A stretch of DNA of 64,000 nucleotides, taken from IMG/VR virus record IMGVR_UViG_3300020731_000011, one strand, 5' to 3'. Positions 1 through 64,000 of the stretch are shown piece after piece. The notes beneath the pieces are model-generated. The model was given only the letters and a program-made list of their open reading frames with translations, was not told where the DNA came from and made no database searches. The DNA is from a virus. The translations under genes and the position numbers were made by a program. Each line of letters starts with the position of its first letter. Positions within the stretch are counted from its first letter, which is position 1.

Positions 1-139
1 ATAGCGTTCTGCTTACTCAAGGGCAAGATTTTAAGAAATTAAATACTGTCGTACATAAGATAATTAATACGACTTTATAAATTTATTTTCCTATCTAGAG
101 GATTAATATTATTTTCTTTTAAAATAAACTGTTATATTT

Positions 140-964
140 ATGAACATTGATGCATTAAAGAGTCGTCTTCAGGCTCTACAAAATCCAAAAGGTGGTGGTA
201 ATAAAGAGCAAAATAAGACTCTTTGGAGACCTACCGTAGGTAAACATTCAATTAGGATCCTACCTAGCGCGTATGACAAATCAAATCCATTTAAAGAGGT
301 ATTAATCTATTACGGGATTAATAACAAGACAATGATCTCTCCAGTGAATTTTGGAGAAAAAGATCCGATTGTTGAATTTACTCAAAAGCTACGTAAGAGT
401 GGAAACAAAGAAGATTGGCAGCTTGCAAAAAAACTTGAATCAAAAATGCGAGTATTTGTGCCTGTAATTGTACGTGGTGAGGAAGATAAAGGCGTACGTC
501 TTTGGGAATTTGGTAAGCAGGTATTTATGGAATTACTCGCTATTGCAGAAGATGAGGATGTAGGTGATTACACAGATGTAATGTCTGGTCGTGATATTAC
601 TATAGAAACAACTGCACCAGAAACAAATGGTACAAATTACAATCAATCTAAAGTACGTGTTCGCGGTAAATCAACCCCACTTTCTGATAATGCAGCTCAA
701 GTTAAAGATTGGCTTTCAAATCAACCAAATCCACTTGATCAATTTAAGAAATACACTTATGAGGAAATGAAGTCAGCTCTACAATCTCATCTTACTCCAG
801 AAGAAGAGACTGAAACACCAACCGTAAAAGAATCAGATGAAGATTCTACAGTAGGAGATCTACCTTGGGAAAAAACAGAAGAGCAGAAGCCAAAAAAGAG
901 CTACTCTTTAAGTACAAAGAAGACAGATGTAGATAAAGAGATAGATGATTTATTTAAAATATAA
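140..964 (+). CDS. single-stranded DNA-binding protein (T4 gp32-like)
   Basis: HSIRILP/F.EV..YY and CP-like DPI motifs, R.W.FGK motif, acidic C-terminal tail ending DDLFKI; first gene of the replication cluster. Confidence 0.75.
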   Translation: MNIDALKSRLQALQNPKGGGNKEQNKTLWRPTVGKHSIRILPSAYDKSNPFKEVLIYYGINNKTMISPVNFGEKDPIVEFTQKLRKSGNKEDWQLAKKLESKMRVFVPVIVRGEEDKGVRLWEFGKQVFMELLAIAEDEDVGDYTDVMSGRDITIETTAPETNGTNYNQSKVRVRGKSTPLSDNAAQVKDWLSNQPNPLDQFKKYTYEEMKSALQSHLTPEEETETPTVKESDEDSTVGDLPWEKTEEQKPKKSYSLSTKKTDVDKEIDDLFKI

Positions 965-981
965 TAATATAAAAGGTTTTA

Positions 982-2079
982 ATGGCAACAACAAAGAAAA
1001 AAGAGGGGCTTACTGGAGCGCTCTCAGATGCTATCAAATCAGATAGTAATATATCACCTCTTGACAAATTTAAAAAGTCAAAAAACCTCGCATCAACATC
1101 AGTAAAGTTTAAAGAGACTAGGTGGATTCCACTCTCGAGTGCTTTTAAAGACACATTACAAATTCCAGGTATTCCTATGGGTCATATTACTCTGCTTAGA
1201 GGTCATAGTGATACAGGAAAGACAACAGCTCTACTTGAAGCGGCCGTTAGTGCTCAAAGACTTGGAATATTACCAGTGTTTATAATTACTGAGATGAAGT
1301 GGTCTTGGGATCATGCTAAGACAATGGGTTTGCAATTTGATGAAGTAGTTAATCAAGAGACTGGGGAAGTAGTAGATTATAGCGGATTTTTTATCTATGT
1401 AGATCGTGAAAAAATGAATTGTGTAGAAGATGTTGCTGCATTTATATCTGATGTTCTAGATGAACAAAAGAAAGGCAATCTACCATATAATATTTGCTTC
1501 TTTTGGGATTCTGTAGGATCAATACCATGTAGACTAAGTATAGAGTCTAATTCCAATAATAATGAATGGAATGCTGGTGCTATGTCGACTCAATTTGGTA
1601 ATTTTATTAATCAAAGAATTATCATGTCTAGAAAAGAAAGTCAACCATATACTAATACCCTTGTAGCTATAAATAAAGTATGGGTTGCAAAACCAGAAGT
1701 GAGAATGGGACAGCCCACTTTACAAAATAAAGGTGGTAATACAATGTGGTTTGATTCTTCATTAGTAATTACATTTGGAGGTATAAGTAAAGCGGGTACT
1801 AATAAAATTAGCGCTACTAAAAACGGTAAAACTGTTGAATTTGCTAAAAGAACTAGATTGAGTTGTGATAAAAATCACATTACTGGGATTACTGCTGCTG
1901 GAAAATTACTTGTAACTGTACACGGATTTATAGATGATGATAAAACTAATAAAGCCGATATTGAGAAATATAAAAAAGAGCATGCTCATGAGTGGCTTAA
2001 AATACTTGGAAGTGGTGATTTTGATATTACAGAAGAGGAAGATGATAATGCTAGCATAATAGATAATTCAGAAGAATAA
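982..2079 (+). CDS. RecA/UvsX-like recombinase
   Basis: Walker A GHSDTGKT, Walker B FFWDSVG, KGG...F motif near the C-terminus. Confidence 0.85.
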   Translation: MATTKKKEGLTGALSDAIKSDSNISPLDKFKKSKNLASTSVKFKETRWIPLSSAFKDTLQIPGIPMGHITLLRGHSDTGKTTALLEAAVSAQRLGILPVFIITEMKWSWDHAKTMGLQFDEVVNQETGEVVDYSGFFIYVDREKMNCVEDVAAFISDVLDEQKKGNLPYNICFFWDSVGSIPCRLSIESNSNNNEWNAGAMSTQFGNFINQRIIMSRKESQPYTNTLVAINKVWVAKPEVRMGQPTLQNKGGNTMWFDSSLVITFGGISKAGTNKISATKNGKTVEFAKRTRLSCDKNHITGITAAGKLLVTVHGFIDDDKTNKADIEKYKKEHAHEWLKILGSGDFDITEEEDDNASIIDNSEE

Positions 2080-2088
2080 AATACAGAC

Positions 2089-2667
2089 ATGACACTAAAA
2101 GATTTTATATTAAAGAAAAAAGAAGATGCGAAATTCTGGACTAAGAAAGAAGATCTAGAACTTACACCAGAACAGTTAATGACTATGGTAGATGAACTTA
2201 AACAATGTGAAGAGTTTAAGGACACTGAAATAGAGATTATGAATCTTCCAGTAGCACATATTACTTTAGGAGATAAAATAGATACTATTTCGGCAAAAAC
2301 AATAATACTTCATGAAGGGACTAAATTTGGAAAAAAATGTTATCTGTATAAGATAAGTTTAACTCCAGAATTGTACGAAAAAGATTTTATTAATACAATG
2401 CCTGGATCATATGTAACTCCAGTTATCTATAACCCTGAATCATTTATACCAGAAAAGAAAATAGTGCTAGTATATGATATGGTGGGTCATCAAGATGATA
2501 TAGCATTTGGAAATATTAACTATAGGAAATCGATCCATGATACATTAGATGATATAATAGATAATATGGAAAGTTATGAAAAAGTACCCAATCATAGATG
2601 TATTATAGTAAGAGGTCACTTTGAATATTATTCAGTTCCTAATGAAGCTGAAAAAATAAAAATATAA
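2089..2667 (+). CDS. hypothetical protein
   Basis: 192-aa ORF tightly packed in the operon; no recognised motif. Confidence 0.55.
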   Translation: MTLKDFILKKKEDAKFWTKKEDLELTPEQLMTMVDELKQCEEFKDTEIEIMNLPVAHITLGDKIDTISAKTIILHEGTKFGKKCYLYKISLTPELYEKDFINTMPGSYVTPVIYNPESFIPEKKIVLVYDMVGHQDDIAFGNINYRKSIHDTLDDIIDNMESYEKVPNHRCIIVRGHFEYYSVPNEAEKIKI

Positions 2668-2668
2668 T

Positions 2669-3697
2669 ATGAATAGTAGATATGCAGAAATGATAAATGA
2701 TCTTTCACAAAATAATACACAGACCGTCGACTTAAGCCTGAATTCAAAGGTTTTCATAGTCGACGGTCTTTAACTCAACAACTTTCTAAGATCCTTTGCA
2801 ATGATCCAGCATGTAAATCCAGCAGGGCAGCATATAGGAGCACTAACGGGGTTTCTTAAGTCTATGGCATATGGGATGAGACTAGTAAGACCAACACGTG
2901 TCATAATAGTATTCGATGGTAGAGGTAGTTCTACAAATAAGCGCTACCTCTACCCTGAATACAAAGCCAATCGAGGAGTAAAACGCATTACAAATTGGGA
3001 TATATTTGATTCACAAGATGAAGAATCTGATGCTATTAAAAACCAGCTTCTGAGGCTCATAGACTATCTCAAATGTCTTCCAGTAGATCTACTATCAATA
3101 GACAAGATAGAGGCAGATGATGTCATAGGATATATAGCAAAACATATAGGAAAAGAGGTAACTATTATGTCTTCAGACAGAGATTATCTACAGCTAGCAT
3201 CAGATAGAATAAGTATTTACTCTCCAACAAAGAAAAAATTCTATTCTCCAAAAGACGTCTTAAGTGAGTACGAAGTCACATCTAATAATTTCTTAACTCA
3301 GAAGATACTACTTGGAGACAAGGGCGATAATGTTCCTGGAGTTAAAGGATTAGGTCCTAAGACTTTGTTAAAGCATTTTCCAGAATTAGGAGAATTACGT
3401 ACTATTAATCTAGAGCATATTATAAACAAATGCAAAGATAGTGAAGTACCAATATTGCAAAAGATATACGCTTTTAAAAATCAATTAGAGATCAATAGAC
3501 AATTAATGGATTTAGATGAACCTAATATTCCAGAAGATTCAAAGATTGAAATAGACTCAATGATACAAAATCCTAATAAAGGATATGAACCTGCAATATT
3601 TACTTCTCTATATAATGAAGATCAACTAGGAGCAAGCATTACAAATTTACAATCTTGGTTATATACAAATTTTAACGAAATAGCAAAATACAAATAA
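2669..3697 (+). CDS. 5'-3' exonuclease / FEN (T4 RNase H-like), interrupted by an in-frame TAA at 2771-2773
   Basis: ATG 2669 is in frame with track ORF 2801..3697. Translation gives ...KVFIVDGL*LNNFLRSFAMIQH..., then FDGRG, EYKANR, EADDVI, SSDRD and GDKGDNVPGVKGLGPKT (H3TH) motifs. Confidence 0.85.
2721..2769 (+). other. perfect 12-bp GC-rich inverted repeat abutting the in-frame stop of the FEN gene
   Basis: AGACCGTCGACT (2721-2732) / AGTCGACGGTCT (2758-2769); inner AAGCCT/AGGTTT stem. Confidence 0.9.
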
Positions 3698-3704
3698 AAA
3701 AGTT

Positions 3705-5081
3705 ATGAGTCAATTAAACTCCTTAAATTCTTATGGGTCTGGTTTTCAAACAAAAGTTCTTAATTCTCTTTTAAAACATAGAGAATTTTTACAGAATATC
3801 AGTGATGTTGTAGAGCCAGAGATGTTTGATAGTCCAGCATCACAATGGATTGTTAAAGAGACTTTAAGGTACTATTTCAAATATCATACAAATCCATCTA
3901 TAGAATTTTTACAAGTAGAAGTAAAGAAGATACAAAATGAAGTGCTTAAAGTCTCAGTAGCAGAACAGGTTAAGGAGGCACTTAAAGCATCAAATGAGGA
4001 TCATCTTTATATTGAGCAGGAATTTTCTAATTTTTGTAAAAATCAACAACTCAAAAAAGCACTACTTAATTCAGTAGATCTGCTGTCTAAAGGTCAATTT
4101 GAAGATATAAGAATAATAATAGACTCTGCACTTAAAGCTGGAGCTGATAAGAATATAGGACACGAGTATCTTCAAGACATTGAACAAAGATATAGAGAAG
4201 ATGATAGACGGGCAGTACCAACTCCATGGAAGAATATAAGTGATCATCTTATGGGTGGACTAGGAAGAGGAGATCTTGGTATTATATTTGGTGGACCAGG
4301 CTCAGGTAAATCATGGTTTTTAATAAATTTGGGAGCAGAGGCTGTAAAGAATGGTTTAACAGTAAATCATTATACATTAGAACTATCAGACATCTACACA
4401 GGTAAAAGATATGACTCAGTATTTACAGGAATAGGATTTAAAGAAATACACTTACATAGAGAGAAGGTAGAAGAGGTAGTAAGCAATCTCCCAGGTCGAT
4501 TAACTATTGCAGAATACCCGATGGGTAAAACTACTGTAAATGCAGTAGAATCTCATATTAGAAAATGCACAGACATGGGACACAAGCCAGATCTAATCAT
4601 TATCGACTATATAGATCTATTAAAGTCGAAGAGAGTTGGCGGTGAAATAAAAGATGAAATAGATGATGTGTATACTGCAATAAAAGGCATGGCAAGAGAG
4701 CTTAATACTCCAATATGGTCAGTAAGTCAAGTTAATCGTCAAGGTGCTAAAGATGATATTGTAGAAGGAGACAAGGCTGCTGGTTCATATAATAAGATCA
4801 TGATTGCAGATTTTATTATGTCGTTATCAAGAAAACGAGCTGATAAGATCAATAAAACTGGTAGAGTACATATTATGAAAAACAGATATGGTAGTGATGG
4901 TATGACATATAATGCTATAATAGACACAGATAATGGGTTTATACAAATAGATGATAAAGAACTAACTGAAGAAGAAATCAGAACCATGGCAGCAGCATCA
5001 GCTCAAACTCAAGATAAAACAGGATTATCTTCTGAAGAAAAAGCAATATTAAGTAAAAAATTCTTTGAATTATCAAAATAA
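3705..5081 (+). CDS. dnaB: DnaB-like replicative helicase (gp41-like)
   Basis: Walker A GGPGSGKS, IIIDYIDLL, SQVNR, KNRYG motifs. Confidence 0.9.
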   Translation: MSQLNSLNSYGSGFQTKVLNSLLKHREFLQNISDVVEPEMFDSPASQWIVKETLRYYFKYHTNPSIEFLQVEVKKIQNEVLKVSVAEQVKEALKASNEDHLYIEQEFSNFCKNQQLKKALLNSVDLLSKGQFEDIRIIIDSALKAGADKNIGHEYLQDIEQRYREDDRRAVPTPWKNISDHLMGGLGRGDLGIIFGGPGSGKSWFLINLGAEAVKNGLTVNHYTLELSDIYTGKRYDSVFTGIGFKEIHLHREKVEEVVSNLPGRLTIAEYPMGKTTVNAVESHIRKCTDMGHKPDLIIIDYIDLLKSKRVGGEIKDEIDDVYTAIKGMARELNTPIWSVSQVNRQGAKDDIVEGDKAAGSYNKIMIADFIMSLSRKRADKINKTGRVHIMKNRYGSDGMTYNAIIDTDNGFIQIDDKELTEEEIRTMAAASAQTQDKTGLSSEEKAILSKKFFELSK

Positions 5082-5084
5082 TTG

Positions 5085-5093
5085 TATATTTAT
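5085..5093 (+). promoter_or_regulatory. ATATTTAT(A/T) box, a recurrent putative phage (late) promoter
   Basis: also at ~6684, 8593, 13040, 21394, 32054, 34914, 47924, 55851, 57854, 59368, 61618 and 62723, each shortly upstream of a gene or RNA start. Confidence 0.6.
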
Positions 5094-5118
5094 TATTACG
5101 AAGAAAAAAAACTAACAT

Positions 5119-5319
5119 ATGGCAAATTTTATAATAGATCTATTTAAAAAGGCAACTAAGAACAATAATTACAGAACAACTGATGCGCCTAGTAAATATA
5201 ATGACAGTGTTGCTGCATTAAATGCAACTAATCAAAATTCACTTAGCACTAGCAAATTGAATAGACTGTCTACAATAGGACCTTCTAAAATATCAAATCC
5301 AAAGACTCCAGGTCAATAA
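5119..5319 (+). CDS. hypothetical protein
   Basis: 66-aa ORF preceded by an ATATTTAT box. Confidence 0.4.
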   Translation: MANFIIDLFKKATKNNNYRTTDAPSKYNDSVAALNATNQNSLSTSKLNRLSTIGPSKISNPKTPGQ

Positions 5320-5394
5320 TATTTTAAAAATATTGATCTAATTAATGGACTCATCTCAGAGCCCAAAGTATAAAATATTGTCAAAATTTTAATA

Positions 5395-6681
5395 ATGAAT
5401 ATAGAACAGAAAATATTATCAGATATTACAGTATATATGAAATACTCAAAATATCTGCCGCAATTACAAAGAAGAGAGACTTGGGAAGATCTAGTTACGA
5501 GAAACATGGAAATGCATCTTAAAAAGTACCCTCAATTAACTAAAGAGATTGAAGATGCATATGAATTAGTTTATGACAAGAAAGTACTTCCTTCTATGAG
5601 AAGCCTTCAATTTGGAGGAAAGTCTATCGAAATCAATCCAAATAGAATTTATAACTGTGCATATCTGCCTATAGATGATTATAGATCATTTTCAGAGATT
5701 ATGTTTCTTTTACTAGGTGGAACTGGAGTGGGATTTTCAGTACAAAAACATCACGTAGAAAAGTTACCAGAGATAAAACTTCCAAATAAAAAGAGAAAAA
5801 AGAGATTCTTAATCAATGATTCTATTGAAGGCTGGGCAGATGCAGTAAAAGCTCTAGTAAAATCTTATTTTGAAGGCAGCTCATCTCTAGAATTTGATTT
5901 CTCTGATATTAGACCTAAAGGTGCAGCACTTGTTACTTCAGGAGGTAAAGCACCAGGACCTCAACCACTAAAAGAGTGTCTATTTAAATTAGAGAGCATA
6001 TTAAGTCAAAAGGAGAATGGAGATAAATTATCTTCAATAGAAGTGCATGATATGGTGTGTCATATTGCAGATGCAGTATTAGCCGGAGGCATTCGTAGAG
6101 CTGCGCTGATTTCTCTATTTTCTGCTGATGACGATGAAATGATTTCTTGTAAATCTGGAAATTGGTGGGAACTTAATCCTCAACGTGGCAGAGCAAATAA
6201 CTCAGCAGTACTTCTTAGAAATAAAATAACCAAAGAATTCTTTATGAGTCTTTGGGATAAGATTAAAAATTCAGGCAGTGGAGAGCCTGGTATCTACTTA
6301 AATAATGATAAAGATTGGGGTACAAACCCGTGTATTTCAGGAGATTCTTTAATTACTGTAAAAGATCACAATGGAGTATCTGGAAATGAATCTTTATCTG
6401 AAGGAGTAGTATATCAAATTCCAATGAAGATATTAGTAGATTTATATGAAACTAGTGATTATCCTCCTATGGTATTAACATTTAATGAAGATACGAAGGA
6501 ATTAGAATATGATTATATGAATTGGGCTAAAAAGACAAAAGAAAATGCAGAATTAATAGAATTAAGTTTAGATAATGGACAAACTATAAAACTTACTCCA
6601 GATCATAGAGTCTATACAGAAAATAGAGGTTGGATAGAAGCAGCAAAATTAATTGAAGATGATGTATTAATCTCAATTTAA
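5395..6681 (+). CDS. nrdJ: class II ribonucleotide reductase, N-terminal fragment ending in an N-intein (6331-6678)
   Basis: LPSMRSLQFGG, YNCAY, GGTGVGFS, GGIRRAA, GTNP, then intein block A CISGDS and block B LTPDHRVYTENRGW, then stop. Confidence 0.9.
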   Translation: MNIEQKILSDITVYMKYSKYLPQLQRRETWEDLVTRNMEMHLKKYPQLTKEIEDAYELVYDKKVLPSMRSLQFGGKSIEINPNRIYNCAYLPIDDYRSFSEIMFLLLGGTGVGFSVQKHHVEKLPEIKLPNKKRKKRFLINDSIEGWADAVKALVKSYFEGSSSLEFDFSDIRPKGAALVTSGGKAPGPQPLKECLFKLESILSQKENGDKLSSIEVHDMVCHIADAVLAGGIRRAALISLFSADDDEMISCKSGNWWELNPQRGRANNSAVLLRNKITKEFFMSLWDKIKNSGSGEPGIYLNNDKDWGTNPCISGDSLITVKDHNGVSGNESLSEGVVYQIPMKILVDLYETSDYPPMVLTFNEDTKELEYDYMNWAKKTKENAELIELSLDNGQTIKLTPDHRVYTENRGWIEAAKLIEDDVLISI

Positions 6682-6706
6682 TTGATATTTATTGTAAAAT
6701 AATAAC

Positions 6707-7570
6707 ATGGATTTGTACCCCAATTTTACAAAAGAAGAAGTTCAATTTATATTAGATGTATACAATGAATCGTATGGTAGATTTCAGAAAGGTTGTAATA
6801 TAAAAATATCTGATGAGTATAAGCAACTTTATAAATTATATTCGACTAAAAGAATTATCGAATTAGGGAATTCTAGTAGAGCTTCAAACAGGCGTTTATT
6901 TTTAAGAGATATTTGGAAATTTGAAAATAAAGATATTATTAAAAAAGCTTATGATATTATCTATAGAGAATATTCTAAAGGATTTGGTATTAAAAGGATT
7001 AATTCTATTTTAAATCTTGGATATACTCTAACAAGATCATTTTTAATTTTTTTAGGATTAGAACTTAATAAATCTAATATAGAAAATAAATCTTTAAATA
7101 ATTTTAGAAAAAATAAGTCAAAAAAAGAATATGCGTCGAATTCTGGGTGGTTCAATGAAGAAATTAGAAGAAATTTAAAAATAAAAAATTCTAATGGGAA
7201 AGGCGTTCAGGGGTATTATTATAATAGAATTTTAAATAAATGGGTTTGGCTAAGAAGTTCCTATGAGTATATATTTGCTGAATACCTAACTGAAAATAAA
7301 CTGAAGTGGGACACAGAAATTAAAAGTTATAAATTAGATGATGGAACTAAATATACTCCAGATTTTTTTATTTATGATGAGTATGATAATTTGAATGCTA
7401 TCGTAGAAATAAAGGGATATTTAACTGTTAATTCTTATAAAGTTGAAAAACTTAAAAAAGTTATAAATACACAAGTATCATTAATACAGAATATTAATTT
7501 ATATAAAATAAAAAATATAAACTATTTAAAAAAATGGAAAGAAATTCGATTACTGGAATTACCAAAATAA
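6707..7570 (+). mobile_element. free-standing homing endonuclease (PD-(D/E)XK type) between the split-intein halves
   Basis: RSSYE...YTPDF...VEIKG motif; own ATATTTAT box at 6684; more AT-rich than nrdJ. Confidence 0.75.
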
Positions 7571-8592
7571 AAATAATAAAAAAGAGTATAGTATCAAATG
7601 AGGATGTATATGATATTAGTATGAAGAAAAATCACAACTTCTTTGCTAATGGATTACTAGTACATAATTGTTGTGAAATTGCACTACGTCCTTTCCAATT
7701 CTGTAATTTATGTGAAGTAAATGTATCAGATGTAGTAGATCAAGCAGATCTTAATAAAAGAGTTAAAGCAGCTGCACTAATTGGAACATTACAAGCTGGT
7801 TATACAAATTTCCACTATCTTAGATCAGTTTGGCAGAGAACTACAGAAAAAGAGGCACTTATAGGAGTTGGTATGACTGGTATTGGATCTGGAGTTGTTC
7901 AAAATTTAGATCTTGAAATGGCCTCAAATATAGTAAAAAGCACTAATTTAGAGGTGGCTAAAATCATAGGAATTAATTCTGCTGCTCGTTGTACTACAAT
8001 AAAACCCTCAGGCACATCTTCTTTAGTCCTGGGCACATCTTCTGGCATACATGCATGGCATAATGAATATTATATCAGGAATATAAGAGTAGGTAAGAAT
8101 GAAGCAATCTATACATATCTAAGCATATATCATCCAGAGCTGGTACAAGATGAATACTTTAGACCACATGATACAGCAGTAATATCAGTACCTCAAAGAG
8201 CTCCACAAGGGTCAATATTAAGAACAGAATCAGCATTAGATCTTTTAAATAGAGTAAAACATTTTTACGAATATTGGATTAAGCCTGGTCATATCACTGG
8301 ACAAAATACGCATAATATTTCTGCAACAGTATCAATTAAAGATAATGAGTGGGAGGAAGTTGGTAATTGGATGTGGGAGAATAAGAATTGTTATAATGGA
8401 CTTTCAGTACTTCCATTTTCAGATCATACATATATCCAAGCACCTTTTGAAGATTGCACTAAGGAGAAATATGAAGAGATGATGACATCATTGACAAATA
8501 TAGACTTATCAAAAGTAATAGAGTCAGATGATAATACAGATCTTAAGGATCAAGTGGCATGTGCTGGAAATGCATGTGAGATAGCAGTATAG
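7534..8592 (+). CDS. nrdJ: class II RNR C-terminal fragment starting with a C-intein (7534-7668)
   Basis: EDVYDISMKKNHNFFANGLLVHN|CCEIALRP; TTIKPSGT; C-terminal ACAGNACEI. Confidence 0.9.
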   Translation: MERNSITGITKIKIIKKSIVSNEDVYDISMKKNHNFFANGLLVHNCCEIALRPFQFCNLCEVNVSDVVDQADLNKRVKAAALIGTLQAGYTNFHYLRSVWQRTTEKEALIGVGMTGIGSGVVQNLDLEMASNIVKSTNLEVAKIIGINSAARCTTIKPSGTSSLVLGTSSGIHAWHNEYYIRNIRVGKNEAIYTYLSIYHPELVQDEYFRPHDTAVISVPQRAPQGSILRTESALDLLNRVKHFYEYWIKPGHITGQNTHNISATVSIKDNEWEEVGNWMWENKNCYNGLSVLPFSDHTYIQAPFEDCTKEKYEEMMTSLTNIDLSKVIESDDNTDLKDQVACAGNACEIAV

Positions 8593-8606
8593 CATATTTA
8601 TAATAT

Positions 8607-9422
8607 ATGATAAAATTAGTAGATCTACTTACTGAGAAGATAATAAAGATACCGCAGAGTCAGTTATTAAAGGCTGATTCTGCGTTTTCTTACATAAAAA
8701 AGAATGCAGACTCTCTTAAAAAGAAATCACCTAAAAGCTATATACAAGACCCGTATATTCCTAAGAGCTTTAAGAATATATTTAATATAGAAGATCTTAG
8801 AGGTAATTTAATATCGATAAGTCTAGGACTGTATAATGATCCTAAAGATAATGCTTATGCTAGAATGGACCAGCAGAACAGGGCAGTTATAGTAAATCTC
8901 TCAAAATTAACAGACGAGTATAATTTTGTAACAAGCATAGAACATGAACTAGTACATGCTATAGACCCAAAAGCCTATGATGCAGAATTAGATGCAAAAC
9001 TTGGAGTGAGAGCGCCTAAAGCCCCGAGTAAGAATGCAAACCCAGATAAAATAGAGCAATATGAAAAGGATCTTATAGCGCACTTAAATTCACCTGCAGA
9101 ATTTGATGCACATACTTCAACTCTGATAAATACAATAGCCTCAGGGCTTGCAAAGAAAGACAAGGATAAGGCGGCAATGTCGGCAGTTAAAAGCCAACTA
9201 TTTAAGGCTCTTTCTGACATAAAGACTAAGAGCTACGATGAGGTATATAATAAGTATAAAAATACAGCAGTTCCTTTTTTATTCCTAAGAGGACCGTGGA
9301 TAAAAGACAGAATTGAGACAGCAAGAGATAATTTTTATTCTGAGCTGGTCAAGATTAAGGCTTGGTCAACTGATGAGCAATTATATAAGAGATTTCTTAA
9401 AAGATTGAGTATAGAATTATAA
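8607..9422 (+). CDS. zincin-like metalloprotease domain protein
   Basis: IEHELVHA (HExxH) plus downstream EFDA; N-terminus MIKLVDLLTE. Confidence 0.5.
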   Translation: MIKLVDLLTEKIIKIPQSQLLKADSAFSYIKKNADSLKKKSPKSYIQDPYIPKSFKNIFNIEDLRGNLISISLGLYNDPKDNAYARMDQQNRAVIVNLSKLTDEYNFVTSIEHELVHAIDPKAYDAELDAKLGVRAPKAPSKNANPDKIEQYEKDLIAHLNSPAEFDAHTSTLINTIASGLAKKDKDKAAMSAVKSQLFKALSDIKTKSYDEVYNKYKNTAVPFLFLRGPWIKDRIETARDNFYSELVKIKAWSTDEQLYKRFLKRLSIEL

Positions 9423-9472
9423 TACTCATAAGAAATATTTAATAATGTTATAAAAAAATCATAGATTTAAAT

Positions 9473-9670
9473 ATGACATTTACTATAACAACAGAGAATA
9501 TTTATTTATCAATTATCTTATTGCTGATAATATTGCAAGTGTATCAGTGGTCTAAAATAAAATCACTTAAAGTTCAATTAGAATTACAAATACACAATAT
9601 AGTAATAGGTGTAGCAAGTGCATTGACTGTATTAGAAAAAAAGATAGATGAAAAACAAGATAAGCAGTAG
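9473..9670 (+). CDS. small membrane protein
   Basis: hydrophobic N-terminal helix. Confidence 0.5.
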   Translation: MTFTITTENIYLSIILLLIILQVYQWSKIKSLKVQLELQIHNIVIGVASALTVLEKKIDEKQDKQ

Positions 9671-9902
9671 AGGTTTTGGAGACACTGTAGCTAAATTTAC
9701 GCATTTCTTTGGACTTGATAAATTTTCTTCATGGTTTGCTAAAAAAATACTAGGTTTACAGGACTGTGGATGCCAAAGACGACAAGGTGCACTAAATAGA
9801 TTACTTCCCTATAAAAATAAAAGTCATGACTCAGAGACAATATTTAACAGTAAATACTTTAGCGAGCGTCAAGGAGATGATAGCTCACATTCAAAAGCAT
9901 GA
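9648..9902 (+). CDS. small phage protein with a DCGC motif
   Basis: GFGDTV...DCGC..R...LN pattern, recalled from other phage small proteins. Confidence 0.5.
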   Translation: MKNKISSRGFGDTVAKFTHFFGLDKFSSWFAKKILGLQDCGCQRRQGALNRLLPYKNKSHDSETIFNSKYFSERQGDDSSHSKA

Positions 9903-12135
9903 TATAATTGCATTTGATACTGAAACAAACTCTCTAAATCCCAGAAAAGGTAAAATTATAGGATTCTCTATTACTGGAGAAAGGGATCATGGTTACTATA
10001 TGCCTACTATGATCCTTCAAGATGGTCTGCTTATAGACTCTAAGATAGAGGGTGTGCTATGCCATGATATAGCTAAGAGAATTATTGCACTATTAATTGA
10101 TAAAAAAATTATAGGGCATAACTTATCTTTCGATGCCAGATTCGTTAAGAATTTTTATGGAGTAGATCTTATTAATAGTATTCATGCAGATACTATACTT
10201 ATGGTGCATACTATTCAAGAAGAGGGTGTAAATTCAGAAAATGGAGGTGGGTCTTTTGCACTTAAAGAGGTGGCTAAAAGCATACAATCTGAAATTGGCA
10301 TTGATGTATCTAGTGAGGCTAATCAAGAGCAGATAGAACTTAAAGAGTCTATAAAAAGAAATGGGGGCAGTATTACAAAAGACAATTATGAGATTTGGAA
10401 AGCTGATCTTGATATACTCTCAAAATACGCCTGTGCTGACGTTGACTTAACTCTTAGGATATATGATTACTATCTTACTAAGATTGAAGAACAGGGTTTG
10501 ACTAATTTCTTTTTTAATGATGAGGTTATGCCTCTTTATAAAGAAGTAACTATACCTATGGAAGATAAGGGGGTAAAATTAGATATTGAACTCATTAAAT
10601 CTTCAAGAGAAAAGATAAATGTGGAGATGAGCAAGTATATAGATATAATTACTAAAGATCTACTATCAAAACAACAAGTTAAAACTTGGATATTAAATAA
10701 GGCTCAACAAGAGTGGCCAGTAAGTAATAAAGGCAAATTTGCTCAAGCTATTGCAGATTATTATAAATTACCACTTCCAAAATCTGAAAAAACTGGAAAA
10801 TATAATATTACAAGATCAAATCTAACTTTATTGCCCGCTTCACCAGCACAGAGATTTTTAATTGAAGGTCATGATTTTTTATTAGAAGATTCTGATATTC
10901 AAGCAATTAGTCTTAAACTATGGAAAGACGATAATGATGGACTATTTTTTAATATACAGTCTAAAGATCAAATGGGAGATATTGCATTCAATGCACTAGG
11001 TATAAAATCACTATCAAGTACACCAGGAGGCAAACCACAATTTGATGATGAACTTATTCAAAGTATTTCAGATAAATATGAATGGGCTAAAAATCTAAGG
11101 ATATATGGTAAGTTACTAAAAATAAGATCTACTTATATGGATAGATTCTTAGAAGCACATGAAGATGGTCGATATTTCTTTTATTATAAACAGCATGGCA
11201 CAGTCTCTGGAAGATATGGTTCAGACTCTCAGCAATTACCTAGACCTAAAGAAGAAGGCGATGATGATCCTATAGTAGTAGAATATACAAATCTAGTAAG
11301 AGCATTCTTTATTCCAGATACAGATAATAAATTTATAGATTGTGACTATGAGTCTCTTGAGCCACATGTATTCGCACATGTATCTGGAGATGATGGACTC
11401 AAGGACATCTTTAGGAATAACTGGGACTTCTACTCTACTATCGCAATAAAAACAGAAAAATTAGATCAATACTCCCCTGATAAAAAAGCAGAAAATTTCT
11501 TAAGAAAGCAGGCGCCAAAACTTAGAAATAAAGCCAAAGCCTATGCTCTAGGTATTCCTTATGGTATGGGAGCTTATGCACTTGGTATGAATCTAGGTAT
11601 ACCAGCAAAACAGGCACAAGTTTTAGTAGATGGTTATCTTAATGGATTTCCTGCACTAAAAGAGTGGATGGACAGATCTAAATATGATGCACAAAATCTA
11701 GGGTATGTAAAAACTCAAGTAGGTCGTATACGTCACTTAGACAAGGTTAAAAAGATACATGATACTCTAGGAGAGGCTATTACTGATTGGCAAGTTAGAC
11801 AATTATTAATTAAACAATACGGTAAAGATAAAGTTACTAAGCTGTATAGAGACTATATTAATGGTATTAATAATGCCAGAAATGTACAGATTCAGGGGTT
11901 ATCTGCATCTATAGTAAACCGTGCTGCCATTGCAATTAATAGACGACTCAAAGATTTAGGTATAAATGGCTGGGTATGTGCACAAATTCATGATCAGATT
12001 ATTACAGAAGTGCCAGCAAAAGATGCAGAAATCTGTGCTAAGATAGTACAAGATTGTATGGAAAATACTACTAAAATAAGCATAGATCTTAAAGCACCTC
12101 CAGCTATTGCCTACAATTGGAAAGATGGCCACTAA
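9826..12135 (+). CDS. polA: family A DNA polymerase with 3'-5' exonuclease domain
   Basis: FDTET, GHNLSFD, YACAD; motif A DYESLE, motif B RNKAKAYALGIPYG, motif C QIHDQI. Confidence 0.95.
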   Translation: MTQRQYLTVNTLASVKEMIAHIQKHDIIAFDTETNSLNPRKGKIIGFSITGERDHGYYMPTMILQDGLLIDSKIEGVLCHDIAKRIIALLIDKKIIGHNLSFDARFVKNFYGVDLINSIHADTILMVHTIQEEGVNSENGGGSFALKEVAKSIQSEIGIDVSSEANQEQIELKESIKRNGGSITKDNYEIWKADLDILSKYACADVDLTLRIYDYYLTKIEEQGLTNFFFNDEVMPLYKEVTIPMEDKGVKLDIELIKSSREKINVEMSKYIDIITKDLLSKQQVKTWILNKAQQEWPVSNKGKFAQAIADYYKLPLPKSEKTGKYNITRSNLTLLPASPAQRFLIEGHDFLLEDSDIQAISLKLWKDDNDGLFFNIQSKDQMGDIAFNALGIKSLSSTPGGKPQFDDELIQSISDKYEWAKNLRIYGKLLKIRSTYMDRFLEAHEDGRYFFYYKQHGTVSGRYGSDSQQLPRPKEEGDDDPIVVEYTNLVRAFFIPDTDNKFIDCDYESLEPHVFAHVSGDDGLKDIFRNNWDFYSTIAIKTEKLDQYSPDKKAENFLRKQAPKLRNKAKAYALGIPYGMGAYALGMNLGIPAKQAQVLVDGYLNGFPALKEWMDRSKYDAQNLGYVKTQVGRIRHLDKVKKIHDTLGEAITDWQVRQLLIKQYGKDKVTKLYRDYINGINNARNVQIQGLSASIVNRAAIAINRRLKDLGINGWVCAQIHDQIITEVPAKDAEICAKIVQDCMENTTKISIDLKAPPAIAYNWKDGH

Positions 12136-12220
12136 AATATAAATTTAGAGTATTTATTATAGAATTTCACACTTTAAAAATAAGTTTTTTAATATCAAAT
12201 CAATTTAATAATATACAGTT

Positions 12221-12499
12221 ATGAGATACATTCAAATAGACACAGAAGTTGAAGTAGATGTTTATGATATAATTGAATCAATGACAGGTCCAGAATTATT
12301 AGAATTTAGAGGCCTAATTGATGAAGAAATTAGAGGATATAATATCACTCAATCAAGTGATGTGATAGTAATGCCTCATATAGGGCATTTATCAGAACCT
12401 AGTACATTTATAAATGCCTGTTCAAAACTAGTTGAAAATAAATGGAGACTGAGTGTAGAAGATGAACACGTAATTTTAAAAATAGCAAACAAACTTTAA
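12221..12499 (+). CDS. hypothetical protein
   Basis: 92-aa ORF within the operon. Confidence 0.5.
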   Translation: MRYIQIDTEVEVDVYDIIESMTGPELLEFRGLIDEEIRGYNITQSSDVIVMPHIGHLSEPSTFINACSKLVENKWRLSVEDEHVILKIANKL

Positions 12500-12513
12500 T
12501 TAAATAAATCGTT

Positions 12514-12804
12514 ATGTCAAAATTAAAACCACTAAATGGTCATGTAGTACTGCGACCAGTAGAAACATCGGAAGAGATGGTAGGAAATATTATCCTTCCA
12601 GACATGGGCAAAGAGCGTCCAGAATCAGGTGAAGTAGTAGCAATCTCAAATGCTTGGAACTATCACACTGATAAAGAAGTCCCTTCAAATCTAAATGTAG
12701 GAGACATTGTACTTATTCCAAAACTTGGATCAATGTCAGTAAAACTAGAAGGACAAGATTATTATATAACAAGAGAAACAGAAATTTTAGCAATAATAAA
12801 TTAA
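12514..12804 (+). CDS. groES: co-chaperonin GroES
   Basis: LKPLNGHVV, GNIILPD, GEVVA, VGDIVL, E.EILA. Confidence 0.95.
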   Translation: MSKLKPLNGHVVLRPVETSEEMVGNIILPDMGKERPESGEVVAISNAWNYHTDKEVPSNLNVGDIVLIPKLGSMSVKLEGQDYYITRETEILAIIN

Positions 12805-12805
12805 T

Positions 12806-13015
12806 ATGAACAATCCAACACATTACATGGCATTTTATACAGAAACAAAATCTTCTAAAGATGAGAATGGTGTAGACGTAGTAAGTATGCAACTTAAACA
12901 TAAATACATTCCAGAGCATCTTAAAGATTTGTATATTGAGAATTTTAGTCATCTTGGATCATCAGTAACTGGTCAAGATATAGATAACTTTTTAAAATCA
13001 CACATCACAGAATAG
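12806..13015 (+). CDS. hypothetical protein
   Basis: 69-aa ORF. Confidence 0.45.
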   Translation: MNNPTHYMAFYTETKSSKDENGVDVVSMQLKHKYIPEHLKDLYIENFSHLGSSVTGQDIDNFLKSHITE

Positions 13016-13053
13016 TATACAATTTTATACAATTTTTCGTATATTTATTATAA

Positions 13054-13215
13054 ATGGAAAATCAACGCGCATCAATACAGATAGATAAAACTCTTCACAG
13101 CATTTTAAAAAAACACTGTAAGGCTAATTGTTTGATTCTTGGAGCATTAGTTGAAAAACTTATTAAAGATAAATTACAAAAAGATGGCTATAGTATACCA
13201 ACATCACAGGATTGA
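13054..13215 (+). CDS. small ribbon-helix-helix-like DNA-binding protein (not in ORF track)
   Basis: MENQRASIQIDKTLHSILKKHCKAN...LVEKLI, 53 aa; ATATTTAT box at 13040; overlaps the start of the endonuclease gene. Confidence 0.55.
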   Translation: MENQRASIQIDKTLHSILKKHCKANCLILGALVEKLIKDKLQKDGYSIPTSQD

Positions 13216-13798
13216 TACAAATCAGATATTTTATATAGGAATAGGTAAAAGTGAAAAGAGAGCTTTTGATAAAAAAAGTAGAGGAAAAACTTGGAGAGAT
13301 TATATAAAAAATCATGAATACGCTATAAAAATTTTATATAATAATATTTCTTGGGAAGAGGCTTGTGAGATAGAAAAGAAATTAATAAAAGAAATAGGTC
13401 GTAGAGATTTAGGATTAGGTCCATTAGTAAATCTTACAGATGGAGGAGATGGCGCTCCAAATTTATCTGAGGAATCTAGAGTTAAAATGGCTTCTCAAAA
13501 GGGAAAATTTGGAGAATTAAATTCCTTTTATGGCAAAAAACATTTTGGAGATTTATCTAGATTTGGAATTCAGAATAAAGGTAGAACTACTTGGATGAAG
13601 GGCAAAAAACATTCTGGAGATTTATCTAGATTTGGAATTCAGAATAAAGGCAGAATTTCTCATAATTCAAATTCTATTTGTATTAATAAAGACGGTAAAA
13701 ATAAGTATATTCAAAAACAAAATTTAGAAGACTATATCCATATTGGATGGTCTTTGGGTGGAAAAAGCAAATTAAAAAACAATCAAAATAGATTATGA
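13184..13798 (+). mobile_element. GIY-YIG-like homing endonuclease with NUMOD3-type repeats
   Basis: VYQH...FYIGIGK, EKKLI, NLTDGGDG; duplicated GKKHxGDLSRFGIQNKG; probable start ATG 13184. Confidence 0.75.
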
Positions 13799-15444
13799 GC
13801 GAAACAAAACATTTAATAGGGACAGAACTTAAAGAGCAACTTCTTGCTGGAATTAATAAACTCAATGATATAGTATCATCAACACTCGGTCCAGGAGGTC
13901 GCACAGTATTAATACGTGAACCTTATGGTGAAGTAAAAGCCACAAAAGACGGAGTAACTTGCTCAAAGGCCTTTAATAGACTTGAAAATGATATAGAAGA
14001 TCTTGGAGCACAGATGGTAAAACAAGTATCAATTAAATCAGCAAATGAGGCCGGTGATGGTACAACAACATCTACATTACTTGCAACAAAGATGATTCAA
14101 GGGGGAATGAAGACTATACGTCAAGGAGTTAATGCAGTAGAAGTTAAGCACGGTATTGATAAGACAGTCTCTATGATTATAGATCAACTTAAATCACTAT
14201 CAGTAGATGTCAGCACAGAAGATCAAATTAAACAAGTGGCAACTATCTCAGGTAATAATGATATTGAAGTAGGAGAGCTGATTTCTGCTGCTATAGATAA
14301 AGTTGGTCGTGAAGGTATTGTGACTATTGAAGAATCTAAGACCGGTGAAACTACTCTTGAAGTAGTTGAAGGTATGCAATTTGATCGTGGATATAAGAGT
14401 CCATATTTTGTGACTAATAATACCACAATGAATGCAGTACTAGATGATTGCTATATTATGCTCTATGATGGTCGTATTCAAACTGCAGCTGAGATGATTC
14501 CATTTCTACAGAAAGCAAATACTGAAAATAGATCACTTCTAGTAATTGCAGAAGACTTTGGAGATGAGGCACTCGCACTAATGATCGTAAATAAAATGCG
14601 AAATGTAGTAAAAGTATGTGCAGTAAAAGCACCAGACTTTGGAGATAGAAGAACTTTGATTCTTGAAGATATGGCAATTCTTACTGGAGGTACAGTAATG
14701 TCAAAAAGCAAAGGACATAAACTTGATAAACTCTCATCTTCAGAATTAGATAAATATCTAGGTAAATCACGTCTTGCCACAGTAGCTAAAGAGACTACTA
14801 CAATAGTAGATGGTAAAGGGGATGAGACAGCAATTTCTAATAGAGCAAATGAGATTAAAGAGCAGATAGAAAGTGCAACATCATTTTTTGAAAAAGAGAA
14901 ACTTCAAGAGCGTCTTGGTAAACTTGTAGGTGGAGTTGCTATTATAAATGTAGGTGGAAATTCTGAAATTGAGATCAAAGAAAAGAAAGACAGAGTAGAA
15001 GATGCACTTCTGGCGACTAAAGCCGCACTTGCAGAAGGTATACTTCCAGGCGGTGGTATTGCACTTATCAAAGCATTTATGTCTATAAAGAATAATACTA
15101 TAAATTGGAATTCAAATGAAAAGATTGCTCTTTCTATAGTAGAAACTGCCTGCTATGCGCCATTTAAAACAATTCTATCAAATTCAGGTATTGAGAATTG
15201 GTATGAAATTTTATATAATGTAAATTCTAAAGACGATGTATTTACAACATTTGATGCTAAAAATAGAGCAGTAGTAAATGGTATTGAAGCTGGTCTACTT
15301 GATCCTACAAAAGTAGTAATATCTTCTATAAAAAATGCAGCGAGTGTAGCTGGTACAATACTCACAGTAGATGCAGTGGTACTTGAAAAAAAATCAGATA
15401 AAGAGCAAGACACTCCAGATCCTATGATGGGCATGGGTATGTAA
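13795..15444 (+). CDS. groEL: chaperonin GroEL
   Basis: [42 protein letters not shown]-terminal MMGMGM. Confidence 0.97.
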
Positions 15445-15581
15445 TCTCTACTAAGGATATTATATAATTATTTGATTATAATTCAATTTTAAACCATAAT
15501 ATATGTAATAAAAGCTTTTATTTCTAGATATGGATTATAAAAGCTTTTATTATTATTTCTGCAAATAAAAAATAAAGATTT

Positions 15582-16505
15582 ATGAAAGCTGCATTAATAT
15601 CAATAATGAGTAATGTAGGAACTGGGATGAATTCTCAAGGATCTGGATATGGTCTCATATGCGCAAAAATGGTCAAAGATCAAAATCCACAAGATGTAAT
15701 AGATGTCAATCCAGATCCTAGTACTTGGAGTCAATATGAAAAACTTTATATATGTGAAGGTGTAAATTTTACTGATGGTAGTTTTAATATCCCAGGAGGA
15801 CCTCAGTCAATTCATACTGAGAAGATGCAGGCAATATCTGAATTTGAAGGCGAATTTGAATTTGTTAATAAAACTTTTGATTTTAGAAAATTTAACCAGA
15901 GGATAAAAGTCGATAGTCATAATTGGCCTATAAGCAGTGCTGTAGATTATTTTTCTAAACCAAATCCTAATATTGTAATAGGAGATTCACATTCTCTCTC
16001 AGTCTGGAGACCAGGGTACGCTCTTAGTTTTAATCCAGGTAAAACGCTATATGGTTGGCTTAAACATGCAAATGCACAAGCTATAAATGCAACTAGATCA
16101 GGTAATGTAGTACTTTACTTTGGAAATATTGATACCAGATTCCATCTAGCTCGTCAAGTAGATCCAATTACTGCCACAAAAGAATTATTTACAAAATATG
16201 TAAATTTTGCAAAAGAATTAAATAATCCTATACTAGTTCAATTACTTCCAATAGAACATGAATCTCGTAAAATACCAGGAACTGGATTATATAAAAAGCA
16301 ACCATTTTTTGGATCTAGACAGCAAAGAATGGAATTAAGACAAATAGCAAATGATATTATCGCTAATTCTGGACTTAAATTTATATCATGGCCAGATAGC
16401 TGGATTGATGATGATGGTACTGCGATGTTAGATATTTTAGAATCTAGGCAAAGTGTACATCTCAAACCTAAATATTATCCATACTTACAGGATATATTGT
16501 CTTAA
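15582..16505 (+). CDS. SGNH/GDSL hydrolase-fold protein with an unknown N-terminal domain
   Basis: IVIGDSHS (block I), LYFGNID (block III), SVHL (block V). Confidence 0.6.
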   Translation: MKAALISIMSNVGTGMNSQGSGYGLICAKMVKDQNPQDVIDVNPDPSTWSQYEKLYICEGVNFTDGSFNIPGGPQSIHTEKMQAISEFEGEFEFVNKTFDFRKFNQRIKVDSHNWPISSAVDYFSKPNPNIVIGDSHSLSVWRPGYALSFNPGKTLYGWLKHANAQAINATRSGNVVLYFGNIDTRFHLARQVDPITATKELFTKYVNFAKELNNPILVQLLPIEHESRKIPGTGLYKKQPFFGSRQQRMELRQIANDIIANSGLKFISWPDSWIDDDGTAMLDILESRQSVHLKPKYYPYLQDILS

Positions 16506-16531
16506 TAATAATAATATGATTAAATTCTATT

Positions 16532-16813
16532 ATGAGTAATATATTAGAACAAGCAAATAATATAGTTTTTAAAAGAGGTGAAGAGGGATCTAGACAATAT
16601 GGTCCTATGAAAGAGAGTATGGAAAAAGCCGCTCTATTAGCTTCTACTATGTGCAATAAAGAAATTACAGCAAAAGACATGTATCTTTGTATGGTAGCAT
16701 TAAAAATGTCTAGAGAATCTTATAGTAAAAAGTATGATAATATACTAGATGCTATATCTTATATGGCAGCAATGGTAGATCATTATAAAGAAGATTATAA
16801 TAAAACAAAATAA
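16532..16813 (+). CDS. DUF6378-like nucleotide-metabolism-associated protein
   Basis: ILEQA..IV...R.YG.....M...LKMSRE....KYDN.LD...Y pattern. Confidence 0.6.
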   Translation: MSNILEQANNIVFKRGEEGSRQYGPMKESMEKAALLASTMCNKEITAKDMYLCMVALKMSRESYSKKYDNILDAISYMAAMVDHYKEDYNKTK

Positions 16814-16816
16814 GAT

Positions 16817-17248
16817 ATGAAGATAATTAAAACAAGACCAGTAAAAACTCCAACCAGAGGCACTAATAAAAGTGCAGGTATAGACTTTTATATTCCAAAT
16901 GATTTTGAATGTACAATACTTAGACCAGGAGAAGATATTCTAATTCCATCAGGTATTAAAGCAAATATTCCTACTGGATATATGTTAATGGCAGCAAATA
17001 AAAGTGGAATAGCTACAAAAAATAAGCTCATTAAAGGAGCTGAAATAGTAGATGAGGATTATACCGGAGAAATTCATATTCACGTATTCAATGCAGGTAA
17101 AGCAAATGATATACTTGAAGCAGGTAAAAAAATTATTCAGTTTATACTCGTACCAGTAAATTATGAAGAAGTTGAAGTAGTAGATCAATTAGATTCTATA
17201 GAGACTCAAAGAGGTGAAAGTGGATTTGGAAGTACTGGAATTAACTAA
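16817..17248 (+). CDS. dut: trimeric dUTPase
   Basis: SAGIDF, KSG, IVDEDYTGEI, IIQFIL, RGESGFGSTG. Confidence 0.92.
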   Translation: MKIIKTRPVKTPTRGTNKSAGIDFYIPNDFECTILRPGEDILIPSGIKANIPTGYMLMAANKSGIATKNKLIKGAEIVDEDYTGEIHIHVFNAGKANDILEAGKKIIQFILVPVNYEEVEVVDQLDSIETQRGESGFGSTGIN

Positions 17249-17266
17249 AAAAATAAAATAAAGGTT

Positions 17267-17668
17267 GTGTCAAAATTAGATAAAGTTTATCTTAATATTG
17301 CAAAAGAGATAGCCACCCTTTCTCATTGTGAGAGAAATAAAGTAGGTGCACTTTTAATAAAAGATGGAAATATTATAGCATTTGGGTATAATGGTACTCC
17401 TTCTGGAATGGATAATTGCTGTGAAAGAGACAATATTACACTCCCGTATGTTGTACATGCTGAAATGAATGCTATTCTTAAAGCTGCAAAATCAGGATAT
17501 TCAATAAATAATGCCATTTTATATTTGACTCTTAGTCCTTGTATTGAATGTGCAAAATTAATATTACAATCTGGAATAAAAAGAGTACTATATCTAGAGC
17601 AGTATAGAAAAACTGATGGTATAGATTTTTTAAAACAATTTATAGAAATTTCCAAATATGAGATTTAA
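17267..17668 (+). CDS. dCMP deaminase
   Basis: GYNGTPSG, HAEMNA, SPCIECAK. Confidence 0.92.
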   Translation: MSKLDKVYLNIAKEIATLSHCERNKVGALLIKDGNIIAFGYNGTPSGMDNCCERDNITLPYVVHAEMNAILKAAKSGYSINNAILYLTLSPCIECAKLILQSGIKRVLYLEQYRKTDGIDFLKQFIEISKYEI

Positions 17669-19460
17669 AAACGCAAATGAAGCATTTAAAAGTCTTTACT
17701 TAGATATAATGTCTACGGGGGTAGATTTTGCTAGTACTAAAGCAAAATTTAATGCCTCTTTTACTTTAGATAATCCAATGCAGATGATTATCACAGAACC
17801 AGAACGTAAGTTTAATGTAGACTATGCAGAATATGAGTGGCATTGGTATTTAACAGGAAATAGAGACGCATCTGAAATTTCTGAACGTGCTAAGATATGG
17901 AAGAACATGATGATTCCAGGCACTACAGAAGTGAATAGTAATTATGGATTTTTTTGGAATAAAAATGGACAGTTAGATCGTGCTATCCAGGAGCTCAAGA
18001 GCAACCCGAATACAAGAAGAGCGATAGTAGTTCATTACGATATAAATGAGCTAGACAGATATGCCTCAGACACTCCATGTAATGTTGTATTAAACTTCAC
18101 AATAGTTGATGGTCGACTTAATCTTACAGTATTCGCAAGAAGTATTGATTTATGGCTGGGATTCTGCAATGATCAATATACTTTTGCAAAGCTTATGAGT
18201 AAGATTTGTTTTGATACAAATACTTCAATGGGTGAAATGCATTGGTTTATTACAAATCTCCATATCTATAAGAGACATTATGATAAGATCAAACCTCAAA
18301 CTAGCTATATGAAATTCTCTGATATTCCAGATATGGAAACTACAGTATCTCAAAGCTATGTATCATTTAAAAATGAAGAGACTCAAGAATATCAATGTAA
18401 AATAGAAGATAATATATCAGTAGAGCAAGAGGAGTCTAAAGGATCTCAGAGTGTATATAAACTTGAAGATACAGAAAAAATTACAAAGAAGAGTGTGATA
18501 TTAAATGAACAGGGATTTAATCCAATAGCTCTAGAATGTCTTGACTATTATATAGATATTAATCGAAAGACAGAAAAAGTTTTTATAGATACTAAGAAAA
18601 GAGAATTTAATACTGGAGATAAATATATAGATAATGTAAATTTATTTCATAATATTGATAGAAGATATGAGGGCTTTATATTCTTGCTTGAAGATTATTT
18701 TATGCAAGAAAATTCACTCACTTGGGATCTATATAAACCAGTAGCAAATCCTAATTGGGGAATTTATGATTATCTCTTCTTGATCTACTCACATAGAATA
18801 TTTGGATCAGGTACTTCAAATCAATATAATCATGGATATAATAATACTATATTATTGAATTTCCAAAGATTTAATTCTTATGAAGATTTTTATCCTTTTA
18901 TGAAAGCAGATACTGGAAATTTTGTAAGCTGCTGTGTAAATCAACCTCCACGTTATCCACTAAAAGATCTAGTAATAAATCATTTTAGACCTTGGGCAGA
19001 TCATATTATTGATAAAATAAAACCAGGTACTAGTCTTGATGGTATAGTAGATATAATGAATGAGTATAATAGAGATAATAAACTCCATGCATTTAATTTC
19101 CACTATCTTTTAATGGCGGGAGATCTTGCAAATTATGTAAATCTTGACACTAAACTAAATGGTCTATTTGAAATAAATGAGTGGACACACTGTAAATTAG
19201 GTCCTACTGCTACAGCCTCAATGAAAATACTAAAGCCTGGATTTAAATATGGGGATTTTATAAAATTAGCAGAGAGATATAATATGAAACCTATGGATTT
19301 AGAGGATTTGTTATGTGTTTTTTTAAAATATATAAAAAACCCAATTTGGGAATATTATGTAAAGCCGCATCATACTATGAGTGATTTTGAAAATGGTTGG
19401 AATATACCAGGAGTAGAAAAGCATAAATCATACTATAAACATAAATTAAATTTTCAATAA
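17658..19460 (+). CDS. thymidylate-synthase-family (T4 gp42-like hydroxymethylase) domain fused to a helical DNA-glycosylase-like domain
   Basis: N-terminal YAEYEWHWY, EVNSNYG, ELKSNPNTRRA, DTPCN, RSIDLWLGFCND, NLHIYKRHY; C-terminal NLFHNIDR, LMAGDL, LGPTA, DLEDLLCVFLKY. Confidence 0.75.
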   Translation: MRFKNANEAFKSLYLDIMSTGVDFASTKAKFNASFTLDNPMQMIITEPERKFNVDYAEYEWHWYLTGNRDASEISERAKIWKNMMIPGTTEVNSNYGFFWNKNGQLDRAIQELKSNPNTRRAIVVHYDINELDRYASDTPCNVVLNFTIVDGRLNLTVFARSIDLWLGFCNDQYTFAKLMSKICFDTNTSMGEMHWFITNLHIYKRHYDKIKPQTSYMKFSDIPDMETTVSQSYVSFKNEETQEYQCKIEDNISVEQEESKGSQSVYKLEDTEKITKKSVILNEQGFNPIALECLDYYIDINRKTEKVFIDTKKREFNTGDKYIDNVNLFHNIDRRYEGFIFLLEDYFMQENSLTWDLYKPVANPNWGIYDYLFLIYSHRIFGSGTSNQYNHGYNNTILLNFQRFNSYEDFYPFMKADTGNFVSCCVNQPPRYPLKDLVINHFRPWADHIIDKIKPGTSLDGIVDIMNEYNRDNKLHAFNFHYLLMAGDLANYVNLDTKLNGLFEINEWTHCKLGPTATASMKILKPGFKYGDFIKLAERYNMKPMDLEDLLCVFLKYIKNPIWEYYVKPHHTMSDFENGWNIPGVEKHKSYYKHKLNFQ

Positions 19461-19462
19461 GA

Positions 19463-19930
19463 ATGTATGCAAAATCAGTAGAATACAAGAATAAGGAATT
19501 AGGTACATTAGGAGAAAAGATCATAGCAAACTACTTTAACTCAAGAGGTATAATTACAATACTATCTGAAAATCCATTTGATCATGAAAAGGATATGACT
19601 ATAGATGGAAAAAATGTAGAAGTAAAAACTCTAGTACCTATGATTAAAGATAAATCTTTTATGATTAAAAGAAATCAATTAAATAAGATTAGAAATAGTT
19701 ATAGAACTTATTTTATTGCAGTACCTCTTAATAAATTAAATAATCCATATTCTGGAAAAGTGTATGAACTAGATCCTACTAATATGATTACTCAGGATAG
19801 TTTAATAGAACACTTAGTTACTAATAATACATGTATTCCTATAGATCAAGAGGCTATAAAGCATATTCATACTATAACAAATCAGAATACTTTAGATTAT
19901 ATGAAAAATCTTTCAACATCAAACTTTTAA
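19463..19930 (+). CDS. PD-(D/E)XK endonuclease
   Basis: LGEKI...D....VEVKT. Confidence 0.6.
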   Translation: MYAKSVEYKNKELGTLGEKIIANYFNSRGIITILSENPFDHEKDMTIDGKNVEVKTLVPMIKDKSFMIKRNQLNKIRNSYRTYFIAVPLNKLNNPYSGKVYELDPTNMITQDSLIEHLVTNNTCIPIDQEAIKHIHTITNQNTLDYMKNLSTSNF

Positions 19931-19936
19931 TATAAA

Positions 19937-20188
19937 ATGAGAAGCGTACTTTATTTTTCAACACAGACATGTACACCTTGTAAAATGTTTAAACCACTAG
20001 TACAATCTACTGCACTAGAACTAGGCATTAATGTAAATTATATAGATGCACAACAAAATCCATCTATGGCCCAAGCACATTCAGTTACATCAGTACCCAC
20101 AATCGTAGTAATGGAAAATGGCATAACAGTAAATAAGGCAGTAGGTGCAATGTCTAAACCTCAATTAATTAATCTACTTAAAGGATAA
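19937..20188 (+). CDS. thioredoxin
   Basis: CTPC, VTSVPT. Confidence 0.85.
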   Translation: MRSVLYFSTQTCTPCKMFKPLVQSTALELGINVNYIDAQQNPSMAQAHSVTSVPTIVVMENGITVNKAVGAMSKPQLINLLKG

Positions 20189-20224
20189 ATTTAAATTTAA
20201 TAACATTTATAATCATATTATATT

Positions 20225-20458
20225 ATGAACAATCAGAAATTAAACATATCATTAGATAAGACTACAGTAGTAGTATGTGAAAAATGTGGTGGAAATGTAT
20301 TTAGAGATGGGCTTTTAATCCGTAAAGCTTCTAAATTTCTAACTGGCACTCCTCAAGATGCACTTGTGCCTATTCAAGTATTTTGCTGTGCAGTGTGTGG
20401 ACATACTAATGATGATTTCATGCCTAAAGAATTACAAAAAACTCAGCTAGATGCCTAA
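20225..20458 (+). CDS. zinc-ribbon protein
   Basis: CEKC...CAVC. Confidence 0.6.
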   Translation: MNNQKLNISLDKTTVVVCEKCGGNVFRDGLLIRKASKFLTGTPQDALVPIQVFCCAVCGHTNDDFMPKELQKTQLDA

Positions 20459-21353
20459 TCAGAATTATGGAGTTAGATATGATTTAGGTCAAAAAGCTAT
20501 ATCATATTCGCAATATAGCATGTATAAATCATGTCCTCATAATTGGTATTTGCAATATGTAAAGAAGAATAAAAAATTTGAGCAAAGTATTCATCTAACT
20601 TTTGGAACTTCTATACATGAGGCTCTGCAAAAGTATATAGAGATAATGTATACAGAATCTGGAACTGCTGCAGATAAAATTGATTTACTAGGTTTTTTTA
20701 AACAGAGAATGATAGAAAATTATAAAGAGGCGCTCACTTCTAATAATGGAAATCATTTTTCTAATCCTACAGAATTACAAGAATTTTTAGAAGACGGTAA
20801 TACAATACTTGAGTATATTAAAAAGAAGAGAACTGAGTATTTTAGTCTTAAAAATAATACTTTAGTAGGTATAGAAATACCTATTACTGAACAGGTAGTA
20901 GATGAAATACCCAATGTGCTAATGATTGGTAGTATAGATCTTATTATGAAGAATAAGAATACGGGGAAATATACTATCTATGATATTAAAACTAGTACAT
21001 CAGGGTGGAAAGATAAAGATAAATCTGATAAGAATAAAATAAATCAAGTTCTTTTCTATAAGCACTTTTATTCAAAAAAATTAAACATTGATCCAGAAAT
21101 GGTTGATGTAGAATTCTTTATCGTTCGTCGTAAGATTTATGAAGATGCAGAATTTCCTATAAAGCGAGTGCAAGAATTCAAGCCTTCTCAAGGTAAACCA
21201 TCAGTAAAAAAAGCAATAGAAGATCTTAAATCATTTGTAAAAGATGCATTTACTTCAGATGGTCAATACATAGATAAAGAATACCCTAAGAATTTTGATT
21301 CATGTAAGTGGTGTCCATTTAAGGATAATGATCAACTTTGCAGTAAAAAATAA
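20451..21353 (+). CDS. RecB/Cas4-like PD-(D/E)XK exonuclease
   Basis: SYS...CP, FGT.IH, GSID, DIKT, C-terminal CKWCPF...C. Confidence 0.8.
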   Translation: MPNQNYGVRYDLGQKAISYSQYSMYKSCPHNWYLQYVKKNKKFEQSIHLTFGTSIHEALQKYIEIMYTESGTAADKIDLLGFFKQRMIENYKEALTSNNGNHFSNPTELQEFLEDGNTILEYIKKKRTEYFSLKNNTLVGIEIPITEQVVDEIPNVLMIGSIDLIMKNKNTGKYTIYDIKTSTSGWKDKDKSDKNKINQVLFYKHFYSKKLNIDPEMVDVEFFIVRRKIYEDAEFPIKRVQEFKPSQGKPSVKKAIEDLKSFVKDAFTSDGQYIDKEYPKNFDSCKWCPFKDNDQLCSKK

Positions 21354-21414
21354 TAAAAAATATTCTTAAAATATACATCATAAATATTTTATGTATATTT
21401 ATAGATAAAGAAAT

Positions 21415-21648
21415 ATGACACAAGAACAGCAAAGAGTACTTACATCAATTAAACTCCCAAAGGGTATTTATGAAGATTTTAAAGTATTGACTAAGATCAA
21501 TAAAATGTATTTACAAGATTTAGCAGAAAGATCTGTATTTTTATATATTACAGATCCAGAATTTAGACATAAAATGCATAGTACATACAGTACATACTAT
21601 ACAGGAAGTCAATTCGTAGATGACATTAAAAAATTAAAAAGTTTATAA
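21415..21648 (+). CDS. small DNA-binding protein (RHH-like)
   Basis: LTSIKLPKGIYEDFK beta-strand/helix pattern. Confidence 0.45.
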   Translation: MTQEQQRVLTSIKLPKGIYEDFKVLTKINKMYLQDLAERSVFLYITDPEFRHKMHSTYSTYYTGSQFVDDIKKLKSL

Positions 21649-21650
21649 TT

Positions 21651-23093
21651 ATGACAAATACAGGTTACATTAAAAAAGAAGATAGGAAAAAGATCCTATT
21701 TTTAGGTGATGATCTTAGATTTTTTAGCGGTATTGCTACTATGTCTAAAGAAATAGTTTTAGGTACTGCTCATATATTTAACTGGGTTCAAATAGCTGGA
21801 GGAATGAACCATCCAGACAAAGGTAAGAGACTCGATCTTTCAACAGATACAGATAGTATTTTAGGAATTGATAATTCTTCTGTAATATTATATCCTACTG
21901 ATGGATATGGAAATCCAGATCTAATACGTCAAATATTACAAATAGAAAAGCCAGATGCTATATTAATATTTACTGATCCTAGATATTATACTTGGCTTTT
22001 TGATATGGAAGCTGAGATTAGAAAAACCACCCCCCTAATATATCTAAGTATATGGGATAATTTTCCAGCTCCTCTATATAATAAATCATATTATGAATCA
22101 TGTGATACTTTCATGTGCATTTCAAAGCAGACAAAATTAATAACAGAGATGGTGCTTGATTCTCTTGCAAAAGAGAAGATAATAGAATATATACCACATG
22201 GAATTAATGAGAATATCTTTAAACCAATCACAGAATATTCTCCTGAGTATAATGATATGATAACACTTAAAAAATCTATATTTGGTGATTTCGATCCAGA
22301 ATTTGTACTTTTATACAATGCTCGTAATATTCGTAGAAAATCTACTTCAGATCTGATTGCAGCCTGGTCTCACTTTACGGATTCTATAGGCAAAGAGAAT
22401 GCAAAGAAATGTGCACTACTACTGCATACTCATAAAACTGATGAGAATGGTACTGATCTACCTGTAGTTATAGAATTACTATGTGATCCAGAGTATCAGA
22501 AAGTATATTTTGCAGATGGTGCATATAGTCCAGATCAAATGAATTTGCTATATAATATTGCAGACGGAACTGCTCTAGTAAGTTCTAATGAGGGTTGGGG
22601 TCTATCTTTGACAGAGTCTATGATGGCAGGTAAAATGATAATTGCAAACGTTACTGGAGGTATGCAAGATCAAATGAGATTTGTAGATGATCAAGGTCAG
22701 TGGTTTACTCCTTCTACAGAACTACCATCTAATCATCAAGGCGCTTTAAAAGATCATGGCGCATGGGCAATTCCAGTATTCCCTTCTAATTTAAGTCTAG
22801 TAGGTAGTCTGCCTACTCCATATATTTGGGATGATAGGTGCGATTTTAGGGACATTTCTACCGCAATCCATTATCTATATAACATAGGCCTAGAAGATCG
22901 TCAGAGAATTGGTCTGAGCGCTAGAAAATGGGTTACAGGTGATGAGTCTATGATGAGTGCAAGATGGATGTGTAAGAATGTAATAAATACGATAAATAAG
23001 ACAATTGATAATTTTGAGCCAAGAAAGAAATTTCAATTGATAAAAATTGAATCAATCAAGCCTAAAAGGATTAAACATAAATTAACATACTAA
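21651..23093 (+). CDS. GT-B (GT4-like) glycosyltransferase
   Basis: PHGIN, RNIRRK, LYNIAD, SSNEGWGLS.TE.M..G, NVTGGMQDQ. Confidence 0.88.
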   Translation: MTNTGYIKKEDRKKILFLGDDLRFFSGIATMSKEIVLGTAHIFNWVQIAGGMNHPDKGKRLDLSTDTDSILGIDNSSVILYPTDGYGNPDLIRQILQIEKPDAILIFTDPRYYTWLFDMEAEIRKTTPLIYLSIWDNFPAPLYNKSYYESCDTFMCISKQTKLITEMVLDSLAKEKIIEYIPHGINENIFKPITEYSPEYNDMITLKKSIFGDFDPEFVLLYNARNIRRKSTSDLIAAWSHFTDSIGKENAKKCALLLHTHKTDENGTDLPVVIELLCDPEYQKVYFADGAYSPDQMNLLYNIADGTALVSSNEGWGLSLTESMMAGKMIIANVTGGMQDQMRFVDDQGQWFTPSTELPSNHQGALKDHGAWAIPVFPSNLSLVGSLPTPYIWDDRCDFRDISTAIHYLYNIGLEDRQRIGLSARKWVTGDESMMSARWMCKNVINTINKTIDNFEPRKKFQLIKIESIKPKRIKHKLTY

Positions 23094-23094
23094 T

Positions 23095-24402
23095 ATGATA
23101 AAGCCGTTATGTGTAATATCATGTCCTATTGACACTTATTCAGGATATGGTGCAAGAAGTAGAGATTTTATTAAAGCTCTTTATGAGTCAAAAAAAGATG
23201 AGTGGGATATTAAAGTACTGCCTCAGCGTTGGGGTAATTGCCCATGGGGTTTTATTAATGATCATCAGGAGACTATGGGTTGGATGAATACTCTATTAAT
23301 TTATCAACTTAATCAACAACCAGATTATTGGTGCCAGATCACAGTACCAAATGAATTTCAACCTATAGGTAAACTATATAATTTAGGCGTAACTGCGGGT
23401 ATAGAGACTACTATATGCGATCCTAGTTGGATTCAAGGAGTGAATAAAATGAATTTAACTTTAGTATCATCTGAACATGCTAAACAGGTATTTGAGAATT
23501 CAAAATTTGATCAAAAAGATAATAATACTGGTCAGATAATAGCACATATAAAACTTGAGAAACCAGTAGAAGTTCTATTTGAGGGTATTGATACATCTAA
23601 ATATTTTTATATTGATGATAATAATATCAAAGGTTCTGATTTAGTAGATTCTCTTGATGAGATCAAAGAAAATTTCTGCTTTTTATTTGTAGGTCATTGG
23701 ATGAATGGAGATATCGGAGAAGATAGAAAAAATGTGGGATTAACTATAAAAACTTTCCTTGAGACATTTAAGAATAAGACTAATCCACCGGCTCTGATAT
23801 TAAAGACAGCAAGAGGCACAAATAGTATAATGGATAGAGATGATATTCTTAATAAAATAGATTCAATTAGAAAGACTGTGATAGCTAAAACACTTCCAAA
23901 TGTGTATTTACTTCATGGTGAATTTGGAGATAATGACATGAATGATCTATATAATCATGATAAAATTAAGGTTATGTTAGGTCTAGTAAAAGGCGAAGGG
24001 TATTTTAGACCACTTTCAGAGTTCTTTATGTCTAAAAAGCCAGCATTAGTATCATATTGGTCAGGTCATCTTGATTTTTGTAATGATGAATTTTGTAATT
24101 TTGTCCCAGGAGAACTTAAAGAGATACACCCCTCAGCTCAAGCACAGAATATGCTTATACAAGGATCACAATGGTTTTATCCAAATATGGACTTTGCAGC
24201 TAAGAAGATGCTAGATATGTGGCAGAATTATAAGAATTATGAGGTTAATGCTAAACGTCAATCTAGATATGTATTTGAGAATTTTACATATGATAAAATG
24301 AAAGAAAAACTCAATGAGACTTTAGATAAATTCCCTAAACACGTAGCTTTAAAATTACCCCAACTCAAAAAAATAGAATTACCCGCTTTAAAAAAAATGT
24401 AA
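23095..24402 (+). CDS. GT-B (GT4-like) glycosyltransferase
   Basis: SGYG..SR, FLFVGHW, RKNVG, KGEGYFRPL.EF, WSGHLDF. Confidence 0.8.
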   Translation: MIKPLCVISCPIDTYSGYGARSRDFIKALYESKKDEWDIKVLPQRWGNCPWGFINDHQETMGWMNTLLIYQLNQQPDYWCQITVPNEFQPIGKLYNLGVTAGIETTICDPSWIQGVNKMNLTLVSSEHAKQVFENSKFDQKDNNTGQIIAHIKLEKPVEVLFEGIDTSKYFYIDDNNIKGSDLVDSLDEIKENFCFLFVGHWMNGDIGEDRKNVGLTIKTFLETFKNKTNPPALILKTARGTNSIMDRDDILNKIDSIRKTVIAKTLPNVYLLHGEFGDNDMNDLYNHDKIKVMLGLVKGEGYFRPLSEFFMSKKPALVSYWSGHLDFCNDEFCNFVPGELKEIHPSAQAQNMLIQGSQWFYPNMDFAAKKMLDMWQNYKNYEVNAKRQSRYVFENFTYDKMKEKLNETLDKFPKHVALKLPQLKKIELPALKKM

Positions 24403-24864
24403 ATGATAGATAAATTAACTACTTGTCCAAAATGTGGAGCACTAGAATCTTGCTATACTACTCCTATAAATGAGACTATGAACTCCTATATTTGTTTTCA
24501 ATGTGGGTATCAAACATCTGATTTAATGATAGAAGGAGAATTTGATTTTGAAGAATTTGAGTCCACACTTCCAGAACTTCATAAAGAATGTGCATATGTA
24601 GAAGAAAGTGGTAGAGTTTGGTACCCAGCTACTATAAATATTCCTACAAAAGGCACTGTATTTTTAAATGGTACTTCAAAAGATGATTGCTATTTTTCTG
24701 GAATTAAAACAAAAGAATTGACTAAAGAGGAGGCGCAATCTCCACGTTTTAAAAATCAAACGCATAAATCTGACTCACAGACTATGCAACATTTTGGAAT
24801 AGACGGATTTTTTGATGCTTGTAATTATATAGGATTTTTTGAAATTGAAAATATAGAAGAGTAA
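24403..24864 (+). CDS. zinc-ribbon protein
   Basis: CPKC...CFQCGY. Confidence 0.55.
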   Translation: MIDKLTTCPKCGALESCYTTPINETMNSYICFQCGYQTSDLMIEGEFDFEEFESTLPELHKECAYVEESGRVWYPATINIPTKGTVFLNGTSKDDCYFSGIKTKELTKEEAQSPRFKNQTHKSDSQTMQHFGIDGFFDACNYIGFFEIENIEE

Positions 24865-25481
24865 TGACTCCTACAATTAGTTATGCTATAACAGCATGTA
24901 ATGAACATGAAGAATTAAATAGGTTACTTACCAAGCTATGTGATTATAAATCTGAAAAAGATGAAATAATAATCCAATTAGATACTAATGCATCAGATGA
25001 GGTTAAGATGATAGTGTTTGGTTTTAAAAATCACATAGAAACTCTAATTGAATTTCCATTAAATAAAGATTTTGCCACTTTCAAGAACAATATAAAGAAT
25101 TTTTGTAAAAAGGATTATATTATTTATATAGATGCTGATGAATACTTAAATGAGGATATTATTGAATATCTACCAATGATATTAGAAATGAATCCTGAAG
25201 TAGATCTGTACTATATACCAAGATGGAATACAGTAGAAGGTTTAACAAAGGAGCATATATCTAAATGGGGTTGGAATCTAGATGATCAGAGTAGAATTAA
25301 TTGGCCAGATTTACAAGGCAGAATTTGTAAGAACGTTCCAGAAATACAATGGATCGGTAAAGTCCACGAAAGATTAGTGGGATATAAAGGAGTATCAAGA
25401 TTACCAGATCAATTTTATTTGATACATCCAAAGACAATAGAAAGACAAGAGAAACAAAATAAATTATACGACACAATATGA
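24864..25481 (+). CDS. GT2 glycosyltransferase
   Basis: ISYAITACNE, IDADE, WPD.Q.R, VHE. Confidence 0.85.
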   Translation: MTPTISYAITACNEHEELNRLLTKLCDYKSEKDEIIIQLDTNASDEVKMIVFGFKNHIETLIEFPLNKDFATFKNNIKNFCKKDYIIYIDADEYLNEDIIEYLPMILEMNPEVDLYYIPRWNTVEGLTKEHISKWGWNLDDQSRINWPDLQGRICKNVPEIQWIGKVHERLVGYKGVSRLPDQFYLIHPKTIERQEKQNKLYDTI

Positions 25482-26155
25482 TAGTAATTACTGGGAAGAA
25501 TGGATTGTTAAGTAGAGAATTACAAAAAATAGATCCAAATATTATAGGACTATCTAGCAATGATTTTGATATTACAAAAGATGATATAAAATTAAAATTA
25601 AAATCAATAAATCCAGATATTATAATTCATGCAGCAGCTATAACTAATTCACATGATATAGATATAAATCCAATACTTGCTATAAAAACTAATATAATAG
25701 GTACTGGATATATATCTGAATATTGCATTGAGAATAATAAAAGATTAATCTATATATCTACTGATTATATATATCCAGGAATACGTGGAAATTATAAAGA
25801 AATAGATCATATACTGCCATATAATAATTATGCATGGACAAAATTAGGAGGAGAGTGCTCAGTTAGATTGAATCCAAATCATTTAATAATTAGAACTAGT
25901 TTTGGTTCAAATAAATTTCCATATACAAAAGCATGGACTAATCAAATAGTTAGTAAAGATTATATTGATATTATAGCTCCAATGATATTAAAAGCGATAA
26001 AATCTGATATTACTGGAATATTAAATATAGGAACGCATGCTAAAACTATATTTGAATATGCATCTAAGTATAATAAAGTTGAATCAATTAAAAAACCAAC
26101 AAATAATAATTTTAGTTTAAATATTAGTAAATATGAAAAATTACTCAGTGATTAG
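25478..26155 (+). CDS. RmlD-like NDP-sugar reductase (SDR)
   Basis: ITGKNGLL, IHAAA, YISTDY, Y..TK..GE. Confidence 0.8.
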   Translation: MIVITGKNGLLSRELQKIDPNIIGLSSNDFDITKDDIKLKLKSINPDIIIHAAAITNSHDIDINPILAIKTNIIGTGYISEYCIENNKRLIYISTDYIYPGIRGNYKEIDHILPYNNYAWTKLGGECSVRLNPNHLIIRTSFGSNKFPYTKAWTNQIVSKDYIDIIAPMILKAIKSDITGILNIGTHAKTIFEYASKYNKVESIKKPTNNNFSLNISKYEKLLSD

Positions 26156-27359
26156 TAAATGTCCAATAACCGAGCATAATAAACAAATAAAATATTTTGA
26201 TTTAGGAAATATTCCATTAGTTAATAATTTGTGTGATACTAGAGAAGACTCTATTAATGCTCAAAAATTTCCGTTAAATATAAATTATTATCCTAAATCA
26301 GGAGAATCTTCATTAAGTATAGCTGTAGATGGGGAATTATTGTTTTCATATTATCTATTTAAATCAGAAGTAAATAAGCCATATTCTAAACATTGTCAAG
26401 AAATGTTTAAAAATATTCAAGAGTATATTAATATAGAAGATAATACAAGTATAATTGATATTGGTGGTAACGACGGTACATTACTTAATTCATTTAGAAG
26501 TGTAAGTGATAAAGTATTAGATTTATTAAATATAGATCCATCACAAAATTTATCTTTAGCGTGTAAAGAAAAAAATATTCCATGTTTAACTAAATTTTTT
26601 TCATATAAAATAGCTATAGAATTAGATAAAAAATCTGATGTGATTATTTCTACTAACGTATTTCAACATTTATTAGATATAAATTCTTTTGCAAAAGGAG
26701 TTGAACATTTATTAACTGAAAATGGTATTTGGATTTTAGAATTTCCATATTGGATTAGCGGAATGGAAACTAATCAATTTGATCAAATATATCATGAGCA
26801 TGTATTTTATCATTCTATAACTCCTATGAAAATGATGATGGAAAAATATGGAATGAAAATTATTAATATTACTAAACAAGATATACATGGTGGTACTCTA
26901 AGACTTATAATAGCTAAATTTAATTCTAAATATACTGTAGATAACACCATTGAAGAATATATTCAATTAGAAAAAAAGTATGATTTAGATTATCATATTA
27001 AATGGGGAGAAGAAGTCCAAAAACATATTATTAATTCTAAAAACTTTATTAAACAATTAAAATCTGAAGGGAAAACTATCTATGGATTTGGAGCAGCTGC
27101 TAAAGGGTGCATTTATTTAAATGCAATGAATTTAGACTATAATGATATTGATGTTGTTATTGATGATACTGATATTAAACAAGGAAAATTTATTCCTGGT
27201 ACAGGTATTCAAATAGTAAATAGAAGTATTTTAAAACAAAAACAACCAGATTATATATTAATTTTAGCACATAATTTTGCAGATTATATTATTAAATCTT
27301 TAAATTTAGAATATAAAGGAAAATTTATTATTTTAATACCAAACATAAAAACTATTTAA
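26133..27359 (+). CDS. NDP-hexose C-methyltransferase
   Basis: N-terminal Cys/zinc region, DIGGNDGTLL, NVFQH, YHEH, GGTLR, GAAAKG, DD...KQG. Confidence 0.85.
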   Translation: MKNYSVISKCPITEHNKQIKYFDLGNIPLVNNLCDTREDSINAQKFPLNINYYPKSGESSLSIAVDGELLFSYYLFKSEVNKPYSKHCQEMFKNIQEYINIEDNTSIIDIGGNDGTLLNSFRSVSDKVLDLLNIDPSQNLSLACKEKNIPCLTKFFSYKIAIELDKKSDVIISTNVFQHLLDINSFAKGVEHLLTENGIWILEFPYWISGMETNQFDQIYHEHVFYHSITPMKMMMEKYGMKIINITKQDIHGGTLRLIIAKFNSKYTVDNTIEEYIQLEKKYDLDYHIKWGEEVQKHIINSKNFIKQLKSEGKTIYGFGAAAKGCIYLNAMNLDYNDIDVVIDDTDIKQGKFIPGTGIQIVNRSILKQKQPDYILILAHNFADYIIKSLNLEYKGKFIILIPNIKTI

Positions 27360-27362
27360 AAT

Positions 27363-27992
27363 ATGATACCAAATATAAAAAAAATTACAAAAGATGAACT
27401 TTTTTATTGGTTATGTAATGAAGCTGGAGTTAATCATCATAGTTGGTTTGGTGATCATTTATATGTAGGTGGACTAGAAATACAACAAGTACCTGAAGAA
27501 TATATTGAATATTTATGGTTCTTAAAAAATAAAAAATTTAAAAATTATTTAAATATAGGAATTGGTAAAGGTGGATCATTTTTAATTGAAACTTTTATTC
27601 AAGAAAATTTAGAATCTTCAACAGCCATAGATAACTCTTCTTATTGGCATCAAGATCAAAGAGAATCTATTGTAGAAAAAATAAAATGGTTGAAAAATAA
27701 TTTAACTAATACAATAGAATTTTATGATACTGATAGTAATGAATGGTTAACTAAATGTAATAAAAAATATGATATTATTTTTATTGATGGAGATCATTCA
27801 TATGAAGGTGTTAAAACTGATTATAATAATGCTTTACCTTTACTAGAAGAAAACGGGTATATAGTTTTACATGATATAGCTAGCACTGCATGTCCAGGTG
27901 TAGTTAAATTATGGCAAGATATAAAACATAGTGAATGTTTAGAATTTATTTATAAAACAACATGTGGAATTGGTATATGGAAAAAGATATAA
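27363..27992 (+). CDS. class I SAM methyltransferase (Methyltransf_24-like)
   Basis: LNIG..KGGS, IFIDGDHSYEGV..D, VLHD. Confidence 0.8.
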   Translation: MIPNIKKITKDELFYWLCNEAGVNHHSWFGDHLYVGGLEIQQVPEEYIEYLWFLKNKKFKNYLNIGIGKGGSFLIETFIQENLESSTAIDNSSYWHQDQRESIVEKIKWLKNNLTNTIEFYDTDSNEWLTKCNKKYDIIFIDGDHSYEGVKTDYNNALPLLEENGYIVLHDIASTACPGVVKLWQDIKHSECLEFIYKTTCGIGIWKKI

Positions 27993-28627
27993 AATTATTT
28001 TATCACGCCTATCTAATTAATAACTATAAAGATATTATAACAGAACAATTAACTAATATTTTTAATTCAGGATTATACAAATATTGTCAAGAATTCCATA
28101 TAGGTATTGTAGGTGGAGAAGAAGAAAAAAAGTGGATAATTAACTTAGTAGGAAAATATTCAAAAATAAAATTACATTTTTTTGATAATGGAGATGAAAA
28201 GCATACTTTAAGATTAATACCATTAATAATAAAACCAAATGATTATGTATTATATTTTCATACTAAAGGAATAACTCATAACTCTATATCTCAAAATTTA
28301 TGGAGAAGATTAGTACAATATAAAGTTATTTATGAATGGAAAAAATGTATAGAAATATTACATGAATATGATAGTGTAGGTCCATTGTATAGAGAAGATA
28401 CATTTTTAGGATATTTTCCTCATTTTAGTGGAAATTTTTGGTGGTCTAAATATAAACATATAATGTCTTTAGATAATTCATATTTAGATGAAAATTATAT
28501 ACATAAAAGAATGGGAGCAGAATTTTGGATAGGTTCTAACCCTAATGCTAAATTAAAATGTATACATACTTTTGTTGCTGAAGCAGATATTAAAGAGTAC
28601 ACGATAAACGAATATATATATGAATAA
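27962..28627 (+). CDS. glycosyltransferase-like hypothetical protein
   Basis: LYFHTKG, HFSGNFWW, R...EFWI, a pattern seen in glycosylation clusters. Confidence 0.5.
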   Translation: MWNWYMEKDIKLFYHAYLINNYKDIITEQLTNIFNSGLYKYCQEFHIGIVGGEEEKKWIINLVGKYSKIKLHFFDNGDEKHTLRLIPLIIKPNDYVLYFHTKGITHNSISQNLWRRLVQYKVIYEWKKCIEILHEYDSVGPLYREDTFLGYFPHFSGNFWWSKYKHIMSLDNSYLDENYIHKRMGAEFWIGSNPNAKLKCIHTFVAEADIKEYTINEYIYE

Positions 28628-29360
28628 AACACTAGCAATAATACTACACTATAATTCAATCCAATATACAGATACTTTATTTGAAATATTAAAACCATAT
28701 GAAAATAATGATTATGATTTATTAGTTTTTGATAATGGAAGCGATAAAGGAAAAGAAAGTAAATATACAACACATAAAATAGAAGAAAACTGTTATTATG
28801 GAGGCGGATTAGATATAGGATTTCAGTTTTTTTTAGAAAATCCCCAATATGATTCACTTCTTTTCTTAAATTCAGATTTAATAATCCACGGATATAATTT
28901 TATTAAAAATTTAAGAAACCAACTTTTTTCAATTCCCGAATTGATGATGTGCTCAGCTTGTATTATACAACCAGGAAAAGATCAATGTTATTGGCCACAA
29001 ATGCATTGTTGGAATTCTCAAGAAATAAGATATGTCCCATGGGTAGATTATCAATGTGTATTATTAAAAAGAGAATTTATAGAAGAAGTAAAAGCTTTTG
29101 GAAGTCAATATGGATGGGTGCAAGATGTCATGAGTGGTATAGTATGTGAAGAAAAAAATTGGAAAATAGGTGTATGTGATTGGCTTCCAGTAATACATTA
29201 TGGAGGGGGGAGTATTAAAGATAATTCTGATAAAGCTCATATAGCAGATTATAATAATAATGCATATAAAGAAATGATAAAGTACTTTGAAGATAAAAAT
29301 CTTTCTTCAAAATTATATGAATTAAGAGAAAAAACAAAAAATTACACGTATTATGGATAA
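28620..29360 (+). CDS. GT2-like glycosyltransferase
   Basis: IILHYN, FDNGS, LNSD. Confidence 0.65.
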   Translation: MNKTLAIILHYNSIQYTDTLFEILKPYENNDYDLLVFDNGSDKGKESKYTTHKIEENCYYGGGLDIGFQFFLENPQYDSLLFLNSDLIIHGYNFIKNLRNQLFSIPELMMCSACIIQPGKDQCYWPQMHCWNSQEIRYVPWVDYQCVLLKREFIEEVKAFGSQYGWVQDVMSGIVCEEKNWKIGVCDWLPVIHYGGGSIKDNSDKAHIADYNNNAYKEMIKYFEDKNLSSKLYELREKTKNYTYYG

Positions 29361-29455
29361 TAATCTTATTTAGTAGTATATTGAGTATATATAACAGTAA
29401 AATATAATAAAAAAATGATAACCAAAAATTATTTAGGTATAATAATGCAGTCTAA

Positions 29456-30337
29456 TTGGAATTCTCCTTTAAAATACTAAATATGGTCCTTTATCAACAA
29501 CACATAATGTGGTATGAGTCTAAGATAGTAAATGAAATATTAGATTCATTACAAGCAGCGCTAATCTATAGTTCTGTACCAGTAGAATTAGTAATTTGCC
29601 TTAATTCCCAAACATATTTAGAAAAGCCTATTGATGGAAAATCTGAAGATATGTTTAATGAATTTTTATCTCATCCAATATTAAAAGATGCAAAAATAAT
29701 ACATAAAACAGATGATCATCCATTTTATAATATAGGAGATTGGCGCAGAGAAATATATAATACTAATGCAAAATATACAGTATGGGGTGAAAGTGATTGT
29801 TTAATACCTAATGATTATTTTTACATTTTATCTAATTTAGATATTTCAGAACCGCATACATTAAGTTGTGCTTCTAGAATAATGTGGGATGATTCATGGA
29901 CTTGTGTTGAACATAATGACTTAAAACAATATCCAAATTTAGATAATCAAAAACCTAGTAATGAAGAATTAAAACCATTTCGTTATTATGACAGAATAAC
30001 TCTAGATCAACTTAATGAATTTAATGATAAATATGATATATCAATTATAAAATTAGACAATAATAAAATAGATGGATCATTACTTGCTTTATCAGGAAAT
30101 TTACCTACTCCATTTATTGCACCTGATATGAATTTTATACAAGAAGATACATGCGCAGCTTTATTTTTTCAAAAGTATCAAATTCCACAATATCATTTAG
30201 CTACTAGAATAAAAGGTCATAATTATTATCATCCTAATAAAAGAGTAAATACTATATCAACAAGAGAAGATATAGAATATAAACAAATGGCAGAAAAAAG
30301 TAAACGTAGCTTAAATAAATTTATATATGAAGAATAA
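29456..30337 (+). CDS. glycosyltransferase-like hypothetical protein
   Basis: GESD motif (DxD-like) and cluster context; real start is probably the first ATG. Confidence 0.5.
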   Translation: MEFSFKILNMVLYQQHIMWYESKIVNEILDSLQAALIYSSVPVELVICLNSQTYLEKPIDGKSEDMFNEFLSHPILKDAKIIHKTDDHPFYNIGDWRREIYNTNAKYTVWGESDCLIPNDYFYILSNLDISEPHTLSCASRIMWDDSWTCVEHNDLKQYPNLDNQKPSNEELKPFRYYDRITLDQLNEFNDKYDISIIKLDNNKIDGSLLALSGNLPTPFIAPDMNFIQEDTCAALFFQKYQIPQYHLATRIKGHNYYHPNKRVNTISTREDIEYKQMAEKSKRSLNKFIYEE

Positions 30338-31454
30338 TATATCTCTTTTAGTTGGTCTTAAAAATAATCTAGACTACTCAAAAAATTTCTACTTCACAAC
30401 TAGAAAATTATATCCAGAAATTGAGATATGCTTTGTAAGTTATGGATCTACAGATGGTACACATGAATGGCTAGACTCATTATCTGATATTAATCTAAAG
30501 TATTACTATGAAAAAGATTCTAAAACATTATCAGATACATTTAATAAGGCAACACAAATAGCTACTAAAGATTATGTAGCATATTTACATAATGATATTG
30601 TTTTAGCTCCAAACTTTATAGAAAATATATTAAAGCATATGACTCACTCTAGAGCTGTATCATATACTACGATAGAACCACCTATATTCTCAGGACATGA
30701 AAGACTTGGTAAGATTATAAGAGATTTTGGTATTGATATAAATAGCTTTAGGACTTCTGATATGTATAAGTTTGCAAATGAAGAGGCTCATAATAAATCT
30801 AATATGCTAGAACCAGGGGTAACATTTTTTATGTGTATGCCTAGAAAAGTTTTATTAGAAATAGGTGGTATGGATAATCTATTTAATCCTTTTTTTTGTG
30901 AAGATGATGATATAATAAATAGACTTAAATTATATGGTTTAGAATTAATAACTTCTTTAGATGCAATATGTTATCATTTTGTAAGTAAGACTTCTAGATT
31001 TTCAGAAGAATATAAAATACAAACTCAAATACTAGAGATTAAATCAAATAGAAATTATATCAGAAAATGGGGATCAAGAGGAAATTATCTAAAATATAAT
31101 ATAGCATATGTAGCTCATAATTGTAATATTCACGCATTAGAAACTTTAGAACCGTGGTGCGATAAAATATATATCAATGATCTATTTAATTATATAGAAA
31201 AAGAACAACCAAATACTAAATATGATTTGACAAAAAGAATATTGCCACTCATAAATTCAAATCCTATTCAAGATAATGATATTATAGTAGAATTTGATTG
31301 TTTAAAATTTAACCAAAGAACATTTGAATTATTACAATCTCTTCCTGCTATAATAAAAGAATCAGGAGAACCTGGATATTTTGAATTAGAAGACTTAAAA
31401 ATTACAATAAATCAAATTATAGAAAGACAGAGTGACTTAATACATTTATTTTAA
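30327..31454 (+). CDS. GT2 glycosyltransferase
   Basis: GSTDGT, LHNDIV, GGMD..F, EDDD, YHF.SKTSR. Confidence 0.85.
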   Translation: MKNNISLLVGLKNNLDYSKNFYFTTRKLYPEIEICFVSYGSTDGTHEWLDSLSDINLKYYYEKDSKTLSDTFNKATQIATKDYVAYLHNDIVLAPNFIENILKHMTHSRAVSYTTIEPPIFSGHERLGKIIRDFGIDINSFRTSDMYKFANEEAHNKSNMLEPGVTFFMCMPRKVLLEIGGMDNLFNPFFCEDDDIINRLKLYGLELITSLDAICYHFVSKTSRFSEEYKIQTQILEIKSNRNYIRKWGSRGNYLKYNIAYVAHNCNIHALETLEPWCDKIYINDLFNYIEKEQPNTKYDLTKRILPLINSNPIQDNDIIVEFDCLKFNQRTFELLQSLPAIIKESGEPGYFELEDLKITINQIIERQSDLIHLF

Positions 31455-31501
31455 AATTTCATTATTATTTAATATGTTCTTATTATCTAAATTAATATCA
31501 T

Positions 31502-32053
31502 ATGAGTTCTAAAAATAAAAAAGAGGAAAAACCTCAAAGTAGAATAGTGGTTTTAGGAGATATTGATGATGAGAATGTAAATGACTGTATATCTCAAATA
31601 TTAGAAATTAATGAATTAGATTCTAATGTACCTATTGAAAAATTAGAACCTATAAAATTAATAATAAATTCACAGGGTGGAGAAGTCTATAGAGGATTTG
31701 GACTTATAGATTGTATTGAACTTTCAAAAATACCAGTACATATTACTATATTAGGTCAAGCTCAATCTATGGCACTACCAATATTATGTGTAGGACATCA
31801 TAGATCAATGTCAAAAAGATCTACTTTAATGTATCATGAAGTCTCTTGGGGAATAGGATCTGACACAAAACTTAGTACTCATCATAAAGAAGTTGAAGAG
31901 GGTCATAGATTACAAGATATGTATGATTCTATTATTTTAGAACGCTCTAAAATACCAAAGAAGAAACTTGATGATATTAAACTCAGAAAAGAAGAGTGGT
32001 ATATATCTCCAAAAGAGGCTCTTAAATTAGGATTGATTGATGAGATAATTTAA
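31502..32053 (+). CDS. clpP: ClpP-like serine protease
   Basis: INSQGGEV, GQAQSM (catalytic Ser), LMYH (catalytic His), SPKEAL.LGLIDEI. Confidence 0.88.
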   Translation: MSSKNKKEEKPQSRIVVLGDIDDENVNDCISQILEINELDSNVPIEKLEPIKLIINSQGGEVYRGFGLIDCIELSKIPVHITILGQAQSMALPILCVGHHRSMSKRSTLMYHEVSWGIGSDTKLSTHHKEVEEGHRLQDMYDSIILERSKIPKKKLDDIKLRKEEWYISPKEALKLGLIDEII

Positions 32054-32073
32054 ATATTTATAATAAAAATTAC

Positions 32074-32391
32074 ATGGATAATATAATACCAAAACCAAGA
32101 ACATCAGTAAATATAGCTGGTAAAAAATTAGGTCTTCAGTTTGATTTAAATACTAATGAGACTAAGAGAGGAGTTAAGATGCAATTCATATTAGATTCAG
32201 ATGAAATGGATCCAAAAGAAAAACAAGATTTAACTGAGAAAATATCAACAGCTCTTCAAAAAAGATTTGGTGATGCTGGATTAATGGTGGATTTTGATGA
32301 CAGAACTCCTTATAAAAATGTTATAGGATTTATTGTGCCATTAAATTCAATCACTAATATGTTGATTAATATACTTAAAGGTTCAAAATAA
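32074..32391 (+). CDS. hypothetical protein
   Basis: 105-aa ORF with an ATATTTATA box upstream. Confidence 0.55.
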   Translation: MDNIIPKPRTSVNIAGKKLGLQFDLNTNETKRGVKMQFILDSDEMDPKEKQDLTEKISTALQKRFGDAGLMVDFDDRTPYKNVIGFIVPLNSITNMLINILKGSK

Positions 32392-32408
32392 ATCAAATAG
32401 TATTAGTT

Positions 32409-32753
32409 ATGGCTTTAGCAAAAAAAGATAAAATAATTAGGGCAATATTTGACAATATACAGGAATTGACTGCGGAAGATATAGTAAAATCTCAGCAATT
32501 TTTAGATATGCTTAAAGAGAGAACTCCTATAGCAATAGAAGATGCTCATAAGTCTAATAAAATATTTGCAACTTTATTTGAAATAAATGACTCTACATCT
32601 TATATAGAAATTCATAAAAATAATTGGATCTCTGCATTAGAATCAATATTAGCTATGTATGTTACTCAAGAGGACTATGATACTTGTAAAAAAATAGCAT
32701 GGTTGATACAAGAGATAAAAGACAAGCAGAAAAAAATCCCGTTAAAAAAGTAA
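32409..32753 (+). CDS. hypothetical protein with a C-terminal UVR-like helix pair; paralog of 62326..62649
   Basis: QEDYDTCKKI matches LEEYELCSQI in the paralog. Confidence 0.5.
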   Translation: MALAKKDKIIRAIFDNIQELTAEDIVKSQQFLDMLKERTPIAIEDAHKSNKIFATLFEINDSTSYIEIHKNNWISALESILAMYVTQEDYDTCKKIAWLIQEIKDKQKKIPLKK

Positions 32754-32759
32754 AAGGTC

Positions 32760-33167
32760 ATGGAAGAATATAAGCAAATACAAGAGGCAGTAAATTCTAT
32801 ATTGAATATACAATCATTTATTAAAAGAAAGGCGCAAAGAGGTGGGATTGAAAAGAAGAGGGAGATCTTTGTAATGATCATAAATATGATAGATGAGGCT
32901 ATAGTAAGATCAAATATAGCATACTCAGATCTAGAAATAGATACTGCTAAATATGATGAAAAGTTTTATAGTATTATTGATTATCTACTTCTTATGAGTT
33001 ATGGACCTGAATGTTATGATCTAATTAGCTTTTATCTTTGGGAACGTATGGATGAAGATGGTAATTCTCTAGCGTTAGTAGACACATTTGGTAATCATAT
33101 AGAATTTAAAAGTCCTTATGATCTTTGGGATTTAATGATAAAAATTAATCCTAAAATAAATAAATAG
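32760..33167 (+). CDS. hypothetical protein
   Basis: 135-aa ORF within the operon. Confidence 0.55.
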   Translation: MEEYKQIQEAVNSILNIQSFIKRKAQRGGIEKKREIFVMIINMIDEAIVRSNIAYSDLEIDTAKYDEKFYSIIDYLLLMSYGPECYDLISFYLWERMDEDGNSLALVDTFGNHIEFKSPYDLWDLMIKINPKINK

Positions 33168-33174
33168 AGATTTT

Positions 33175-34470
33175 ATGGCAGACTTATTCCAAGATCCTAG
33201 ACAGGCTCTTAAGGATCGTAATGCTAAATTAGTTATTCCAGAATCTAAAATAAGAGAGGCTATAAATCATAGTAATTATATTTATAAAGCCGCTGCATAT
33301 CTTAATGTATCTACAGATAGATTTAAAAATTACGCAAAAAAATATTTAGATCCAGATACTGGGTTAAATCTTTTAGAATTACAAAATAGAAATTTACTTT
33401 TAGCTAAAGCTCAAGAAATAGGTAAAAAACCAATAAGAACCTATAAAAGCTATCATGATAAGAATGAGTTTACTGAAGAGGAGATAAGATATGCGATGTC
33501 TGTTACTTTATGTAATAAACAGGCTGCAGAAATTTTAGGGGCTTCACCATATGTATATAAGAAATGTGCATCTGCTATTATAGATGAAGAGACTAAATTA
33601 AGTCTTTTTGAAATACAATATCAAAAGTGGAAGAAATACTCATTTGAAAAGTATAAACTAAGAAAAGAGAAATTTAAAAATTACGATCCTCAAAAGGCGG
33701 CTGAAATAAAAGAGAAATGGGAAAAGCAGAAATTCACATCTGAAAATCTCCCACCAATGAGCGAGCGCCCAGATAATTGGAAATATAAAGGACTTGAATT
33801 ATCTGAAGAGATTATTCGAGGCGCTATGCGTAATACTAGGTCTAATAAAGAGGCGGCTCAATGGCTGAGAGTATCATATAAGACTTGGAAAAAGTATGCA
33901 AAAATGTATATTGATCAACAGACGGGTAGATCTTTATTTAATTTGCATTTATCAAATGGTACAGGTATACCAAAAGCAAGAACTAAAAAGACTAAAAATA
34001 GTTTTCAATTTGTAGAATTAGGATATCAATTAATTAAAGGTCAAACTGCCACTCCTAAAAGAATTGATCAATTAGCCTCAAGACTTATGAAAGATGGTAG
34101 ACTTGGATATTCTTGTAGTGAGTGCGGATATTGTTCTAAAAGACCTATTGATATGAAGATGCCCCTAATGATAAATTTTATCAATGGAGATCGTTCTGAT
34201 TGGACTGAAAGTAATTTAAGATGGGTATGTTATAATTGTGCTTTTATACTAGCTTTAGATTTTACTAATAGAAATAAACGACAAATATTACAAGGTACTG
34301 CTCCAGAGTCTCCAGATGCACCACAAGAATCTGAAAGCTTTTATAAAATAGATGATTTTTATTTAGAACATCTTAAAAGTTTGGGAATTGGACAATTAGC
34401 AGAAAAAGTTCAAGAGCCTATAAAAGATGATAAAAATCCACTACCAGAAGATCTTATAGATTACCAATAG
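33175..34470 (+). CDS. three tandem Fis-like HTH units plus a degenerate HNH/zinc domain
   Basis: three repeats of E..IR.A......K.AA..L..S....K.YA....D..T..SL; C-terminal CSEC...NFINGD...NL.WVCYNC. Confidence 0.65.
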   Translation: MADLFQDPRQALKDRNAKLVIPESKIREAINHSNYIYKAAAYLNVSTDRFKNYAKKYLDPDTGLNLLELQNRNLLLAKAQEIGKKPIRTYKSYHDKNEFTEEEIRYAMSVTLCNKQAAEILGASPYVYKKCASAIIDEETKLSLFEIQYQKWKKYSFEKYKLRKEKFKNYDPQKAAEIKEKWEKQKFTSENLPPMSERPDNWKYKGLELSEEIIRGAMRNTRSNKEAAQWLRVSYKTWKKYAKMYIDQQTGRSLFNLHLSNGTGIPKARTKKTKNSFQFVELGYQLIKGQTATPKRIDQLASRLMKDGRLGYSCSECGYCSKRPIDMKMPLMINFINGDRSDWTESNLRWVCYNCAFILALDFTNRNKRQILQGTAPESPDAPQESESFYKIDDFYLEHLKSLGIGQLAEKVQEPIKDDKNPLPEDLIDYQ

Positions 34471-34938
34471 TCTACTTAAAAGATAGATTTCTATTCTTCA
34501 ATTTTAATTTGTACTTTTGTTAAAAATTAAGGTTATGAAATATAAAATCACAGAATTTTTCTTTGGAATTCCAGCAAAAGGTCAATCAATTTTATCAAAT
34601 TCAATTGGGTTTAGGACATGTGAACCAGAAAATAGACCAGATTTTAATAAATGGGCTATTGATTATAATGTAAGTTCAAGAGTGCCTATTACATTTAGGC
34701 AATTAGCAATGACTCATAAAATACGATAGATTTGAAAAAGATCAATAAGGGAAATCTTTTAAGACTCTTAGCGTATATTTTATTTTCTTTATATATAACT
34801 TTTAATGGAATAAAGATAGATATTGGAAATTTTAAATTTTATGTTAATGGTCTTTTAAAGAGTGAAATTCCTAAATAAAAGTAGTACATTTTGGTTTTTT
34901 CTAAATAATGATAATATTTATTATTATAAGAATTTACC

Positions 34939-35244
34939 ATGATAATATTACAATCTAATATAACACCGATGCCTAATCCACTTAGTTCTTATCAGAACTA
35001 TGTATTACAATATGGAATATTAGGGATAATTACTGTTATACTTGCCTGGGTTGCATTTCATCAATATCAAAAATTAGTAGAGAGAAATGCGCAATTAGAG
35101 CAAAAGATAGACAAAGTACAATTAGATATGACGAATTTACTTATAGAAGAGCGTGATAGATTAGCTAAACTTATAGAAGATAATACAAGAGCATTAACAG
35201 AATTACAGAAATCTATCTTAACTTTTATGATAAACCATAAATAA
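34939..35244 (+). CDS. single-pass membrane, holin-like protein
   Basis: YGILGIITVILAW transmembrane segment followed by a coiled coil. Confidence 0.45.
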   Translation: MIILQSNITPMPNPLSSYQNYVLQYGILGIITVILAWVAFHQYQKLVERNAQLEQKIDKVQLDMTNLLIEERDRLAKLIEDNTRALTELQKSILTFMINHK

Positions 35245-35430
35245 TATTAAATATGGAATTCATTATGTCTTATTTTGTATATATAATATTCATTTTAACA
35301 ATAATTATACTTTCAATATCACGTAAAAATAAAAAAATATTAAAGTATTATCAAAATAAACACAAAAGTTAAATTTTTTATTTACAAAATTTTTATTTAA
35401 TTTTATATTTTAAATCAGTTTTGAATAAGT

Positions 35431-35679
35431 ATGCAGCAAGAATTAGAGAATAAGTACTATTGTAAAGTTTGTAATGTAGAAATACATCCAAAAAGAGCAG
35501 CATTGGGATATAAAACCACATGCGTAAATCACTCAGAAACATCTAAATTTACAGGATTAATAGTTATAGAAGGCACAGAGAGCAATGAAGTCTCTTCAAT
35601 AGAGATCATAAGAGATCCTAAAATAGCTCAAGAAATACAGAGACTTAAATCTATATCATCAAATTCAGATATTTATTAA
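35431..35679 (+). CDS. TraR/DksA-like zinc-finger protein
   Basis: CKVC..EI...R..LG..TTCV.HS. Confidence 0.5.
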   Translation: MQQELENKYYCKVCNVEIHPKRAALGYKTTCVNHSETSKFTGLIVIEGTESNEVSSIEIIRDPKIAQEIQRLKSISSNSDIY

Positions 35680-35695
35680 AAAATAATTTATCTGT

Positions 35696-36329
35696 ATGTC
35701 AAATATTAAAGAAGCTATAAGCACATTACCAGACTACGAACAAGAGCAAGTAAAACAATATGCAACTTCTCTAAAAGAGATCAAGAAAAAAATTATAGAA
35801 CTTATTAATAAGGGTAAAAAAAATCTTGAAGAGTCTGGAGGTAATATGAGTAATAATTTAATATTACATGATGAAGAATAAAATTATATTTTATGGAAGA
35901 TAATAATAAGGTAATTTCTCCTGAAGAATTAATAGATCAAATAAGAATATCTATGGAATATGCATATCTATTAGGATATTCTGAGTGTCTTAATAATACA
36001 AATTCAGGATCGAATATAAAATCTTCTAATCCAGACAGGGCTATAAAATATTATATAGATACCCTAAAAATAAAATACGGTATTTTAAACCAATAAACTA
36101 AAAATTAAAAGTTATGAACAATCACATCGAATTTCCACAAGAAACAGTCTCCACATTTTTTAGTGAAAATGGAATAGCCAGATTTGAAGTAGACATTTAT
36201 TCATTTAAACAATTTATTGAATCTACTGAAGGAGATCCAAATGATGCATTAAGGTCTAAATTTGAAAAATTTTTGGATGATCTTGTAGAAAATATGAAAT
36301 TTTATAAAAATAAAAGAGTAGTAAATTAA
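35696..36329 (+). CDS. three small hypothetical ORFs (35696-35881, 35893-36096, 36114-36329)
   Basis: tightly packed ORFs in the track. Confidence 0.45.
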
Positions 36330-36419
36330 TACTATACTTAGAAAATAAGTTTTTATATCTCATCTATTATTTTTACTTTTGTATTGTAATCTATTTTTAA
36401 CACATAAAAACTCAAAAAA

Positions 36420-36665
36420 ATGAGGAATCAAACAAATCGTCCAAAGCAGTACAAGACTCGTTCTTACATTCAAAAAGCGATCATCGCTAATCGCCGTCTC
36501 CGTAATGGTGATATTACTCTTACAGCAGAGCGTACTGGTTATTCTATTACACATGTGAGTGATGTAGTAAGTGGTAAGCAGTTTAATACTCGCATTATGA
36601 ATCATATTTTTAATATGGCTCGTAATCGTAAGCAAAATGCTGAAATAGTCTCTGAGATTAACTAA
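36420..36665 (+). CDS. HTH DNA-binding protein
   Basis: TLTAERTGYSITHVSDVVSG helix-turn-helix; upstream TACTTTTG box. Confidence 0.65.
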   Translation: MRNQTNRPKQYKTRSYIQKAIIANRRLRNGDITLTAERTGYSITHVSDVVSGKQFNTRIMNHIFNMARNRKQNAEIVSEIN

Positions 36666-36691
36666 TTAATAAAAAAGAGACAATACTTATT

Positions 36692-36724
36692 AAAAGACCT
36701 ACAAAAAAAGTAGGTCTTTTTTTT
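36692..36724 (+). terminator. intrinsic terminator
   Basis: AAAAGACCTAC-loop-GTAGGTCTTTTTTTT. Confidence 0.85.
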
Positions 36725-37279
36725 ATACTTAAAATTTAGACTTTATCTCTAATCAATAATATAATACTTTTACTTTATGAGCAATATTAAATACCAATCT
36801 ACACCGATCTATTGGCCACTTAAACATAAAACTGATCAGTATGAAAGAGTATATTATCCAGATCATAATAATAAAACCATGATTTTGATTAAAATTGGCT
36901 CTATTTATAAAGATAAGACAGTTACTTCTATATTTGTTGGTCATACGAGTGTTTTTGTAAATTATACAATTCAAAATGATAATAAAATAAAATGTGTACC
37001 AATAAGTACTTTTATTAGTAAATTGTCATTATAATATACTCTTAAACTAAATTAAAGCTATCCAGATTATTAAATTTGCTATTTAAATAATAAAATCAAA
37101 GTATTATATTATAGAGTATTAGATGATCAAGAATAGCATCTAAATTTAATTTAAATTTCAAGTGAATCTATAAATAAAAATATATGAATTTAGATATTAG
37201 AAAAATTTCAGATAGTGATTTTGAAGTTATTTCAGAGACACATATAAAATAATATTAATAATAAATAAAATAAAAAAAG

Positions 37280-37966
37280 ATGATTAAAAACCAAACAGTT
37301 TATCAAGGTAGAATAGTATTGAAATTTGAAAAATATCCACATTATACGAGTATTTCAGATGGTGTGCTAAATAAAATTCATTTAGATCTTGGATTTACTA
37401 AACTTGTAAGTAGAATAATGCCCACAAAACTCTCTAAGACAACTAGTAAAATGATTCTTAATAAAGAAAAAGTACATTTAATAGAGACTAAAACTGGTGG
37501 ATTTATTAGGGATTATAAAATTGAAGATCCATTTTTGTCTCATTCGACTAATCCAGAAATATTTTACTTATATGATAGTTTTGTAACTGCAGATGGTAAT
37601 TATATAGGCGATGCCACTATTGGTTGGTTTTATTATAAAAATAATTTTAAAGTTTGCCAAGATTACCCTATTGGAGTAGCAGAGATATATGATAATGAAA
37701 AACTTGAGGCATATTATGGATTTACACATAGAGGAGGTGCGCCATTTTATATAGGAGATAAATTATTTGAAGAGACATATATTCCAAAAGAAGAAGATTT
37801 CGAAGAGTGGGAGTGGGCTGGATTTGAGTATGATATGAATAATAGTGATAGTGATGATAAAAATATATGTGATTATATTCCATTTAGAAAACGAGGTAGT
37901 AAAATAATAGAGACTTTAGAAGAGGCAAAACGGGCAGCTATTAATCTTTCTGAATATTTGTCATAA
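37280..37966 (+). CDS. hypothetical phage protein
   Basis: 228-aa ORF; HRGG..F.IGDKLF motif. Confidence 0.55.
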   Translation: MIKNQTVYQGRIVLKFEKYPHYTSISDGVLNKIHLDLGFTKLVSRIMPTKLSKTTSKMILNKEKVHLIETKTGGFIRDYKIEDPFLSHSTNPEIFYLYDSFVTADGNYIGDATIGWFYYKNNFKVCQDYPIGVAEIYDNEKLEAYYGFTHRGGAPFYIGDKLFEETYIPKEEDFEEWEWAGFEYDMNNSDSDDKNICDYIPFRKRGSKIIETLEEAKRAAINLSEYLS

Positions 37967-38197
37967 AAATATTTTATAAAAAGTTTTTTTTATCAAAAAA
38001 TAGTTGTACTTTTACATCATAATAATTAACTCACCACCCATGCGCCACTCTAAGATATTCACCACGGATGAAGTCCATTCGATAATGAAAGGTAAGATGA
38101 CCGCTTTTTATGAGGTGGTTAAACCGCAGCAAACCGTATTCGTGAACAGCTAAAACAAGGTAAGTAACCCGCAAGTAGCGGATAAAAAATAGGGAAT

Positions 38198-38509
38198 ATG
38201 ACAGTAGCAAAACAGTACAGAAAAAAGCCCGTAGTAATTGAGGCGATATTGCTAACGCATACCGCAGAATCAATAGCGAGTGTGCAAAAATTTATACAGA
38301 ATGGCGTGCTTGATAAAAATTCATGCGCTTCTGCATCCGATGCATGGGATATGTATCTTGATATTGTTCGTGCTCGTGGGGGTATCGAAATAAAAACACT
38401 AGAAGGTACTCACTTGGCATCATTTGGAGACTATGTAATAAAAGGGATAGCAGGAGAATTTTATCCGTGCAAGCCCGATATATTTAAAGGTACATACGAA
38501 GAAGTATAA
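38198..38509 (+). CDS. conserved phage protein
   Basis: YRKKPVVIEA...GDYVIKG..GEFYPCKPDIF..TYE. Confidence 0.75.
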   Translation: MTVAKQYRKKPVVIEAILLTHTAESIASVQKFIQNGVLDKNSCASASDAWDMYLDIVRARGGIEIKTLEGTHLASFGDYVIKGIAGEFYPCKPDIFKGTYEEV

Positions 38510-38535
38510 TCATCACACATAAAACACACAAACTA

Positions 38536-40430
38536 ATGGAACAAAAAGAACTATCAATAATGCAAAGCGCATTTCAATTTAACGATGGCAGACGCATTAT
38601 AGTCTACACATCAACAAGTGGCATTGTATCTTATGAGTGTAATGAAAAATGGGAAACCGTTGGTAAGCCATTTGCTACATGCCCCATGGAGTATATGACC
38701 AACAAATCGTTTTCTGAATATCATGCCGATATAAGAAAACTACATGCAGAAACGGGGAATAGCGTTCTTGTAGAAGAAATGTCAACATGTATTTCCCCCG
38801 ACCCGATGATACCGATGGAGCAGCCCAAACAATACGAGCCTTCATTACATGGTTTAGTAGCCGACCTGCGTAATAAGTTAGGGTGCGTATATGGTCATAT
38901 AAATGATTCATCTATGTACTTCGCCACGACATACGGGACAGAGCAGGTAGAGCAGAGCGATGTCCAACTGCAAGAGAAGTCCGAAAAATCATTTGATTGC
39001 CAAATGGAGATAGAAGGTAAAGCACCATGTCAAGAACAATGTGAGCATTGTAAAGACTATTACAATAGTAAATTAAAGTCAAGTGTACCATCTATTCCTA
39101 CTGATGAAGAGATATACAATAAGTCTCAAGAATATTTTAAAGAGCACAGCGTATATAAATATCCTCAAAGTTTTTACGTAGCAGGTTACAAGCAAGCATT
39201 ATCAGACCTACAAACCAAAGGAGGGGCAAATGGATAAGAAAGGCAGATACATTATCGCATCTATTTTTATAGTAGCAACGATATTTTCATTTGTTATTGT
39301 ACTATTCAGCACTATAGATTTTTATACACATAAAACCATAAATATATGTCTATTCGTTTGTTGCTTAATTGTTTTATGTATATCTCCCGCAATTGTTTAC
39401 TATCAAAATAAAATGTCTAACAATGGATAAGCACACAGAACGTTTAAAATCAATGGCGGAGAAGATGGCAAAATGCGAATATTCAAGATCAAGTTATTTG
39501 GTTGGGTTCATAAATGAGGATTGGGATAAGTTACCTAAATGGGTAAAAGTAAAAGAAGTCAACCGAATGCTCCCCCTTGCGGAGCTAGCACTACGAGAGG
39601 CTTATAACGAAGCACATGAATGCTACATAAAAGGTTGGCAAAATAACGATTCCGAACTTAACTATACAGACATAGGAAACTATTTACAATCACGAGGGAT
39701 TATACCCGCAAAACAAAAGTGATGAACTCAGAGCAAGCATATGAACTATTGATTTACTGCATCGAGCAAGACAAAGAATACGGGCGTCTTATTTGTAACA
39801 GGTTTAACAGGCATAGGAACTATAACATAAAGTACATGCGTCACCTAAAAAGGAACAGACGCCATAACCTCAAAAACCAACACAAGTTATGACCAATGAA
39901 CAGCTTGCCGATAAGGCGTACCCATTAGATGGGAGCGAATATATACTTTCTGAAATATCAATTAAAGACAACCGTATTGGTTACGCCCAAGCCCTGACAG
40001 ACTGCCAATACTTCGCAGAGTGGTGTAGTATGAACGGGTGGGTTTATGTAGATTTTAAGGTAATGTGGGTTAATCCAAAGTCGGGTTTAGAGCCATCAAC
40101 CACCGAACTTTTCTCATTATTCATTCAAGAGAAACAATCTAAACGAGCGGTGGAGATTGTTAAAACTAAAATGGAGAAGATATGAGAACAGCAGAAGAAT
40201 ACGTAAAAGATGCAAGAAACAAATCAATTTTACAGCCGATAAAAGGACTTGATTATTTCTTTGAGCAAGCCATCAACGCAGCCCGAAAAGAGGCTATTGA
40301 CGAAGTGGTGAGTAACTTAGATAAATACTTTACCGTAGAAATGTGTCCTACTTATGTAGAAGGCGGTGAATACCCTGAACTTTCAGCCAACTCGCAAGCC
40401 ATCGAGAACCTAAAAAATAGTATGAAATGA
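38536..40430 (+). CDS. cluster of small hypothetical ORFs (38536-39237, 39230-39430, ~39422-39722, 39889-40185, 40182-40430)
   Basis: overlapping stop/start junctions; CG-richer codon usage than the flanks. Confidence 0.5.
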
Positions 40431-41286
40431 AAATAGATGAAAAGAAGGTATATAAATTGTATATGGAGTGGGTTAATAAAGTCAGTGATGAGTTTGATTG
40501 GAAAACCACATTTGGACCAAAAGAAATAGTAAATAAGATAGTGAATATAATAGAGACATATCCAGAATTAATAATCAAGGAGTAAGACAATAAAGAAGGA
40601 GAGCATAATTAAAATAGATCTATAACAATAACTATAAGAATAATATAGATAAGATCACTAGTATAGAGAATAACACTCCAGGATATAAATAAAGCAGAGA
40701 GTTTATAAAAGAAGTATAATAATATAATTTATAATAAAAAAACAAGGCATGACACCATTAATAGCAAGAATGATCCTAATAGGAATTTATATAATAAGTG
40801 CAATCAGAGTATATAGATGGATAAGAAAGGCCTACTCTATAGGAGGTAGATTTCAAGTATTAGAGATTAGTGCTGATACGTTATATTTGACATTGCAAAT
40901 ACAATAGCTGCCCGCATTACTCTATTTGAAAGTCCATTAGCAGAACCAAAGAAATCAAAGAAATTTAATTATAACAGATTTTTTAGAATAAAAAAATAGG
41001 GGCGTGGTAAATCCTATAGAAATAGTAGTAAAGTAGGTATAAGAGGCGATCTCTTAAAAATTAGGTAAATAGGTGTAAAATATCGGTATAAAGAAGGGGA
41101 TTATAGAGAGGCGATTTTAGTGAAACTGGGAGGGAGGGTTCCAGGACTTTGAAACTCACAGGAAAAAATTAATCTTTCGAGTGAATTAATAAATCTTCTC
41201 TATCTATAAATATGCGTAAACTTGCGAAAATTATTATTTTTTTAAAAAATTTTTATTATTTTTATAGAAAAAACACGTAAATCAAT

Positions 41287-41499
41287 ATGGGACTACTTAT
41301 CACGATTAATACAATAATATTAATTTTTAATTTTATAACTCTATTTGCAAGTATAGCGACACTATTTACTCCAGCGTATACGTACTTTCGCAGAGATGAA
41401 AAGCGATTAGTCTATATGATTATAGTAATATCACTATTAGCTATGCTGTTATTTGGATATGATGTATACTATCTAGTATTAGTAAAAAAAAATTTTTAA
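41287..41499 (+). CDS. small membrane protein
   Basis: two hydrophobic helices. Confidence 0.45.
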   Translation: MGLLITINTIILIFNFITLFASIATLFTPAYTYFRRDEKRLVYMIIVISLLAMLLFGYDVYYLVLVKKNF

Positions 41500-41526
41500 C
41501 AGGCACCGGAGGTCTCCTGCAAAGGT

Positions 41527-41925
41527 AAAACAAAAAAGGTATCTGGGTAGACCAGAAAATAAAAAAGGTATTTTTTTATAGTCTCTACCGATTGACTTCC
41601 TATTTAGCAAGGATCATTGACATCAACGAGATCTGAAGCTAGATCAGATACACCTTGTGGGCCTGCAGTGATATAATGTCTATAAGAGAGGTCTATTTAT
41701 TTTTTTCTGTGTCATCCATTTCCAAGCGCTAGGGCTATGCTACTCTGGACCAGTGGCCTAATTGCTACGCAGACTATATAATAAATCAACTGCTCTTACA
41801 TTCATAAATATACTAGTTTTGGAGAAAAAACAAAAAAAGTATCCAGAAAACAAAAAAAGTATTTTTTACTATAAAAACAAAAAAGGTATCTGGGTAGACC
41901 AGAAAATAAAAAAGGTATTTTTTTA
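41527..41925 (+). repeat. 52-nt exact direct repeat (41527-41578, 41874-41925) built from AAAA(C/T)AAAAAA(G/A)GTAT units
   Basis: AAAACAAAAAAGGTATCTGGGTAGACCAGAAAATAAAAAAGGTATTTTTTTA occurs twice; further units at 41827 and 41847. Confidence 0.9.
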
Positions 41926-42116
41926 AAATAAAAAGAAATAAAAATTAAATTGAATTAAAATCCTCTATTATAATAATCATCTCTAGATTATACGCACGTG
42001 AAAAGAAAGTAGAAGGGGGTAATGGAATGAGTAAATCTAAAATAGATTTGATATTATAAAAAGAAATATATTCTAAAGAGCTTTTAAATATCAAAATTAC
42101 TTTTTACTTTTACTAT

Positions 42117-42362
42117 ATGAAAAACACAATTGAAATACTAATCGATAGGCTAGGCTCTGAAAAGGTGCACTTTAAATTCACAAAGGTAGACGGCACTTTA
42201 CGTGAGGCTCTAGGCACAACAAATCCAGAACTACTACCATTAGAGGCCAAAAGGGGTGGAGATCGTAAAACTCCAAAAACGGGCGTGGTAAATTTTTATG
42301 ATTTTATTGCAGACGGGTGGAGATGCTTTCAAAAGAGCTCGGACATAATCATCTTAGAATAA
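42117..42362 (+). CDS. WYL_2 / SH3-like beta-barrel protein
   Basis: VHFKFTKVDGTLREALGT...YDF...GWRCF. Confidence 0.7.
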   Translation: MKNTIEILIDRLGSEKVHFKFTKVDGTLREALGTTNPELLPLEAKRGGDRKTPKTGVVNFYDFIADGWRCFQKSSDIIILE

Positions 42363-42620
42363 TATAACCTACTCATATACCTCCTAATTCCTCATAATCA
42401 CAATGTAAAAGTACACCTTATTTTTGACACTTGACACTATTTTCTAGTATATTTGTTTTTATAATATCGTCTAAAGTCAGTCGCAGAGCGGAGTATACCC
42501 ATCCTCGGTAAGTAGCTCCGAACCTTTCAGTGATTGCTGGCGTTGCAATTTGATAGGGTAAAAGTAAAAGAAATACCTGACACTTAGAAATTATTTATCA
42601 GGTATTTCTTTTTTTAATGT

Positions 42621-42944
42621 CTAGATCTGTCCTGACCTAGTAGCGAGAAATAGCAGATCATTGAGCTCGATCATTGCCTGATAGGCCGCTGATTTTGAGT
42701 GGGCTCCTATGTGAAACTCTATAGGCTCATTCTTATCCAACACTCTGCCCTCTTTCCAGTCATATATTGTGAATACCTCGCCAAGATCATTTTCACAATC
42801 CCAGTCAAAGTTGGTTTTATCCTTGCCAGTATTGTATTGGCCTTGAGGCTCTCCTATAATATGTATAAGATCATTTACTGAGCATGTCACTGTGTGACCG
42901 CCGAATGTTGTTCCGCCTGTAGATTTGTTTGTTAGCTTTGCCAT
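42621..42944 (-). CDS. hypothetical phage protein
   Basis: own minus-strand cassette ending CAACTAAAAATTATG. Confidence 0.7.
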   Translation of the reverse strand: MAKLTNKSTGGTTFGGHTVTCSVNDLIHIIGEPQGQYNTGKDKTNFDWDCENDLGEVFTIYDWKEGRVLDKNEPIEFHIGAHSKSAAYQAMIELNDLLFLATRSGQI

Positions 42945-43084
42945 AATTTTTAGTTGTTTATTATGATGTAAAAGTAAGACAATGATTTGACACTTGAAAG
43001 AAAATTATCGTATATTTGTTTTTATAAATTAGCAAAACAAATACTTGTAAAAAAACTACCTACTTTAGATTATGTGTTGTATAT

Positions 43085-43986
43085 TTGCCCTACACAAAAC
43101 AACTAAAAGATATGATAAAAACAATCGAAATGGATTGCATTCCATTCACAGACAATCAAAAGGAAGATCAAAAATTCTGGGGCATTTTAAAGCAAAAGAA
43201 TATATTGCTGAATATTATAACTTGGAATGGTCCAGGAGGAGGATGTCCAGTAGTAGAATTTACAGGATCAGATGAAGATCTGCGTTATATATTGGCTGAG
43301 ATATTCTATGCTGATGAGAATGATATTGCAATGTATATGGGAGAGGAATAAATTACAAAAACAAATACTTGTAAAAAAGCCACCTACTTTCAACTTTATT
43401 TTATACTTTTACACTACAATAAACAACTAAAAGATATGAATAACACATCAAAAATCACAGTAAATGGACTTACATTCCATTTCTCTTACACTACATTAGT
43501 GGCAATAGAAGATTCATCTATTCGAGTAGTACATAAAAACATTTGGAGTCGTACTACCGCCAAACATCTTAATAATATAGATGGTGGATGGATAATGAAT
43601 CGAGTTAATGCTGATGAATTTAATAGGGTAGTGTTGCAAATGTGCGCTGCTCATGGAGTGGATTCAATACCCACTTTAAACTAAAAAATATCTGACTAAA
43701 AGCTTTATATTCTCAAAATAATCTCTTACTTTTACATCACACTAAACAACTAAATACAATGGCAAAGACACTCACAAATAAACAGACACTTACAAAGATG
43801 ATTAACTCACTCGACCCTATCCAGTTAGGAATACTTAGAGAGAGGATACTCGCGATGACAGAGAATATATTAGAGAATGAACAGGAGATTCGTAAGTCTA
43901 TGGAATCAGAAGGCAAAAGGTCAATGATACATCCAGACTACTACTTCCAGACGATGGAGTCAATCAGAATCACAATGGAGTATTAA
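43085..43986 (+). CDS. three small cassette-driven ORFs (~43114-43351, 43436-43684, 43759-43986)
   Basis: each starts immediately after a cassette leader. Confidence 0.65.
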
Positions 43987-44059
43987 GAAAATAAATACCT
44001 GAGATAAAAGTACAAAGTCTCAGGTATTTTTCTTATCTTTACAATCTCAAAATAATAAC

Positions 44060-44599
44060 ATGGACCACAAACATATACACGAACTAATTGCCGGCTGTAA
44101 AAACAACGATAGGCAGTGCCAGGAGGAGGTGTATAAATACTACTATCCAAATATGCGCCAGATGCTCTATAAATACTTTAAAGATATTAGAGACTTAGAT
44201 GAGGTAATCAATGATGGGTTTCTCAAAGTATTCAAGAAGATAGATTCATACCAAGGTATTGGCTCTTTTGAGGGCTGGGTGAGAGTGGTGATTAAGAATA
44301 CGGCTCTCAATACTATTAAGTCTCCAAAGCATAAAGATATTACTAATGATAGGGTAGTACTTGCTGAGATTAAAAATATGTGGAGATCAGTGGCTTATAA
44401 TGACAATGGGGAATATGAAGCGGCAAAGCAGTTTGAGATTGCTATATCATTGCTGCCTAAATCCTCTGAAAAGGTGATGAGACTTGCATCTATTGGATAT
44501 AAATATCGAGAGATAGCAGATATGCTAAATACAGCCGAAGGCACAATTAAATGGCATGTTGCAAAATCAAGGCAAAAACTGAGCTTTTTATTATCTTAA
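44060..44599 (+). CDS. ECF-type RNA polymerase sigma factor
   Basis: LIAGCKNND..CQEEVY, D..N.GFLKVF..I, F.GW...V..N.AL, Y.EIA.ML...EGT.KW...KSR. Confidence 0.88.
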   Translation: MDHKHIHELIAGCKNNDRQCQEEVYKYYYPNMRQMLYKYFKDIRDLDEVINDGFLKVFKKIDSYQGIGSFEGWVRVVIKNTALNTIKSPKHKDITNDRVVLAEIKNMWRSVAYNDNGEYEAAKQFEIAISLLPKSSEKVMRLASIGYKYREIADMLNTAEGTIKWHVAKSRQKLSFLLS

Positions 44600-44673
44600 A
44601 ATAAATGTAATAAAAAAGTGCAAATTATCAAAAATTAGTTGTACTTTTACATCACACTAAACAACTAAAAGAT

Positions 44674-44913
44674 ATGACAACTACAGAAGCATTCAAGGCA
44701 TTTAGAGCTATTGCAGCGGACAAACTCACTACCGAGGAGATATTTAAAATTTATGACATAATCTCTGCAGCTAATATGGGGGGCTGGGAAGAAGGTAGGA
44801 AATCTATGTTATCAATATATGCTCCTCATGTATATAAAATTCTCTATCCAGAGCAAGAGACTCCGCTTAATTTAATACCTGGATTTATGGGTACGGAGAT
44901 AGCCGTAAAATAA
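44674..44913 (+). CDS. hypothetical protein
   Basis: cassette-driven ORF. Confidence 0.6.
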   Translation: MTTTEAFKAFRAIAADKLTTEEIFKIYDIISAANMGGWEEGRKSMLSIYAPHVYKILYPEQETPLNLIPGFMGTEIAVK

Positions 44914-44995
44914 AGAACTAGTGGTTGTGAGTGACTAATATACAAGGTACCGCTATAGGGAAAGACATATAGTATATTGTGGAACTCTCAAATTT

Positions 44996-45081
44996 GGTCA
45001 GGTGGTGCAATTGGTAGACAACTGGTAGATGGGTTCGAATCCATTACAGTAGGTATGTAGGTTCGAATCCTACCCCGACTA
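44996..45081 (+). ncRNA. tRNA-like RNA with the anticodon arm replaced by a second T-arm-like hairpin
   Basis: GGTCAGG/CCCGACT acceptor, Leu-type D-arm TGGTGCAATTGGTAGACA, two GGTTCGAATCC loops. Confidence 0.65.
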
Positions 45082-45168
45082 CTTAATAAGAAAATAAATA
45101 TCTGATTAAAAACTTTTTATTTTCAACTTTATTTTATACTTTTACACTACAATAAACATCTAAAAGAT

Positions 45169-45672
45169 ATGAACACATTTGTAATTAAAAAAGAACACTT
45201 AAATACAGAAAATTACTATATTGGTAAAGAGGATTTAAGTAATTATCAAGGAAATATAGAATCAGATAAGTATCTTGGAATAATAAAATTCTACAATACT
45301 TTAAAGGCTACTGGTTATATAAATTTTGGATTTGGCAGTGGTATTCAAGCTGATGGGAGTATTAAAGCTGGTTGGAATATTCAAGCTGATGGGATTATTC
45401 AAGCTGGTTGGAGTATTCAAGCTGGTGGGAGTATTCAAGCTGGTGGGAGTATTATTTGTAAAGGAGATCTATCAAGTAAATTGAGAATATTTGCAGGATT
45501 AACCACTTGGAAAATACCCACTCGAGAAGAAATGCAAATAAAAGTAGGCAAATTAGTAGAAGGTAAAATATGTTATGGCGAGCTAATTGAGACTGGATTG
45601 CCAAAAGAAGATTGTTGTGAAAATAAAATAGTGGAGATAGACGGAAAAAAATACCAATTAAAAGCTTTATAG
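45169..45672 (+). CDS. hexapeptide-repeat (IQAGxS) beta-helix protein
   Basis: GIQADGSIKAGWNIQADGIIQAGWSIQAGGSIQAGG. Confidence 0.7.
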   Translation: MNTFVIKKEHLNTENYYIGKEDLSNYQGNIESDKYLGIIKFYNTLKATGYINFGFGSGIQADGSIKAGWNIQADGIIQAGWSIQAGGSIQAGGSIICKGDLSSKLRIFAGLTTWKIPTREEMQIKVGKLVEGKICYGELIETGLPKEDCCENKIVEIDGKKYQLKAL

Positions 45673-45754
45673 TAGAAAAACAAATACCTGAGATAAAAGT
45701 ACAAAATATCAAAAATTAGTTATACTTTTACATCACACTAAACATCTAAAAGAT

Positions 45755-45850
45755 ATGAATATTAAAGAAATAGCATTATTATTAGCAGGAGGCGCTATCT
45801 GCGCGTTTCTTATTTGGTTGGCAATGTTTATTATTGCCGTAGTTGGATAA
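45755..45850 (+). CDS. 31-aa single-pass membrane peptide (not in ORF track)
   Basis: MNIKEIALLLAGGAICAFLIWLAMFIIAVVG directly after a cassette leader. Confidence 0.6.
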   Translation: MNIKEIALLLAGGAICAFLIWLAMFIIAVVG

Positions 45851-45926
45851 AAAATATCTGACTAAAATCTTTATATTCTCAAAATAATTTCTTACTTTTA
45901 CAGCATACTAAATAACTAATAGCAAC

Positions 45927-47592
45927 ATGGGATTTTTCAGCTGGTACACACAAGACACAGGCGAATCAATCGCCAATAACTACTCATCCAGACCAACATT
46001 TACTGTATTTATGGTAGATGATAAGGGGAATAAATGGAGAGAAGATGACTATGAAGGATACGGAGTATTCGGTGGCAAGGATTATTTTCAACTTCTTGCT
46101 GAGATGAATGGTATCGCAATAGGAGATCTGGACAAAGACAGAGATGCGGGCATAGATCTTGCCTTTAAAGATTCTCCAGAAGGAGATAATCCAAATTGCA
46201 AACATCCAAATCTAGTAGAAGATCCTAATTGGGAATGGAAGAATGACTATCCAGAGTCTTGCCCAAATCAAGGTTATTTTTATGAGGACGAGGACGAGGA
46301 TGAAGAGGAGTGGTATGATGTAGATGATGAGGCATGATAGTAGAAAAACAAATACCTGAGATAAAAGTGCAAAGTCTCAGGTATTTTTTATACTTTTACT
46401 TGAGGCTAAATGAATTTGCCTCTCAAAATAACTAAAACATATGTATAATCTTTCAAAATCACAAAGCTCAATCACAGCCAAAGTAGAAAGCTTAATAGGT
46501 CGTATGGACAAGATGACAGAGGTGGATATTAAATCTGAATTCATTTCTGTTCTAAATGATCAAGAAACTTCAGTAAGTGATAAGACTAGAGCTTACTGGA
46601 TTAATGAGATCTCAAAATGTAAAAGCAAAATAGCTCTTATGTTTTCTATTACTAATTTACACCTTGCTGGCTGCGATCTTAGATTAAATCCAAAGAGGGA
46701 TTAATATAAAAAATATCTGACTAAAAGCTTTATATTCTCAAAATAATTTCTTACTTTTACTTGAGGCTAAATGAATTTGCCTCTCAAAATAACTAAATAC
46801 AATGGCAAAGACAATAATCACGCTCGATCCAAAAGCACAAGTACACGGAAATGGAAAAAATTTGTATGCAGTATCAGTATCTAATATTGATGATGATTTT
46901 GGAGATTCCGTTATAACTCTGATAAAAGCTGATAGCGAAGATGAGATATATGATGATGTGTTTTATAAATATGGAGATGATATGGACCAGGATGAGTTTT
47001 ATGAATATTGGCAAATAGCAATTACACTCATAGGAAAAATATCATAGTAGAAAAACAAATACCTGAGATAAAAGCTTTATATTCTCAAAATAATCTCTTA
47101 CTTTTACTTGAGGCTAAATGAATTTGCCTCTCAAAACAACTAAAAGATATGAGCACAGCACAATCATTTACACTACCTAATACACAAGTATTCTGTAAAG
47201 AGGTAGATCCAGCAAAAATCACTCTCGCAATTAAATATTTGCGACTACTTGGTGTACCAGTCTATAATAATACTAGAGAATATGATTCTGAATATCCTTA
47301 TATCATGTTTGATAGAATTTTGATGACTCAGACTAATGAAAATTGGATTAATAATAATGATTGCAAATCTGTAAATACAGTAGAGGAATTTGTAGCCCTA
47401 TTTGAAGGTCATAAATCAATTAAAATTGAACACGTAACCTCATCTAATTACACTGCAGAAATAGATAGTAATGGTATCAAAGTTGGCTGTCAAGATGTAA
47501 TTATCCCAGCATTTCTTGAAGTGATAAAAGCAGCTATGACATATAAACTGATCACTCTTGAAGACATCACTGCAGATCATCAATATGAATAG
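45927..47592 (+). CDS. four cassette-driven hypothetical ORFs (45927-46337, 46441-46704, 46802-47047, 47149-47592)
   Basis: each starts at a cassette leader. Confidence 0.65.
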
Positions 47593-47679
47593 TAATTTTA
47601 CAGAATAGATAATAAAGTGAGTATAATATTCTCTCCTCTGCTCACTTTAATGCAAAATAATTCCTCCCTTGGCATTGAG

Positions 47680-47706
47680 AGTCCTCTAGAAATAGGGGAT
47701 TTTTTC
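47680..47706 (+). terminator. intrinsic terminator
   Basis: TCCTCTA-GAAA-TAGGGGA followed by a T-run. Confidence 0.65.
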
Positions 47707-47939
47707 TAAACTTGCTAAATAGATTTTATTTTCTATTCTATATTATATATAATTGTATTATGGATTTTATCTTTGAGTGTACTATAGAATTAAAAAACAG
47801 ACAGAGATAATATCCGCGTCTAGTTCATTATTGGCACAGGAGATGGTTATAGAAAAATTTGGATATTCTTCTAAACTTTTATATATAAAATTTCTACTTT
47901 GAACGAAACGAGAGAAAAATCATGATATTTATTACAGTA

Positions 47940-48340
47940 CGAGAGCATGTAAGGTGTGACGACCAAAATACTCAATACTATAATTTAGTTTAAATTTTTT
48001 ACATTCAATATTCAGGGTCGTCACCATAGGGCTTAAAAGCCACCTGAAAAAATTACAGCGCTTCTCTTTAGAGGCGCTTTTTTTATGCCTCAATTCACAG
48101 GTGGTGGTAGAATACCTGGTAAATATAAACTACTAGACTTCAATTGTAAATGATTGTTGGATCTGGTCAATTAAATCTTACAGTGATGGCCCTGGTTACC
48201 TTTTGAATAATTTCGGACTGAACGCATGCCCGCGCTAGGACGCCCATCGGTAAGTCGTGAATGCAATCTGATTTTTATCAATATTGTAAGATCACATATA
48301 ATTACTATTAAATTATTCATCTATAAGGGCGGGTGATATA
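47940..48340 (+). ncRNA. unclassified structured RNA or leader region
   Basis: stems GTGACGACC/GGTCGTCAC, GCCACCTG/CAGGTGGT, ATCTTACA/TGTAAGAT, CGCCC/GGGCG; ATATTTAT box at 47924. Confidence 0.4.
48057..48084 (+). terminator. intrinsic terminator-like hairpin
   Basis: AGCGCTTCTC-TTTA-GAGGCGCT followed by TTTTTT. Confidence 0.7.
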
Positions 48341-48640
48341 TTTAATTATATTCTATAATATAGGCTGACTCTAACAGAGAGAATTCTGGAGAATATACTA
48401 AAAAAACTTGACTAATAGAAAATTTAAAGTTAATCCTACCTACTCCAGATAATAAAAAGAAATAACTACAAAGTATAATAAAAAGAAGACTAAGAAATAT
48501 AAATCTACTCCAGAAAACTAATATAGTATTAGGGGGTTATAGGGGACTCCCCCCATATTATAAGAACAAATATCTAATTTAGGACTTTATTATTTGAAAA
48601 GTATCTCTTACTTTTACACTACACTAAACAACTAAAAGAA

Positions 48641-49615
48641 ATGTCAAATCAACTAAGTTATTCTCAAAGGTATTATGCACAGCTAAAAGCTAAACAACTT
48701 GGTATCTCAGTAGATGAGTACCTTACATCAAGAGGTCGTTTACTAGTAAATGGTGAAATTAAAGTAGTAGATAAGAAGCCAATATCATTTGATAAAGTCA
48801 AGTCACTTGATGCTATCAATGTAAATGATAATATGCTAAAAACATATAAGAGTGGATTGGCAATTGATAAACTTATCTCATATGAAGGTGGCCTGCCAGT
48901 TGGTACAAATATAATGTGTACCGGAGATCCAGGTGTTGGGAAAACAACTGTTCTATTGCACACCTTAGCACATATGCAAAAAAATAATCCAGATCTGAAA
49001 TGCCTGTTTATATCATGTGAAATGGGCAAAATACAACTTTTCAAATATATGCAAAGATTTCCTGTATTTGGTTGTGTTAAGACTTTGATTGCAGCCGATT
49101 ATCTTAATGATAATATGAAAGATGTGATCGAGGGCCTGCTTAAAGAAGGTTATGACTATGTGCTTATTGACTCTCTCGCAGAAGTTCTTGAGTCAGTAAA
49201 AGAGAATACTAGTATGAGTATTAAAGAGGCTGAGAAGTGGATAATTGATTTGTGCATTAATCATAATGAGGGCCAGAATGATCGCAAAGCCTACACATCA
49301 TTTTTACTTATCCAACAAGTTACTAAAAACGGTACTTTTGTAGGTAGTAATAAAGTAAAACATTTAGTTGATGCACACATGGAAATGAAGAGAGAGAAAA
49401 TGTCTGATGGTGGTGGCACATATATAGTATTCACGAAAAATAGGAATGGTCAATCAGATAATAAATGGAGCTATCAATTATCAAATAACGACATACATTA
49501 TGGCTATATAGTAGATGAAGCCGAGAATGATGCCTCAGACGCTACAGACAATATCCCAATCCAATTTATAATTAATCGTAGTGGTGCAGATTTGGAATTA
49601 GGCATATTAAATTAA
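48641..49615 (+). CDS. RadA/Sms-like RecA-fold ATPase
   Basis: GDPGVGKT, IDSL, G.FVGSN.VKHLVD, KNRNG. Confidence 0.8.
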   Translation: MSNQLSYSQRYYAQLKAKQLGISVDEYLTSRGRLLVNGEIKVVDKKPISFDKVKSLDAINVNDNMLKTYKSGLAIDKLISYEGGLPVGTNIMCTGDPGVGKTTVLLHTLAHMQKNNPDLKCLFISCEMGKIQLFKYMQRFPVFGCVKTLIAADYLNDNMKDVIEGLLKEGYDYVLIDSLAEVLESVKENTSMSIKEAEKWIIDLCINHNEGQNDRKAYTSFLLIQQVTKNGTFVGSNKVKHLVDAHMEMKREKMSDGGGTYIVFTKNRNGQSDNKWSYQLSNNDIHYGYIVDEAENDASDATDNIPIQFIINRSGADLELGILN

Positions 49616-49694
49616 AGAAATAAATACCTGAGATAAAATTATAAAGTCTCAGGTATTTTTCTTACTTTTACACTACACTAAACAACTAAAAGAT

Positions 49695-49895
49695 ATGGCA
49701 AATATAACAGCAGATCGCAATGGAGCATTTAAACTTCTTGATATACTCAGAGATGAGTGGGATATGAGCGACAAAGAAATATTAGAATATCTAGTGTATA
49801 ACTGGATGAGTGGCTCAACAGCTTATCAGGCTATGGTAGATACTTTTGAAGAATATGACTTGTCTATACCAGGCAAAGAAAAAGATATGGAGTAA
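49695..49895 (+). CDS. hypothetical protein
   Basis: cassette-driven ORF. Confidence 0.6.
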   Translation: MANITADRNGAFKLLDILRDEWDMSDKEILEYLVYNWMSGSTAYQAMVDTFEEYDLSIPGKEKDME

Positions 49896-49978
49896 AAAAA
49901 TATCCTCTAAAAAGTTTTTTTAAGTCAAAACAATCTCTTACTTTTACATCACACTAAACAACTAAAAAAATAACAGTT

Positions 49979-50812
49979 ATGGAAAATCAAACAGTTTTAG
50001 CGCAAGGCAACAAGAACAATCAGATCTCAGTAATGTCACTCGAGTCAGCAATCCAACGAGCACCTGGTATCTCAGCTCCAGGTCCACATCCACGCCTTAG
50101 CTCAAATTATAAGTTTGTATCTTCTAAGGACTTGATAGAACATCTCGATAGTCAAGGCTGGCAGCTTACAAATGTAAAGCAGTCAAAGAGCAAAAATGAC
50201 AGCTCTCTCTACACTACCTATGGCACTCATATCATGCATTTCCAAAATCAAGATCTCTATATGAAAGATGATCGCGGAGGTATTGAAGGTCGTCCAGAGA
50301 TAGTTGTAATTAACAATTCTAATGGTGATCGTCCTCTTCAGATTGAAGCCGGCATTTTTAGGTTGGTATGTAGTAACGGGTTGGTAATCAAGACTCAAGA
50401 CTTTGGCTCAATGAAAGAGCGTCATATCAAATACACTCAGGCAGAGATTAAGGATATAGTCAGCCATAAGATAGTAGATATGGAGCAGGCTGTAAATAAG
50501 ATCAATACCTGGAATATGATTGAAATGACAGACAAGCAGCGTTTTCAATTTGCAACAGAGGCTCTGGCCCTAAGACTGTCAGATGATCGTCTTCCAGAGC
50601 AATATGAAATACTTGATTTGCTGCAGCCTAGACGTAAAGAAGACACTGGCAAATCTTTGTGGCTAACCTATAATGTTATACAGGAAGGCCTGGTTAAAGG
50701 CGGTTTTTCACTCAATAATCGTGAGGCGCGTGCCATTAAAAATCCAATCGCAGAGCTTAATATCAACCAGGACCTATGGACTTTGGCTGAAAAATATGAA
50801 ATTATAAAATAA
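49979..50812 (+). CDS. DUF932/DUF945-family protein
   Basis: NSNGD, GIFRLVCSNG, H....., LW..YN..QE. Confidence 0.8.
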   Translation: MENQTVLAQGNKNNQISVMSLESAIQRAPGISAPGPHPRLSSNYKFVSSKDLIEHLDSQGWQLTNVKQSKSKNDSSLYTTYGTHIMHFQNQDLYMKDDRGGIEGRPEIVVINNSNGDRPLQIEAGIFRLVCSNGLVIKTQDFGSMKERHIKYTQAEIKDIVSHKIVDMEQAVNKINTWNMIEMTDKQRFQFATEALALRLSDDRLPEQYEILDLLQPRRKEDTGKSLWLTYNVIQEGLVKGGFSLNNREARAIKNPIAELNINQDLWTLAEKYEIIK

Positions 50813-50835
50813 GTTGTGTTGTTTAGTTGTAGAAG

Positions 50836-50861
50836 AGGCTCACATAATAGTGGGCCTTTTT
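50836..50861 (+). terminator. intrinsic terminator
   Basis: AGGCTCAC-ataata-GTGGGCCT followed by TTTT. Confidence 0.75.
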
Positions 50862-50962
50862 GATATATAGAATATCATAGTACAAAAATAAATATTTGAC
50901 TAGAAGCTTTATAATCTCAAAATAATCACTTACTTTTACATCATACTAAATAACTAAAAGAT

Positions 50963-51667
50963 ATGACACCGTATAAATTAACTGACGAATCAATACAATT
51001 TAATGATAAACCACTCTACCGTATTGAACTAACTGAAGATTGTAAATGGGGCAAAGCTGGAACAAAAGGCGGCTTTATCGAGACGATAAATAACTTAACC
51101 GAAAATGCCTGGGTATCTGGTAATGCTCAGGTATTTGGTGATGCTAAAGTATCTGGTAATGCTCATGTATCTGGTAATGCTAAAGTATCTGGTAATGCTT
51201 GGGTATTTGGTAATGCTCAGGTATATGGTAATGCTAAAGTATCTGGTAATGCTTATGTATCTGGTAATACTTGGGTATCTGGTAATGCTAAAGTATCTGG
51301 TAATGCTCTGGTATTTGGTAATGCTCATGTATCTGGTGATGCTAAAGTATCTGGTAATGCTAAAGTATCTGGTGATGCTAAAGTATCTGGTAATGCTCAT
51401 GTATCTGGTAATGCTCATGTATCTGGTAATGCTCTGGTATATGGTAATGCTAAGGTTGAGAAGACATCAGATTATATGACAATATCATCTTTAGGAGAAA
51501 TAAGTAGGATAATCACCATCACATTCTCCAATAAAATGATATCGGCTGGCTGTTTTAGAGGCACACTCGAAGAACTTAAAGCCGCTGTTGATAAAAAATA
51601 TCAAGGCAGAGGTAATTATTACCCAACAATACAGTATATAGAAGCCCTGTTTAATTCAATAAATTAA
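50963..51667 (+). CDS. left-handed beta-helix (VSGNAx hexapeptide) phage protein
   Basis: YRIE...G.KGGFIE head domain, 19 hexapeptide units, C-terminal GCFRGT.EE. Confidence 0.85.
   Translation: MTPYKLTDESIQFNDKPLYRIELTEDCKWGKAGTKGGFIETINNLTENAWVSGNAQVFGDAKVSGNAHVSGNAKVSGNAWVFGNAQVYGNAKVSGNAYVSGNTWVSGNAKVSGNALVFGNAHVSGDAKVSGNAKVSGDAKVSGNAHVSGNAHVSGNALVYGNAKVEKTSDYMTISSLGEISRIITITFSNKMISAGCFRGTLEELKAAVDKKYQGRGNYYPTIQYIEALFNSIN
51113..51454 (+). repeat. 19 x 18-nt tandem repeat GTATCTGGTAATGCTnnn
   Basis: counted directly from the sequence. Confidence 0.9.
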
Positions 51668-51746
51668 GGGAAAAAATATCCTCTAAAAAGTTTTATTAAG
51701 TCAAAATAATCACTTACTTTTATAGTATAATAAATAACTAGAAGAT

Positions 51747-52288
51747 ATGACGCCAAAATTTAAAATCGGAGATAGTGTAAAGCTAGTAACAAAGCAAAGT
51801 AAATTTTATAATTATTCATTGGATTTTATAGATCTCGACTGCCTTCAACTTGGAGAAATCTATGAAGTGGACCATGTTAATAATAATGGCGTAGGTCAAT
51901 CTGATGATTTTATACTACTCAAAGGATATGATTATAATCATCCAGTAGATTGCTTTGAATTATATGAAGATTGGGTACCAAAGACTGGAGAACTGGTAGA
52001 AGTATCAAATAATAAAATAACTTGGCTGGAAAGAATATATCTCTACTCAACACCAAATAGAAATTTACACTGGACAGTGTAATAGAAGATGATGAATCAG
52101 ATTATAAAGCAAGTAAAGATCATAATACGTCTTATTGGAAGTATATACGACAACTTAAAGTTAAAGAGGTGCCTACCGCTGAAAAATTACTAGGTGATAT
52201 AAATAATGCATATCTCCATGCTATAGAAGGCAAATTCTCTATGAGCGACCTGGTGGCAAGTATTAAGCAGGTGCTAGCAGAGTACTAG
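51747..52288 (+). pseudogene. paralog of 53186..53701 with a frame break at ~52080
   Basis: MTPKFK.GD.VKLVTKQSKFY shared; after GTG-TAA the -1 frame continues VIEDDESDYK...WKYIRQLK, which matches WPYIRKPK in the paralog. Confidence 0.6.
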
Positions 52289-52432
52289 CGTTTTGCTGGG
52301 GGTGCACATTTACGTAGCTAGGACAATGTTAGCGCGGAGGGGTGCGCTATACTAAATTTACACACCCGGCAATTTTCCACCTACCCAATAAAAATATATA
52401 CAATGCATATAAAATCAATTTCTACAAACAAT

Positions 52433-52681
52433 ATGAAAAGCCTAATCTTAATCGCTTTAAGCACCATTTTAATAACTTCCTGTGGACCCGCGCTCGGTTT
52501 CGATGATGCTGCATGTGCCAAAAATGCAAGGGGTACATATCCGAGGTGTAGAATATATGTCATTCAACCTCACTATGAGTACTTAGTTGTGGACTCTGCA
52601 GGTAATGTTAAAAAACTTGTCTATGGCAGCACCTCAGAGGCTAAAATTACTAGCATTCAAGAATATGTTGAAATAAAATAA
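52433..52681 (+). CDS. lipoprotein
   Basis: MKSLILIALSTILITSC lipobox. Confidence 0.65.
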   Translation: MKSLILIALSTILITSCGPALGFDDAACAKNARGTYPRCRIYVIQPHYEYLVVDSAGNVKKLVYGSTSEAKITSIQEYVEIK

Positions 52682-52690
52682 TCAAACAAT

Positions 52691-52942
52691 ATGAAAAGAG
52701 CACTAATCGCGGTATGTATGATAATAAGCGCCGCCTCATGTAAATGAATGTCAGCCGACTATGAATCTCGTTCTACTGGAGTACGAAAAGTGTGTCCAAC
52801 TTGCACCTTTGTCACATCAGAAGGAGAATACTACGCACAAGACACCTCAAAGCGTCCAAACATCATCTACAAAGTTTACTTTAAAGGCGGAATGTTCTTC
52901 TACGATGCGAGTACTGTCGATCACCTGATAAGAATCAATTAG
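52691..52942 (+). pseudogene. lipoprotein with an in-frame TGA (52745-52747)
   Basis: MKRALIAVCMIISAASCK*MSADYESR...; same frame as track ORF 52748..52942. Confidence 0.55.
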
Positions 52943-53185
52943 TGGAGAGAGTGTGATTATTTTATACAATTCAAATTGATTTCACGGCTTTTGATCCAAA
53001 AGTCAAAAATTCAAATTTCCAAATTTAGAAAAAATTGAAAAGATCTACAAAAAATATATATGGTGATTGCTATTGATCCTAAATGTGTGATAAAAATATA
53101 TATATATACGTGTTGACTTTGGGAAAAAATTAAATTATTTAGAGGTTTTGTAGTACTTTTATATAAATAAAAAATCAAAAAAAAT

Positions 53186-53701
53186 ATGACACCAAAATTT
53201 AAAGTAGGAGACAAGGTAAAGCTAGTAACAAAGCAAAGTAAATTTTATAAAGACGGATCACTATATATCGATCATGATAATCTTCGACTTGGAGAAATCT
53301 ATCAAGTAAGTGGAATTTCTAATAATGGTAATCTTGATTGGGATAATATGTTTATAATCATTAAAGGGTATGTTTATGATCATCCAGTAGATTGCTTTGA
53401 ATTATATGAAGATTGGGCGCCACAAGAGGGAGATTTGGTAGAAGTATCAAATGATGGTATTAATTGGGATAATCGTATATTCCTATATTCAACTAAGAAT
53501 AAAGCTTCTTCACATATGTGTATTAGTAATGAATGGGAAGAAAGATATAAATCTGGTCAATTTATTAGTGGTTTTCACATAGCCACTTGGCCCTATATTC
53601 GTAAGCCCAAACAAATAAAAATTACCATTGAGGTAGATGGCCAAAATAAAACACCAAAAGATTTTACAGCTGCTCAATGGGTGGCATTTAGAAATAAATA
53701 A
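53186..53701 (+). CDS. hypothetical protein (KOW/SH3-like repeats)
   Basis: KFKVGDKVKL and EGDLVEVS motifs. Confidence 0.65.
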   Translation: MTPKFKVGDKVKLVTKQSKFYKDGSLYIDHDNLRLGEIYQVSGISNNGNLDWDNMFIIIKGYVYDHPVDCFELYEDWAPQEGDLVEVSNDGINWDNRIFLYSTKNKASSHMCISNEWEERYKSGQFISGFHIATWPYIRKPKQIKITIEVDGQNKTPKDFTAAQWVAFRNK

Positions 53702-53947
53702 TCTAGCAGATTAAAATTCTTTATAATCATTTACTTCTGCTTTGAAGTTGAATAGTAATGGCCTGATAAGTACAGGTAGGAATTTCCAACGGTGGAAATT
53801 ATCTGAGGCACTAATCCCGCTACCGTTTTAAAACATAACAGCATTACAGCTATTACAGTAGCGTTATTCAATGAAAGAGATACTAAACTCGTGGCCCCTG
53901 AGAGTCCATATAGCTAATTGCAAGCTTGGGGTTAGTGAATTAAAGCA

Positions 53948-53996
53948 ATAATATTCACAAGGACATTGTTAGTAGTCTCCACTGTAAAGGAGACAG
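53948..53996 (+). repeat. 49-nt exact repeat, second copy at 57336-57384
   Basis: ATAATATTCACAAGGACATTGTTAGTAGTCTCCACTGTAAAGGAGACAG; contains a GTCTCC/GGAGAC hairpin. Confidence 0.9.
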
Positions 53997-54081
53997 AAGT
54001 AAGATATTGGTTGTGAGTGACTGGCTGTGCTGAATCAAGCTCTATAGCAGTAAGTGGAACTCTCTTTTTAATTTAATTAAA

Positions 54082-54288
54082 ATGAAGGCATTACATATTT
54101 TAAGGAAGATCATATTTACTATATTGATCATATTTGCAGTACCATTAATCTCACTACTATTTGCAAATGATTTAGGATTGACTTTATTACAGATGTTTAA
54201 ATTCAGTCTTTTAGTAGAAATGATTATTTTTATTTTTATGCCATGGTGGAGCATTGGTCTTTTTGCCTTAATCATAATGATGCTATAG
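54082..54288 (+). CDS. membrane protein
   Basis: hydrophobic throughout. Confidence 0.5.
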   Translation: MKALHILRKIIFTILIIFAVPLISLLFANDLGLTLLQMFKFSLLVEMIIFIFMPWWSIGLFALIIMML

Positions 54289-54289
54289 T

Positions 54290-54775
54290 ATGAAAAAATC
54301 TATAATAAGATTAACTCCTCAAGAGGCAGATCAATATATATCTAAAACTGATGATGTATTGGATTATCCAGCTGCATATTTTACTATAACGCCATGTACT
54401 ATTCCAGGTATGGAAGACTGGGATGATGTCACATATTATACCTCTAGACGTAAATCATATTCTAATGATCTAGGCTCTGGAAGATATTGGATATATGTGC
54501 TGTCAAATCAATCTATGCCAAATCTGCTAAAAATAGGTTATACAAAACAAGATCCTAAAGACAGAGCTCAGCAAATATCATCTGCTACTGGCGTGGCTAC
54601 TCCTTTTATTGTAGAGTATATTTTCAGATGTAATGAGGGTGAATTTTTAGAAAGTGAAATACATAAATATCTAGATCAATACCGAGTTTCTAATAATAGA
54701 GAATTTTTCAATATTGATTTACCTACAGCAATAGAAGCTATTACAAGTTTAGGAAAAAAATATACTACTACTTAG
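54290..54775 (+). CDS. GIY-YIG T5orf172-domain protein
   Basis: WIYVLSN.SMP.LLKIGYT...R..Q.SSATGV.TPF, E..IH..L, REFF. Confidence 0.85.
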   Translation: MKKSIIRLTPQEADQYISKTDDVLDYPAAYFTITPCTIPGMEDWDDVTYYTSRRKSYSNDLGSGRYWIYVLSNQSMPNLLKIGYTKQDPKDRAQQISSATGVATPFIVEYIFRCNEGEFLESEIHKYLDQYRVSNNREFFNIDLPTAIEAITSLGKKYTTT

Positions 54776-54832
54776 AAATAAAATACTATAAGATCACTTT
54801 TTTTAATTACTTTTACACTGTAATAAATCGAT

Positions 54833-55033
54833 ATGATAAAGCAATATCCACTTAAAAAGATAGCAATATTTGTAATATTATTATCAATTATAATAGTACT
54901 ATGTAATATTTCTTTTTGGTTAATAAATAAAACAGGCATTCTTTATTTTTTATCTGGTATAATTTTACTTACATTATCAGTAGGTATTCCAATAGAATTA
55001 TTAATTCGTTATTTAAATAAAACTAAAAAATAA
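54833..55033 (+). CDS. membrane protein
   Basis: two hydrophobic helices; TACTTTTAC box upstream. Confidence 0.5.
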   Translation: MIKQYPLKKIAIFVILLSIIIVLCNISFWLINKTGILYFLSGIILLTLSVGIPIELLIRYLNKTKK

Positions 55034-55036
55034 AAT

Positions 55037-55252
55037 ATGTTTTTTGAAGTAAAAGTAGAATTTAGGACTATTGATCCTAATTCAGAAAAAGTAAGAAAAG
55101 AGACAGTGAAATATCTAGTCGATGCGGAATCAGTAACAGAGAGTGAAGCTAGAGTCCATGCGCATTTTGAATCCCTATATATTAAGGATTTTGAAGTAAA
55201 ATCAAGTATGGCAAGCAAACTCGTAGATGTAATCTATCCACTTAAAAAGTAA
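55037..55252 (+). CDS. DUF4494-like protein
   Basis: FFEVKV...KV.KE...YLVDAES.TE.EAR. Confidence 0.7.
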   Translation: MFFEVKVEFRTIDPNSEKVRKETVKYLVDAESVTESEARVHAHFESLYIKDFEVKSSMASKLVDVIYPLKK

Positions 55253-55255
55253 AAA

Positions 55256-55669
55256 ATGAAAGAACAATTTGTGCCACTATCAATAGCAGAAGTACTAAAG
55301 CAAAGAGGTTTTGATGAACCTTGTATGGCCTACGTTTATACTGGAGATACTGGTAATAATGTAGATCGGTATATATATGGATCTAGTACTCCTGAAGGCA
55401 AAATTAAGTGTGATGACTGGAATAAGTACGATATGTCCTACTCATTACCCTTGTGGCAGCAAGTCATAGACTGGTTTAGGAAGAAGTATAATATTATAAT
55501 TGAAGTGCAGTTTTTAGGTGGGTTAACTAAAGAAACAGCTCAATATATTTTTACTGTGTGGGTTGGAGAAGAGTATGGCATAGAAAATGACGATTCAACC
55601 CAAGACTGGTCTAATAATTATGAAGAAGTAAGACAAAAAGCAATTGAACACGCATTATCACTTATATAA
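55256..55669 (+). CDS. hypothetical phage protein
   Basis: FVP..IA..LK..GFDEPC, PLWQQV.DWFR. Confidence 0.65.
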   Translation: MKEQFVPLSIAEVLKQRGFDEPCMAYVYTGDTGNNVDRYIYGSSTPEGKIKCDDWNKYDMSYSLPLWQQVIDWFRKKYNIIIEVQFLGGLTKETAQYIFTVWVGEEYGIENDDSTQDWSNNYEEVRQKAIEHALSLI

Positions 55670-55864
55670 TATGAAAATAAAATGTATTGTCATTGGTGAG
55701 GATAACCAAGAAAAAAAGGAAAAGAAACCTATTAAATTTTTTAGAGAAGTAATATTGGATTTTACTCCACGTTATGATTTCCCCTAAATACAAGATTTAA
55801 TATGCTAATACTAAAATAAAAATTAAAATCTATTTTTTATTCAAAAGTATGATATTTATAGAAA

Positions 55865-56061
55865 ATGACACAAGGTAATATACATATCAATAATTGGCAA
55901 TTAGGACGCGTACCGACGACCTCACTAGGCTCTTGTTATATTACACTCAATAATATGCAAGATAAATCTAGATACAGCCCAGGGCAATATAATATGGATA
56001 AATAAATTTACTCAATTATATTTTAAAAGCCCTGGGAAATACAAACTCTCAGGGCTTTTTT
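55865..56061 (+). promoter_or_regulatory. leader ORF (55865-56005) plus intrinsic terminator (56025-56061) with an alternative antiterminator pairing
   Basis: terminator AAAAGCCCTGGGA/TCTCAGGGCTTTTTT; leader CCCAGGGC (55978-55985) is the exact complement of GCCCTGGG (56029-56036). Confidence 0.6.
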
Positions 56062-56145
56062 AATTTAAATAATAAAAAAATAAAAATACTTAAAAAAGCT
56101 TTAAAATATCAAAAATTAATTTTACTTTTATAATATCAATAGGAA

Positions 56146-56391
56146 ATGAAGCAGAAAGATATATTGATGGTATTCATAGACAGGATGAAACGACTTGGGA
56201 TAGAAGTAAAACTTGCAGGTAACTTTCCTTGGATATATGTCGATAGCGTGAATGGTAACAGGATAAAAAAGGAAGATTATTTTTGTGGCAATCATGGATT
56301 TACAATAGCGTTCATTCCCATAAAGCCAGGACAAGAATTAAAATTCACAGATATAAGAGAACTTTTTAAACTCATAAGAAAATATAGATAA
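56146..56391 (+). CDS. hypothetical protein
   Basis: GNFPWIY.D.VNG motif; upstream TACTTTTA box. Confidence 0.6.
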   Translation: MKQKDILMVFIDRMKRLGIEVKLAGNFPWIYVDSVNGNRIKKEDYFCGNHGFTIAFIPIKPGQELKFTDIRELFKLIRKYR

Positions 56392-56399
56392 TATAAATT

Positions 56400-56475
56400 G
56401 CGTGCGTAGCTCAAATGGCTAGAGTATTGGTCTCCAAAACCAAAGATGAGGGTTCGAATCCCTACGTGCGTGCCA
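56400..56475 (+). tRNA. trnW: tRNA-Trp(CCA)
   Basis: cloverleaf, loop CTCCAAA, encoded CCA end. Confidence 0.9.
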
Positions 56476-56479
56476 AAAT

Positions 56480-56552
56480 GCTCTTATAGTTCAATGGAGT
56501 AGAATACTAGACTACGGATCTAGAGATAAGTGTTCGAATCACTTTGAGAGTA
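56480..56552 (+). tRNA. trnR: tRNA-Arg(ACG)
   Basis: CTAGA-CTACGGA-TCTAG. Confidence 0.88.
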
Positions 56553-56586
56553 CAATTAGTTCTTTGACATATTGGAAAGTAAATAT

Positions 56587-56659
56587 CTAGATGTGGCCGA
56601 GTTGGTGAGGCACTTGCTTTGGGAGCAAGACTAGGAAGGATCGTCACCTTTCATCTAGA
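56587..56659 (+). tRNA. trnP: tRNA-Pro(TGG), atypical T-loop
   Basis: CTTGC-TTTGGGA-GCAAG; T-loop ATCGTCA. Confidence 0.8.
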
Positions 56660-56741
56660 CAGACGCATTGAGGTTAAAAACTCACACTAAAACTATTCTT
56701 GGCGGTGGTAGTTGTGGCGGGCGTTAGTTAACCGTCCCTAT

Positions 56742-56813
56742 AGTCCCATAGCTCAATGGAAGAGCGCTTGCCTTACATGCAAGAGGTTGTGATATCGTAA
56801 TTCACATGGACTA
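56742..56813 (+). tRNA. trnV: tRNA-Val(TAC), imperfect acceptor and T arms
   Basis: CTTGC-CTTACAT-GCAAG. Confidence 0.65.
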
Positions 56814-56894
56814 CGTAGGGTTTGTTGGTTGGCGTAGACATTGTAAACCATCTAAGAGGAAATTGTAGTGCACTTATCAAAAGCACTTCTGAAT

Positions 56895-56968
56895 GTAGAA
56901 TTAGTATAGCGGTAGTACACTAGCCTTCCAAGCCTGTGGCGTCAGTTCGATTCTGACATTCTACTCCA
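56895..56968 (+). tRNA. trnG: tRNA-Gly(TCC)
   Basis: loop CTTCCAA; GTAGAAT/ATTCTAC acceptor; encoded CCA. Confidence 0.85.
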
Positions 56969-57018
56969 ATAGAGTTTTTACCCGTGCACGGTTCTCTTAT
57001 AAAAAACCGAGGACACCT

Positions 57019-57090
57019 AGTCACTTAGTATAAAGGCTAACACGTCGGGTTTTGGTCCCGAAGATAGTGGTTCGATTCCATTAGCGACTA
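57019..57090 (+). tRNA. trnQ: tRNA-Gln(TTG)
   Basis: TCGGG-TTTTGGT-CCCGA. Confidence 0.85.
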
Positions 57091-57262
57091 CAATAACTAT
57101 AAGCCTTTAGAGACCGAGAGGTTAGGATCCCAAAAGGTTAAAGATGACGTCCGATAGGTAATAGTTATTTTGAAAGGGTGAAGCGTAATTGGTATCGCCC
57201 GATTTACAACCTGAATTAGTATGTAGATTCTAAGAGCTTGTGACAGTTGCTACATACATATT

Positions 57263-57334
57263 GCACCTTTAGCTCAGCGGTAGAGCAACACACTCATAAT
57301 GTGGAGGTCATGGGTTCAATCCCCTTAGGGTGCA
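57263..57334 (+). tRNA. tRNA with CAT anticodon (elongator Met or Ile2)
   Basis: loop CTCATAA; GCACCTT/AGGGTGC acceptor. Confidence 0.8.
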
Positions 57335-57396
57335 CATAATATTCACAAGGACATTGTTAGTAGTCTCCACTGTAAAGGAGACAGTAAAATAATTTT

Positions 57397-57480
57397 GGAG
57401 AGGTAATTTAGCTGGCGCTAGATCCAGTCTTGAAAACTGCGAGTACCTTCGGGTATGGGGATCGATACCTCACTTCTCCG
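57397..57480 (+). tRNA. trnS: tRNA-Ser(TGA)
   Basis: loop CTTGAAA; long variable arm TACC-TTCG-GGTA; G73. Confidence 0.85.
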
Positions 57481-57488
57481 CTTAATAT

Positions 57489-57559
57489 GGTGACTGTAGT
57501 GTAATGGTAGCACACCTGCTTGTGAAGCAGTCAGATAGGGATCGTTACCCGCTGTCACA
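57489..57559 (+). tRNA. trnH: tRNA-His(GTG)
   Basis: CTGC-TTGTGAA-GCAG; encoded G-1. Confidence 0.8.
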
Positions 57560-57563
57560 CATT

Positions 57564-57650
57564 GGAAAGTAAAGCAATGAGGTTTGTTGTCACCGCCTGC
57601 TAAGCGAGTGGATCATTAATTTGGTTGTGTTTCGATTACACTGCTTTCCG
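57564..57650 (+). tRNA. trnS: tRNA-Ser(GCT)
   Basis: loop CTGCTAA; long variable arm; G73. Confidence 0.8.
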
Positions 57651-57658
57651 CACAAATT

Positions 57659-57731
57659 GGAAATATAGTAGAATGGTTTAGCACAAATGACTGATACTCA
57701 TTTAATTCAGGTTCGAATCCTGGTATTTCCA
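57659..57731 (+). tRNA. trnI: tRNA-Ile(GAT)
   Basis: AATGA-CTGATAC-TCATT. Confidence 0.88.
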
Positions 57732-57742
57732 CACAAAATTAC

Positions 57743-57827
57743 GGGTAGGTTGCTTTAGAGGCCGAAAAGTCTGGACTGTTAATCCAGTGTCGCAAGACCA
57801 TCACAGGTTCGAATCCTGTCCTACCCG
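57743..57827 (+). tRNA. tRNA with Asn anticodon (GTT) on a long-variable-arm body
   Basis: CTGGA-CTGTTAA-TCCAG; variable arm GTC-GCAA-GAC; GGGTAGG/CCTACCC acceptor; G73. Confidence 0.8.
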
Positions 57828-57876
57828 CACAGTTAACTACTTTTCAATTGAGCTATATTTATAATAAAATACAAAT

Positions 57877-58560
57877 ATGTATAGATGTGAAAAATGCAAT
57901 AAAGACTTTGAAAAAAGAAAAGCGTATATAGGACACTGTTCTTCTCACAATAGAGGAGAATCTTATAAATTAGGTAGAGAAAAAACTGGTATTAGGAAAT
58001 TAAGATTAGAAAAACAGAAGCTTTTATATAGCGTATGCAAATACTGCTTTAATGATTTTGACAAAAATAAAATAGGGGCTCATACTACTAATTGTGAATT
58101 GAATCCCTTTAGATTAGATAGATTAGCTAAAATTAAAAAAAGTTCTATTGGTAAAAAGCATTCAAAAGAGACTATAGAAAAATTATCTATATCTATGAAA
58201 AAAGCTCATAAAGAAGGTAGAGCTTGGAATATTGGAAAAAGTAGATGGAATAACGAAAAATCATATCCAGAAAAATTCTTTTCTCGAGTTATAGAAAATG
58301 AATTTATTAATAAAGAATATAAGTCTGAATATCCAATTGGAATATATTCGCTTGATTTTGCTTGGCCTAAATTAAAAAAAGCTATAGAAATAGACGGTGA
58401 ACAACATCAAAGATATGAAGAATATAGACAACGAGATATTAGAAAAGATGAATATTGTGAAAAATTAGGATGGATTATTTTAAGATTAAAGTGGACTGAT
58501 ATGTCTAATAATACTAAAGAAAAAATAAAAGATGCAAGAAATTTTATAGATAAAACTTAG
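57877..58560 (+). mobile_element. Vsr-like (DUF559/EDxHD) homing endonuclease inside the tRNA array
   Basis: N-terminal C2H2-like zinc motifs, GKKHSKETIEKLS (NUMOD3), YSLDFA...IEIDGEQH...RD..KD. Confidence 0.8.
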
Positions 58561-58695
58561 AAGATATACTAATAAATAATCAAAATCTTTTAGTACTTTT
58601 ATAGTATAATACTCAAATAAAAATGATAGGCGAAAAAGGGGCTGATAACAACAAGAAAGATGTTGATAACCTACTATCATTTTTTAAAATTATAT

Positions 58696-58767
58696 TGTGA
58701 GGTAGAGCAGTGGTAGCTTACCTGGCTCATAACCAGAAGGTCGCAGGTTCGAATCCTGCCCTCGCAA
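58696..58767 (+). tRNA. initiator-like tRNA-Met(CAT)
   Basis: GAGCAG.GGTAGCT D-arm, GGCTCATAACC.GAAGGTC, typical of fMet. Confidence 0.85.
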
Positions 58768-58925
58768 CAACAGCCCAAAGGCCAAGGGATCGAAGATAGG
58801 AAAGTCTGGTTAAGGTGGATAGCATCCACTACCTGCCACTAAACCTCTGGAGGAATATGAAACATATTCATAACGTATGCCAGCACAGTTGAGAAGCTCT
58901 GGGGATAATTTAAAAGCTTCATTTT

Positions 58926-58997
58926 GGACGTGTAGTTTAATTGGAAAAATACTTGCCTTGTAAGCATGAGTCCCCAGGTCAGTTCTGGGTATGTCCT
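58926..58997 (+). tRNA. trnT: tRNA-Thr(TGT), atypical T-loop
   Basis: loop CTTGTAA; T-loop GTCAGTT. Confidence 0.7.
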
Positions 58998-59008
58998 CAC
59001 TAAAATAT

Positions 59009-59082
59009 GCTTCGGTAGCTCAGCTGGATAGAGCACCAGCCTTCTAAGCTGGGGGTCATTGGTTCGAATCCAATCCGAAGTA
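59009..59082 (+). tRNA. trnR: tRNA-Arg(TCT)
   Basis: CCAGC-CTTCTAA-GCTGG. Confidence 0.92.
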
Positions 59083-59093
59083 CAATAAAAAAT

Positions 59094-59180
59094 GCTTCTG
59101 TGGCGAAATAGGTAGTACGCGAGGGACTTAAAATCCCTTGGACAGTAATGTCCGTGTCGGTTCGACTCCGACCAGAAGCA
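59094..59180 (+). tRNA. trnL: tRNA-Leu(TAA)
   Basis: AGGGA-CTTAAAA-TCCCT; long variable arm. Confidence 0.92.
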
Positions 59181-59193
59181 CATATAATTTCTT

Positions 59194-59275
59194 GCTCCAG
59201 TGGCGTAATTGGTAGCCGCGTCAGACTTAGGATCTGGTTCCGTAAGGAGTGGGGGTTCGATTCCCTCCTGGAGCA
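59194..59275 (+). tRNA. trnL: tRNA-Leu(TAG)
   Basis: TCAGA-CTTAGGA-TCTGG; long variable arm. Confidence 0.92.
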
Positions 59276-59288
59276 CATTTGTCAATTT

Positions 59289-59363
59289 GGGCAATTGGCT
59301 GAGTGGTTAAAGGCACTGGTCTGCAAAACTAGACAATCATTGGTTCGAATCCAATATTGCCCT
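59289..59363 (+). tRNA. trnC: tRNA-Cys(GCA)
   Basis: CTGGT-CTGCAAA-ACTAG; U73. Confidence 0.9.
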
Positions 59364-59399
59364 CTAAAATATATTTATACATGAAGCAAATCTAATTTT

Positions 59400-59885
59400 A
59401 TGAACCGAATATTTAAGAGTTTAACTGATAATCAAGAGATAGACATTATTCCATATATAAAAAGTTATTTACTTAAAAATGAGAATACTGATATTTACAT
59501 TGGTTGTGATTCTCAAAATATTGGACGTAAAACTATCTATGCAACTGTAATAGTCCTACATAATAAAGGTCGAGGAGGTCATGTTCTTTACTCAACTGAA
59601 TGGATTCCTAGAATTAAAATACTAAAACAGACAGCCAAGACTGAAGTTGAATTTACTCGTCTATGGGCAGAAGTAGAAAGATCTATTGAAATTGCTGAAT
59701 ATCTTAAATCTTTTAATATTAAAAAGCCTGCATTTATAGACATAGATCTAAATCCAGATCCTCAATTTAAATCAAATCAAGCATTAAGAGCAGCATTAGG
59801 GTATGTAGAATCATTGGGCTATACTGTAAGGTGTAAACCAGATGCAATATCTGCTACTTATGTGGCTGATAAATTATGTAAATAA
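59400..59885 (+). CDS. RNase H-like protein (DUF458 type)
   Basis: IYIGCDSQ, RLWAEV..S, IDIDLNPD, SN, A..VAD. Confidence 0.8.
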   Translation: MNRIFKSLTDNQEIDIIPYIKSYLLKNENTDIYIGCDSQNIGRKTIYATVIVLHNKGRGGHVLYSTEWIPRIKILKQTAKTEVEFTRLWAEVERSIEIAEYLKSFNIKKPAFIDIDLNPDPQFKSNQALRAALGYVESLGYTVRCKPDAISATYVADKLCK

Positions 59886-61617
59886 TATTATGACAATATC
59901 TTATAAAGAATTCGACGGTTTTGTTAAATCTAAATTTCCTAATTTTAAATACAGATCTGGCCAAAAAGAGGTAGTTGAAGATATTATAAAATCTTACAAT
60001 AAAGATAAAAATGGAGTCTATCTTCTTGATGCCCCTACTGGATCTGGAAAGTCTATAATAGGCATTCTCTTTGCATCTTTTATGGCCAGTAGATCTAAGA
60101 CTGGATATATTTTAACTTCAGATCTCAGTCTTCATGAGCAGTATACTAGAGACATCTTAAATTTTAAGTTTAATAATTGGGGTTATATTAAGGGTGTAGA
60201 CAATTATATATGCTCTTTGAATAATGAAAAATTTTCTTTAGGAGAGTGCAAGAATAAGGGTCTTTCATATAAAGATTCTGAAAAATTAAATTGCTATAAT
60301 CAATGTGGGTATTTCCAATCTAGAAAACAGGCAATTGAGGCGCTAGTGAGTTTACTAACCTATTCATATGCACTGATTCAGAGAAATTACGTAGAAGATA
60401 AATCTATAAATGGTAGTGCATTTGAGACTAGAGATTTTGTAATATGTGATGAAGCTCATAGAGTAGTAGATATAGTTCAAACACATTTTAGCCCAAAAAT
60501 ATCTCATAAAACACATGATAACGTTCTTAAATTAGTTTTAAGTCTTAGCGATATTGGATTTAAAAGTATTCTAGTCAATACAGAGCTACTGAAAGAGAAT
60601 ATTGATAGTATGATTAAGACAGAAGATAAAAGCGCTCTCTTGGCATCCCTGAAGCGCATTATGATTGTCTTAGGCAAAGCCCAATCATACAGAGATGAGG
60701 TTCAGAAAAAGGCAAAAGAACTTTTTGGAGATAATCTAGTTTCAAAAGAGTGGTCAAATGTATTTAAATATTTTGATTATGTCAAAGATGTACTATGTAA
60801 AATAGAAGATTATATTACTATAGTTGAAGAGTCTGGTCTGCATTTTATGATTAAGAGTATGAAAGATCAAGAGATTACTTTTAATTGTCTAGATGAAAAG
60901 TATCTTATGAAAAAGCACTTTTTAGATAGATTTGGATTTAAACTTATGATGACTGCGACTATGGGATCTAGATCAGAATTTGAAAATTCTATAGGAGTTA
61001 GTAAATCATTTTATAAAAAGATGCAGTCTTCATTTGACTACTCAAAATCACCAATATATTACTATCCTAATCGTAGAATGGGCATGAAAGATATAGATAA
61101 AAATATATCATGGCTAGTAAAGACAGTTGAAAAGATCATGGATGCTCATCCAAAAGAATCAGGAGTAATACATACAGGCTCATATGATCTAGGTAGAAAA
61201 CTACTATTTAATCTACCAAAATCTAAGCAAAGAAGAATTCATGTGTATAGAGGTACAGATGAGAAAATTGATGTTCTTTCTAAATTTATAGCCACTCCTG
61301 GTAATATTCTTATAGGCCCTTCTCTTCTAGAAGGTCTGGATCTAAAAGACGATAAAAGCAGACTTCAAATATTCCTTAAAGTGCCATATCCCTATATTGG
61401 AGATAAGTATGTTTCAGAGAAAATGAAATACTCTCCAGGATGGTATACTTGGAAAACCTGTACATCTATACTTCAAGGAGTTGGTAGAAGTGTAAGATCA
61501 GAGTCAGATTGGGCAATTACATATTTTTTAGATGGATGTCTTACTGATCTTATAACTAGATCTGATGATAATTTTCCTGAAGAGTTTATAAAAAGAATCA
61601 TTATTAAAGAAGATTAA
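59842..61617 (+). CDS. DinG/Rad3-like SF2 helicase (probable start ATG 59890)
   Basis: DAPTGSGKS, three-Cys Fe-S-like region, ICDEAH, MTAT, EGLDL, K.PYP, QGVGRSVRS..D. Confidence 0.9.
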   Translation: MQYLLLMWLINYVNNIMTISYKEFDGFVKSKFPNFKYRSGQKEVVEDIIKSYNKDKNGVYLLDAPTGSGKSIIGILFASFMASRSKTGYILTSDLSLHEQYTRDILNFKFNNWGYIKGVDNYICSLNNEKFSLGECKNKGLSYKDSEKLNCYNQCGYFQSRKQAIEALVSLLTYSYALIQRNYVEDKSINGSAFETRDFVICDEAHRVVDIVQTHFSPKISHKTHDNVLKLVLSLSDIGFKSILVNTELLKENIDSMIKTEDKSALLASLKRIMIVLGKAQSYRDEVQKKAKELFGDNLVSKEWSNVFKYFDYVKDVLCKIEDYITIVEESGLHFMIKSMKDQEITFNCLDEKYLMKKHFLDRFGFKLMMTATMGSRSEFENSIGVSKSFYKKMQSSFDYSKSPIYYYPNRRMGMKDIDKNISWLVKTVEKIMDAHPKESGVIHTGSYDLGRKLLFNLPKSKQRRIHVYRGTDEKIDVLSKFIATPGNILIGPSLLEGLDLKDDKSRLQIFLKVPYPYIGDKYVSEKMKYSPGWYTWKTCTSILQGVGRSVRSESDWAITYFLDGCLTDLITRSDDNFPEEFIKRIIIKED

Positions 61618-61630
61618 TATATTTATAAAT

Positions 61631-62329
61631 GTGAAATTACTAAATATACTTTTAGATTTATATAAAGAAGAGTATTCTATAAACCTCAAAGAGGGTGAAA
61701 TAAAGACTGTGCAATTAAATAAAACAGTGTCTATTTTACATAGAAAATATTCAAATATTTTAAATTTTAAAAGTGATAATATTGATAATACTTTTAAAGT
61801 TATATTTTCACAAAAAATAGATTTATCAAAATTTAATGATCTTCTTAAAGATGCTAATAATCTAGGTTGGTTTCCTTCTTTTATGCAATCTAAAGAATAT
61901 GTAGGTAAATATGAGAAAAAATATGCAGAATATTATATAAAAGACGGAGTTACTTTTTCAATATTTTTTGAGGCAAAATTTGATATAATTATAGAAAAAT
62001 ATCCTAAAATATTATATCATATAGCCCCTACTATAAATTCAAATAAAATAGAAAAAATTGGCCTAGTTCCAAAATCTAGATCAAAGGCGTCTTACCATCC
62101 AGATAGAGTTTATTTAGCTCTTTCAAAAGAATCAGCATTATATTTAGTTGATAATTTTACTTATAAAACTGGAATTAAAAACTGGACACTTTTTTCTATA
62201 GATACTGATAAAATACCTGGAGATTATTTTAAATTATATGAAGATCCAAATTATAAATCAAATGGTTGTTACACTTTAAATAATATACCTCCTAGTGCTA
62301 TAACTAGAGTAGAAGACCTAAAATCATGA
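61631..62329 (+). CDS. ADP-ribosyltransferase-fold protein (GTG start)
   Basis: ILYHIAP....KI...GL.PKS......PDRVYLA, H-type ART/Tpt1-like strands. Confidence 0.55.
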   Translation: MKLLNILLDLYKEEYSINLKEGEIKTVQLNKTVSILHRKYSNILNFKSDNIDNTFKVIFSQKIDLSKFNDLLKDANNLGWFPSFMQSKEYVGKYEKKYAEYYIKDGVTFSIFFEAKFDIIIEKYPKILYHIAPTINSNKIEKIGLVPKSRSKASYHPDRVYLALSKESALYLVDNFTYKTGIKNWTLFSIDTDKIPGDYFKLYEDPNYKSNGCYTLNNIPPSAITRVEDLKS

Positions 62330-62649
62330 CAGTATTAATGGCAGCACATGTATTATCATTTAAGAATCAGAGTGAATTTTTTGATAAAATCAAAAATAAA
62401 GATTCTGATCTTGTATTAAAAATGGTAAAGACTATTTTATGGGCAATAAAAAATAAAAAACCAAAAATTGAAATATTCCAAGTTGTATTTTCTGAATCTA
62501 AAGAAATTACTTTTTCACTTGAAAGAAAAGAATATTTAAAAACCCTAAATCTTCAAATGCCAAAATTAATAGAACTTGAAGAGTATGAATTATGTTCTCA
62601 GATTCAAAAAATAAATGAGAAAAGACAAAAAAGAAGAAAAAATAATTAA
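62326..62649 (+). CDS. hypothetical protein with a UVR-like C-terminus; paralog of 32409..32753
   Basis: EEYELC..I motif. Confidence 0.5.
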   Translation: MTVLMAAHVLSFKNQSEFFDKIKNKDSDLVLKMVKTILWAIKNKKPKIEIFQVVFSESKEITFSLERKEYLKTLNLQMPKLIELEEYELCSQIQKINEKRQKRRKNN

Positions 62650-62756
62650 TCATATATACTAAAAATAAATCATAATAATACAAGACTTTAAAAATCAATT
62701 TTTTAAATTAAATTTATGTATGTATATTTATAGTATAATAATCAATGATAATAATC

Positions 62757-63156
62757 GGGCATGAGATTGGTAATTGATGGCAATGTAGTTCTTTAAAATG
62801 ATGCAGGCAGTGTTAGTATTGGAAACACTTTAATAACCTATATAAAAAATAAATGCAAACGTAGAATTATCTACATGGACTTTCGAGGACGCTATGGCGT
62901 TCGCTGATGGTGAGTTCGCAATGGCGGCTTAGTCCAGTGGGGTCGCATGATACCCTAGAAACAGAAGTGCCTGCAAAAGTGTGAGTGGTTTAAATGATTG
63001 AACACCCAGCATTATAAATACGATGTTTAAATCAGCACTGAATACCACGATAAATAGTGATTTATATATTTTGTCTAGTTAGAAAACGAGAATAAGCTTG
63101 TGAATGAGTTTTATAGGATTAATTGTTAGACTTGGGTTCGAATCCCAACATGTCCA
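62757..63156 (+). ncRNA. ssrA: tmRNA; tag ORF 62855-62932 encodes ANVELSTWTFEDAMAFADGEFAMAA*
   Basis: acceptor GGGCATG/CATGTCC-A with the G3.U70 Ala determinant, T-arm TTGGG-TTCGAAT-CCCAA, ATAAAT-GCA resume context, tag ending AA-stop. Confidence 0.92.
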
Positions 63157-63189
63157 CTATTTTAATAATAAATTAATAAAATAAAATCT

Positions 63190-63375
63190 ATGAAGAAAAT
63201 TGTAATTTTTAAAGATCATGAAGTAGATGGTAAAAAGGTACGCTCTATACTTAGGGCTATTAAGCCATCAAGTCTATTTATTGGATTTAGTAAGAGTGGA
63301 TCTCCTATAGACAGTGAGATCAAAAAACTGGCATCTTATTTAGAACCCGCTTTTACTGGATATTATACTGCATAA
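63190..63375 (+). CDS. hypothetical protein
   Basis: 61-aa ORF. Confidence 0.4.
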   Translation: MKKIVIFKDHEVDGKKVRSILRAIKPSSLFIGFSKSGSPIDSEIKKLASYLEPAFTGYYTA

Positions 63376-63409
63376 AAGTATTTTCCTTTAAAGATTAATT
63401 TAATTAATC

Positions 63410-63482
63410 GTTCCTGAGGACAAAATGGTTGAGTCGCTGCCCTTTCAAGGCAGAGGAGTGGGATCGATACCCATCAGGAATA
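63410..63482 (+). tRNA. trnE: tRNA-Glu(TTC)
   Basis: CTGCC-CTTTCAA-GGCAG; T-loop ATCGATA. Confidence 0.85.
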
Positions 63483-63508
63483 CTAACCAATTTTTAAATA
63501 AAAACAAA

Positions 63509-63709
63509 ATGAAAAAAATCATGCTTTCACTTATTACAGCAATGACAATTGTAAGCTGTAATTCAGTAACATCTAGCTCTCTAGCTAAATCAGATTCAAC
63601 TAAAATTTCAAAAGTAGATACAGTTAAAATGGCAGTATCAGATTCTTCAAAAACCAAGGTTGATTCAGCTAAAACTAATAAAGACACTACTAAACTAAAA
63701 AATAAGTAA
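63509..63709 (+). CDS. small lipoprotein
   Basis: MKKIMLSLITAMTIVSC lipobox; DSTK/DTVK/DSAK repeats. Confidence 0.7.
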   Translation: MKKIMLSLITAMTIVSCNSVTSSSLAKSDSTKISKVDTVKMAVSDSSKTKVDSAKTNKDTTKLKNK

Positions 63710-63717
63710 ATAATACT

Positions 63718-64000
63718 ATGAGTAAAGTACTAGGATTTTGTATTATTATTGTAATTATATTTGGTTATTATACAAATTATCAAAGAGAATTACATAATAA
63801 ACGGGAATTTGAGTTTAATCATAAAATAGATAGTTTAAATTATAAAATTTCTAAATTAGACTCAGTTCATAAAAAACAAGACAGTGTTATATACATTTAC
63901 AAAGATAGTATTGTATATGTCGATAGTCTAATTCAAAAACAAACAATAAAATACATTTACATTAAAAATAAGTATAATGAAATTCACAATCATATTTCTC
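63718..64000 (+). CDS. membrane-anchored coiled-coil protein, truncated by the window end
   Basis: ATG 63718, N-terminal transmembrane segment, open to the end of the window. Confidence 0.55.
   Translation, partial: MSKVLGFCIIIVIIFGYYTNYQRELHNKREFEFNHKIDSLNYKISKLDSVHKKQDSVIYIYKDSIVYVDSLIQKQTIKYIYIKNKYNEIHNHIS

What the first reader, a model, noticed from the sequence alone, without database searches (positions are those of the whole stretch)
2669..2803. Candidate programmed ribosomal stop-hop (CUU-UAA-CUC) inside the catalytic motif of the FEN/RNase H gene
Seen: the gene starts at ATG 2669 and reads MNSRYAEMINDLSQNNTQTVDLSLNSKVFIVDGL-TAA-L-NNFLRSFAMIQH. Removing exactly 6 nt restores the FEN motif IVDGLNNFLRSF. 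The stop is flanked by synonymous Leu codons (CTT, CTC) that one tRNA can read. A perfect 12-bp GC-rich inverted repeat (2721-2732/2758-2769) ends on the take-off codon and stands out in an AT-rich genome. Known: the DG-x-N Asp is a metal ligand in FEN nucleases, so the track ORF from ATG 2801 lacks it. Matched-codon hops over a stop (CUU-UAG-CUA type) occur in E. coli reporters, and T4 gene 60 uses matched codons, a stop and stem-loops for bypassing. Inference: a natural minimal 6-nt hop, possibly a translational control on a replication nuclease. Caveat: the 3' arm of the hairpin would still lie inside the ribosome, so its role is unclear.
Basis: partly seen in the sequence, partly recalled or inferred. 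Interest (0 to 1): 0.9.

Follow-up and report, generated by a model that had tools for sequence, protein, structure and literature searches.

The report
Homing-endonuclease-linked stop-hop in phage FEN gene
A freshwater phage's essential-looking flap endonuclease gene carries a 6-base, stop-containing insert that relatives show belongs to an old mobile cassette (homing endonuclease, conserved hairpin, short gap), which ribosomes most likely skip by hopping; this would be the first natural "stop-hop" and the second phage bypass system after T4 gene 60.

Summary
The FEN gene (2669-3697) has an in-frame TAA at 2771-2773 between CTT and CTC. A perfect 12-bp GC-rich inverted repeat ends on the CTT. 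The insert is not an artefact: it appears in more than 20 independent assemblies and in contigs from four other runs.

Comparative data favour the hop reading:
- The 5' 120 nt of the gene is a mobile module. It is 100% identical in three phage backbones whose FEN bodies differ at dS above 1.
- It lies next to a slot that holds homing endonuclease genes or their remnants.
- Homologues of one such endonuclease (NUMOD3 plus a restriction-endonuclease-like domain, 28-53% identity) sit before FEN in many distant phages. Most of those FEN genes are interrupted at the same codon.
- There are 14 junction types: take-off codon, a stop directly after it, then a gap. Hops would be 5, 6, 7, 11 or 12 nt.
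- Gaps that are not multiples of three cannot be read through, and no restart codon is conserved.
- Every interrupted gene has a covarying hairpin of -21 to -30 kcal/mol ending at the take-off codon. No uninterrupted gene has one.

Most likely this is a gene-60/mobA-like cassette decoded by short translational bypassing. No protein data exist. I found no earlier description.

The parts
982..2079 (+). RecA/UvsX-like recombinase gene, the upstream neighbour. In uninterrupted relatives it directly abuts FEN.
   Evidence: Pfam RecA 3e-6. The UvsX-to-FEN distance is 120-183 nt in 66 of 69 insertion-less loci, against 357-1269 nt in all 11 insertion-bearing loci.
2089..2667 (+). 192-aa ORF of unknown function in the slot that holds homing endonuclease genes in sister contigs.
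   Evidence: No Pfam, PHROG or Atlas match. Its first 30 aa are fused to the C-terminus of the endonuclease in L005/L093. A 43% homologue sits in L018 beside an uninterrupted FEN.
2669..2773 (+). FEN N-terminal segment: 34 codons (beta-1 strand with the metal-binding Asp of IVDG) ending in the in-frame TAA.
   Evidence: Aligns to the N-termini of the FENs of Flavobacterium phage immuto and Microcystis phage Mel-JY01 and to Taq residues 12-19.
2665..2787 (+). Mobile module: a stretch 100% identical at nucleotide level in three unrelated flank and backbone contexts.
   Evidence: Alignment. A 102-nt shared contig piece, 2686-2787, appears in run X19. FEN bodies of the carriers differ at dS 1.3-2.2.
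2721..2769 (+). Two-tier hairpin: outer stem 2721-2732/2758-2769, inner stem 2734-2739/2748-2753. Its 3' arm ends on the take-off codon.
   Evidence: Covariation: 6 of 18 pairs changed on both sides, 87% of cells paired against 18-48% in slid controls, 0 of 500 shuffles as high. RNAalifold gives the same structure. Present in all 14 interrupted junction types and absent from uninterrupted genes.
2768..2770 (+). Proposed take-off codon CTT (Leu).
   Evidence: CTT is invariant in all stop-plus-CTN junctions.
2771..2773 (+). In-frame stop TAA. It is TGA in variants L093 and L096, and TAG in other classes.
2774..2776 (+). Proposed landing codon CTC (Leu). This is the native Leu codon of the DGLNN motif.
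   Evidence: Uninterrupted relatives read GGR CTC AAC AAC. Variants have CTT, CTA or CTG here.
2777..3697 (+). Rest of the FEN gene. Decoding would resume at AAC 2777. The annotated 298-aa ORF starts only at ATG 2801.
   Evidence: Pfam PF02739 and PF01367. All differences from L012 and L096 between the stop and ATG 2801 are synonymous.
59194..59276 (+). Phage tRNA-Leu(UAG), a possible decoder of CUN codons. Context only.
   Evidence: ARAGORN and Rfam. No suppressor tRNA anywhere in the 75.6-kb contig.

Best explanation
The six bases CTT-TAA, inserted 5' of the native Leu codon of the FEN motif IVDG-L-NNFLR, belong to a mobile cassette. The cassette consists of a free-standing homing endonuclease gene (NUMOD3 plus a restriction-endonuclease-like nuclease, placed between uvsX and FEN) and a recoded 5' end of FEN. 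That recoded end holds a stable hairpin made by cassette-specific codons, a take-off codon, a stop directly after it, and a short gap. The cassette moved by recombination into diverged phage backbones; in this window the endonuclease itself has since been replaced by an unrelated ORF. Full-length FEN would be made by translational bypassing. With peptidyl-tRNA-Leu on CUU in the P site and the slowly decoded UAA-C in the A site, the anticodon lets go. The mRNA slides 6 nt, helped by refolding of the hairpin as its 3' arm leaves the ribosome. The tRNA re-pairs with CUC and decoding resumes at AAC, giving the normal sequence. Shown here: the insert, its mobility, its link to the endonuclease slot, the conserved covarying hairpin, and relatives with frame-changing gaps. 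Inferred: the hop itself, its efficiency, the role of the hairpin, and protection of the endonuclease target by the insert.
For: (1) The insert is real and recurrent.
(2) It is mobile: 2665-2787 is identical in backbones with FEN dS 1.3-2.2. All 11 carriers have extra DNA between uvsX and FEN, against 3 of 69 non-carriers.
(3) L096 carries an intact 332-aa endonuclease whose 3' end overlaps the FEN ATG, and its remnants persist in L005, L093 and the L012 type. In that protein family NUMOD3 and PF18741 each match 8 of 11 members, and PHROG homing-endonuclease families match down to 8e-13.
(4) Endonuclease homologues of 28-53% identity precede FEN genes interrupted at the same codon.
(5) There are 14 junction types. 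Between the Gly and Asn codons lie 8, 9, 10, 14 or 15 nt instead of 3, always with a stop right after the first codon. Examples: CTT TGA AGAAG CTG (+11), CTT TGA AGA AAG CTC (+12), ACC TGA CA (+5, landing ACA), TTG TAG TG (+5, 22 loci), CTC TAG CGTC (+7). Frame-changing gaps rule out readthrough for those genes.
(6) No restart codon is conserved. The first ATG after the stop lies at codon 59-93 in several lineages, beyond the conserved VFDG motif.
(7) Hairpin energy is -20.8 to -30.1 kcal/mol in 65 interrupted loci and -3.5 to -14.6 in 55 uninterrupted loci, with no overlap. The hairpin covaries. The third base of the Gly codon always pairs with the first base of an ACC, GCC or TCC codon about 40 nt upstream.
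(8) FEN is single-copy in a complete 158-kb relative and under dN/dS 0.05-0.1.
(9) There is no suppressor tRNA and no sign of TAA reassignment.
(10) Precedents in the literature: synthetic stop-hops in which 9 nt specify one residue, and the driving role of pairing in mRNA leaving the ribosome in gene 60.
Against: There is no protein, ribosome-profiling or reporter evidence. Unstimulated stop-hops in E. coli are inefficient (own knowledge; described as low level in the text read). In this window the gap is in frame, so readthrough is not formally excluded here. One junction has a non-Leu landing triplet (CTT TGA CGG in L115, a single contig). The TAG classes match the take-off codon in only two of three positions. 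Some endonuclease homologues sit next to uninterrupted FEN genes (L117, L129, L149-157, L163, L176). The HNH gene of the L012 type occurs in L008 beside an uninterrupted FEN. The link between endonuclease and insert is therefore not absolute, and protection of a target site was not tested. The carriers in the window's own clade acquired the module recently, so they say nothing about selection after acquisition. The host is unknown.
Confidence: 0.68

Rival explanations
1. Stop-codon readthrough. A near-cognate tRNA reads UAA or UGA in the weak context UAA-C / UGA-C, giving FEN with two extra residues (DGL-x-L-NNFLR).
For: The gap in the window is in frame. A C follows the stop in all CTN junctions, and this is a poor termination context in E. 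coli (own knowledge).
Against: Homologous cassettes have gaps of 8, 10 and 14 nt that readthrough cannot decode. Stop identity varies between TAA and TGA within the same module. No suppressor tRNA is present. The distance from the Asp to the Arg of the motif is constant in all uninterrupted relatives and in Taq. A sense mutation would serve readthrough better, yet the stop is kept in all 14 junction types.
Confidence: 0.1
2. Tolerated knock-out. The insert is a selfish footprint of endonuclease homing that inactivates FEN. The phage gets by with host 5' nucleases and no recoding occurs.
For: The module spreads horizontally and reached the window's clade recently. Gene drive can carry a fitness cost. 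T4 rnh is not strictly essential (own knowledge).
Against: The interrupted arrangement persists across endonuclease divergence down to about 30% identity. Both FEN parts stay intact and conserved, stops are kept, landing triplets are matched, and the hairpin covaries. A dead gene should decay. FEN is single-copy and strongly constrained in this phage group.
Confidence: 0.12
3. Termination followed by re-initiation at ATG 2801, giving an N-terminally truncated 298-aa FEN, possibly complemented by the 34-aa peptide.
For: An in-frame ATG lies 27 nt after the stop in the window. Gene callers annotate this ORF.
Against: The truncated protein lacks beta-1 with the metal-binding Asp and the conserved LNNFLRSF stretch. 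The nine codons between the stop and the ATG change only synonymously. Other lineages have no nearby start; their first ATG comes after the second catalytic motif.
Confidence: 0.04
4. An artefact, a reassigned genetic code, or removal of the six bases at RNA level.
For: The window comes from a metagenome assembly.
Against: Many independent assemblies and runs carry the insert. TAA is the ordinary stop of the window's genes, and 2771 is the only internal stop flanked by matched codons with no start nearby. Rfam finds nothing at the site. No mechanism is known that removes 5-12 nt from bacterial mRNA (own knowledge).
Confidence: 0.03

Closest known systems
Phage T4 gene 60 bypass with the mobA homing endonuclease cassette (Huang 1988; Bonocora 2011; Manning and Atkins 2022, bioRxiv 10.1101/2022.08.31.505936)
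   Same: A free-standing homing endonuclease gene lies upstream of a replication gene. That gene's 5' region carries a non-coding insert. A stop follows the take-off codon directly, and take-off and landing codons are matched. [quoted passage not shown] The cassette transfers horizontally, and some lineages have lost the endonuclease ('hit and run').
   Different: The host gene is FEN rather than topoisomerase. The endonuclease belongs to another family (NUMOD3 plus a PF18741-like nuclease, not MobA). The gap is 2-9 nt plus the landing codon (hops of 5-12 nt), not 50 nt, so there is no room for the take-off (A-site) stem-loop that gene 60 requires. The 5' hairpin is much stronger, abuts the take-off codon (9 nt away in gene 60), and is strictly conserved, whereas the gene 60 5' stem-loop is not conserved between clades. 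The take-off codon is Leu or Thr, not Gly.
Synthetic 'stop-hops' in E. coli (Weiss, Dunn, Atkins and Gesteland 1987; O'Connor 1989)
   Same: [quoted passage not shown] The title of the 1987 paper names +5 and +6 events.
   Different: Those were engineered, low-efficiency events with no stimulator. The 2016 review states that no natural in-frame stop-hop is known. Here the site is natural, conserved, and paired with a hairpin.
byp elements of Magnusiomyces capitatus mitochondria (Lang 2014; Nosek 2015)
   Same: Short mobile inserts in essential genes are bypassed in translation. Matching of take-off and landing codons can be imperfect.
   Different: Those inserts are 27-55 nt GC-cluster-like elements in a mitochondrial system, with an unused sense codon in the A site. 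They have no endonuclease partner and no upstream hairpin.
RF2 (prfB) +1 frameshift site CUU UGA C
   Same: The same 'shifty stop', CUU followed by UGA-C, occurs in variants L093, L096, L109 and L114, and as CUU UAA C in the window.
   Different: The +1 frame closes after five codons at TTC TAA (read), so a +1 shift cannot give FEN.

Membership tests
FEN / 5'-3' exonuclease (PF02739 + PF01367) | Match to both Pfam domains above or near the curated cut-offs, and the catalytic Asp of the N-terminal DG motif | tested here: met
   PF02739 scores 104 bits over profile positions 1-163 when read through the stop. PF01367 scores 38 bits against a cut-off of 40. DG aligns to Taq D18-G19.
Translational bypassing / stop-hop | A stop or slowly decoded codon directly 3' of the take-off codon | tested here: met
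   TAA at 2771-2773. A stop sits at this position in all 14 junction types.
Translational bypassing / stop-hop | A landing triplet that can pair with the same peptidyl-tRNA, followed by the correct resume codon | tested here: met
   CTT to CTC in the window. CTN in all but one junction of this class. ACC to ACA in L121. Two of three positions match in the TAG classes. One exception, CGG in L115.
Translational bypassing / stop-hop | The protein product lacks the residues encoded by the gap | not testable with these tools
   This needs mass spectrometry or a reporter assay. The indirect argument is that relatives have gaps that are not multiples of three.
T4 gene 60 / mobA cassette (homologous membership) | A MobA-type HNH endonuclease and a 50-nt insert in the topoisomerase gene, with a take-off stem-loop inside the gap | tested here: not met
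   The host gene is FEN. The endonuclease has NUMOD3 and PF18741. The gap is too short for an internal stem-loop. This is an analogue, not a member.
T4 gene 60 / mobA cassette (works-like) | [quoted passage not shown] | tested here: met
   A hairpin of -26.4 kcal/mol ends at the take-off codon. It covaries and is specific to interrupted genes.
T4 gene 60 / mobA cassette (works-like) | The insert protects the genome from cleavage by the linked endonuclease | not testable with these tools
   Only the association is shown. Exceptions exist: L008, L117, L129, L149, L163 and L176.
T4 gene 60 / mobA cassette (works-like) | A nascent-peptide signal that promotes take-off | not testable with these tools
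   The N-terminal ORFs are 31-36 codons in most lineages. No function was tested.
Stop-codon reassignment / suppressor-tRNA decoding | In-frame stops in many genes, and a suppressor tRNA | tested here: not met
   Only one such stop in the window. No suppressor among 17 tRNAs or in the rest of the contig.
Free-standing homing endonuclease (for the L096-type ORF and its homologues) | A nuclease domain plus NUMOD-type DNA-binding motifs, an intergenic position between conserved genes, and patchy distribution | tested here: met
   NUMOD3 matches 8 of 11 members (best 9e-8), PF18741 matches 8 of 11, phrog_3339 scores 8e-13. The gene is present in few of many otherwise syntenic loci. Cleavage activity was not tested.

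The most novel reading that the evidence does not exclude
A widespread, previously unrecognised family of homing-endonuclease-borne recoding cassettes in aquatic phage FEN genes. A strong hairpin abutting the P-site codon acts as a spring: as it refolds behind the ribosome it drags the mRNA 5-12 nt forward over a stop to a matched triplet. This would be the first natural stop-hop and an independent second invention of the gene 60 solution. It would come with more than a dozen natural variants in length and codon for dissecting how ribosomes slide.
Probability: 0.6. Interest if true: 0.92.

Novelty: new variant of a known kind. Interest (0 to 1): 0.88.

Why it matters
Apart from T4 gene 60 and its homologues, no established bypassing is known in phages. 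The 2016 review by Atkins and colleagues states that no natural in-frame stop-hop is known.

This family offers natural hops of 5, 6, 7, 11 and 12 nt with one shared architecture. That makes two open questions directly testable:
- What drives directional sliding of mRNA through a ribosome?
- How much codon-anticodon re-pairing does landing require?

It also shows that homing endonucleases can recruit translational bypassing repeatedly to make an inactivating immunity insert harmless.

A practical point: gene callers annotate these FEN genes as a 34-aa ORF plus a truncated nuclease. The recoding is therefore invisible in current databases.

Tried and rejected
- Megablast of the locus against the phage collection found nothing.
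- Two degenerate pattern scans gave some chance hits, which I set aside: L086 and L087 (an ordinary gene end) and L095.
- I looked for a parental N-terminus (MNSRYAEMIN...) without the insert and found none.
- The 192-aa ORF upstream gave no Pfam, PHROG, Atlas or PDB lead.
- The L096 endonuclease had no sequence match in the PDB.
- dN/dS cannot show selection after acquisition, because the carriers' FEN bodies diverged before the module arrived.
- Retention of the stop between variants A and B alone is weak evidence (one substitution). CTN versus TTR at the landing codon is not significant within the close clade.
- A +1 shift at CUU-U was rejected because the +1 frame closes after five codons.
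- A terminator or promoter role for the hairpin was rejected: no terminator-like site, and promoter-like sites occur at the chance level.
- A role for the hairpin in endonuclease expression is unlikely, because endonuclease-adjacent uninterrupted FEN genes lack it.
- The tRNA-like RNA at 44996-45081 was inspected, but no link to the hop could be made.
- No structure prediction was run. The hop product cannot be handed to the folding tool, and a fold would not decide between the readings.

Full report
**Observation.** The window is part of a 75.6-kb IMG/VR phage contig, about 48% complete, with 30.8% GC. At 2669 an ATG opens 34 codons that end GGT CTT TAA. The frame continues CTC AAC AAC TTT CTA AGA TCC TTT GCA ATG (2801) into a 298-aa ORF. 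Pfam 5_3_exonuc_N matches profile positions 1-163 only when the stop is read through. The closest isolates are Flavobacterium phage immuto (42% identity) and Microcystis phage Mel-JY01. Their FEN N-termini align with the 34-codon piece and lack two codons at the stop. Against Taq polymerase, the DG is Asp18-Gly19, and two surplus residues precede Arg25. The 12-bp perfect inverted repeat 2721-2732/2758-2769 is confirmed. As RNA it folds at -26.4 kcal/mol, z = -5.9. Its arms use GTC and GAC, which are only 6% of Val and 14% of Asp codons in the window's long ORFs.

**The insert is real.** The same Leu-stop-Leu junction occurs in IMG/VR contigs from other samples and in JGI metagenome contigs, including a 157-kb one. 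It also occurs in an ENA assembly and in Logan contigs. Contigs from four freshwater runs dated 2012-2017 show no indel at the site.

**TAA is not reassigned.** It ends the ordinary genes of the window. Position 2771 is the only internal stop flanked by matched codons with no start nearby. None of the 17 tRNAs is a suppressor, and the rest of the contig has no tRNA.

**A mobile module.** A nucleotide alignment of the carriers shows that about 2665-2787 is 100% identical in three contexts. Their upstream flanks are unrelated, and their FEN bodies differ at dS 1.3-2.2 with dN/dS 0.05-0.09. In uninterrupted relatives, uvsX abuts FEN: the distance is 120-183 nt in 66 of 69 loci. All 11 carriers have 357-1269 nt of extra DNA there. 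That DNA is one of four things:
- a 192-aa ORF of unknown function (the window and L097)
- an HNH homing endonuclease, phrog_655 at 2e-34 (L012 type)
- an intact 332-aa ORF with NUMOD3 and homing-endonuclease PHROG matches, whose 3' end overlaps the FEN ATG (L096 type)
- a 71-aa chimera that keeps this ORF's C-terminus (L005 and L093)

. The L012 type keeps about 23 nt of the same 3' end. Relative to the uninterrupted sequence GGR CTC AAC AAC, the insert is CTT TRA placed 5' of the native Leu codon. The hairpin arms come from module-specific codons and residues: ACC GTC GAC and GTC GAC GGT, against GAG AAG GAG GAC and GTA GAC GGA in relatives. Three module variants exist: CTT TAA CTC, CTT TGA CTA and CTT TGA CTT. 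Twelve differences separate variants A and B across 2669-2800. None falls in 2722-2771 (P = 0.003 for the hairpin segment fixed in advance).

**Deep conservation.** Homologues of the 332-aa endonuclease were collected at 28-53% identity. NUMOD3 and PF18741 each match 8 of 11 aligned members. I traced them in public assemblies and in IMG/VR. Of the 91 loci fetched for these homologues, 57 showed a FEN junction downstream in my scan, and in most of those the FEN gene is interrupted at exactly the same codon. Normally 3 nt lie between the Gly codon of the DG motif and the Asn codon. In 65 loci there are instead 8, 9, 10, 14 or 15 nt, in 14 junction types. Each has a stop directly after the first codon. 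The types fall into these classes:
- CTT T(A/G)A CTN: hop of 6 nt, landing C, T, A or G at the third position, with one CGG exception
- CTT TGA AGA AAG CTC: hop of 12 nt
- CTT TGA AGAAG CTG: hop of 11 nt
- ACC TGA CA: hop of 5 nt, landing ACA
- ACT TAG CT, TTG TAG TG (22 loci) and CTG TAG TG: hop of 5 nt, landing matches in two of three positions
- CTC TAG CGTC: hop of 7 nt

After the landing triplet, the conserved FEN sequence (N-x-F/Y-I/L-R ... VFDG) continues in whichever frame the gap dictates. Gaps that are not multiples of three cannot be decoded by readthrough. Restart is not an option either: in several lineages the first ATG after the stop lies at codon 59-93, beyond the second catalytic motif.

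**The hairpin.** Every interrupted gene has a hairpin of -20.8 to -30.1 kcal/mol whose 3' arm ends at the Gly or take-off codon. The homologous 63 nt of 55 uninterrupted genes fold at -3.5 to -14.6. That set includes five lineages that sit next to endonuclease homologues. The two distributions do not overlap. On nine aligned sequences:
- 87% of cells pair, against 18-48% when partners are slid
- 6 of 18 pairs show changes on both sides
- no shuffle out of 500 reaches the observed covariation
- RNAalifold predicts the same structure

The third base of the Gly codon (U, C or A) always pairs with the first base of an ACC, GCC or TCC codon about 40 nt upstream. The hairpin therefore belongs to the interruption, not to the endonuclease gene.

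**Mechanism (inferred).** With CUU in the P site and UAA-C in the A site, termination is slow. The 5' arm and the inner stem are already outside the ribosome, while the 3' arm is still inside. Each base that slides out lets one more G/C-rich pair form. Depending on where the mRNA becomes free to pair (8-12 nt 5' of the P site), a 6-nt slide gains 4-15 kcal/mol. This matches the 'driver' role proposed for pairing of exiting mRNA in gene 60. Peptidyl-tRNA-Leu then re-pairs with CUC and decoding resumes at AAC. The +1 frame closes after five codons, so an RF2-like shift at CUU-U gives no FEN product.

**Why the insert exists (inferred).** By analogy with mobA/gene 60, the insert probably disrupts the endonuclease's target in the most conserved stretch of FEN. 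The association is strong but not absolute, and cleavage was not tested.

**Known relatives and novelty.** The system works like the gene 60/mobA cassette and like the synthetic stop-hops of Weiss et al. (1987). It is not a homologue of the former: the host gene, the endonuclease family, the gap length and the hairpin geometry all differ. The literature searched states that no natural in-frame stop-hop is known, and that no bypassing had been reported in phages beyond gene 60 and its homologues, apart from suggestive Streptomyces phage cases.

**Limits.** There is no protein evidence. The host is unknown. The window's own gap is in frame. The frame-changing junctions were not checked in raw reads, although the TTG TAG TG type recurs in 22 loci.

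**Estimates.** I put bypassing at about 0.68, a tolerated knock-out at 0.12, readthrough at 0.10, re-initiation at 0.04 and other explanations at 0.03; the remaining 0.03 or so is left unassigned.

Noticed in passing
window 62757-63159: A phage-encoded tmRNA gene lies next to the tRNA array (ARAGORN tag peptide ANVELSTWTFEDAMAFADGEFAMAA; Rfam RF00023, 62 bits). It could matter for ribosomes that stall at the hop site, but I did not examine this.
   Followed up: partly
window 58926-58997 and 63410-63482: Two tRNAs that ARAGORN missed and Rfam found. Read from the alignments, they are Thr(UGU) and Glu(UUC). Neither is a suppressor.
   Followed up: yes
I found no link to the hop.
   Followed up: partly
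window 2089-2667: A 192-aa ORF with no detectable family fills the endonuclease slot. Its first 30 residues are fused to the endonuclease C-terminus in L005 and L093. A 43% homologue sits in L018 next to an uninterrupted FEN.
   Followed up: partly
window 2918-2928 / 2944-2954: A second perfect 11-bp inverted repeat lies inside the FEN gene. It is not conserved in the L012-type backbone, so it is probably lineage-specific or due to chance.
   Followed up: partly
L100:2204-2923 (also L012-L015 and L094 near 4355-4711 / 4723-5079): The L012-type phage has a second NUMOD3-type ORF between FEN and DnaB, so its FEN gene has endonuclease genes on both sides.
   Followed up: no
L109:417-2870 and L114:1-2341: In these distant relatives the RecA/UvsX gene is split into two RecA_N-matching ORFs by an unannotated ORF of 282-284 aa. 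This may be another endonuclease-split gene.
   Followed up: no
L120:2588-2640: This FEN gene sits next to a 45% endonuclease homologue. It is interrupted not by a stop-hop but by a frame change at a run of about ten T just after DGTN, and it has no hairpin (-12 kcal/mol). This could be a slippage site or a sequencing error.
   Followed up: partly
context of protein P0128 (ENA ERZ27275342; no DNA available): A 49-aa N-terminal ORF overlaps the FEN ORF in another frame, directly after an endonuclease homologue. This is probably another frame-changing junction that could not be read.
   Followed up: no
If correct, this genome carries several endonuclease-associated gene disruptions. I did not check it here.
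   Followed up: no

Follow-up and report, generated by a model that had tools for sequence, protein, structure and literature searches.

The locus examined here raises the question of what base modification, if any, is specified by a gene that joins a nucleotide hydroxymethylase to a helical, glycosylase-fold domain. It lies in a 64,000-nucleotide stretch, hereafter the window, of the virus record IMGVR_UViG_3300020731_000011, and an initial annotation had read it as a candidate undescribed DNA hypermodification system. We propose, from the sequence evidence set out below, that the gene set probably gives the phage DNA an undescribed cytosine modification. The form of this proposal that we favour, with moderate confidence, is a kinase-less hypermodification system built on 5-hydroxymethylcytosine (hmC), comprising a gp42-type step, a transfer carried out by the C-domain and an ester made by an SGNH-fold protein. 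The features concerned are as follows.

15582-16505, plus strand: partner gene P0082, 307 aa; aa 1-125 an alpha/beta domain, aa 127-305 an SGNH/GDSL esterase or acyltransferase fold
16532-16813, plus strand: DUF6378 protein, 93 aa (Pfam E 1.4e-13), beside the hydroxymethylase in all relatives by synteny
16817-17248, plus strand: dUTPase, 143 aa (Pfam E 2.4e-24)
17267-17668, plus strand: dCMP deaminase, 133 aa (Pfam E 1.4e-25)
17658-19460, plus strand: fused ORF P0001, 600 aa; TS-fold hydroxymethylase, acidic linker and helical ADDT-superfamily domain
17658-18302, plus strand: N-domain of P0001, aa 1-215, thymidylate-synthase (TS) family with a dCMP hydroxymethylase signature (Pfam, alignments to T4 gp42 and TS structures)
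18303-18482, plus strand: acidic linker of P0001, aa 216-275, poorly conserved and variable (alignment A1)
18483-19460, plus strand: C-domain of P0001, aa 276-600, all-helical with an HhH-glycosylase-like fold (AF2 model, fold searches, conservation with n = 147)

The frame of P0001 is open from 17658 to 19460 on the plus strand and its translation is 600 aa long; its first 11 nt are shared with the 3' end of the dCMP deaminase gene. A hydroxymethylase and a glycosylase-fold domain do therefore share one gene, as had been claimed; this is a true fusion whose TS domain belongs to the cytosine type, with the acidic linker described earlier found at aa 216-275 between the TS and helical domains. 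Conservation of the fusion is partial: it is seen again in 10 clusters of metagenomic proteins 578-607 aa long and at locus L004, but it is confined to the clade of P0001. Close relatives encode the TS domain alone as a 213-aa protein, and a homing-endonuclease gene is inserted at the linker position in loci L005 and L006. Because a GIY-YIG endonuclease gene splits the fusion in relatives that are 92-99% identical, and because the C-domain family is unfused to the hydroxymethylase in 80/80 distant loci, joining the hydroxymethylase to the helical domain is not required for function.

The N-domain is a well-supported candidate for a dCMP hydroxymethylase of the T4 gp42 type, predicted from its sequence to make 5-hydroxymethyl-dCMP (5hm-dCMP). 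Pfam Thymidylat_synt (PF00303) matches aa 27-243 of P0001 (E 4.4e-29; 101.9 bits, curated cut-off 24.3), and the four motif pairs that the initial annotation had drawn between this domain and T4 gp42 are all seen in the HMMER alignment to PDB 1B49/1B5E. The residues that distinguish members of the family can be read directly: Asp138 (18069-18071, motif DTPC) occupies the position of ThyA L143, the nucleophile Cys141 (18078-18080) that of C146, Asp164 (18147-18149, motif RSID) that of D169, and Asp172 (18171-18173, codon GAT) that of ThyA Asn177 and T4 Asp179, in agreement with the earlier observation that an Asp here replaces the Asn of dUMP-specific TS enzymes. Cys141, Asp172 and the acidic Asp138, the features sought for membership of the gp42 type, are thus all present. 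According to rules derived from few characterised enzymes, an Asp in place of ThyA N177 specifies dCMP as substrate, and an acidic residue at L143 admits water, so that a hydroxymethyl group is formed instead of a methyl group (PMC13326640). As controls, the dUMP hydroxymethylase PaMx11 gp51 reads D/C/D/N at ThyA L143/C146/D169/N177, the gp42-like enzyme of Aeromonas phage 31 reads D/C/D/D, and the td of the latter phage reads C/D/N at the three positions that align. The best phage matches of the N-domain, at 45% identity, are annotated as deoxycytidylate 5-hydroxymethyltransferase.

The product could be another one, namely 5-methyl-dCMP, 5-hydroxy-dCMP or dTMP, in which case the later chemistry would start elsewhere. 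Surprises of this kind are known in the TS family, as shown by RB69 gp48, whose product is 5-hydroxy-dCMP (PMC13326640); the diagnostic rules come from a small number of enzymes, as stated above, and the identity between the N-domain and T4 gp42 is low (phmmer E 9e-16). We nevertheless consider such a product very unlikely, as Asp172 rules out a preference for dUMP under the N177 rule, Asp138 is of the kind that accompanies hydroxymethylation, dTMP is already covered by a canonical ThyA on the contig, and the annotated matches agree with hydroxymethylation of dCMP. Identity as a 5-hydroxy-dCMP synthase of the RB69 gp48 type was rejected in its own right, with Asp164 kept in P0001 and the corresponding D169N substitution present in all tested 5-hydroxy-dCMP synthases (PMC13326640). 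Action of the TS domain on DNA was likewise rejected, given that it retains the arginines that bind phosphate (RR in NPNTRR, R in RSID) and that close relatives carry the free-standing 213-aa version.

Three nucleotide-metabolism genes sit between the SGNH gene and the fused gene. Pfam confirms that two of them are the dCMP deaminase and dUTPase that had been placed next to the fusion, and the third, the DUF6378 protein, has no match among PDB sequences. An Asp pointing to cytosine beside a deaminase and a dUTPase pointing to uracil had been presented as a puzzle. This puzzle dissolves, as the same contig, outside the window, also carries a canonical ThyA (G000:C1:2055-3134, 298 bits, motifs LRPCH and RSSDVPLGLPFN) that gives the two enzymes a use; they would therefore provide for dTMP, an arrangement familiar from T4. 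On the sequence evidence the Asp-type enzyme is a gp42-like paralogue, with the dCMP deaminase predicted to supply dUMP to the ThyA outside the window.

The C-domain is, at the level of the model, a new clade near ADDT, aGPT-Pplase and HMUDK_hel, and its likeness to them is one of fold and motif only. The motifs first noticed in it, NLFHNIDR, LMAGDL, LGPTA and DLEDLLCVFLKY, are all present and vary little or not at all among 16 homologues. Across 147 family members the candidate catalytic pair Glu549 (19302-19304) and Cys553 (19314-19316) is each kept in 145, and His379, Arg380, Gly383, Ser384, Gly393, Asn396, Phe481, Asp489 and Gly515 are also near-invariant. Helical proteins can give non-specific structural matches at Z below 8, and it is with this reservation that the best match of the AF2 model (pLDDT 72) among 48,161 solved chains in VIA-align is to be read: 8Z2M, PaMx11 gp46/PUGT, whose glycosylase-like fold is built of two helical bundles, at Z 7.2, rmsd 4.3 and 194 residues aligned. 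Foldseek of the domain against BFVD retrieves an ADDT-domain protein (E 1.8e-5, TM 0.56) with Pplase1 and HMUDK_hel further down, HMUDK_hel and N-glycosylase entries are among the matches in AFDB, and PDB Foldseek gives weak glycosylase rows only (probability 0.5-0.96) with 8Z2M not among them. By ESM features the HMUDK_hel, ADDT and aGPT-Pplase3 clusters stand at 0.91-0.96, HMUDK_hel coming first with 53/100 matches, and an ESM Atlas shape search stayed at TM <0.3.

By sequence the same domain stands outside every named Pfam family, so that the proposed resemblance to aGPT-Pplase/ADDT domains holds for fold and motif alone. HMM searches of the domain found no match in PHROGs or in Pfam, the aGPT-Pplase, HMUDK and ADDT models included, even at E 10; PF18723 (HMUDK_hel) gave none at E up to 1 in a six-frame search of the record and none by hmmscan; and PF18724 (ADDT/aGPT-Pplase clade 2) was touched by 1/56 distant members of the C-family at E 1e-3. 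The C-family profile A3 had no match among PDB sequences, hhalign of the family reached no significance with gp46 by itself or with 60 aligned members of the gp46 family, nor did hmmsearch between the two family profiles. The aGPT-Pplase domains were reportedly first described by Iyer et al. in 2013. Their family definitions are followed here as reported second-hand in PMC8989533. Glu243 and Cys247 are essential in PaMx11 gp46, as are a Glu and a Cys in M6 gp51 and ViI gp247. The E-x3-C spacing of Glu549/Cys553 is that of gp46 Glu243/Cys247, and this spacing, with where the structural alignment ends, is the basis for the putative equivalence of the two pairs; the only hhalign alignment obtained, a weak one, pairs the gp46 motif with residues 463-471 of the C-domain rather than Glu549/Cys553.

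As the HhH glycosylases AGOG, Ogg, EndoIII, AlkA and MutY follow 8Z2M in VIA-align at Z 5-7, the helical domain might instead be a DNA glycosylase/lyase or another DNA-processing or anti-defence enzyme, removing for example unmodified or mis-modified bases, with its link to the hydroxymethylase serving quality control. AGOG (archaeal 8-oxoG), Ogg, EndoIII, AlkA and the queuine-salvage DUF2419 indeed score nearly as high as gp46. Identity to every glycosylase is however about 10% or less, with no glycosylase Pfam match. In HhH-GPD glycosylases, two-domain helical proteins with a helix-hairpin-helix, the hairpin is followed by a catalytic Asp and in some cases a Lys, whereas a Glu-x3-Cys pair in which both residues are invariant is typical of the transferases and not of HhH glycosylases. 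SGNH-like and PLP-like genes constantly accompany the family, as would suit a biosynthetic pathway, and we regard a role in base removal, other DNA processing or anti-defence as highly improbable.

The transferase reading of the C-domain is accompanied by a second enzyme. The initial annotation had envisaged a one-polypeptide pathway, whereas the conserved partner of the helical domain is a separate protein, the SGNH-fold product of 15582-16505. This protein, P0082, is encoded upstream of the fused gene and its AF2 model has a pLDDT of 91.6; its SGNH fold is supported by VIA (Z 12.4, top 50 rows all SGNH) and by Foldseek against PDB (E 1e-4), and it had no match in Pfam. Asp135-Ser136-His137, Asp184 and His293 show no variation and Asn182 very little, and the characteristic fold of the SGNH/GDSL superfamily is present along with its Ser in block I, Asn/Asp in block III and His in block V. 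Hydrolases outnumber transferases among SGNH enzymes. A likeness of aa 1-125 to T4 beta-glucosyltransferase was rejected when a search of PDB sequences with a profile of 21 N-termini brought up no glucosyltransferase, even with E allowed to reach 10. In other lineages the SGNH-fold protein is the constant partner of the helical domain, either fused or adjacent: in P0038, P0046, P0049 and P0080 (719-790 aa) the N-terminal 330 aa are homologous to P0082 and the C-termini belong to the C-domain family, and in loci L007-9 and L031-35 an SGNH-like gene adjoins a C-domain-family gene. In relatives with 60-65% identity, genes for the SGNH-like protein, the PLP-like protein and the hydroxymethylase occur with the C-domain absent within 35-70 kb, and no C-family gene was found in five partial records of relatives that carry the N-domain only. 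As the SGNH protein is kept by these relatives, it has a role for which the C-domain is dispensable.

These arrangements bear on whether the helical domain is catalytic at all. It could be a non-catalytic, base-recognising DNA-binding module that brings its partners, chiefly the SGNH protein, to hmC-containing DNA, the product then being O-acylated hmC. Such a role would suit the lead of the HMUDK_hel clusters in the ESM ranking, the several HMUDK_hel entries among the structural matches, the layout that SGNH::helical fusions share with kinase::HMUDK_hel, and ORF233c of Aeromonas phage 31, in which a stretch weakly matching HMUDK_hel (E 0.0036) comes after an SGNH-like domain. Against it, the near-absolute conservation of Glu-x3-Cys and of His-Arg...Gly-Ser...His-Gly...Asn in 147 diverse members points to catalysis and not binding alone, the top solved match, gp46, is a catalytic transferase, and the relatives described above keep the SGNH protein without a helical domain to deliver it. 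We therefore judge a purely binding role unlikely and retain the reading of the C-domain as a candidate transferase.

Of the enzymes that accompany such transferases in thymidine pathways, the absence of a 5hmU DNA kinase from the window had been remarked on, and it holds: Walker-A motifs in the window occur only in RecA-like, DnaB-like and helicase/ATPase ORFs, with no P-loop kinase near the fused gene. Searches of the window and of the whole 75.6-kb source record yielded neither a DNA kinase nor a PLP-like gene, though with the record 48% complete either enzyme could lie elsewhere; a P-loop gene of the L033 type was sought in the window and the whole record and was also not found. Among 80 IMG/VR loci of the C-family, which are possibly phylogenetically related rather than independent samples, a P-loop gene neighbours the C-family gene in 1, an SGNH-like gene is present in 60, a PLP-like gene in 68 and a TS gene in 55, the last three always on the strand of the C-family gene. 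Every linked TS gene (55/55) reads D/C/D/D, that is the Asp type, and the locus stands as part of a candidate undescribed hypermodification system. The C-family has at least 541 matches in IMG/VR, and tblastn of three members against 50,697 phage genome records gave no match, with none in cultured phages. The fused gene with its upstream SGNH partner is one variant of a gene set that is widespread and uncharacterised.

We propose the following order of events as a working model. The N-domain would make 5hm-dCMP from dCMP and methylene-tetrahydrofolate, while dTMP would come from the canonical ThyA encoded elsewhere on the contig, with the neighbouring dCMP deaminase and dUTPase supplying its substrate. 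After incorporation of hmC, the C-domain would bind the DNA and flip out the modified base, upon which Cys553, assisted by Glu549, would attack C6 and the 5-substituent would leave, giving an exocyclic methylene to which a nucleophile adds. This mechanism of C6 attack and an exocyclic methylene has been demonstrated for M6 gp51, ViI gp247 and PaMx11 gp46 on 5-phosphomethyl-uracil. The SGNH-fold protein would occupy the step that belongs to the DNA kinase in thymidine pathways and, more speculatively than the transfer step, would most probably esterify the hydroxyl of hmC to create the leaving group, or else process an ester intermediate. The fusion would then be a way, particular to this lineage, of housing two steps of the pathway in one protein. 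As the PLP-like third enzyme of most cassettes is missing here, in the window and record searched, the product may differ from theirs. Extended tentatively to a large set of uncultured phages, the model would have hmC converted into an undescribed cytosine derivative by TS-like chemistry on the polymer, with no DNA kinase, a carboxylic-ester leaving group made by the SGNH enzyme replacing phosphate, and the fusion coupling synthesis of the handle to its substitution.

To our knowledge, all amino-acid and polyamine hypermodifications of pyrimidines that proceed via aGPT-Pplase/ADDT are on thymine and are kinase-dependent. From this locus and hundreds of relatives a counterpart on cytosine is predicted, activated in another way and without a kinase. 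If true, this would add a new natural DNA base and a new activation of hmC on DNA, provide enzymes useful for hmC-specific labelling and sequencing, and explain restriction and CRISPR resistance in a widespread environmental phage group. The fusion offers a compact two-gene construct for testing the prediction (15582-16505 with 17658-19460).

The closest precedent for the first step is T4, in which gp42 and td form a pair of TS-fold paralogues as do the canonical (Leu/Cys/Asp/Asn) and Asp-type (at N177 and L143) enzymes here. The dCMP deaminase alongside is shared as well, and the route predicted from sequence is likewise pre-replicative synthesis of 5hm-dCMP. The hydroxymethylase of P0001 differs from gp42 in its size of about 215 aa, its low identity and its fusion to a 325-aa domain predicted to act on DNA, and no T4-type alpha- or beta-glucosyltransferase was identified here. 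The thymidine hypermodification pathways of M6, ViI, PaMx11, SP10 and PhiW-14 run from a dUMP hydroxymethylase through the 5-HMUDK kinase and an aGPT-Pplase/ADDT enzyme to PLP or FAD tailoring. By analogy, a TS-family enzyme would make the handle in both cases and a glycosylase-fold Glu/Cys enzyme would act on 5-CH2-X in DNA, and a PLP-type enzyme is found in most related cassettes (68/80 loci). PaMx11 gp46 (8Z2M), the best solved match of the C-domain, has a Glu and a Cys at the same E-x3-C spacing, whereas the sequences of the two have no detectable similarity and the C-domain has no ADDT, HMUDK_hel or aGPT-Pplase Pfam match. The base predicted here is cytosine, as read from the linked TS genes, and there it is uracil; and whereas ADDT/aGPT-Pplase clade 2 acts after a 5-HMUDK kinase, on a hydroxymethyl base that has been phosphorylated, no such kinase was found in the window or the partial record, an SGNH-fold protein taking the place of the kinase. 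Finally, 5-HMUDK with HMUDK_hel (PF18723), the nearest clusters by language-model features and a recurrent match in the fold searches, also joins a helical glycosylase-like domain to a catalytic domain for a 5-hydroxymethyl pyrimidine, the difference being that the partner of the helical domain is not a P-loop kinase but a TS-fold or SGNH-fold enzyme.

We propose that the fused gene, which is real and unusual, represents one of the architectures taken by a candidate cytosine hypermodification cassette that is widespread and uncharacterised. The features of the window that bear on this are as follows.

15582-16505 (+): SGNH-like ORF, 307 aa, heading the same gene string as the fused gene
17658-19460 (+): fused gene
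21651-23093: GT1-like gene, start of the downstream glycosylation cluster
23095-24402: ORF of the downstream glycosylation cluster
24403-24864: ORF of the downstream glycosylation cluster
24864-25481: GT2 gene of the downstream glycosylation cluster

The reading frame of the fused gene is open throughout and its 600-aa product matches the thymidylate synthase (TS) family over aa 27-243 (Pfam, E 4.4e-29), with aa 216-275 forming an acidic, variable linker. HMMER alignments to solved structures contain the motif pairs that the initial annotation had drawn against T4 gp42 and set Asp172 (codon GAT, 18171-18173) opposite T4 Asp179 and bacterial ThyA Asn177, confirming its claim of an Asp at the position that is Asn in dUMP-specific enzymes. 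Among phage TS homologues, ThyA N177D (E. coli numbering) makes dCMP the substrate, L143D/E accompanies hydroxymethyl and not methyl products, and D169N marks the flavin-dependent 5-hydroxy-dCMP synthases (PMC13326640, 2026). With Asp138, Cys141, Asp164 and Asp172 at ThyA L143, C146, D169 and N177, the N-domain carries the T4 gp42 pattern, and the same four residues rule out the thymidylate synthase and 5-hydroxy-dCMP synthase patterns. Control enzymes gave the expected answers: D/C/D/N for the dUMP hydroxymethylase PaMx11 gp51, D/C/D/D for the gp42-like enzyme of Aeromonas phage 31, Cys/Asp/Asn for the td of that phage (the L143 column is gapped in the alignment and a Leu directly precedes PPCH in the sequence), and LRPCH with RSSDVPLGLPFN for the canonical ThyA of the window's contig. 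A rival reading gives the N-domain another product, and the initial annotation had been puzzled that the Asp predicts cytosine whereas the neighbouring dCMP deaminase and dUTPase point to uracil. The canonical ThyA, just outside the window (G000:C1:2055-3134, 298 bits), removes this puzzle, as the deaminase and dUTPase would supply dTMP synthesis and the Asp paralogue, a gp42-type enzyme by its sequence, would act on dCMP; T4 likewise directs deaminase and dUTPase toward dTMP and has a separate Asp-type paralogue for dCMP. This ThyA is a 371-aa open frame with long extra segments relative to the 264-aa E. coli enzyme, and as these hold no internal stop codons they are not an obvious intron.

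The C-domain (325 aa) shows 82% mean column identity over 16 metagenomic homologues and has zero matches to Pfam and PHROG models up to E 10. Its AlphaFold model, with 14 homologues as input, is all-helical (pLDDT 72, pTM 0.74), and an exhaustive comparison with 48,161 PDB representatives ranks PaMx11 gp46/PUGT (8Z2M) first (Z 7.2, rmsd 4.3, 194 residues aligned), the solved 5-phosphomethyl-dU glycinyltransferase, followed by HhH DNA glycosylases and the DUF2419 queuine-salvage enzyme (Z 5-7). In BFVD the top ranks go to phage proteins that are uncharacterised and to one annotated with an 'amino acid:DNA transferase domain' (E 1e-5 to 8e-4, TM 0.56-0.63); lower ranks hold an aGPT-Pplase1 protein, HMUDK_hel proteins and the SP10 5-hmdU kinase. 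AFDB clusters and Foldseek against the PDB return the same families more weakly, and the language-model features lead to clusters of HMUDK_hel, ADDT and aGPT-Pplase3 (0.91-0.96). Comparison with the gp46-family alignment reaches no significance, profile-profile or profile-sequence, and the ADDT model picks up just 1 of 56 distant relatives (E 1e-3). The proposed resemblance to aGPT-Pplase/ADDT-type domains thus probably holds for the fold, through gp46 and the structural matches in BFVD, and fails for sequence, where none of the Pfam models matches. Membership of the ADDT, aGPT-Pplase or HMUDK_hel families by sequence is rejected on these grounds and, as the fold likeness comes without it, we file the C-domain as a putative new clade within this fold group.

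The HMUDK_hel matches are consistent with a rival in which the C-domain is a non-catalytic targeting domain of that kind, and the HhH enzymes with one in which it is a true glycosylase; the former has to be weighed against the first rank of gp46, and both against the conservation of candidate catalytic residues. A profile search of 1.84 billion representatives yielded 63 C-domain relatives, and searching IMG/VR for the HRxTGSGxSF motif gave at least 541 matches. Across an alignment of 147 diverse members Gly515 is 100% conserved, Glu549 and Cys553 are each present in 145, and His379, Arg380, Gly383, Ser384, Gly393, Asn396, Phe481 and Asp489 reach 96-97%. The clade 2 aGPT-Pplases M6 gp51 and ViI gp247 cannot do without a Cys and a Glu close to it, and trapping favours a route in which the Cys adds at C6 and an exocyclic methylene forms as intermediate (PMC8989533); the equivalent residues in the gp46 structure are Glu243 and Cys247 (PMC11472151). 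The common E-x3-C spacing and the ends of the structural alignment (C-domain model 18-287, gp46 chain 8-256) are compatible with Glu549/Cys553 as their counterparts, an equivalence that we infer, since the sole, weak hhalign alignment sets the gp46 motif elsewhere in the C-domain and the structural agreement is at the level of the ends.

A pathway in one polypeptide, as initially suggested, gives way to one with a separate partner, which is probably the SGNH-like protein. Four proteins of 719-790 aa end in a member of the C-domain family, and their N-terminal 330 residues are homologous to this protein (phmmer E 4e-50 to 1e-27). At the more distant loci L031, L032, L033 and L034/35 the C-family gene either is joined to an SGNH-family member in a fusion or has one directly upstream (profile E 1e-64 to 7e-114), and the two genes abut at L007-9. 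Its model (pLDDT 91.6) shows an SGNH/GDSL fold over residues 127-305 (Z up to 12.4, Foldseek E 1e-4), all 50 top structural rows being SGNH esterases or O-acetyltransferases, and Asp135-Ser136-His137, Asp184 and His293 are invariant. A separate alpha/beta domain occupies residues 1-125, and its sequence profile found no glucosyltransferase among PDB sequences.

We surveyed 80 IMG/VR loci with a C-family gene, 10 kb around where the contig allowed; because shared ancestry among these loci is possible, the counts are not independent trials. An SGNH-like gene occurs in 60, a 295-aa conserved protein with a weak Pfam PALP match (PLP-dependent, fold type II) in 68, a TS-family gene in 55 and all three together in 52, with the cassette genes on one strand, most commonly as TS-SGNH-PALP-helical (29 loci) or TS-helical-PALP-SGNH (18). 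All 55 TS genes are D/C/D/D, a gp46-type ADDT is absent from the 80 loci and a P-loop neighbour, of the L033 type, occurs in one, which argues that the family is tied to a cytosine and not a uracil pathway and would operate without a recognisable DNA kinase. The L033 case, the only one of its kind among the loci examined, is a 303-aa protein with an N-terminal P-loop and weak thymidylate-kinase and AAA matches (L033:8147-9058), between an Asp-type TS and an SGNH-like gene, and may act as a kinase on dNMPs or on DNA; this distant cassette lies on a 61-kb contig whose DNA polymerase III alpha gene contains an intein.

The fusion is confined to the window's clade (10 protein clusters with C-domain identity of 73-85%, and L004 at 96%) and occurs in 0/80 of the IMG/VR loci. 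L005 and L006 share 92-99% identity with the window; in them a homing-endonuclease gene of the GIY-YIG/NUMOD3 type (209 aa; L006:10699-11328) sits exactly between a free 213-aa hydroxymethylase and a separate 445-aa C-domain ORF, and L007-9 have separate genes in the order SGNH, helical, DUF6378, deaminase, hydroxymethylase. Given these split and separate arrangements, the fusion is one way of packaging the two domains and is not required by the mechanism. Loci L010-L027 (60-65% identity) retain polA, GroEL, SGNH-like, PLP-like, DUF6378, deaminase, hydroxymethylase, thioredoxin, PD-(D/E)XK and glycosyltransferase genes, with no C-domain in their 35-70 kb of record. Their 295-aa PLP-like gene (L012:7704-8558) lies between the SGNH-like gene and DUF6378, a gap of only 26 nt in the window (16505 to 16532). 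No PLP-like gene is present in the window or its 75.6-kb record; its lineage appears to have lost this gene and to have the helical domain in its stead, and this phage may make another product than the three-enzyme cassettes do.

The fused-gene locus is a hot spot of mobile-endonuclease insertion. The last ~35 hydroxymethylase residues differ around the GIY-YIG insertion, as expected for a co-conversion tract, and the closest window relative of the L006 gene is a 215-aa ORF upstream of GroEL (13151-13798, 49% identity). At L004 a 227-aa HNH homing-endonuclease gene (4093-4776) separates the fused gene from the next ORF, flanked by a ~100-bp duplicate of the C-domain 3' end (4852-4953; 94% protein identity over 34 aa). 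Three nt after the fused gene of the window starts a 155-aa ORF (19463-19930), kept only in the closest relatives, with a D...EVK motif and language-model features leaning to small PD-(D/E)XK nucleases and DpnI-like proteins; its possible role is that of a nuclease telling modified from unmodified DNA. The start of the glycosylation cluster (21651-25481) is kept at 49-66% identity in relatives without the C-domain and is therefore not tied to it; further cluster genes, to 31454, encode an RmlD-like reductase, a sugar C-methyltransferase and another methyltransferase. A 549-aa GroEL-type chaperonin (13795-15444, Pfam E 1.4e-57) adjoins polA in all relatives of the window's group (65-69% identity).

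Among 50,697 phage genome records the helical family is found in none and the SGNH family in 43. The carriers examined are T4-like Aeromonas phages. There the SGNH family makes up the N-terminal part of a 795-aa protein that gives a weak HMUDK_hel match at its C-terminus, and Aeromonas phage 31 additionally encodes the gp42-like D/C/D/D enzyme. In that phage (NC_007022; L116:4408-8388) the 795-aa ORF233c is immediately preceded by a 507-aa gene of the sodium:solute symporter family (Pfam E 7e-53), odd in a phage, whose product may import a precursor.

In the mechanism that most reasonably fits these observations, hmC would be incorporated into DNA during replication and its base flipped by the helical domain, whereupon Cys553 and Glu549 would substitute at the 5-methylene via an exocyclic methylene, by analogy with the thymidine pathways. 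The literature searched covers those pathways, hmC glycosylation and carbamoylation, 5-hydroxycytosine and carboxymethylcytosine, and gave no account of an hmC pathway with an ADDT-like enzyme and an SGNH partner. More tentatively, the SGNH enzyme might build an ester leaving group, which would take the place of the phosphate that 5-HMUDK makes in the thymidine pathways, or else process an ester intermediate.

Follow-up and report, generated by a model that had tools for sequence, protein, structure and literature searches.

The DNA considered here belongs to a freshwater phage, not yet cultured, that has its relatives among the Flavobacterium phages (IMG/VR record IMGVR_UViG_3300020731_000011), and the window analysed is a stretch of 64,000 nucleotides. 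The record is a 75.6-kb fragment with a CheckV completeness of 48%, which implies a genome of about 157 kb. The nearest cultured relative is Flavobacterium phage vB_FspM_immuto (NC_055915; hereafter immuto), with a 160-kb genome and amino-acid identities of 50% for PolA and 34% for DUF932; the term "jumbo phage", used in a preliminary description of the locus, is not supported by these sizes. The Bacteroidota host proposed there is plausible, given this relative, the Shine-Dalgarno-like tetramer found before only 2 of 84 genes, and a promoter-like box matching the Bacteroidota -7 element (see below). The phage is Immutovirus-like and probably has a Bacteroidota host. Upstream of the same 84 genes, A content is 65-74% at positions -10 to -14, except at -12 (50%). 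Sigma-70-type sites are not enriched (85 vs. 78).

The locus is a variable region of small genes, in which most ORFs could be assigned to no family; the host-takeover or anti-defence role first proposed for them is hypothetical. Before each small gene stands one repeated control unit, or cassette, of 75-100 bases, made up of a putative terminator remnant, a promoter-like box and a start region (Table 1). The array, initially reported as about 17 plus-strand cassettes, is real: it contains 16 intergenic units on the plus strand (43030-51746) and another three in the opposite orientation, on the minus strand (42405-43029). That each cassette abuts the preceding stop codon holds for 13 of the 16 plus-strand units; extra non-coding DNA precedes the other three (in one case each a tRNA-like gene, 1 kb of non-coding sequence and a terminator). 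Similarly, the common ending described earlier, YAACTAAAAGATATG, is present with at most one mismatch in 11 of the 16, whereas the rest end with AACTAAATACAATG or other A-rich leaders. Looser, promoter-only copies occur at 37993, 42091, 54794, 56109, and 58580.

Table 1. Units of the array, promoter-only copies and modules dispensable among strains (window coordinates).
Position	Strand	Feature	Remarks
42405-42470	-	Promoter-like unit, 5' box and TCAAAA-N8-TACTTTTAC	No following ORF of at least 30 aa
42558-42620	-	Unit with hairpin AAATACCTGA...TCAGGTATTT ahead of TACTTTTAC	No following ORF
42945-43029	-	Unit serving gene 42621-42944	Half of divergent promoter region
43030-43111	+	Unit 1, canonical box TATATTTG	AAATAC 41 bases away
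43352-43435	+	Unit 2, no hairpin	Ahead of 82-aa gene
43685-43758	+	Unit 3, no hairpin, middle CTTTATATTCTCAAAATAAT	Left partner of 43755-44641 deletion
43987-44059	+	Unit 4, hairpin	Before ECF-type sigma factor gene 44060-44599
44600-44673	+	Unit 5, middle TATCAAAAATTAGTTG	Right partner of 43755-44641 deletion
45088-45168	+	Unit 6, after tRNA-like gene	Left partner of 45174-45719 deletion
45673-45754	+	Unit 7, hybrid	5' hairpin arm without 3' arm, unit-5-type middle
45851-45926	+	Unit 8	Within dispensable module 45743-46336
46338-46440	+	Unit 9, upstream 13-bp hairpin and leader hairpin GAGGC..GCCTC	Upstream hairpin at -16.2 kcal/mol, z -5.7
46705-46801	+	Unit 10	Leader hairpin present, upstream hairpin absent
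47048-47148	+	Unit 11, hybrid	Unit-9 5' arm and unit-3/10 middle, joined at AAAAG
48560-48640	+	Unit 12	Before RecA/RadA-superfamily ATPase gene 48641-49615
49616-49694	+	Unit 13, upstream hairpin	-16.1 kcal/mol, z -6.6
49896-49978	+	Unit 14, unusual leader end AAAAAAATAACAGTTATG	Before DUF932 gene
50880-50962	+	Unit 15	Before beta-solenoid gene 50963-51667
51668-51746	+	Unit 16	Insertion hot spot
56109-56131	+	Promoter-only copy, TCA-N11-TACTTTTAT	Precedes gene 56146 and tRNA cluster
58580-58602		Promoter-only copy similar to 56109-56131	Ahead of tRNA-Met
43755-44641	+	Module: 75-aa gene, unit 4, ECF-type sigma factor gene	Absent in L007/L044; crossover within 28 identical bases
45174-45719	+	Module: 167-aa repeat protein gene, 5' part of unit 7	Absent in L004, L007, L044; crossover at box, 12 identical bases
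45743-46336	+	Module: unit 8 and two genes (31 and 136 aa)	Absent in L035; crossover in shared 5' part, TAGTAGAAAAACAAATACCTGAGATAAAAGT
46433-46707	+	Module: 87-aa gene	Absent in L004; crossover in ~46 identical bases, box and leader hairpin
47050-47588	+	Module: unit 11 and 147-aa gene	Absent in L006, L007, L044; junction is 6-base ATAGTA at two stop-codon contexts

From 5' to 3', a unit comprises a stop-codon context and an AAATAY box, then a variable middle and T.TCAA, which 11 bases separate from a TAHHTTTA box; next come an A-rich leader devoid of Shine-Dalgarno sequence and the ATG. The motif TCA-N11-TACTTTTAY is matched 21 times, for 0.17 expected. Every match lies before an ORF or a tRNA cluster, and in the tRNA cases the box stands without the start region. 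The 15-mer YAACTAAAAGATATG has 15 matches (up to two mismatches) for 1.5 expected. A fixed 41 bases separate the 5' box from the -7-like box; the 42 bases of unit 11 (47048) are what a plain join of two unit parts would give.

In Flavobacterium johnsoniae, the -7 element is TAHHTTTG, with the start site 4-5 bases downstream, and Shine-Dalgarno sequences are absent (PMC6847099). The TAHHTTTA box matches this element at seven of eight positions. At -5, where G is nearly invariant in the host consensus, it carries an A, and no TTG-type -33 element is found at the usual distance from the boxes in the array. Therefore, which polymerase or sigma factor reads the box is uncertain. The units could form a phage-controlled class of promoters (middle or delayed-early), read by the host polymerase with the phage ECF-type sigma factor or with an activator bound at AAATAY; their role in recombination would be unchanged. 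The departure from the G, the conserved T.TCAA 11 bases upstream and the rigidly spaced distal box in place of the -33 TTG, and the sigma factor gene inside the array all point in this direction. However, the sigma gene itself lies behind a cassette of the same kind (TATCTTTAC), and therefore something else must read that cassette first. Moreover, the sigma gene is missing from the array of strains L007 and L044, whose cassettes are nevertheless unchanged; unit 1 carries the canonical TATATTTG; and in the cassettes of immuto a normal TTG stands about 20 bases before TATATTTAG. We thus regard phage control as rather unlikely. The preferred reading is that T.TCAA, the 11 bases and the Bacteroidota-like box make up a promoter probably read by the host RNA polymerase. 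Promoter and terminator activity, as well as the early-gene status of the units, are predictions from sequence.

In some copies, the AAATAY box makes up the 5' arm of a 13-bp hairpin, and a T run comes next; this structure would act as a terminator or an attenuator. Hairpin copies fold at -16 kcal/mol (z -5.6 to -6.6), and no folding was found for the other cassette copies tested. The full hairpin is present in only about a quarter of the copies, the others having orphan arms or a leader hairpin; for instance, units 45673 and 47048 keep an identical 5' arm and lack its partner. In the relative L002, the stems co-vary (CCTGAG/CTCAGG to CCCGAG/CTCGGG and GCGGG/CTCGC). The AAATAY box is conserved even in units forming no hairpin, a conservation that the scheme proposed below explains incompletely; the box could bind a protein or act as an upstream element of the promoter.

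Within the genome, the three unit segments assort independently (identity correlations r 0.05, -0.03, and -0.05). The two mosaics described earlier were recovered. In unit 47048 (given as 47045), AAAAG connects a 5' part of the 46338/45673 type with the 43685/46705 middle, and unit 45673 (given as 45670) combines a 46338-type 5' part with the middle and leader of 44600. In contrast, the near-identity reported for 49895 and 51670 (units 49896 and 51668) is limited to the first ~50 bases and does not extend to the remainder. The hybrid cassettes left by rearrangements among strains (see below) keep the exact register, neither gaining nor losing bases, and their crossovers fall within 6-74 bases of shared sequence. 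Cassettes are homogenised within a genome, leader identity being 0.83-0.91 within genomes vs. 0.37-0.67 between them.

Strains at 95-100% identity differ by about 12 gene-sized rearrangements, and in 10 of them a breakpoint falls within a unit. Although cassettes occupy 8% of the region, they are touched by 10 of 12 events (P about 4e-7 or less); the other two lie away from promoter cassettes (52672-52699 and 55783). Each of these differences could be a gain or a loss. Besides the dispensable modules (Table 1), L007 and L044 (99.9% identical, with the same junctions) carry at unit 1 an extra 91-aa gene flanked by a 26-base leader repeat. L006 has at unit 12 an extra unit and a 100-aa gene, with a 40-base repeat, and one to four extra unit-plus-ORF modules are inserted at unit 16 in L004, L006, and L007. 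For the modules at 45169 and 47149, all four combinations of presence and absence are found. Hence, between near-identical strains, units behave as recombining modules that bound gene gain and loss and leave hybrids, as initially proposed. No circular intermediates were seen among these rearrangements, and no amplification of a single gene either, so that "accordion" does not apply in this sense.

All strain comparisons rely on short-read metagenome assemblies, some of which (ENA/JGI) may share lakes or reads. Since cassettes are repeats that confuse assemblers, and many short contigs end there, strain differences could be artefacts of assemblers that jump between cassettes and skip or mis-join genes. 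However, the same junctions appear in the ENA MEGAHIT assemblies, whose final word size of 141 bases exceeds the length of the sequence shared at the junctions (6-74 bases). Variant strains also carry genes absent from the window, which collapse cannot create, and every arrangement is found again in separately made assemblies, on 2 to 7 or more contigs. An artefact is therefore hardly credible.

Another explanation is that cassettes are purely regulatory, illegitimate or nuclease-induced breaks occurring anywhere and intergenic junctions alone giving viable phages. The two events off promoter cassettes, the junction with just six shared bases, and the homing-type nuclease genes of the genome (T5orf172 at 54290 and HNH at 33175) would agree with it. 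In contrast, exact register, crossovers inside the longest shared stretches (12, 28, 31, and ~46 bases), and leader homogenisation with free segment reassortment, which require sequence exchange between cassettes, make this explanation improbable.

We propose instead, with a probability of about 0.8, that the repeats are composite regulatory cassettes of a variable small-gene region that serve as crossover sites for general homologous recombination. In this scheme, a cassette spans the interval between one gene's stop codon and the start codon of the gene that follows, its leader of ~20-40 bases preceding the latter codon. Cassettes would be used as crossover sites because about 20 of them stand head to tail with identical stretches of 12-75 bases. 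Recombination between two cassettes of one genome would delete the intervening genes and leave a hybrid cassette; insertion or swap of modules would result from exchange between co-infecting relatives or from re-entry of an excised circle. Since a complete terminator-promoter-start unit would be rebuilt at each junction, all products would remain correctly expressed. For this scheme, we infer both the recombination enzyme and circular intermediates.

The array also resembles integrons, as first suggested: single-gene modules in one orientation, a repeated boundary element, and presence/absence variation, with a RecA-superfamily ATPase and a DUF932 protein encoded within the array. A site-specific system would imply a dedicated recombinase and cassettes used as attachment sites. 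However, the 75.6-kb record contains neither a tyrosine or serine recombinase (integrase) nor an attC-type folded site; as the record is about half of the genome, this absence of a recombinase is not proof. Furthermore, crossovers lie at different places (5' part, box, leader, or stop context) and every module has its own promoter, unlike the attC/IntI system. The integron-like label is thus not supported, and site-specific recombination is very improbable. A role in recombination is possible for the RecA/RadA-superfamily ATPase (48641), whereas nothing ties DUF932 to recombination.

Homologous recombination between cassettes is reminiscent of PeSLs, the promoter-early stem-loop cassettes of the T4-type phages phi1/RB49, PST/T4, and nt-1/KVP40 (Arbiol et al., 2010, PMC2839356; Comeau et al., 2014, PMC4122927), an analogy drawn at the outset that fits (PMC2839356). 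Both motifs are composite: an upstream stop is followed by an AT-rich region, a promoter, a start region and the start codon, with a stem-loop whose position varies. Both cluster in a hyperplastic region, where they precede small genes without known function. Both bound differences between close relatives and leave chimeric motifs, and no dedicated recombinase is known for either. Nevertheless, the two share no sequence similarity and differ in phage lineage (Immutovirus-like here) and in host phylum. Here, the promoter is Bacteroidota-like, with the TAHHTTTA box and no -35/-10 pair, the start region has no Shine-Dalgarno sequence, and the hairpin is mostly incomplete. Activity and mini-circles were demonstrated for PeSLs, whereas the present phage is known from sequence alone; PeSL evidence comes from two isolates, that presented here from natural populations (metagenomes). 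The array therefore appears to be the functional equivalent of T4-type PeSLs in a Bacteroidota-type phage, a new variant of an already known kind of gene shuffling.

Gene order, whose invariance would not be expected for such an array, does vary among relatives: in five more distant lineages, the unit architecture is kept and genes are permuted and inverted. Immuto, for whose intergenic repeats no published description was found in the literature searched, has the same genome layout, with 16 cassettes at the syntenic position (67.6-73.8 kb), head to tail before small genes and some with GC hairpins. Their box has the same TAHHTTTA form, but their sequence is of its own type (AAAGTTGC...TATATTTAGGTATCAATAATTAAAA), with the TTG mentioned above. 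Finally, the leader end of unit 14, AAAAAAATAACAGTTATG, travels with the DUF932 gene into the relative L003.

In the array, an intergenic unit (or cassette) of 73-103 bases stands ahead of every plus-strand gene, further units lie on the minus strand, and the promoter-like part alone is found in looser copies (see table). An alignment of 33 cassettes from four lineages, anchored on the box TACTTTTAC, gives a fixed order of parts. The stop-codon context (C)ATAGTAG comes first, with A-rich sequence next to it. It is followed by an AAATAY box and a variable middle, then by T.TCAA, an 11-base gap and the box TACTTTTA(C/T), and finally by a leader (ATCACACTAAACAACTAAAAGAT or a variant containing a GAGGC...GCCTC hairpin) and the ATG. 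The box reads TATATTTG in unit 1 and TATCTTTAC in the unit of the gene for an ECF-type sigma factor, and the distance between AAATAY and the box is almost always 41 bases. The 15-mer in which the cassettes end according to the preliminary description has 15 matches vs. 1.5 expected, and TCA-N11-TACTTTTAY has 21 vs. 0.17 expected, each of them in front of either an ORF or a tRNA cluster. Strong copies are all located within 36-59 kb, with none in the replication, nucleotide or glycosylation modules. Stop codon, AT-rich sequence, promoter (by resemblance), stem-loop and start region with its codon are combined here as in the promoter-early stem-loop cassettes (PeSLs) of T4-type phages. Also as for PeSLs, the cassettes are concentrated in a variable region, mostly before small genes of unknown function; most of the ORFs downstream of units have no family in Pfam or PHROGs. 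Protein-atlas entries for two of the cargo genes (45927 and 47149) were uninformative, and the host-takeover or anti-defence role put forward in the preliminary description is accordingly a guess.

Compared with the window as the reference, metagenome contigs that match it at 95-100% nucleotide identity lack or gain modules at these units (see table). Base by base, each deletion leaves an in-register hybrid unit, in which the upstream part of the left unit is joined to the downstream part of the right one. The crossovers lie within 12, 28, 31 or about 46 identical bases, or within the 6-base stop context ATAGTA. A breakpoint falls in a unit in 10 of 12 events, units making up 8% of the 19.3 kb compared (P about 4e-7 or less). 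In contig L019, the module starting at 45720 is linked to unrelated DNA via yet another unit. All four presence/absence combinations of modules 45169 and 47149 (named by gene start) are found, which requires repeated events or exchange between strains. As with PeSLs, indels and replacements between close relatives are bounded by cassettes and leave chimeric cassettes behind. A role of the units in recombination is well supported. Excised mini-circles holding a single gene plus a chimeric cassette are characteristic of PeSLs; here, a search for short circular contigs gave only pieces collinear with the genome.

Positions of units and modules in the window and their arrangement in related contigs (genes are named by their start in the window; h, homologue)
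Feature	Position	Contigs	Content
Plus-strand units	43030-51746		16 units
Minus-strand units	42405-43029		3 units
Promoter-like part alone, looser copies	37993, 42091, 54794, 56109, 58580
Units with 13-bp hairpin	43987, 46338, 49616		plus strand
Units with orphan 5' arm	45673, 47048
Sigma factor gene	44060-44599		ECF-type
Missing segment	43755-44641	L007, L044	75-aa gene and sigma factor gene
Missing segment	45174-45719	L004, L007, L044	167-aa gene
Missing segment	45743-46336	L035	31-aa and 136-aa genes
Missing segment	46433-46707	L004	87-aa gene
Missing segment	47050-47588	L006, L007, L044	unit and 147-aa gene
Extra module	43077-43102	L007/L044	unit plus ORF
Extra module	before 48641	L006	unit plus ORF
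Extra modules	after 51722	L004, L006, L007	1-4 modules, unit plus ORF
Gene order		L009/L001	RecA-like, 42621h (inverted vs. window), 49695h, 46802h, DUF932
Gene order		L002	43759h, 45927h, 44674h, 46441h, sigma, DUF932
Gene order		L065/L093/L118	43759h (inverted), 43112h, 44674h, sigma, DUF932, 45169h
Gene order		L051	15 units in 10 kb; yet another order

Differences of this kind between strains could also be produced by faulty assembly, but this is unlikely. The arrangement of the window recurs in L011-L014, L029 and L038, that of L004 in L022-L027, and that of L007 in L044 at 99.9% identity. These recurrent arrangements stem from both JGI and ENA MEGAHIT assemblies (the latter with 141-base words), some of which may share lakes, so that their independence is incomplete. 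Furthermore, the stretches shared at the junctions are far shorter than the 141-base word size, and the variant strains hold genes that are absent from the window. A MITE- or transposon-like element was also considered and rejected, since the junctions fall within shared sequence and neither terminal inverted repeats nor target duplications are present.

Recombination between units is also recorded inside the window, where the mosaic junctions named in the preliminary description are present. Pairwise identities of the 5' part, the middle and the leader are uncorrelated (r = 0.05, -0.03 and -0.05), so that the parts assort freely and not along one duplication tree. In unit 47048, the spacing is 42 bases, exactly as predicted for a plain join of two parent types at AAAAG. 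In three plus-strand units, the AAATAY box and the T.TCAA region flank a 13-bp hairpin followed by a T run (-16 kcal/mol, z -5.6 to -6.6). With their loops of 11 bases, these hairpins escaped the terminator scan and were identified by direct folding. A weaker hairpin (-8.1 kcal/mol) is present in one minus-strand unit and leader hairpins in three more copies; folding of the remaining units tested gave no such hairpin. Two units hold a 5' arm identical to that of the hairpin, AAATACCTGAGATAAAAG, as an orphan whose partner is absent; this arm, which has no obvious use, is the expected leftover of a crossover in the hairpin loop. In the relative L002, the stems persist despite changes in both arms, which speaks for a functional hairpin where one is present.

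A search with a strict 35-base pattern gave only one extra contig, L003, and a looser three-part pattern gave 74 loci, about 56 of which had a single match, probably by chance, and were ignored. When the RecA-like ATPase was used to scan viral contigs, only one distant match was obtained (L010, 29% identity), which was left unused. Five further lineages have the same architecture, with DUF932 proteins at 59-78% amino-acid identity or about 70% nucleotide identity. Gene order, whose comparison among relatives the preliminary description had called for, is not invariant, being permuted or inverted in these five lineages (see table). Cargo proteins are 37-90% identical across lineages, indicating that the cargo ORFs represent true genes. 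Within a genome, leaders share 83-91% identity, as against 37-67% between genomes. Judged from these identities, the leaders undergo concerted evolution, which would be expected of units that continue to exchange sequence. The cultured Flavobacterium phage vB_FspM_immuto (NC_055915; immuto) carries 16 units of its own type (TATNTTTAGNTATCAATAATTAAAA) on one strand over 6.2 kb (67.6-73.8 kb; L021 locus 16400-22650). Several of its cassettes have GC-rich hairpins between TTG and the box.

That the unit would comprise a promoter and a terminator, with early timing, is suggested by resemblance and position. The box fits the revised -7 element of F. johnsoniae, TAHHTTTG (PMC6847099), at all positions but the last, where A replaces G. 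Of the six invariant -7 bases (T-12, A-11, T-8, T-7, T-6, G-5), five are matched in all copies; the sixth, at -5, is A in every copy but unit 1, which has G. No TTG-type element is conserved about 19-21 bases upstream of the -7 box in the 33-cassette alignment, where T.TCAA is found 11 bases upstream instead; the -33 element is weak in F. johnsoniae too (PMC6847099). There is no enrichment of sigma-70-type sites. The sigma factor gene is itself preceded by a unit of the array kind and is missing from the array in the strain type L007/L044, in which the units are unchanged; this weakly favors the host polymerase.

A likely host belongs to the Bacteroidota, in view of the kinship with immuto, the scarcity of Shine-Dalgarno sequences, the -7-like box and the lack of sigma-70 enrichment. 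Immuto (160 kb; an Immutovirus) is the nearest cultured phage, with 50% identity for the DNA polymerase and 34% for DUF932, and has a gene layout in common with the window; megablast of the array vs. cultured phages gave no match. A Shine-Dalgarno-like tetramer lies upstream of 2 of 84 genes vs. 9.5% of random 15-mers. The upstream base is A in 65-74% of cases at -10 to -14, except for 50% at -12. Scarce Shine-Dalgarno sequences with A-rich upstream positions are the pattern described for Bacteroidota (PMC6847099). The window contains replication, nucleotide and glycosylation genes, 16-19 tRNAs and one tmRNA, and no virion genes. The record is one linear 75.6-kb contig rated 48% complete, implying a genome of about 157 kb, which is not the jumbo size put forward initially.

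The most likely mechanism is as follows. An intact hairpin would end transcription coming from upstream, and the unit would then start transcription of the next gene and supply its start region. Together, the units would form dispersed homology for general recombination. Intramolecular exchange between them would delete modules, others would be added or swapped when co-infecting relatives exchange sequence or when an excised circle re-enters the genome, and inverted units would make inversions possible. All products would be viable, since a complete unit would be rebuilt at every junction. For the PeSLs of T4-type phages, the same mechanism has been put forward and demonstrated in part (PMC2839356; PMC4122927). 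Two genes of the array had been put forward as recombination helpers. The product of gene 48641 is a RecA/RadA-superfamily ATPase, and this membership makes a role in unit recombination possible. For DUF932, whose gene follows unit 14, no link to recombination was found, and the literature on its function gave nothing relevant.

The units and PeSLs appear to work alike, and structure, position and comparison of relatives all agree. However, they have no sequence in common, differ in promoter type and in the lack of a Shine-Dalgarno sequence, and occur in phages of different lineages and host phyla. PeSLs belong to T4-type myoviruses with sigma-70-type early promoters, whereas the nearest relative here is an Immutovirus and sigma-70-type sites are unenriched; hence, the units are classified as a functional analogue of PeSLs, not as the same element family. 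The comparison with an integron made in the preliminary description does not hold. An integron needs IntI beside the array, and no tyrosine or serine recombinase (PF00589, PF00239) is matched in the 75.6-kb record, which represents about 48% of the genome. In addition, integrons use a single fixed attC crossover whereas the units cross over at four different places, and integron cassettes are promoter-less whereas each unit carries its own box.

To our knowledge, promoter-cassette gene shuffling has been documented so far only in T4-type phages of Proteobacteria, from isolate pairs, and no description of such cassettes in Bacteroidota phages was found in the literature searched. Even if the principle is already known, the units are a useful case, given that it reappears convergently, that events are recorded at the level of populations and that a cultured relative is available. 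The logic of PeSLs recurs, on the basis of unrelated sequences, in a lineage of phages from a different host phylum, and about a dozen events, including loss of the sigma factor gene, can be traced in natural lake populations among 95-100% identical strains. This suggests that the use of expression signals as recombination sites is a general, convergent route by which large lytic phages trade accessory genes. A consensus for probable early promoters of Bacteroidota phages is also defined, which would aid annotation, and immuto, cultured on Flavobacterium sp. LMO8 and having its own array, opens the idea to bench testing. It is rather doubtful that the cassette is a selected gene-exchange platform of the whole lake Bacteroidota phage clade, its rigid AAATAY/T.TCAA/TAHHTTTA design (41- and 11-base spacings) being a previously undescribed promoter class for a phage-modified polymerase, with excised circles carrying genes, even that of the sigma factor, between co-infecting lineages. 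One hint for such an inter-lineage platform is an L003-type cassette upstream of a 165-aa gene in strain L006.

Several other features were observed. Two minus-strand promoter-like units at 42405-42620, one with a hairpin, have no ORF of at least 30 aa behind them; their products may be small RNAs or very short peptides. Ahead of gene 50963, the cassette retains the "gene-end" context ATATCATAGTAC (50868-50900), as at 47036-47050, although no gene ends there; this context looks like the footprint of a former neighbor gene. The array is interrupted at 44996-45081 by a weak tRNA-like gene (Rfam 33.5 bits, not called by ARAGORN) and at 47600-48560 by a 1-kb ORF-poor stretch; in strain L007, 48090-48554 is swapped for unrelated sequence that runs exactly up to the next cassette. 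The sigma factor gene, part of a dispensable module, sits directly before DUF932 in lineages L002 and L065. Some genes outside the array (~125, 5082-5118, 21354-21414) have another motif upstream, (G)TATATTTAT, which may mark a second promoter class. The genes at 51747-52082 and 53186-53701 are paralogous, both starting with MTPKFK, and L006 and L007 have a third copy in their extra modules. In L004-type strains, the insertion of a 177-aa gene is bounded by a 28-base repeat at 52672-52699, which corresponds to a start region lacking a promoter (ATAATCAAACAATATGAAAAGA, start codon included); short repeated start regions therefore also act as crossover sites. Finally, and separately from cassette events, the beta-solenoid gene 50963-51667 (also 45169-45672), with YdcK/bactofilin-type repeats, varies in repeat number among near-identical strains, with lengths of 150, 204, 210, 216, 228, 234 and 240 aa.
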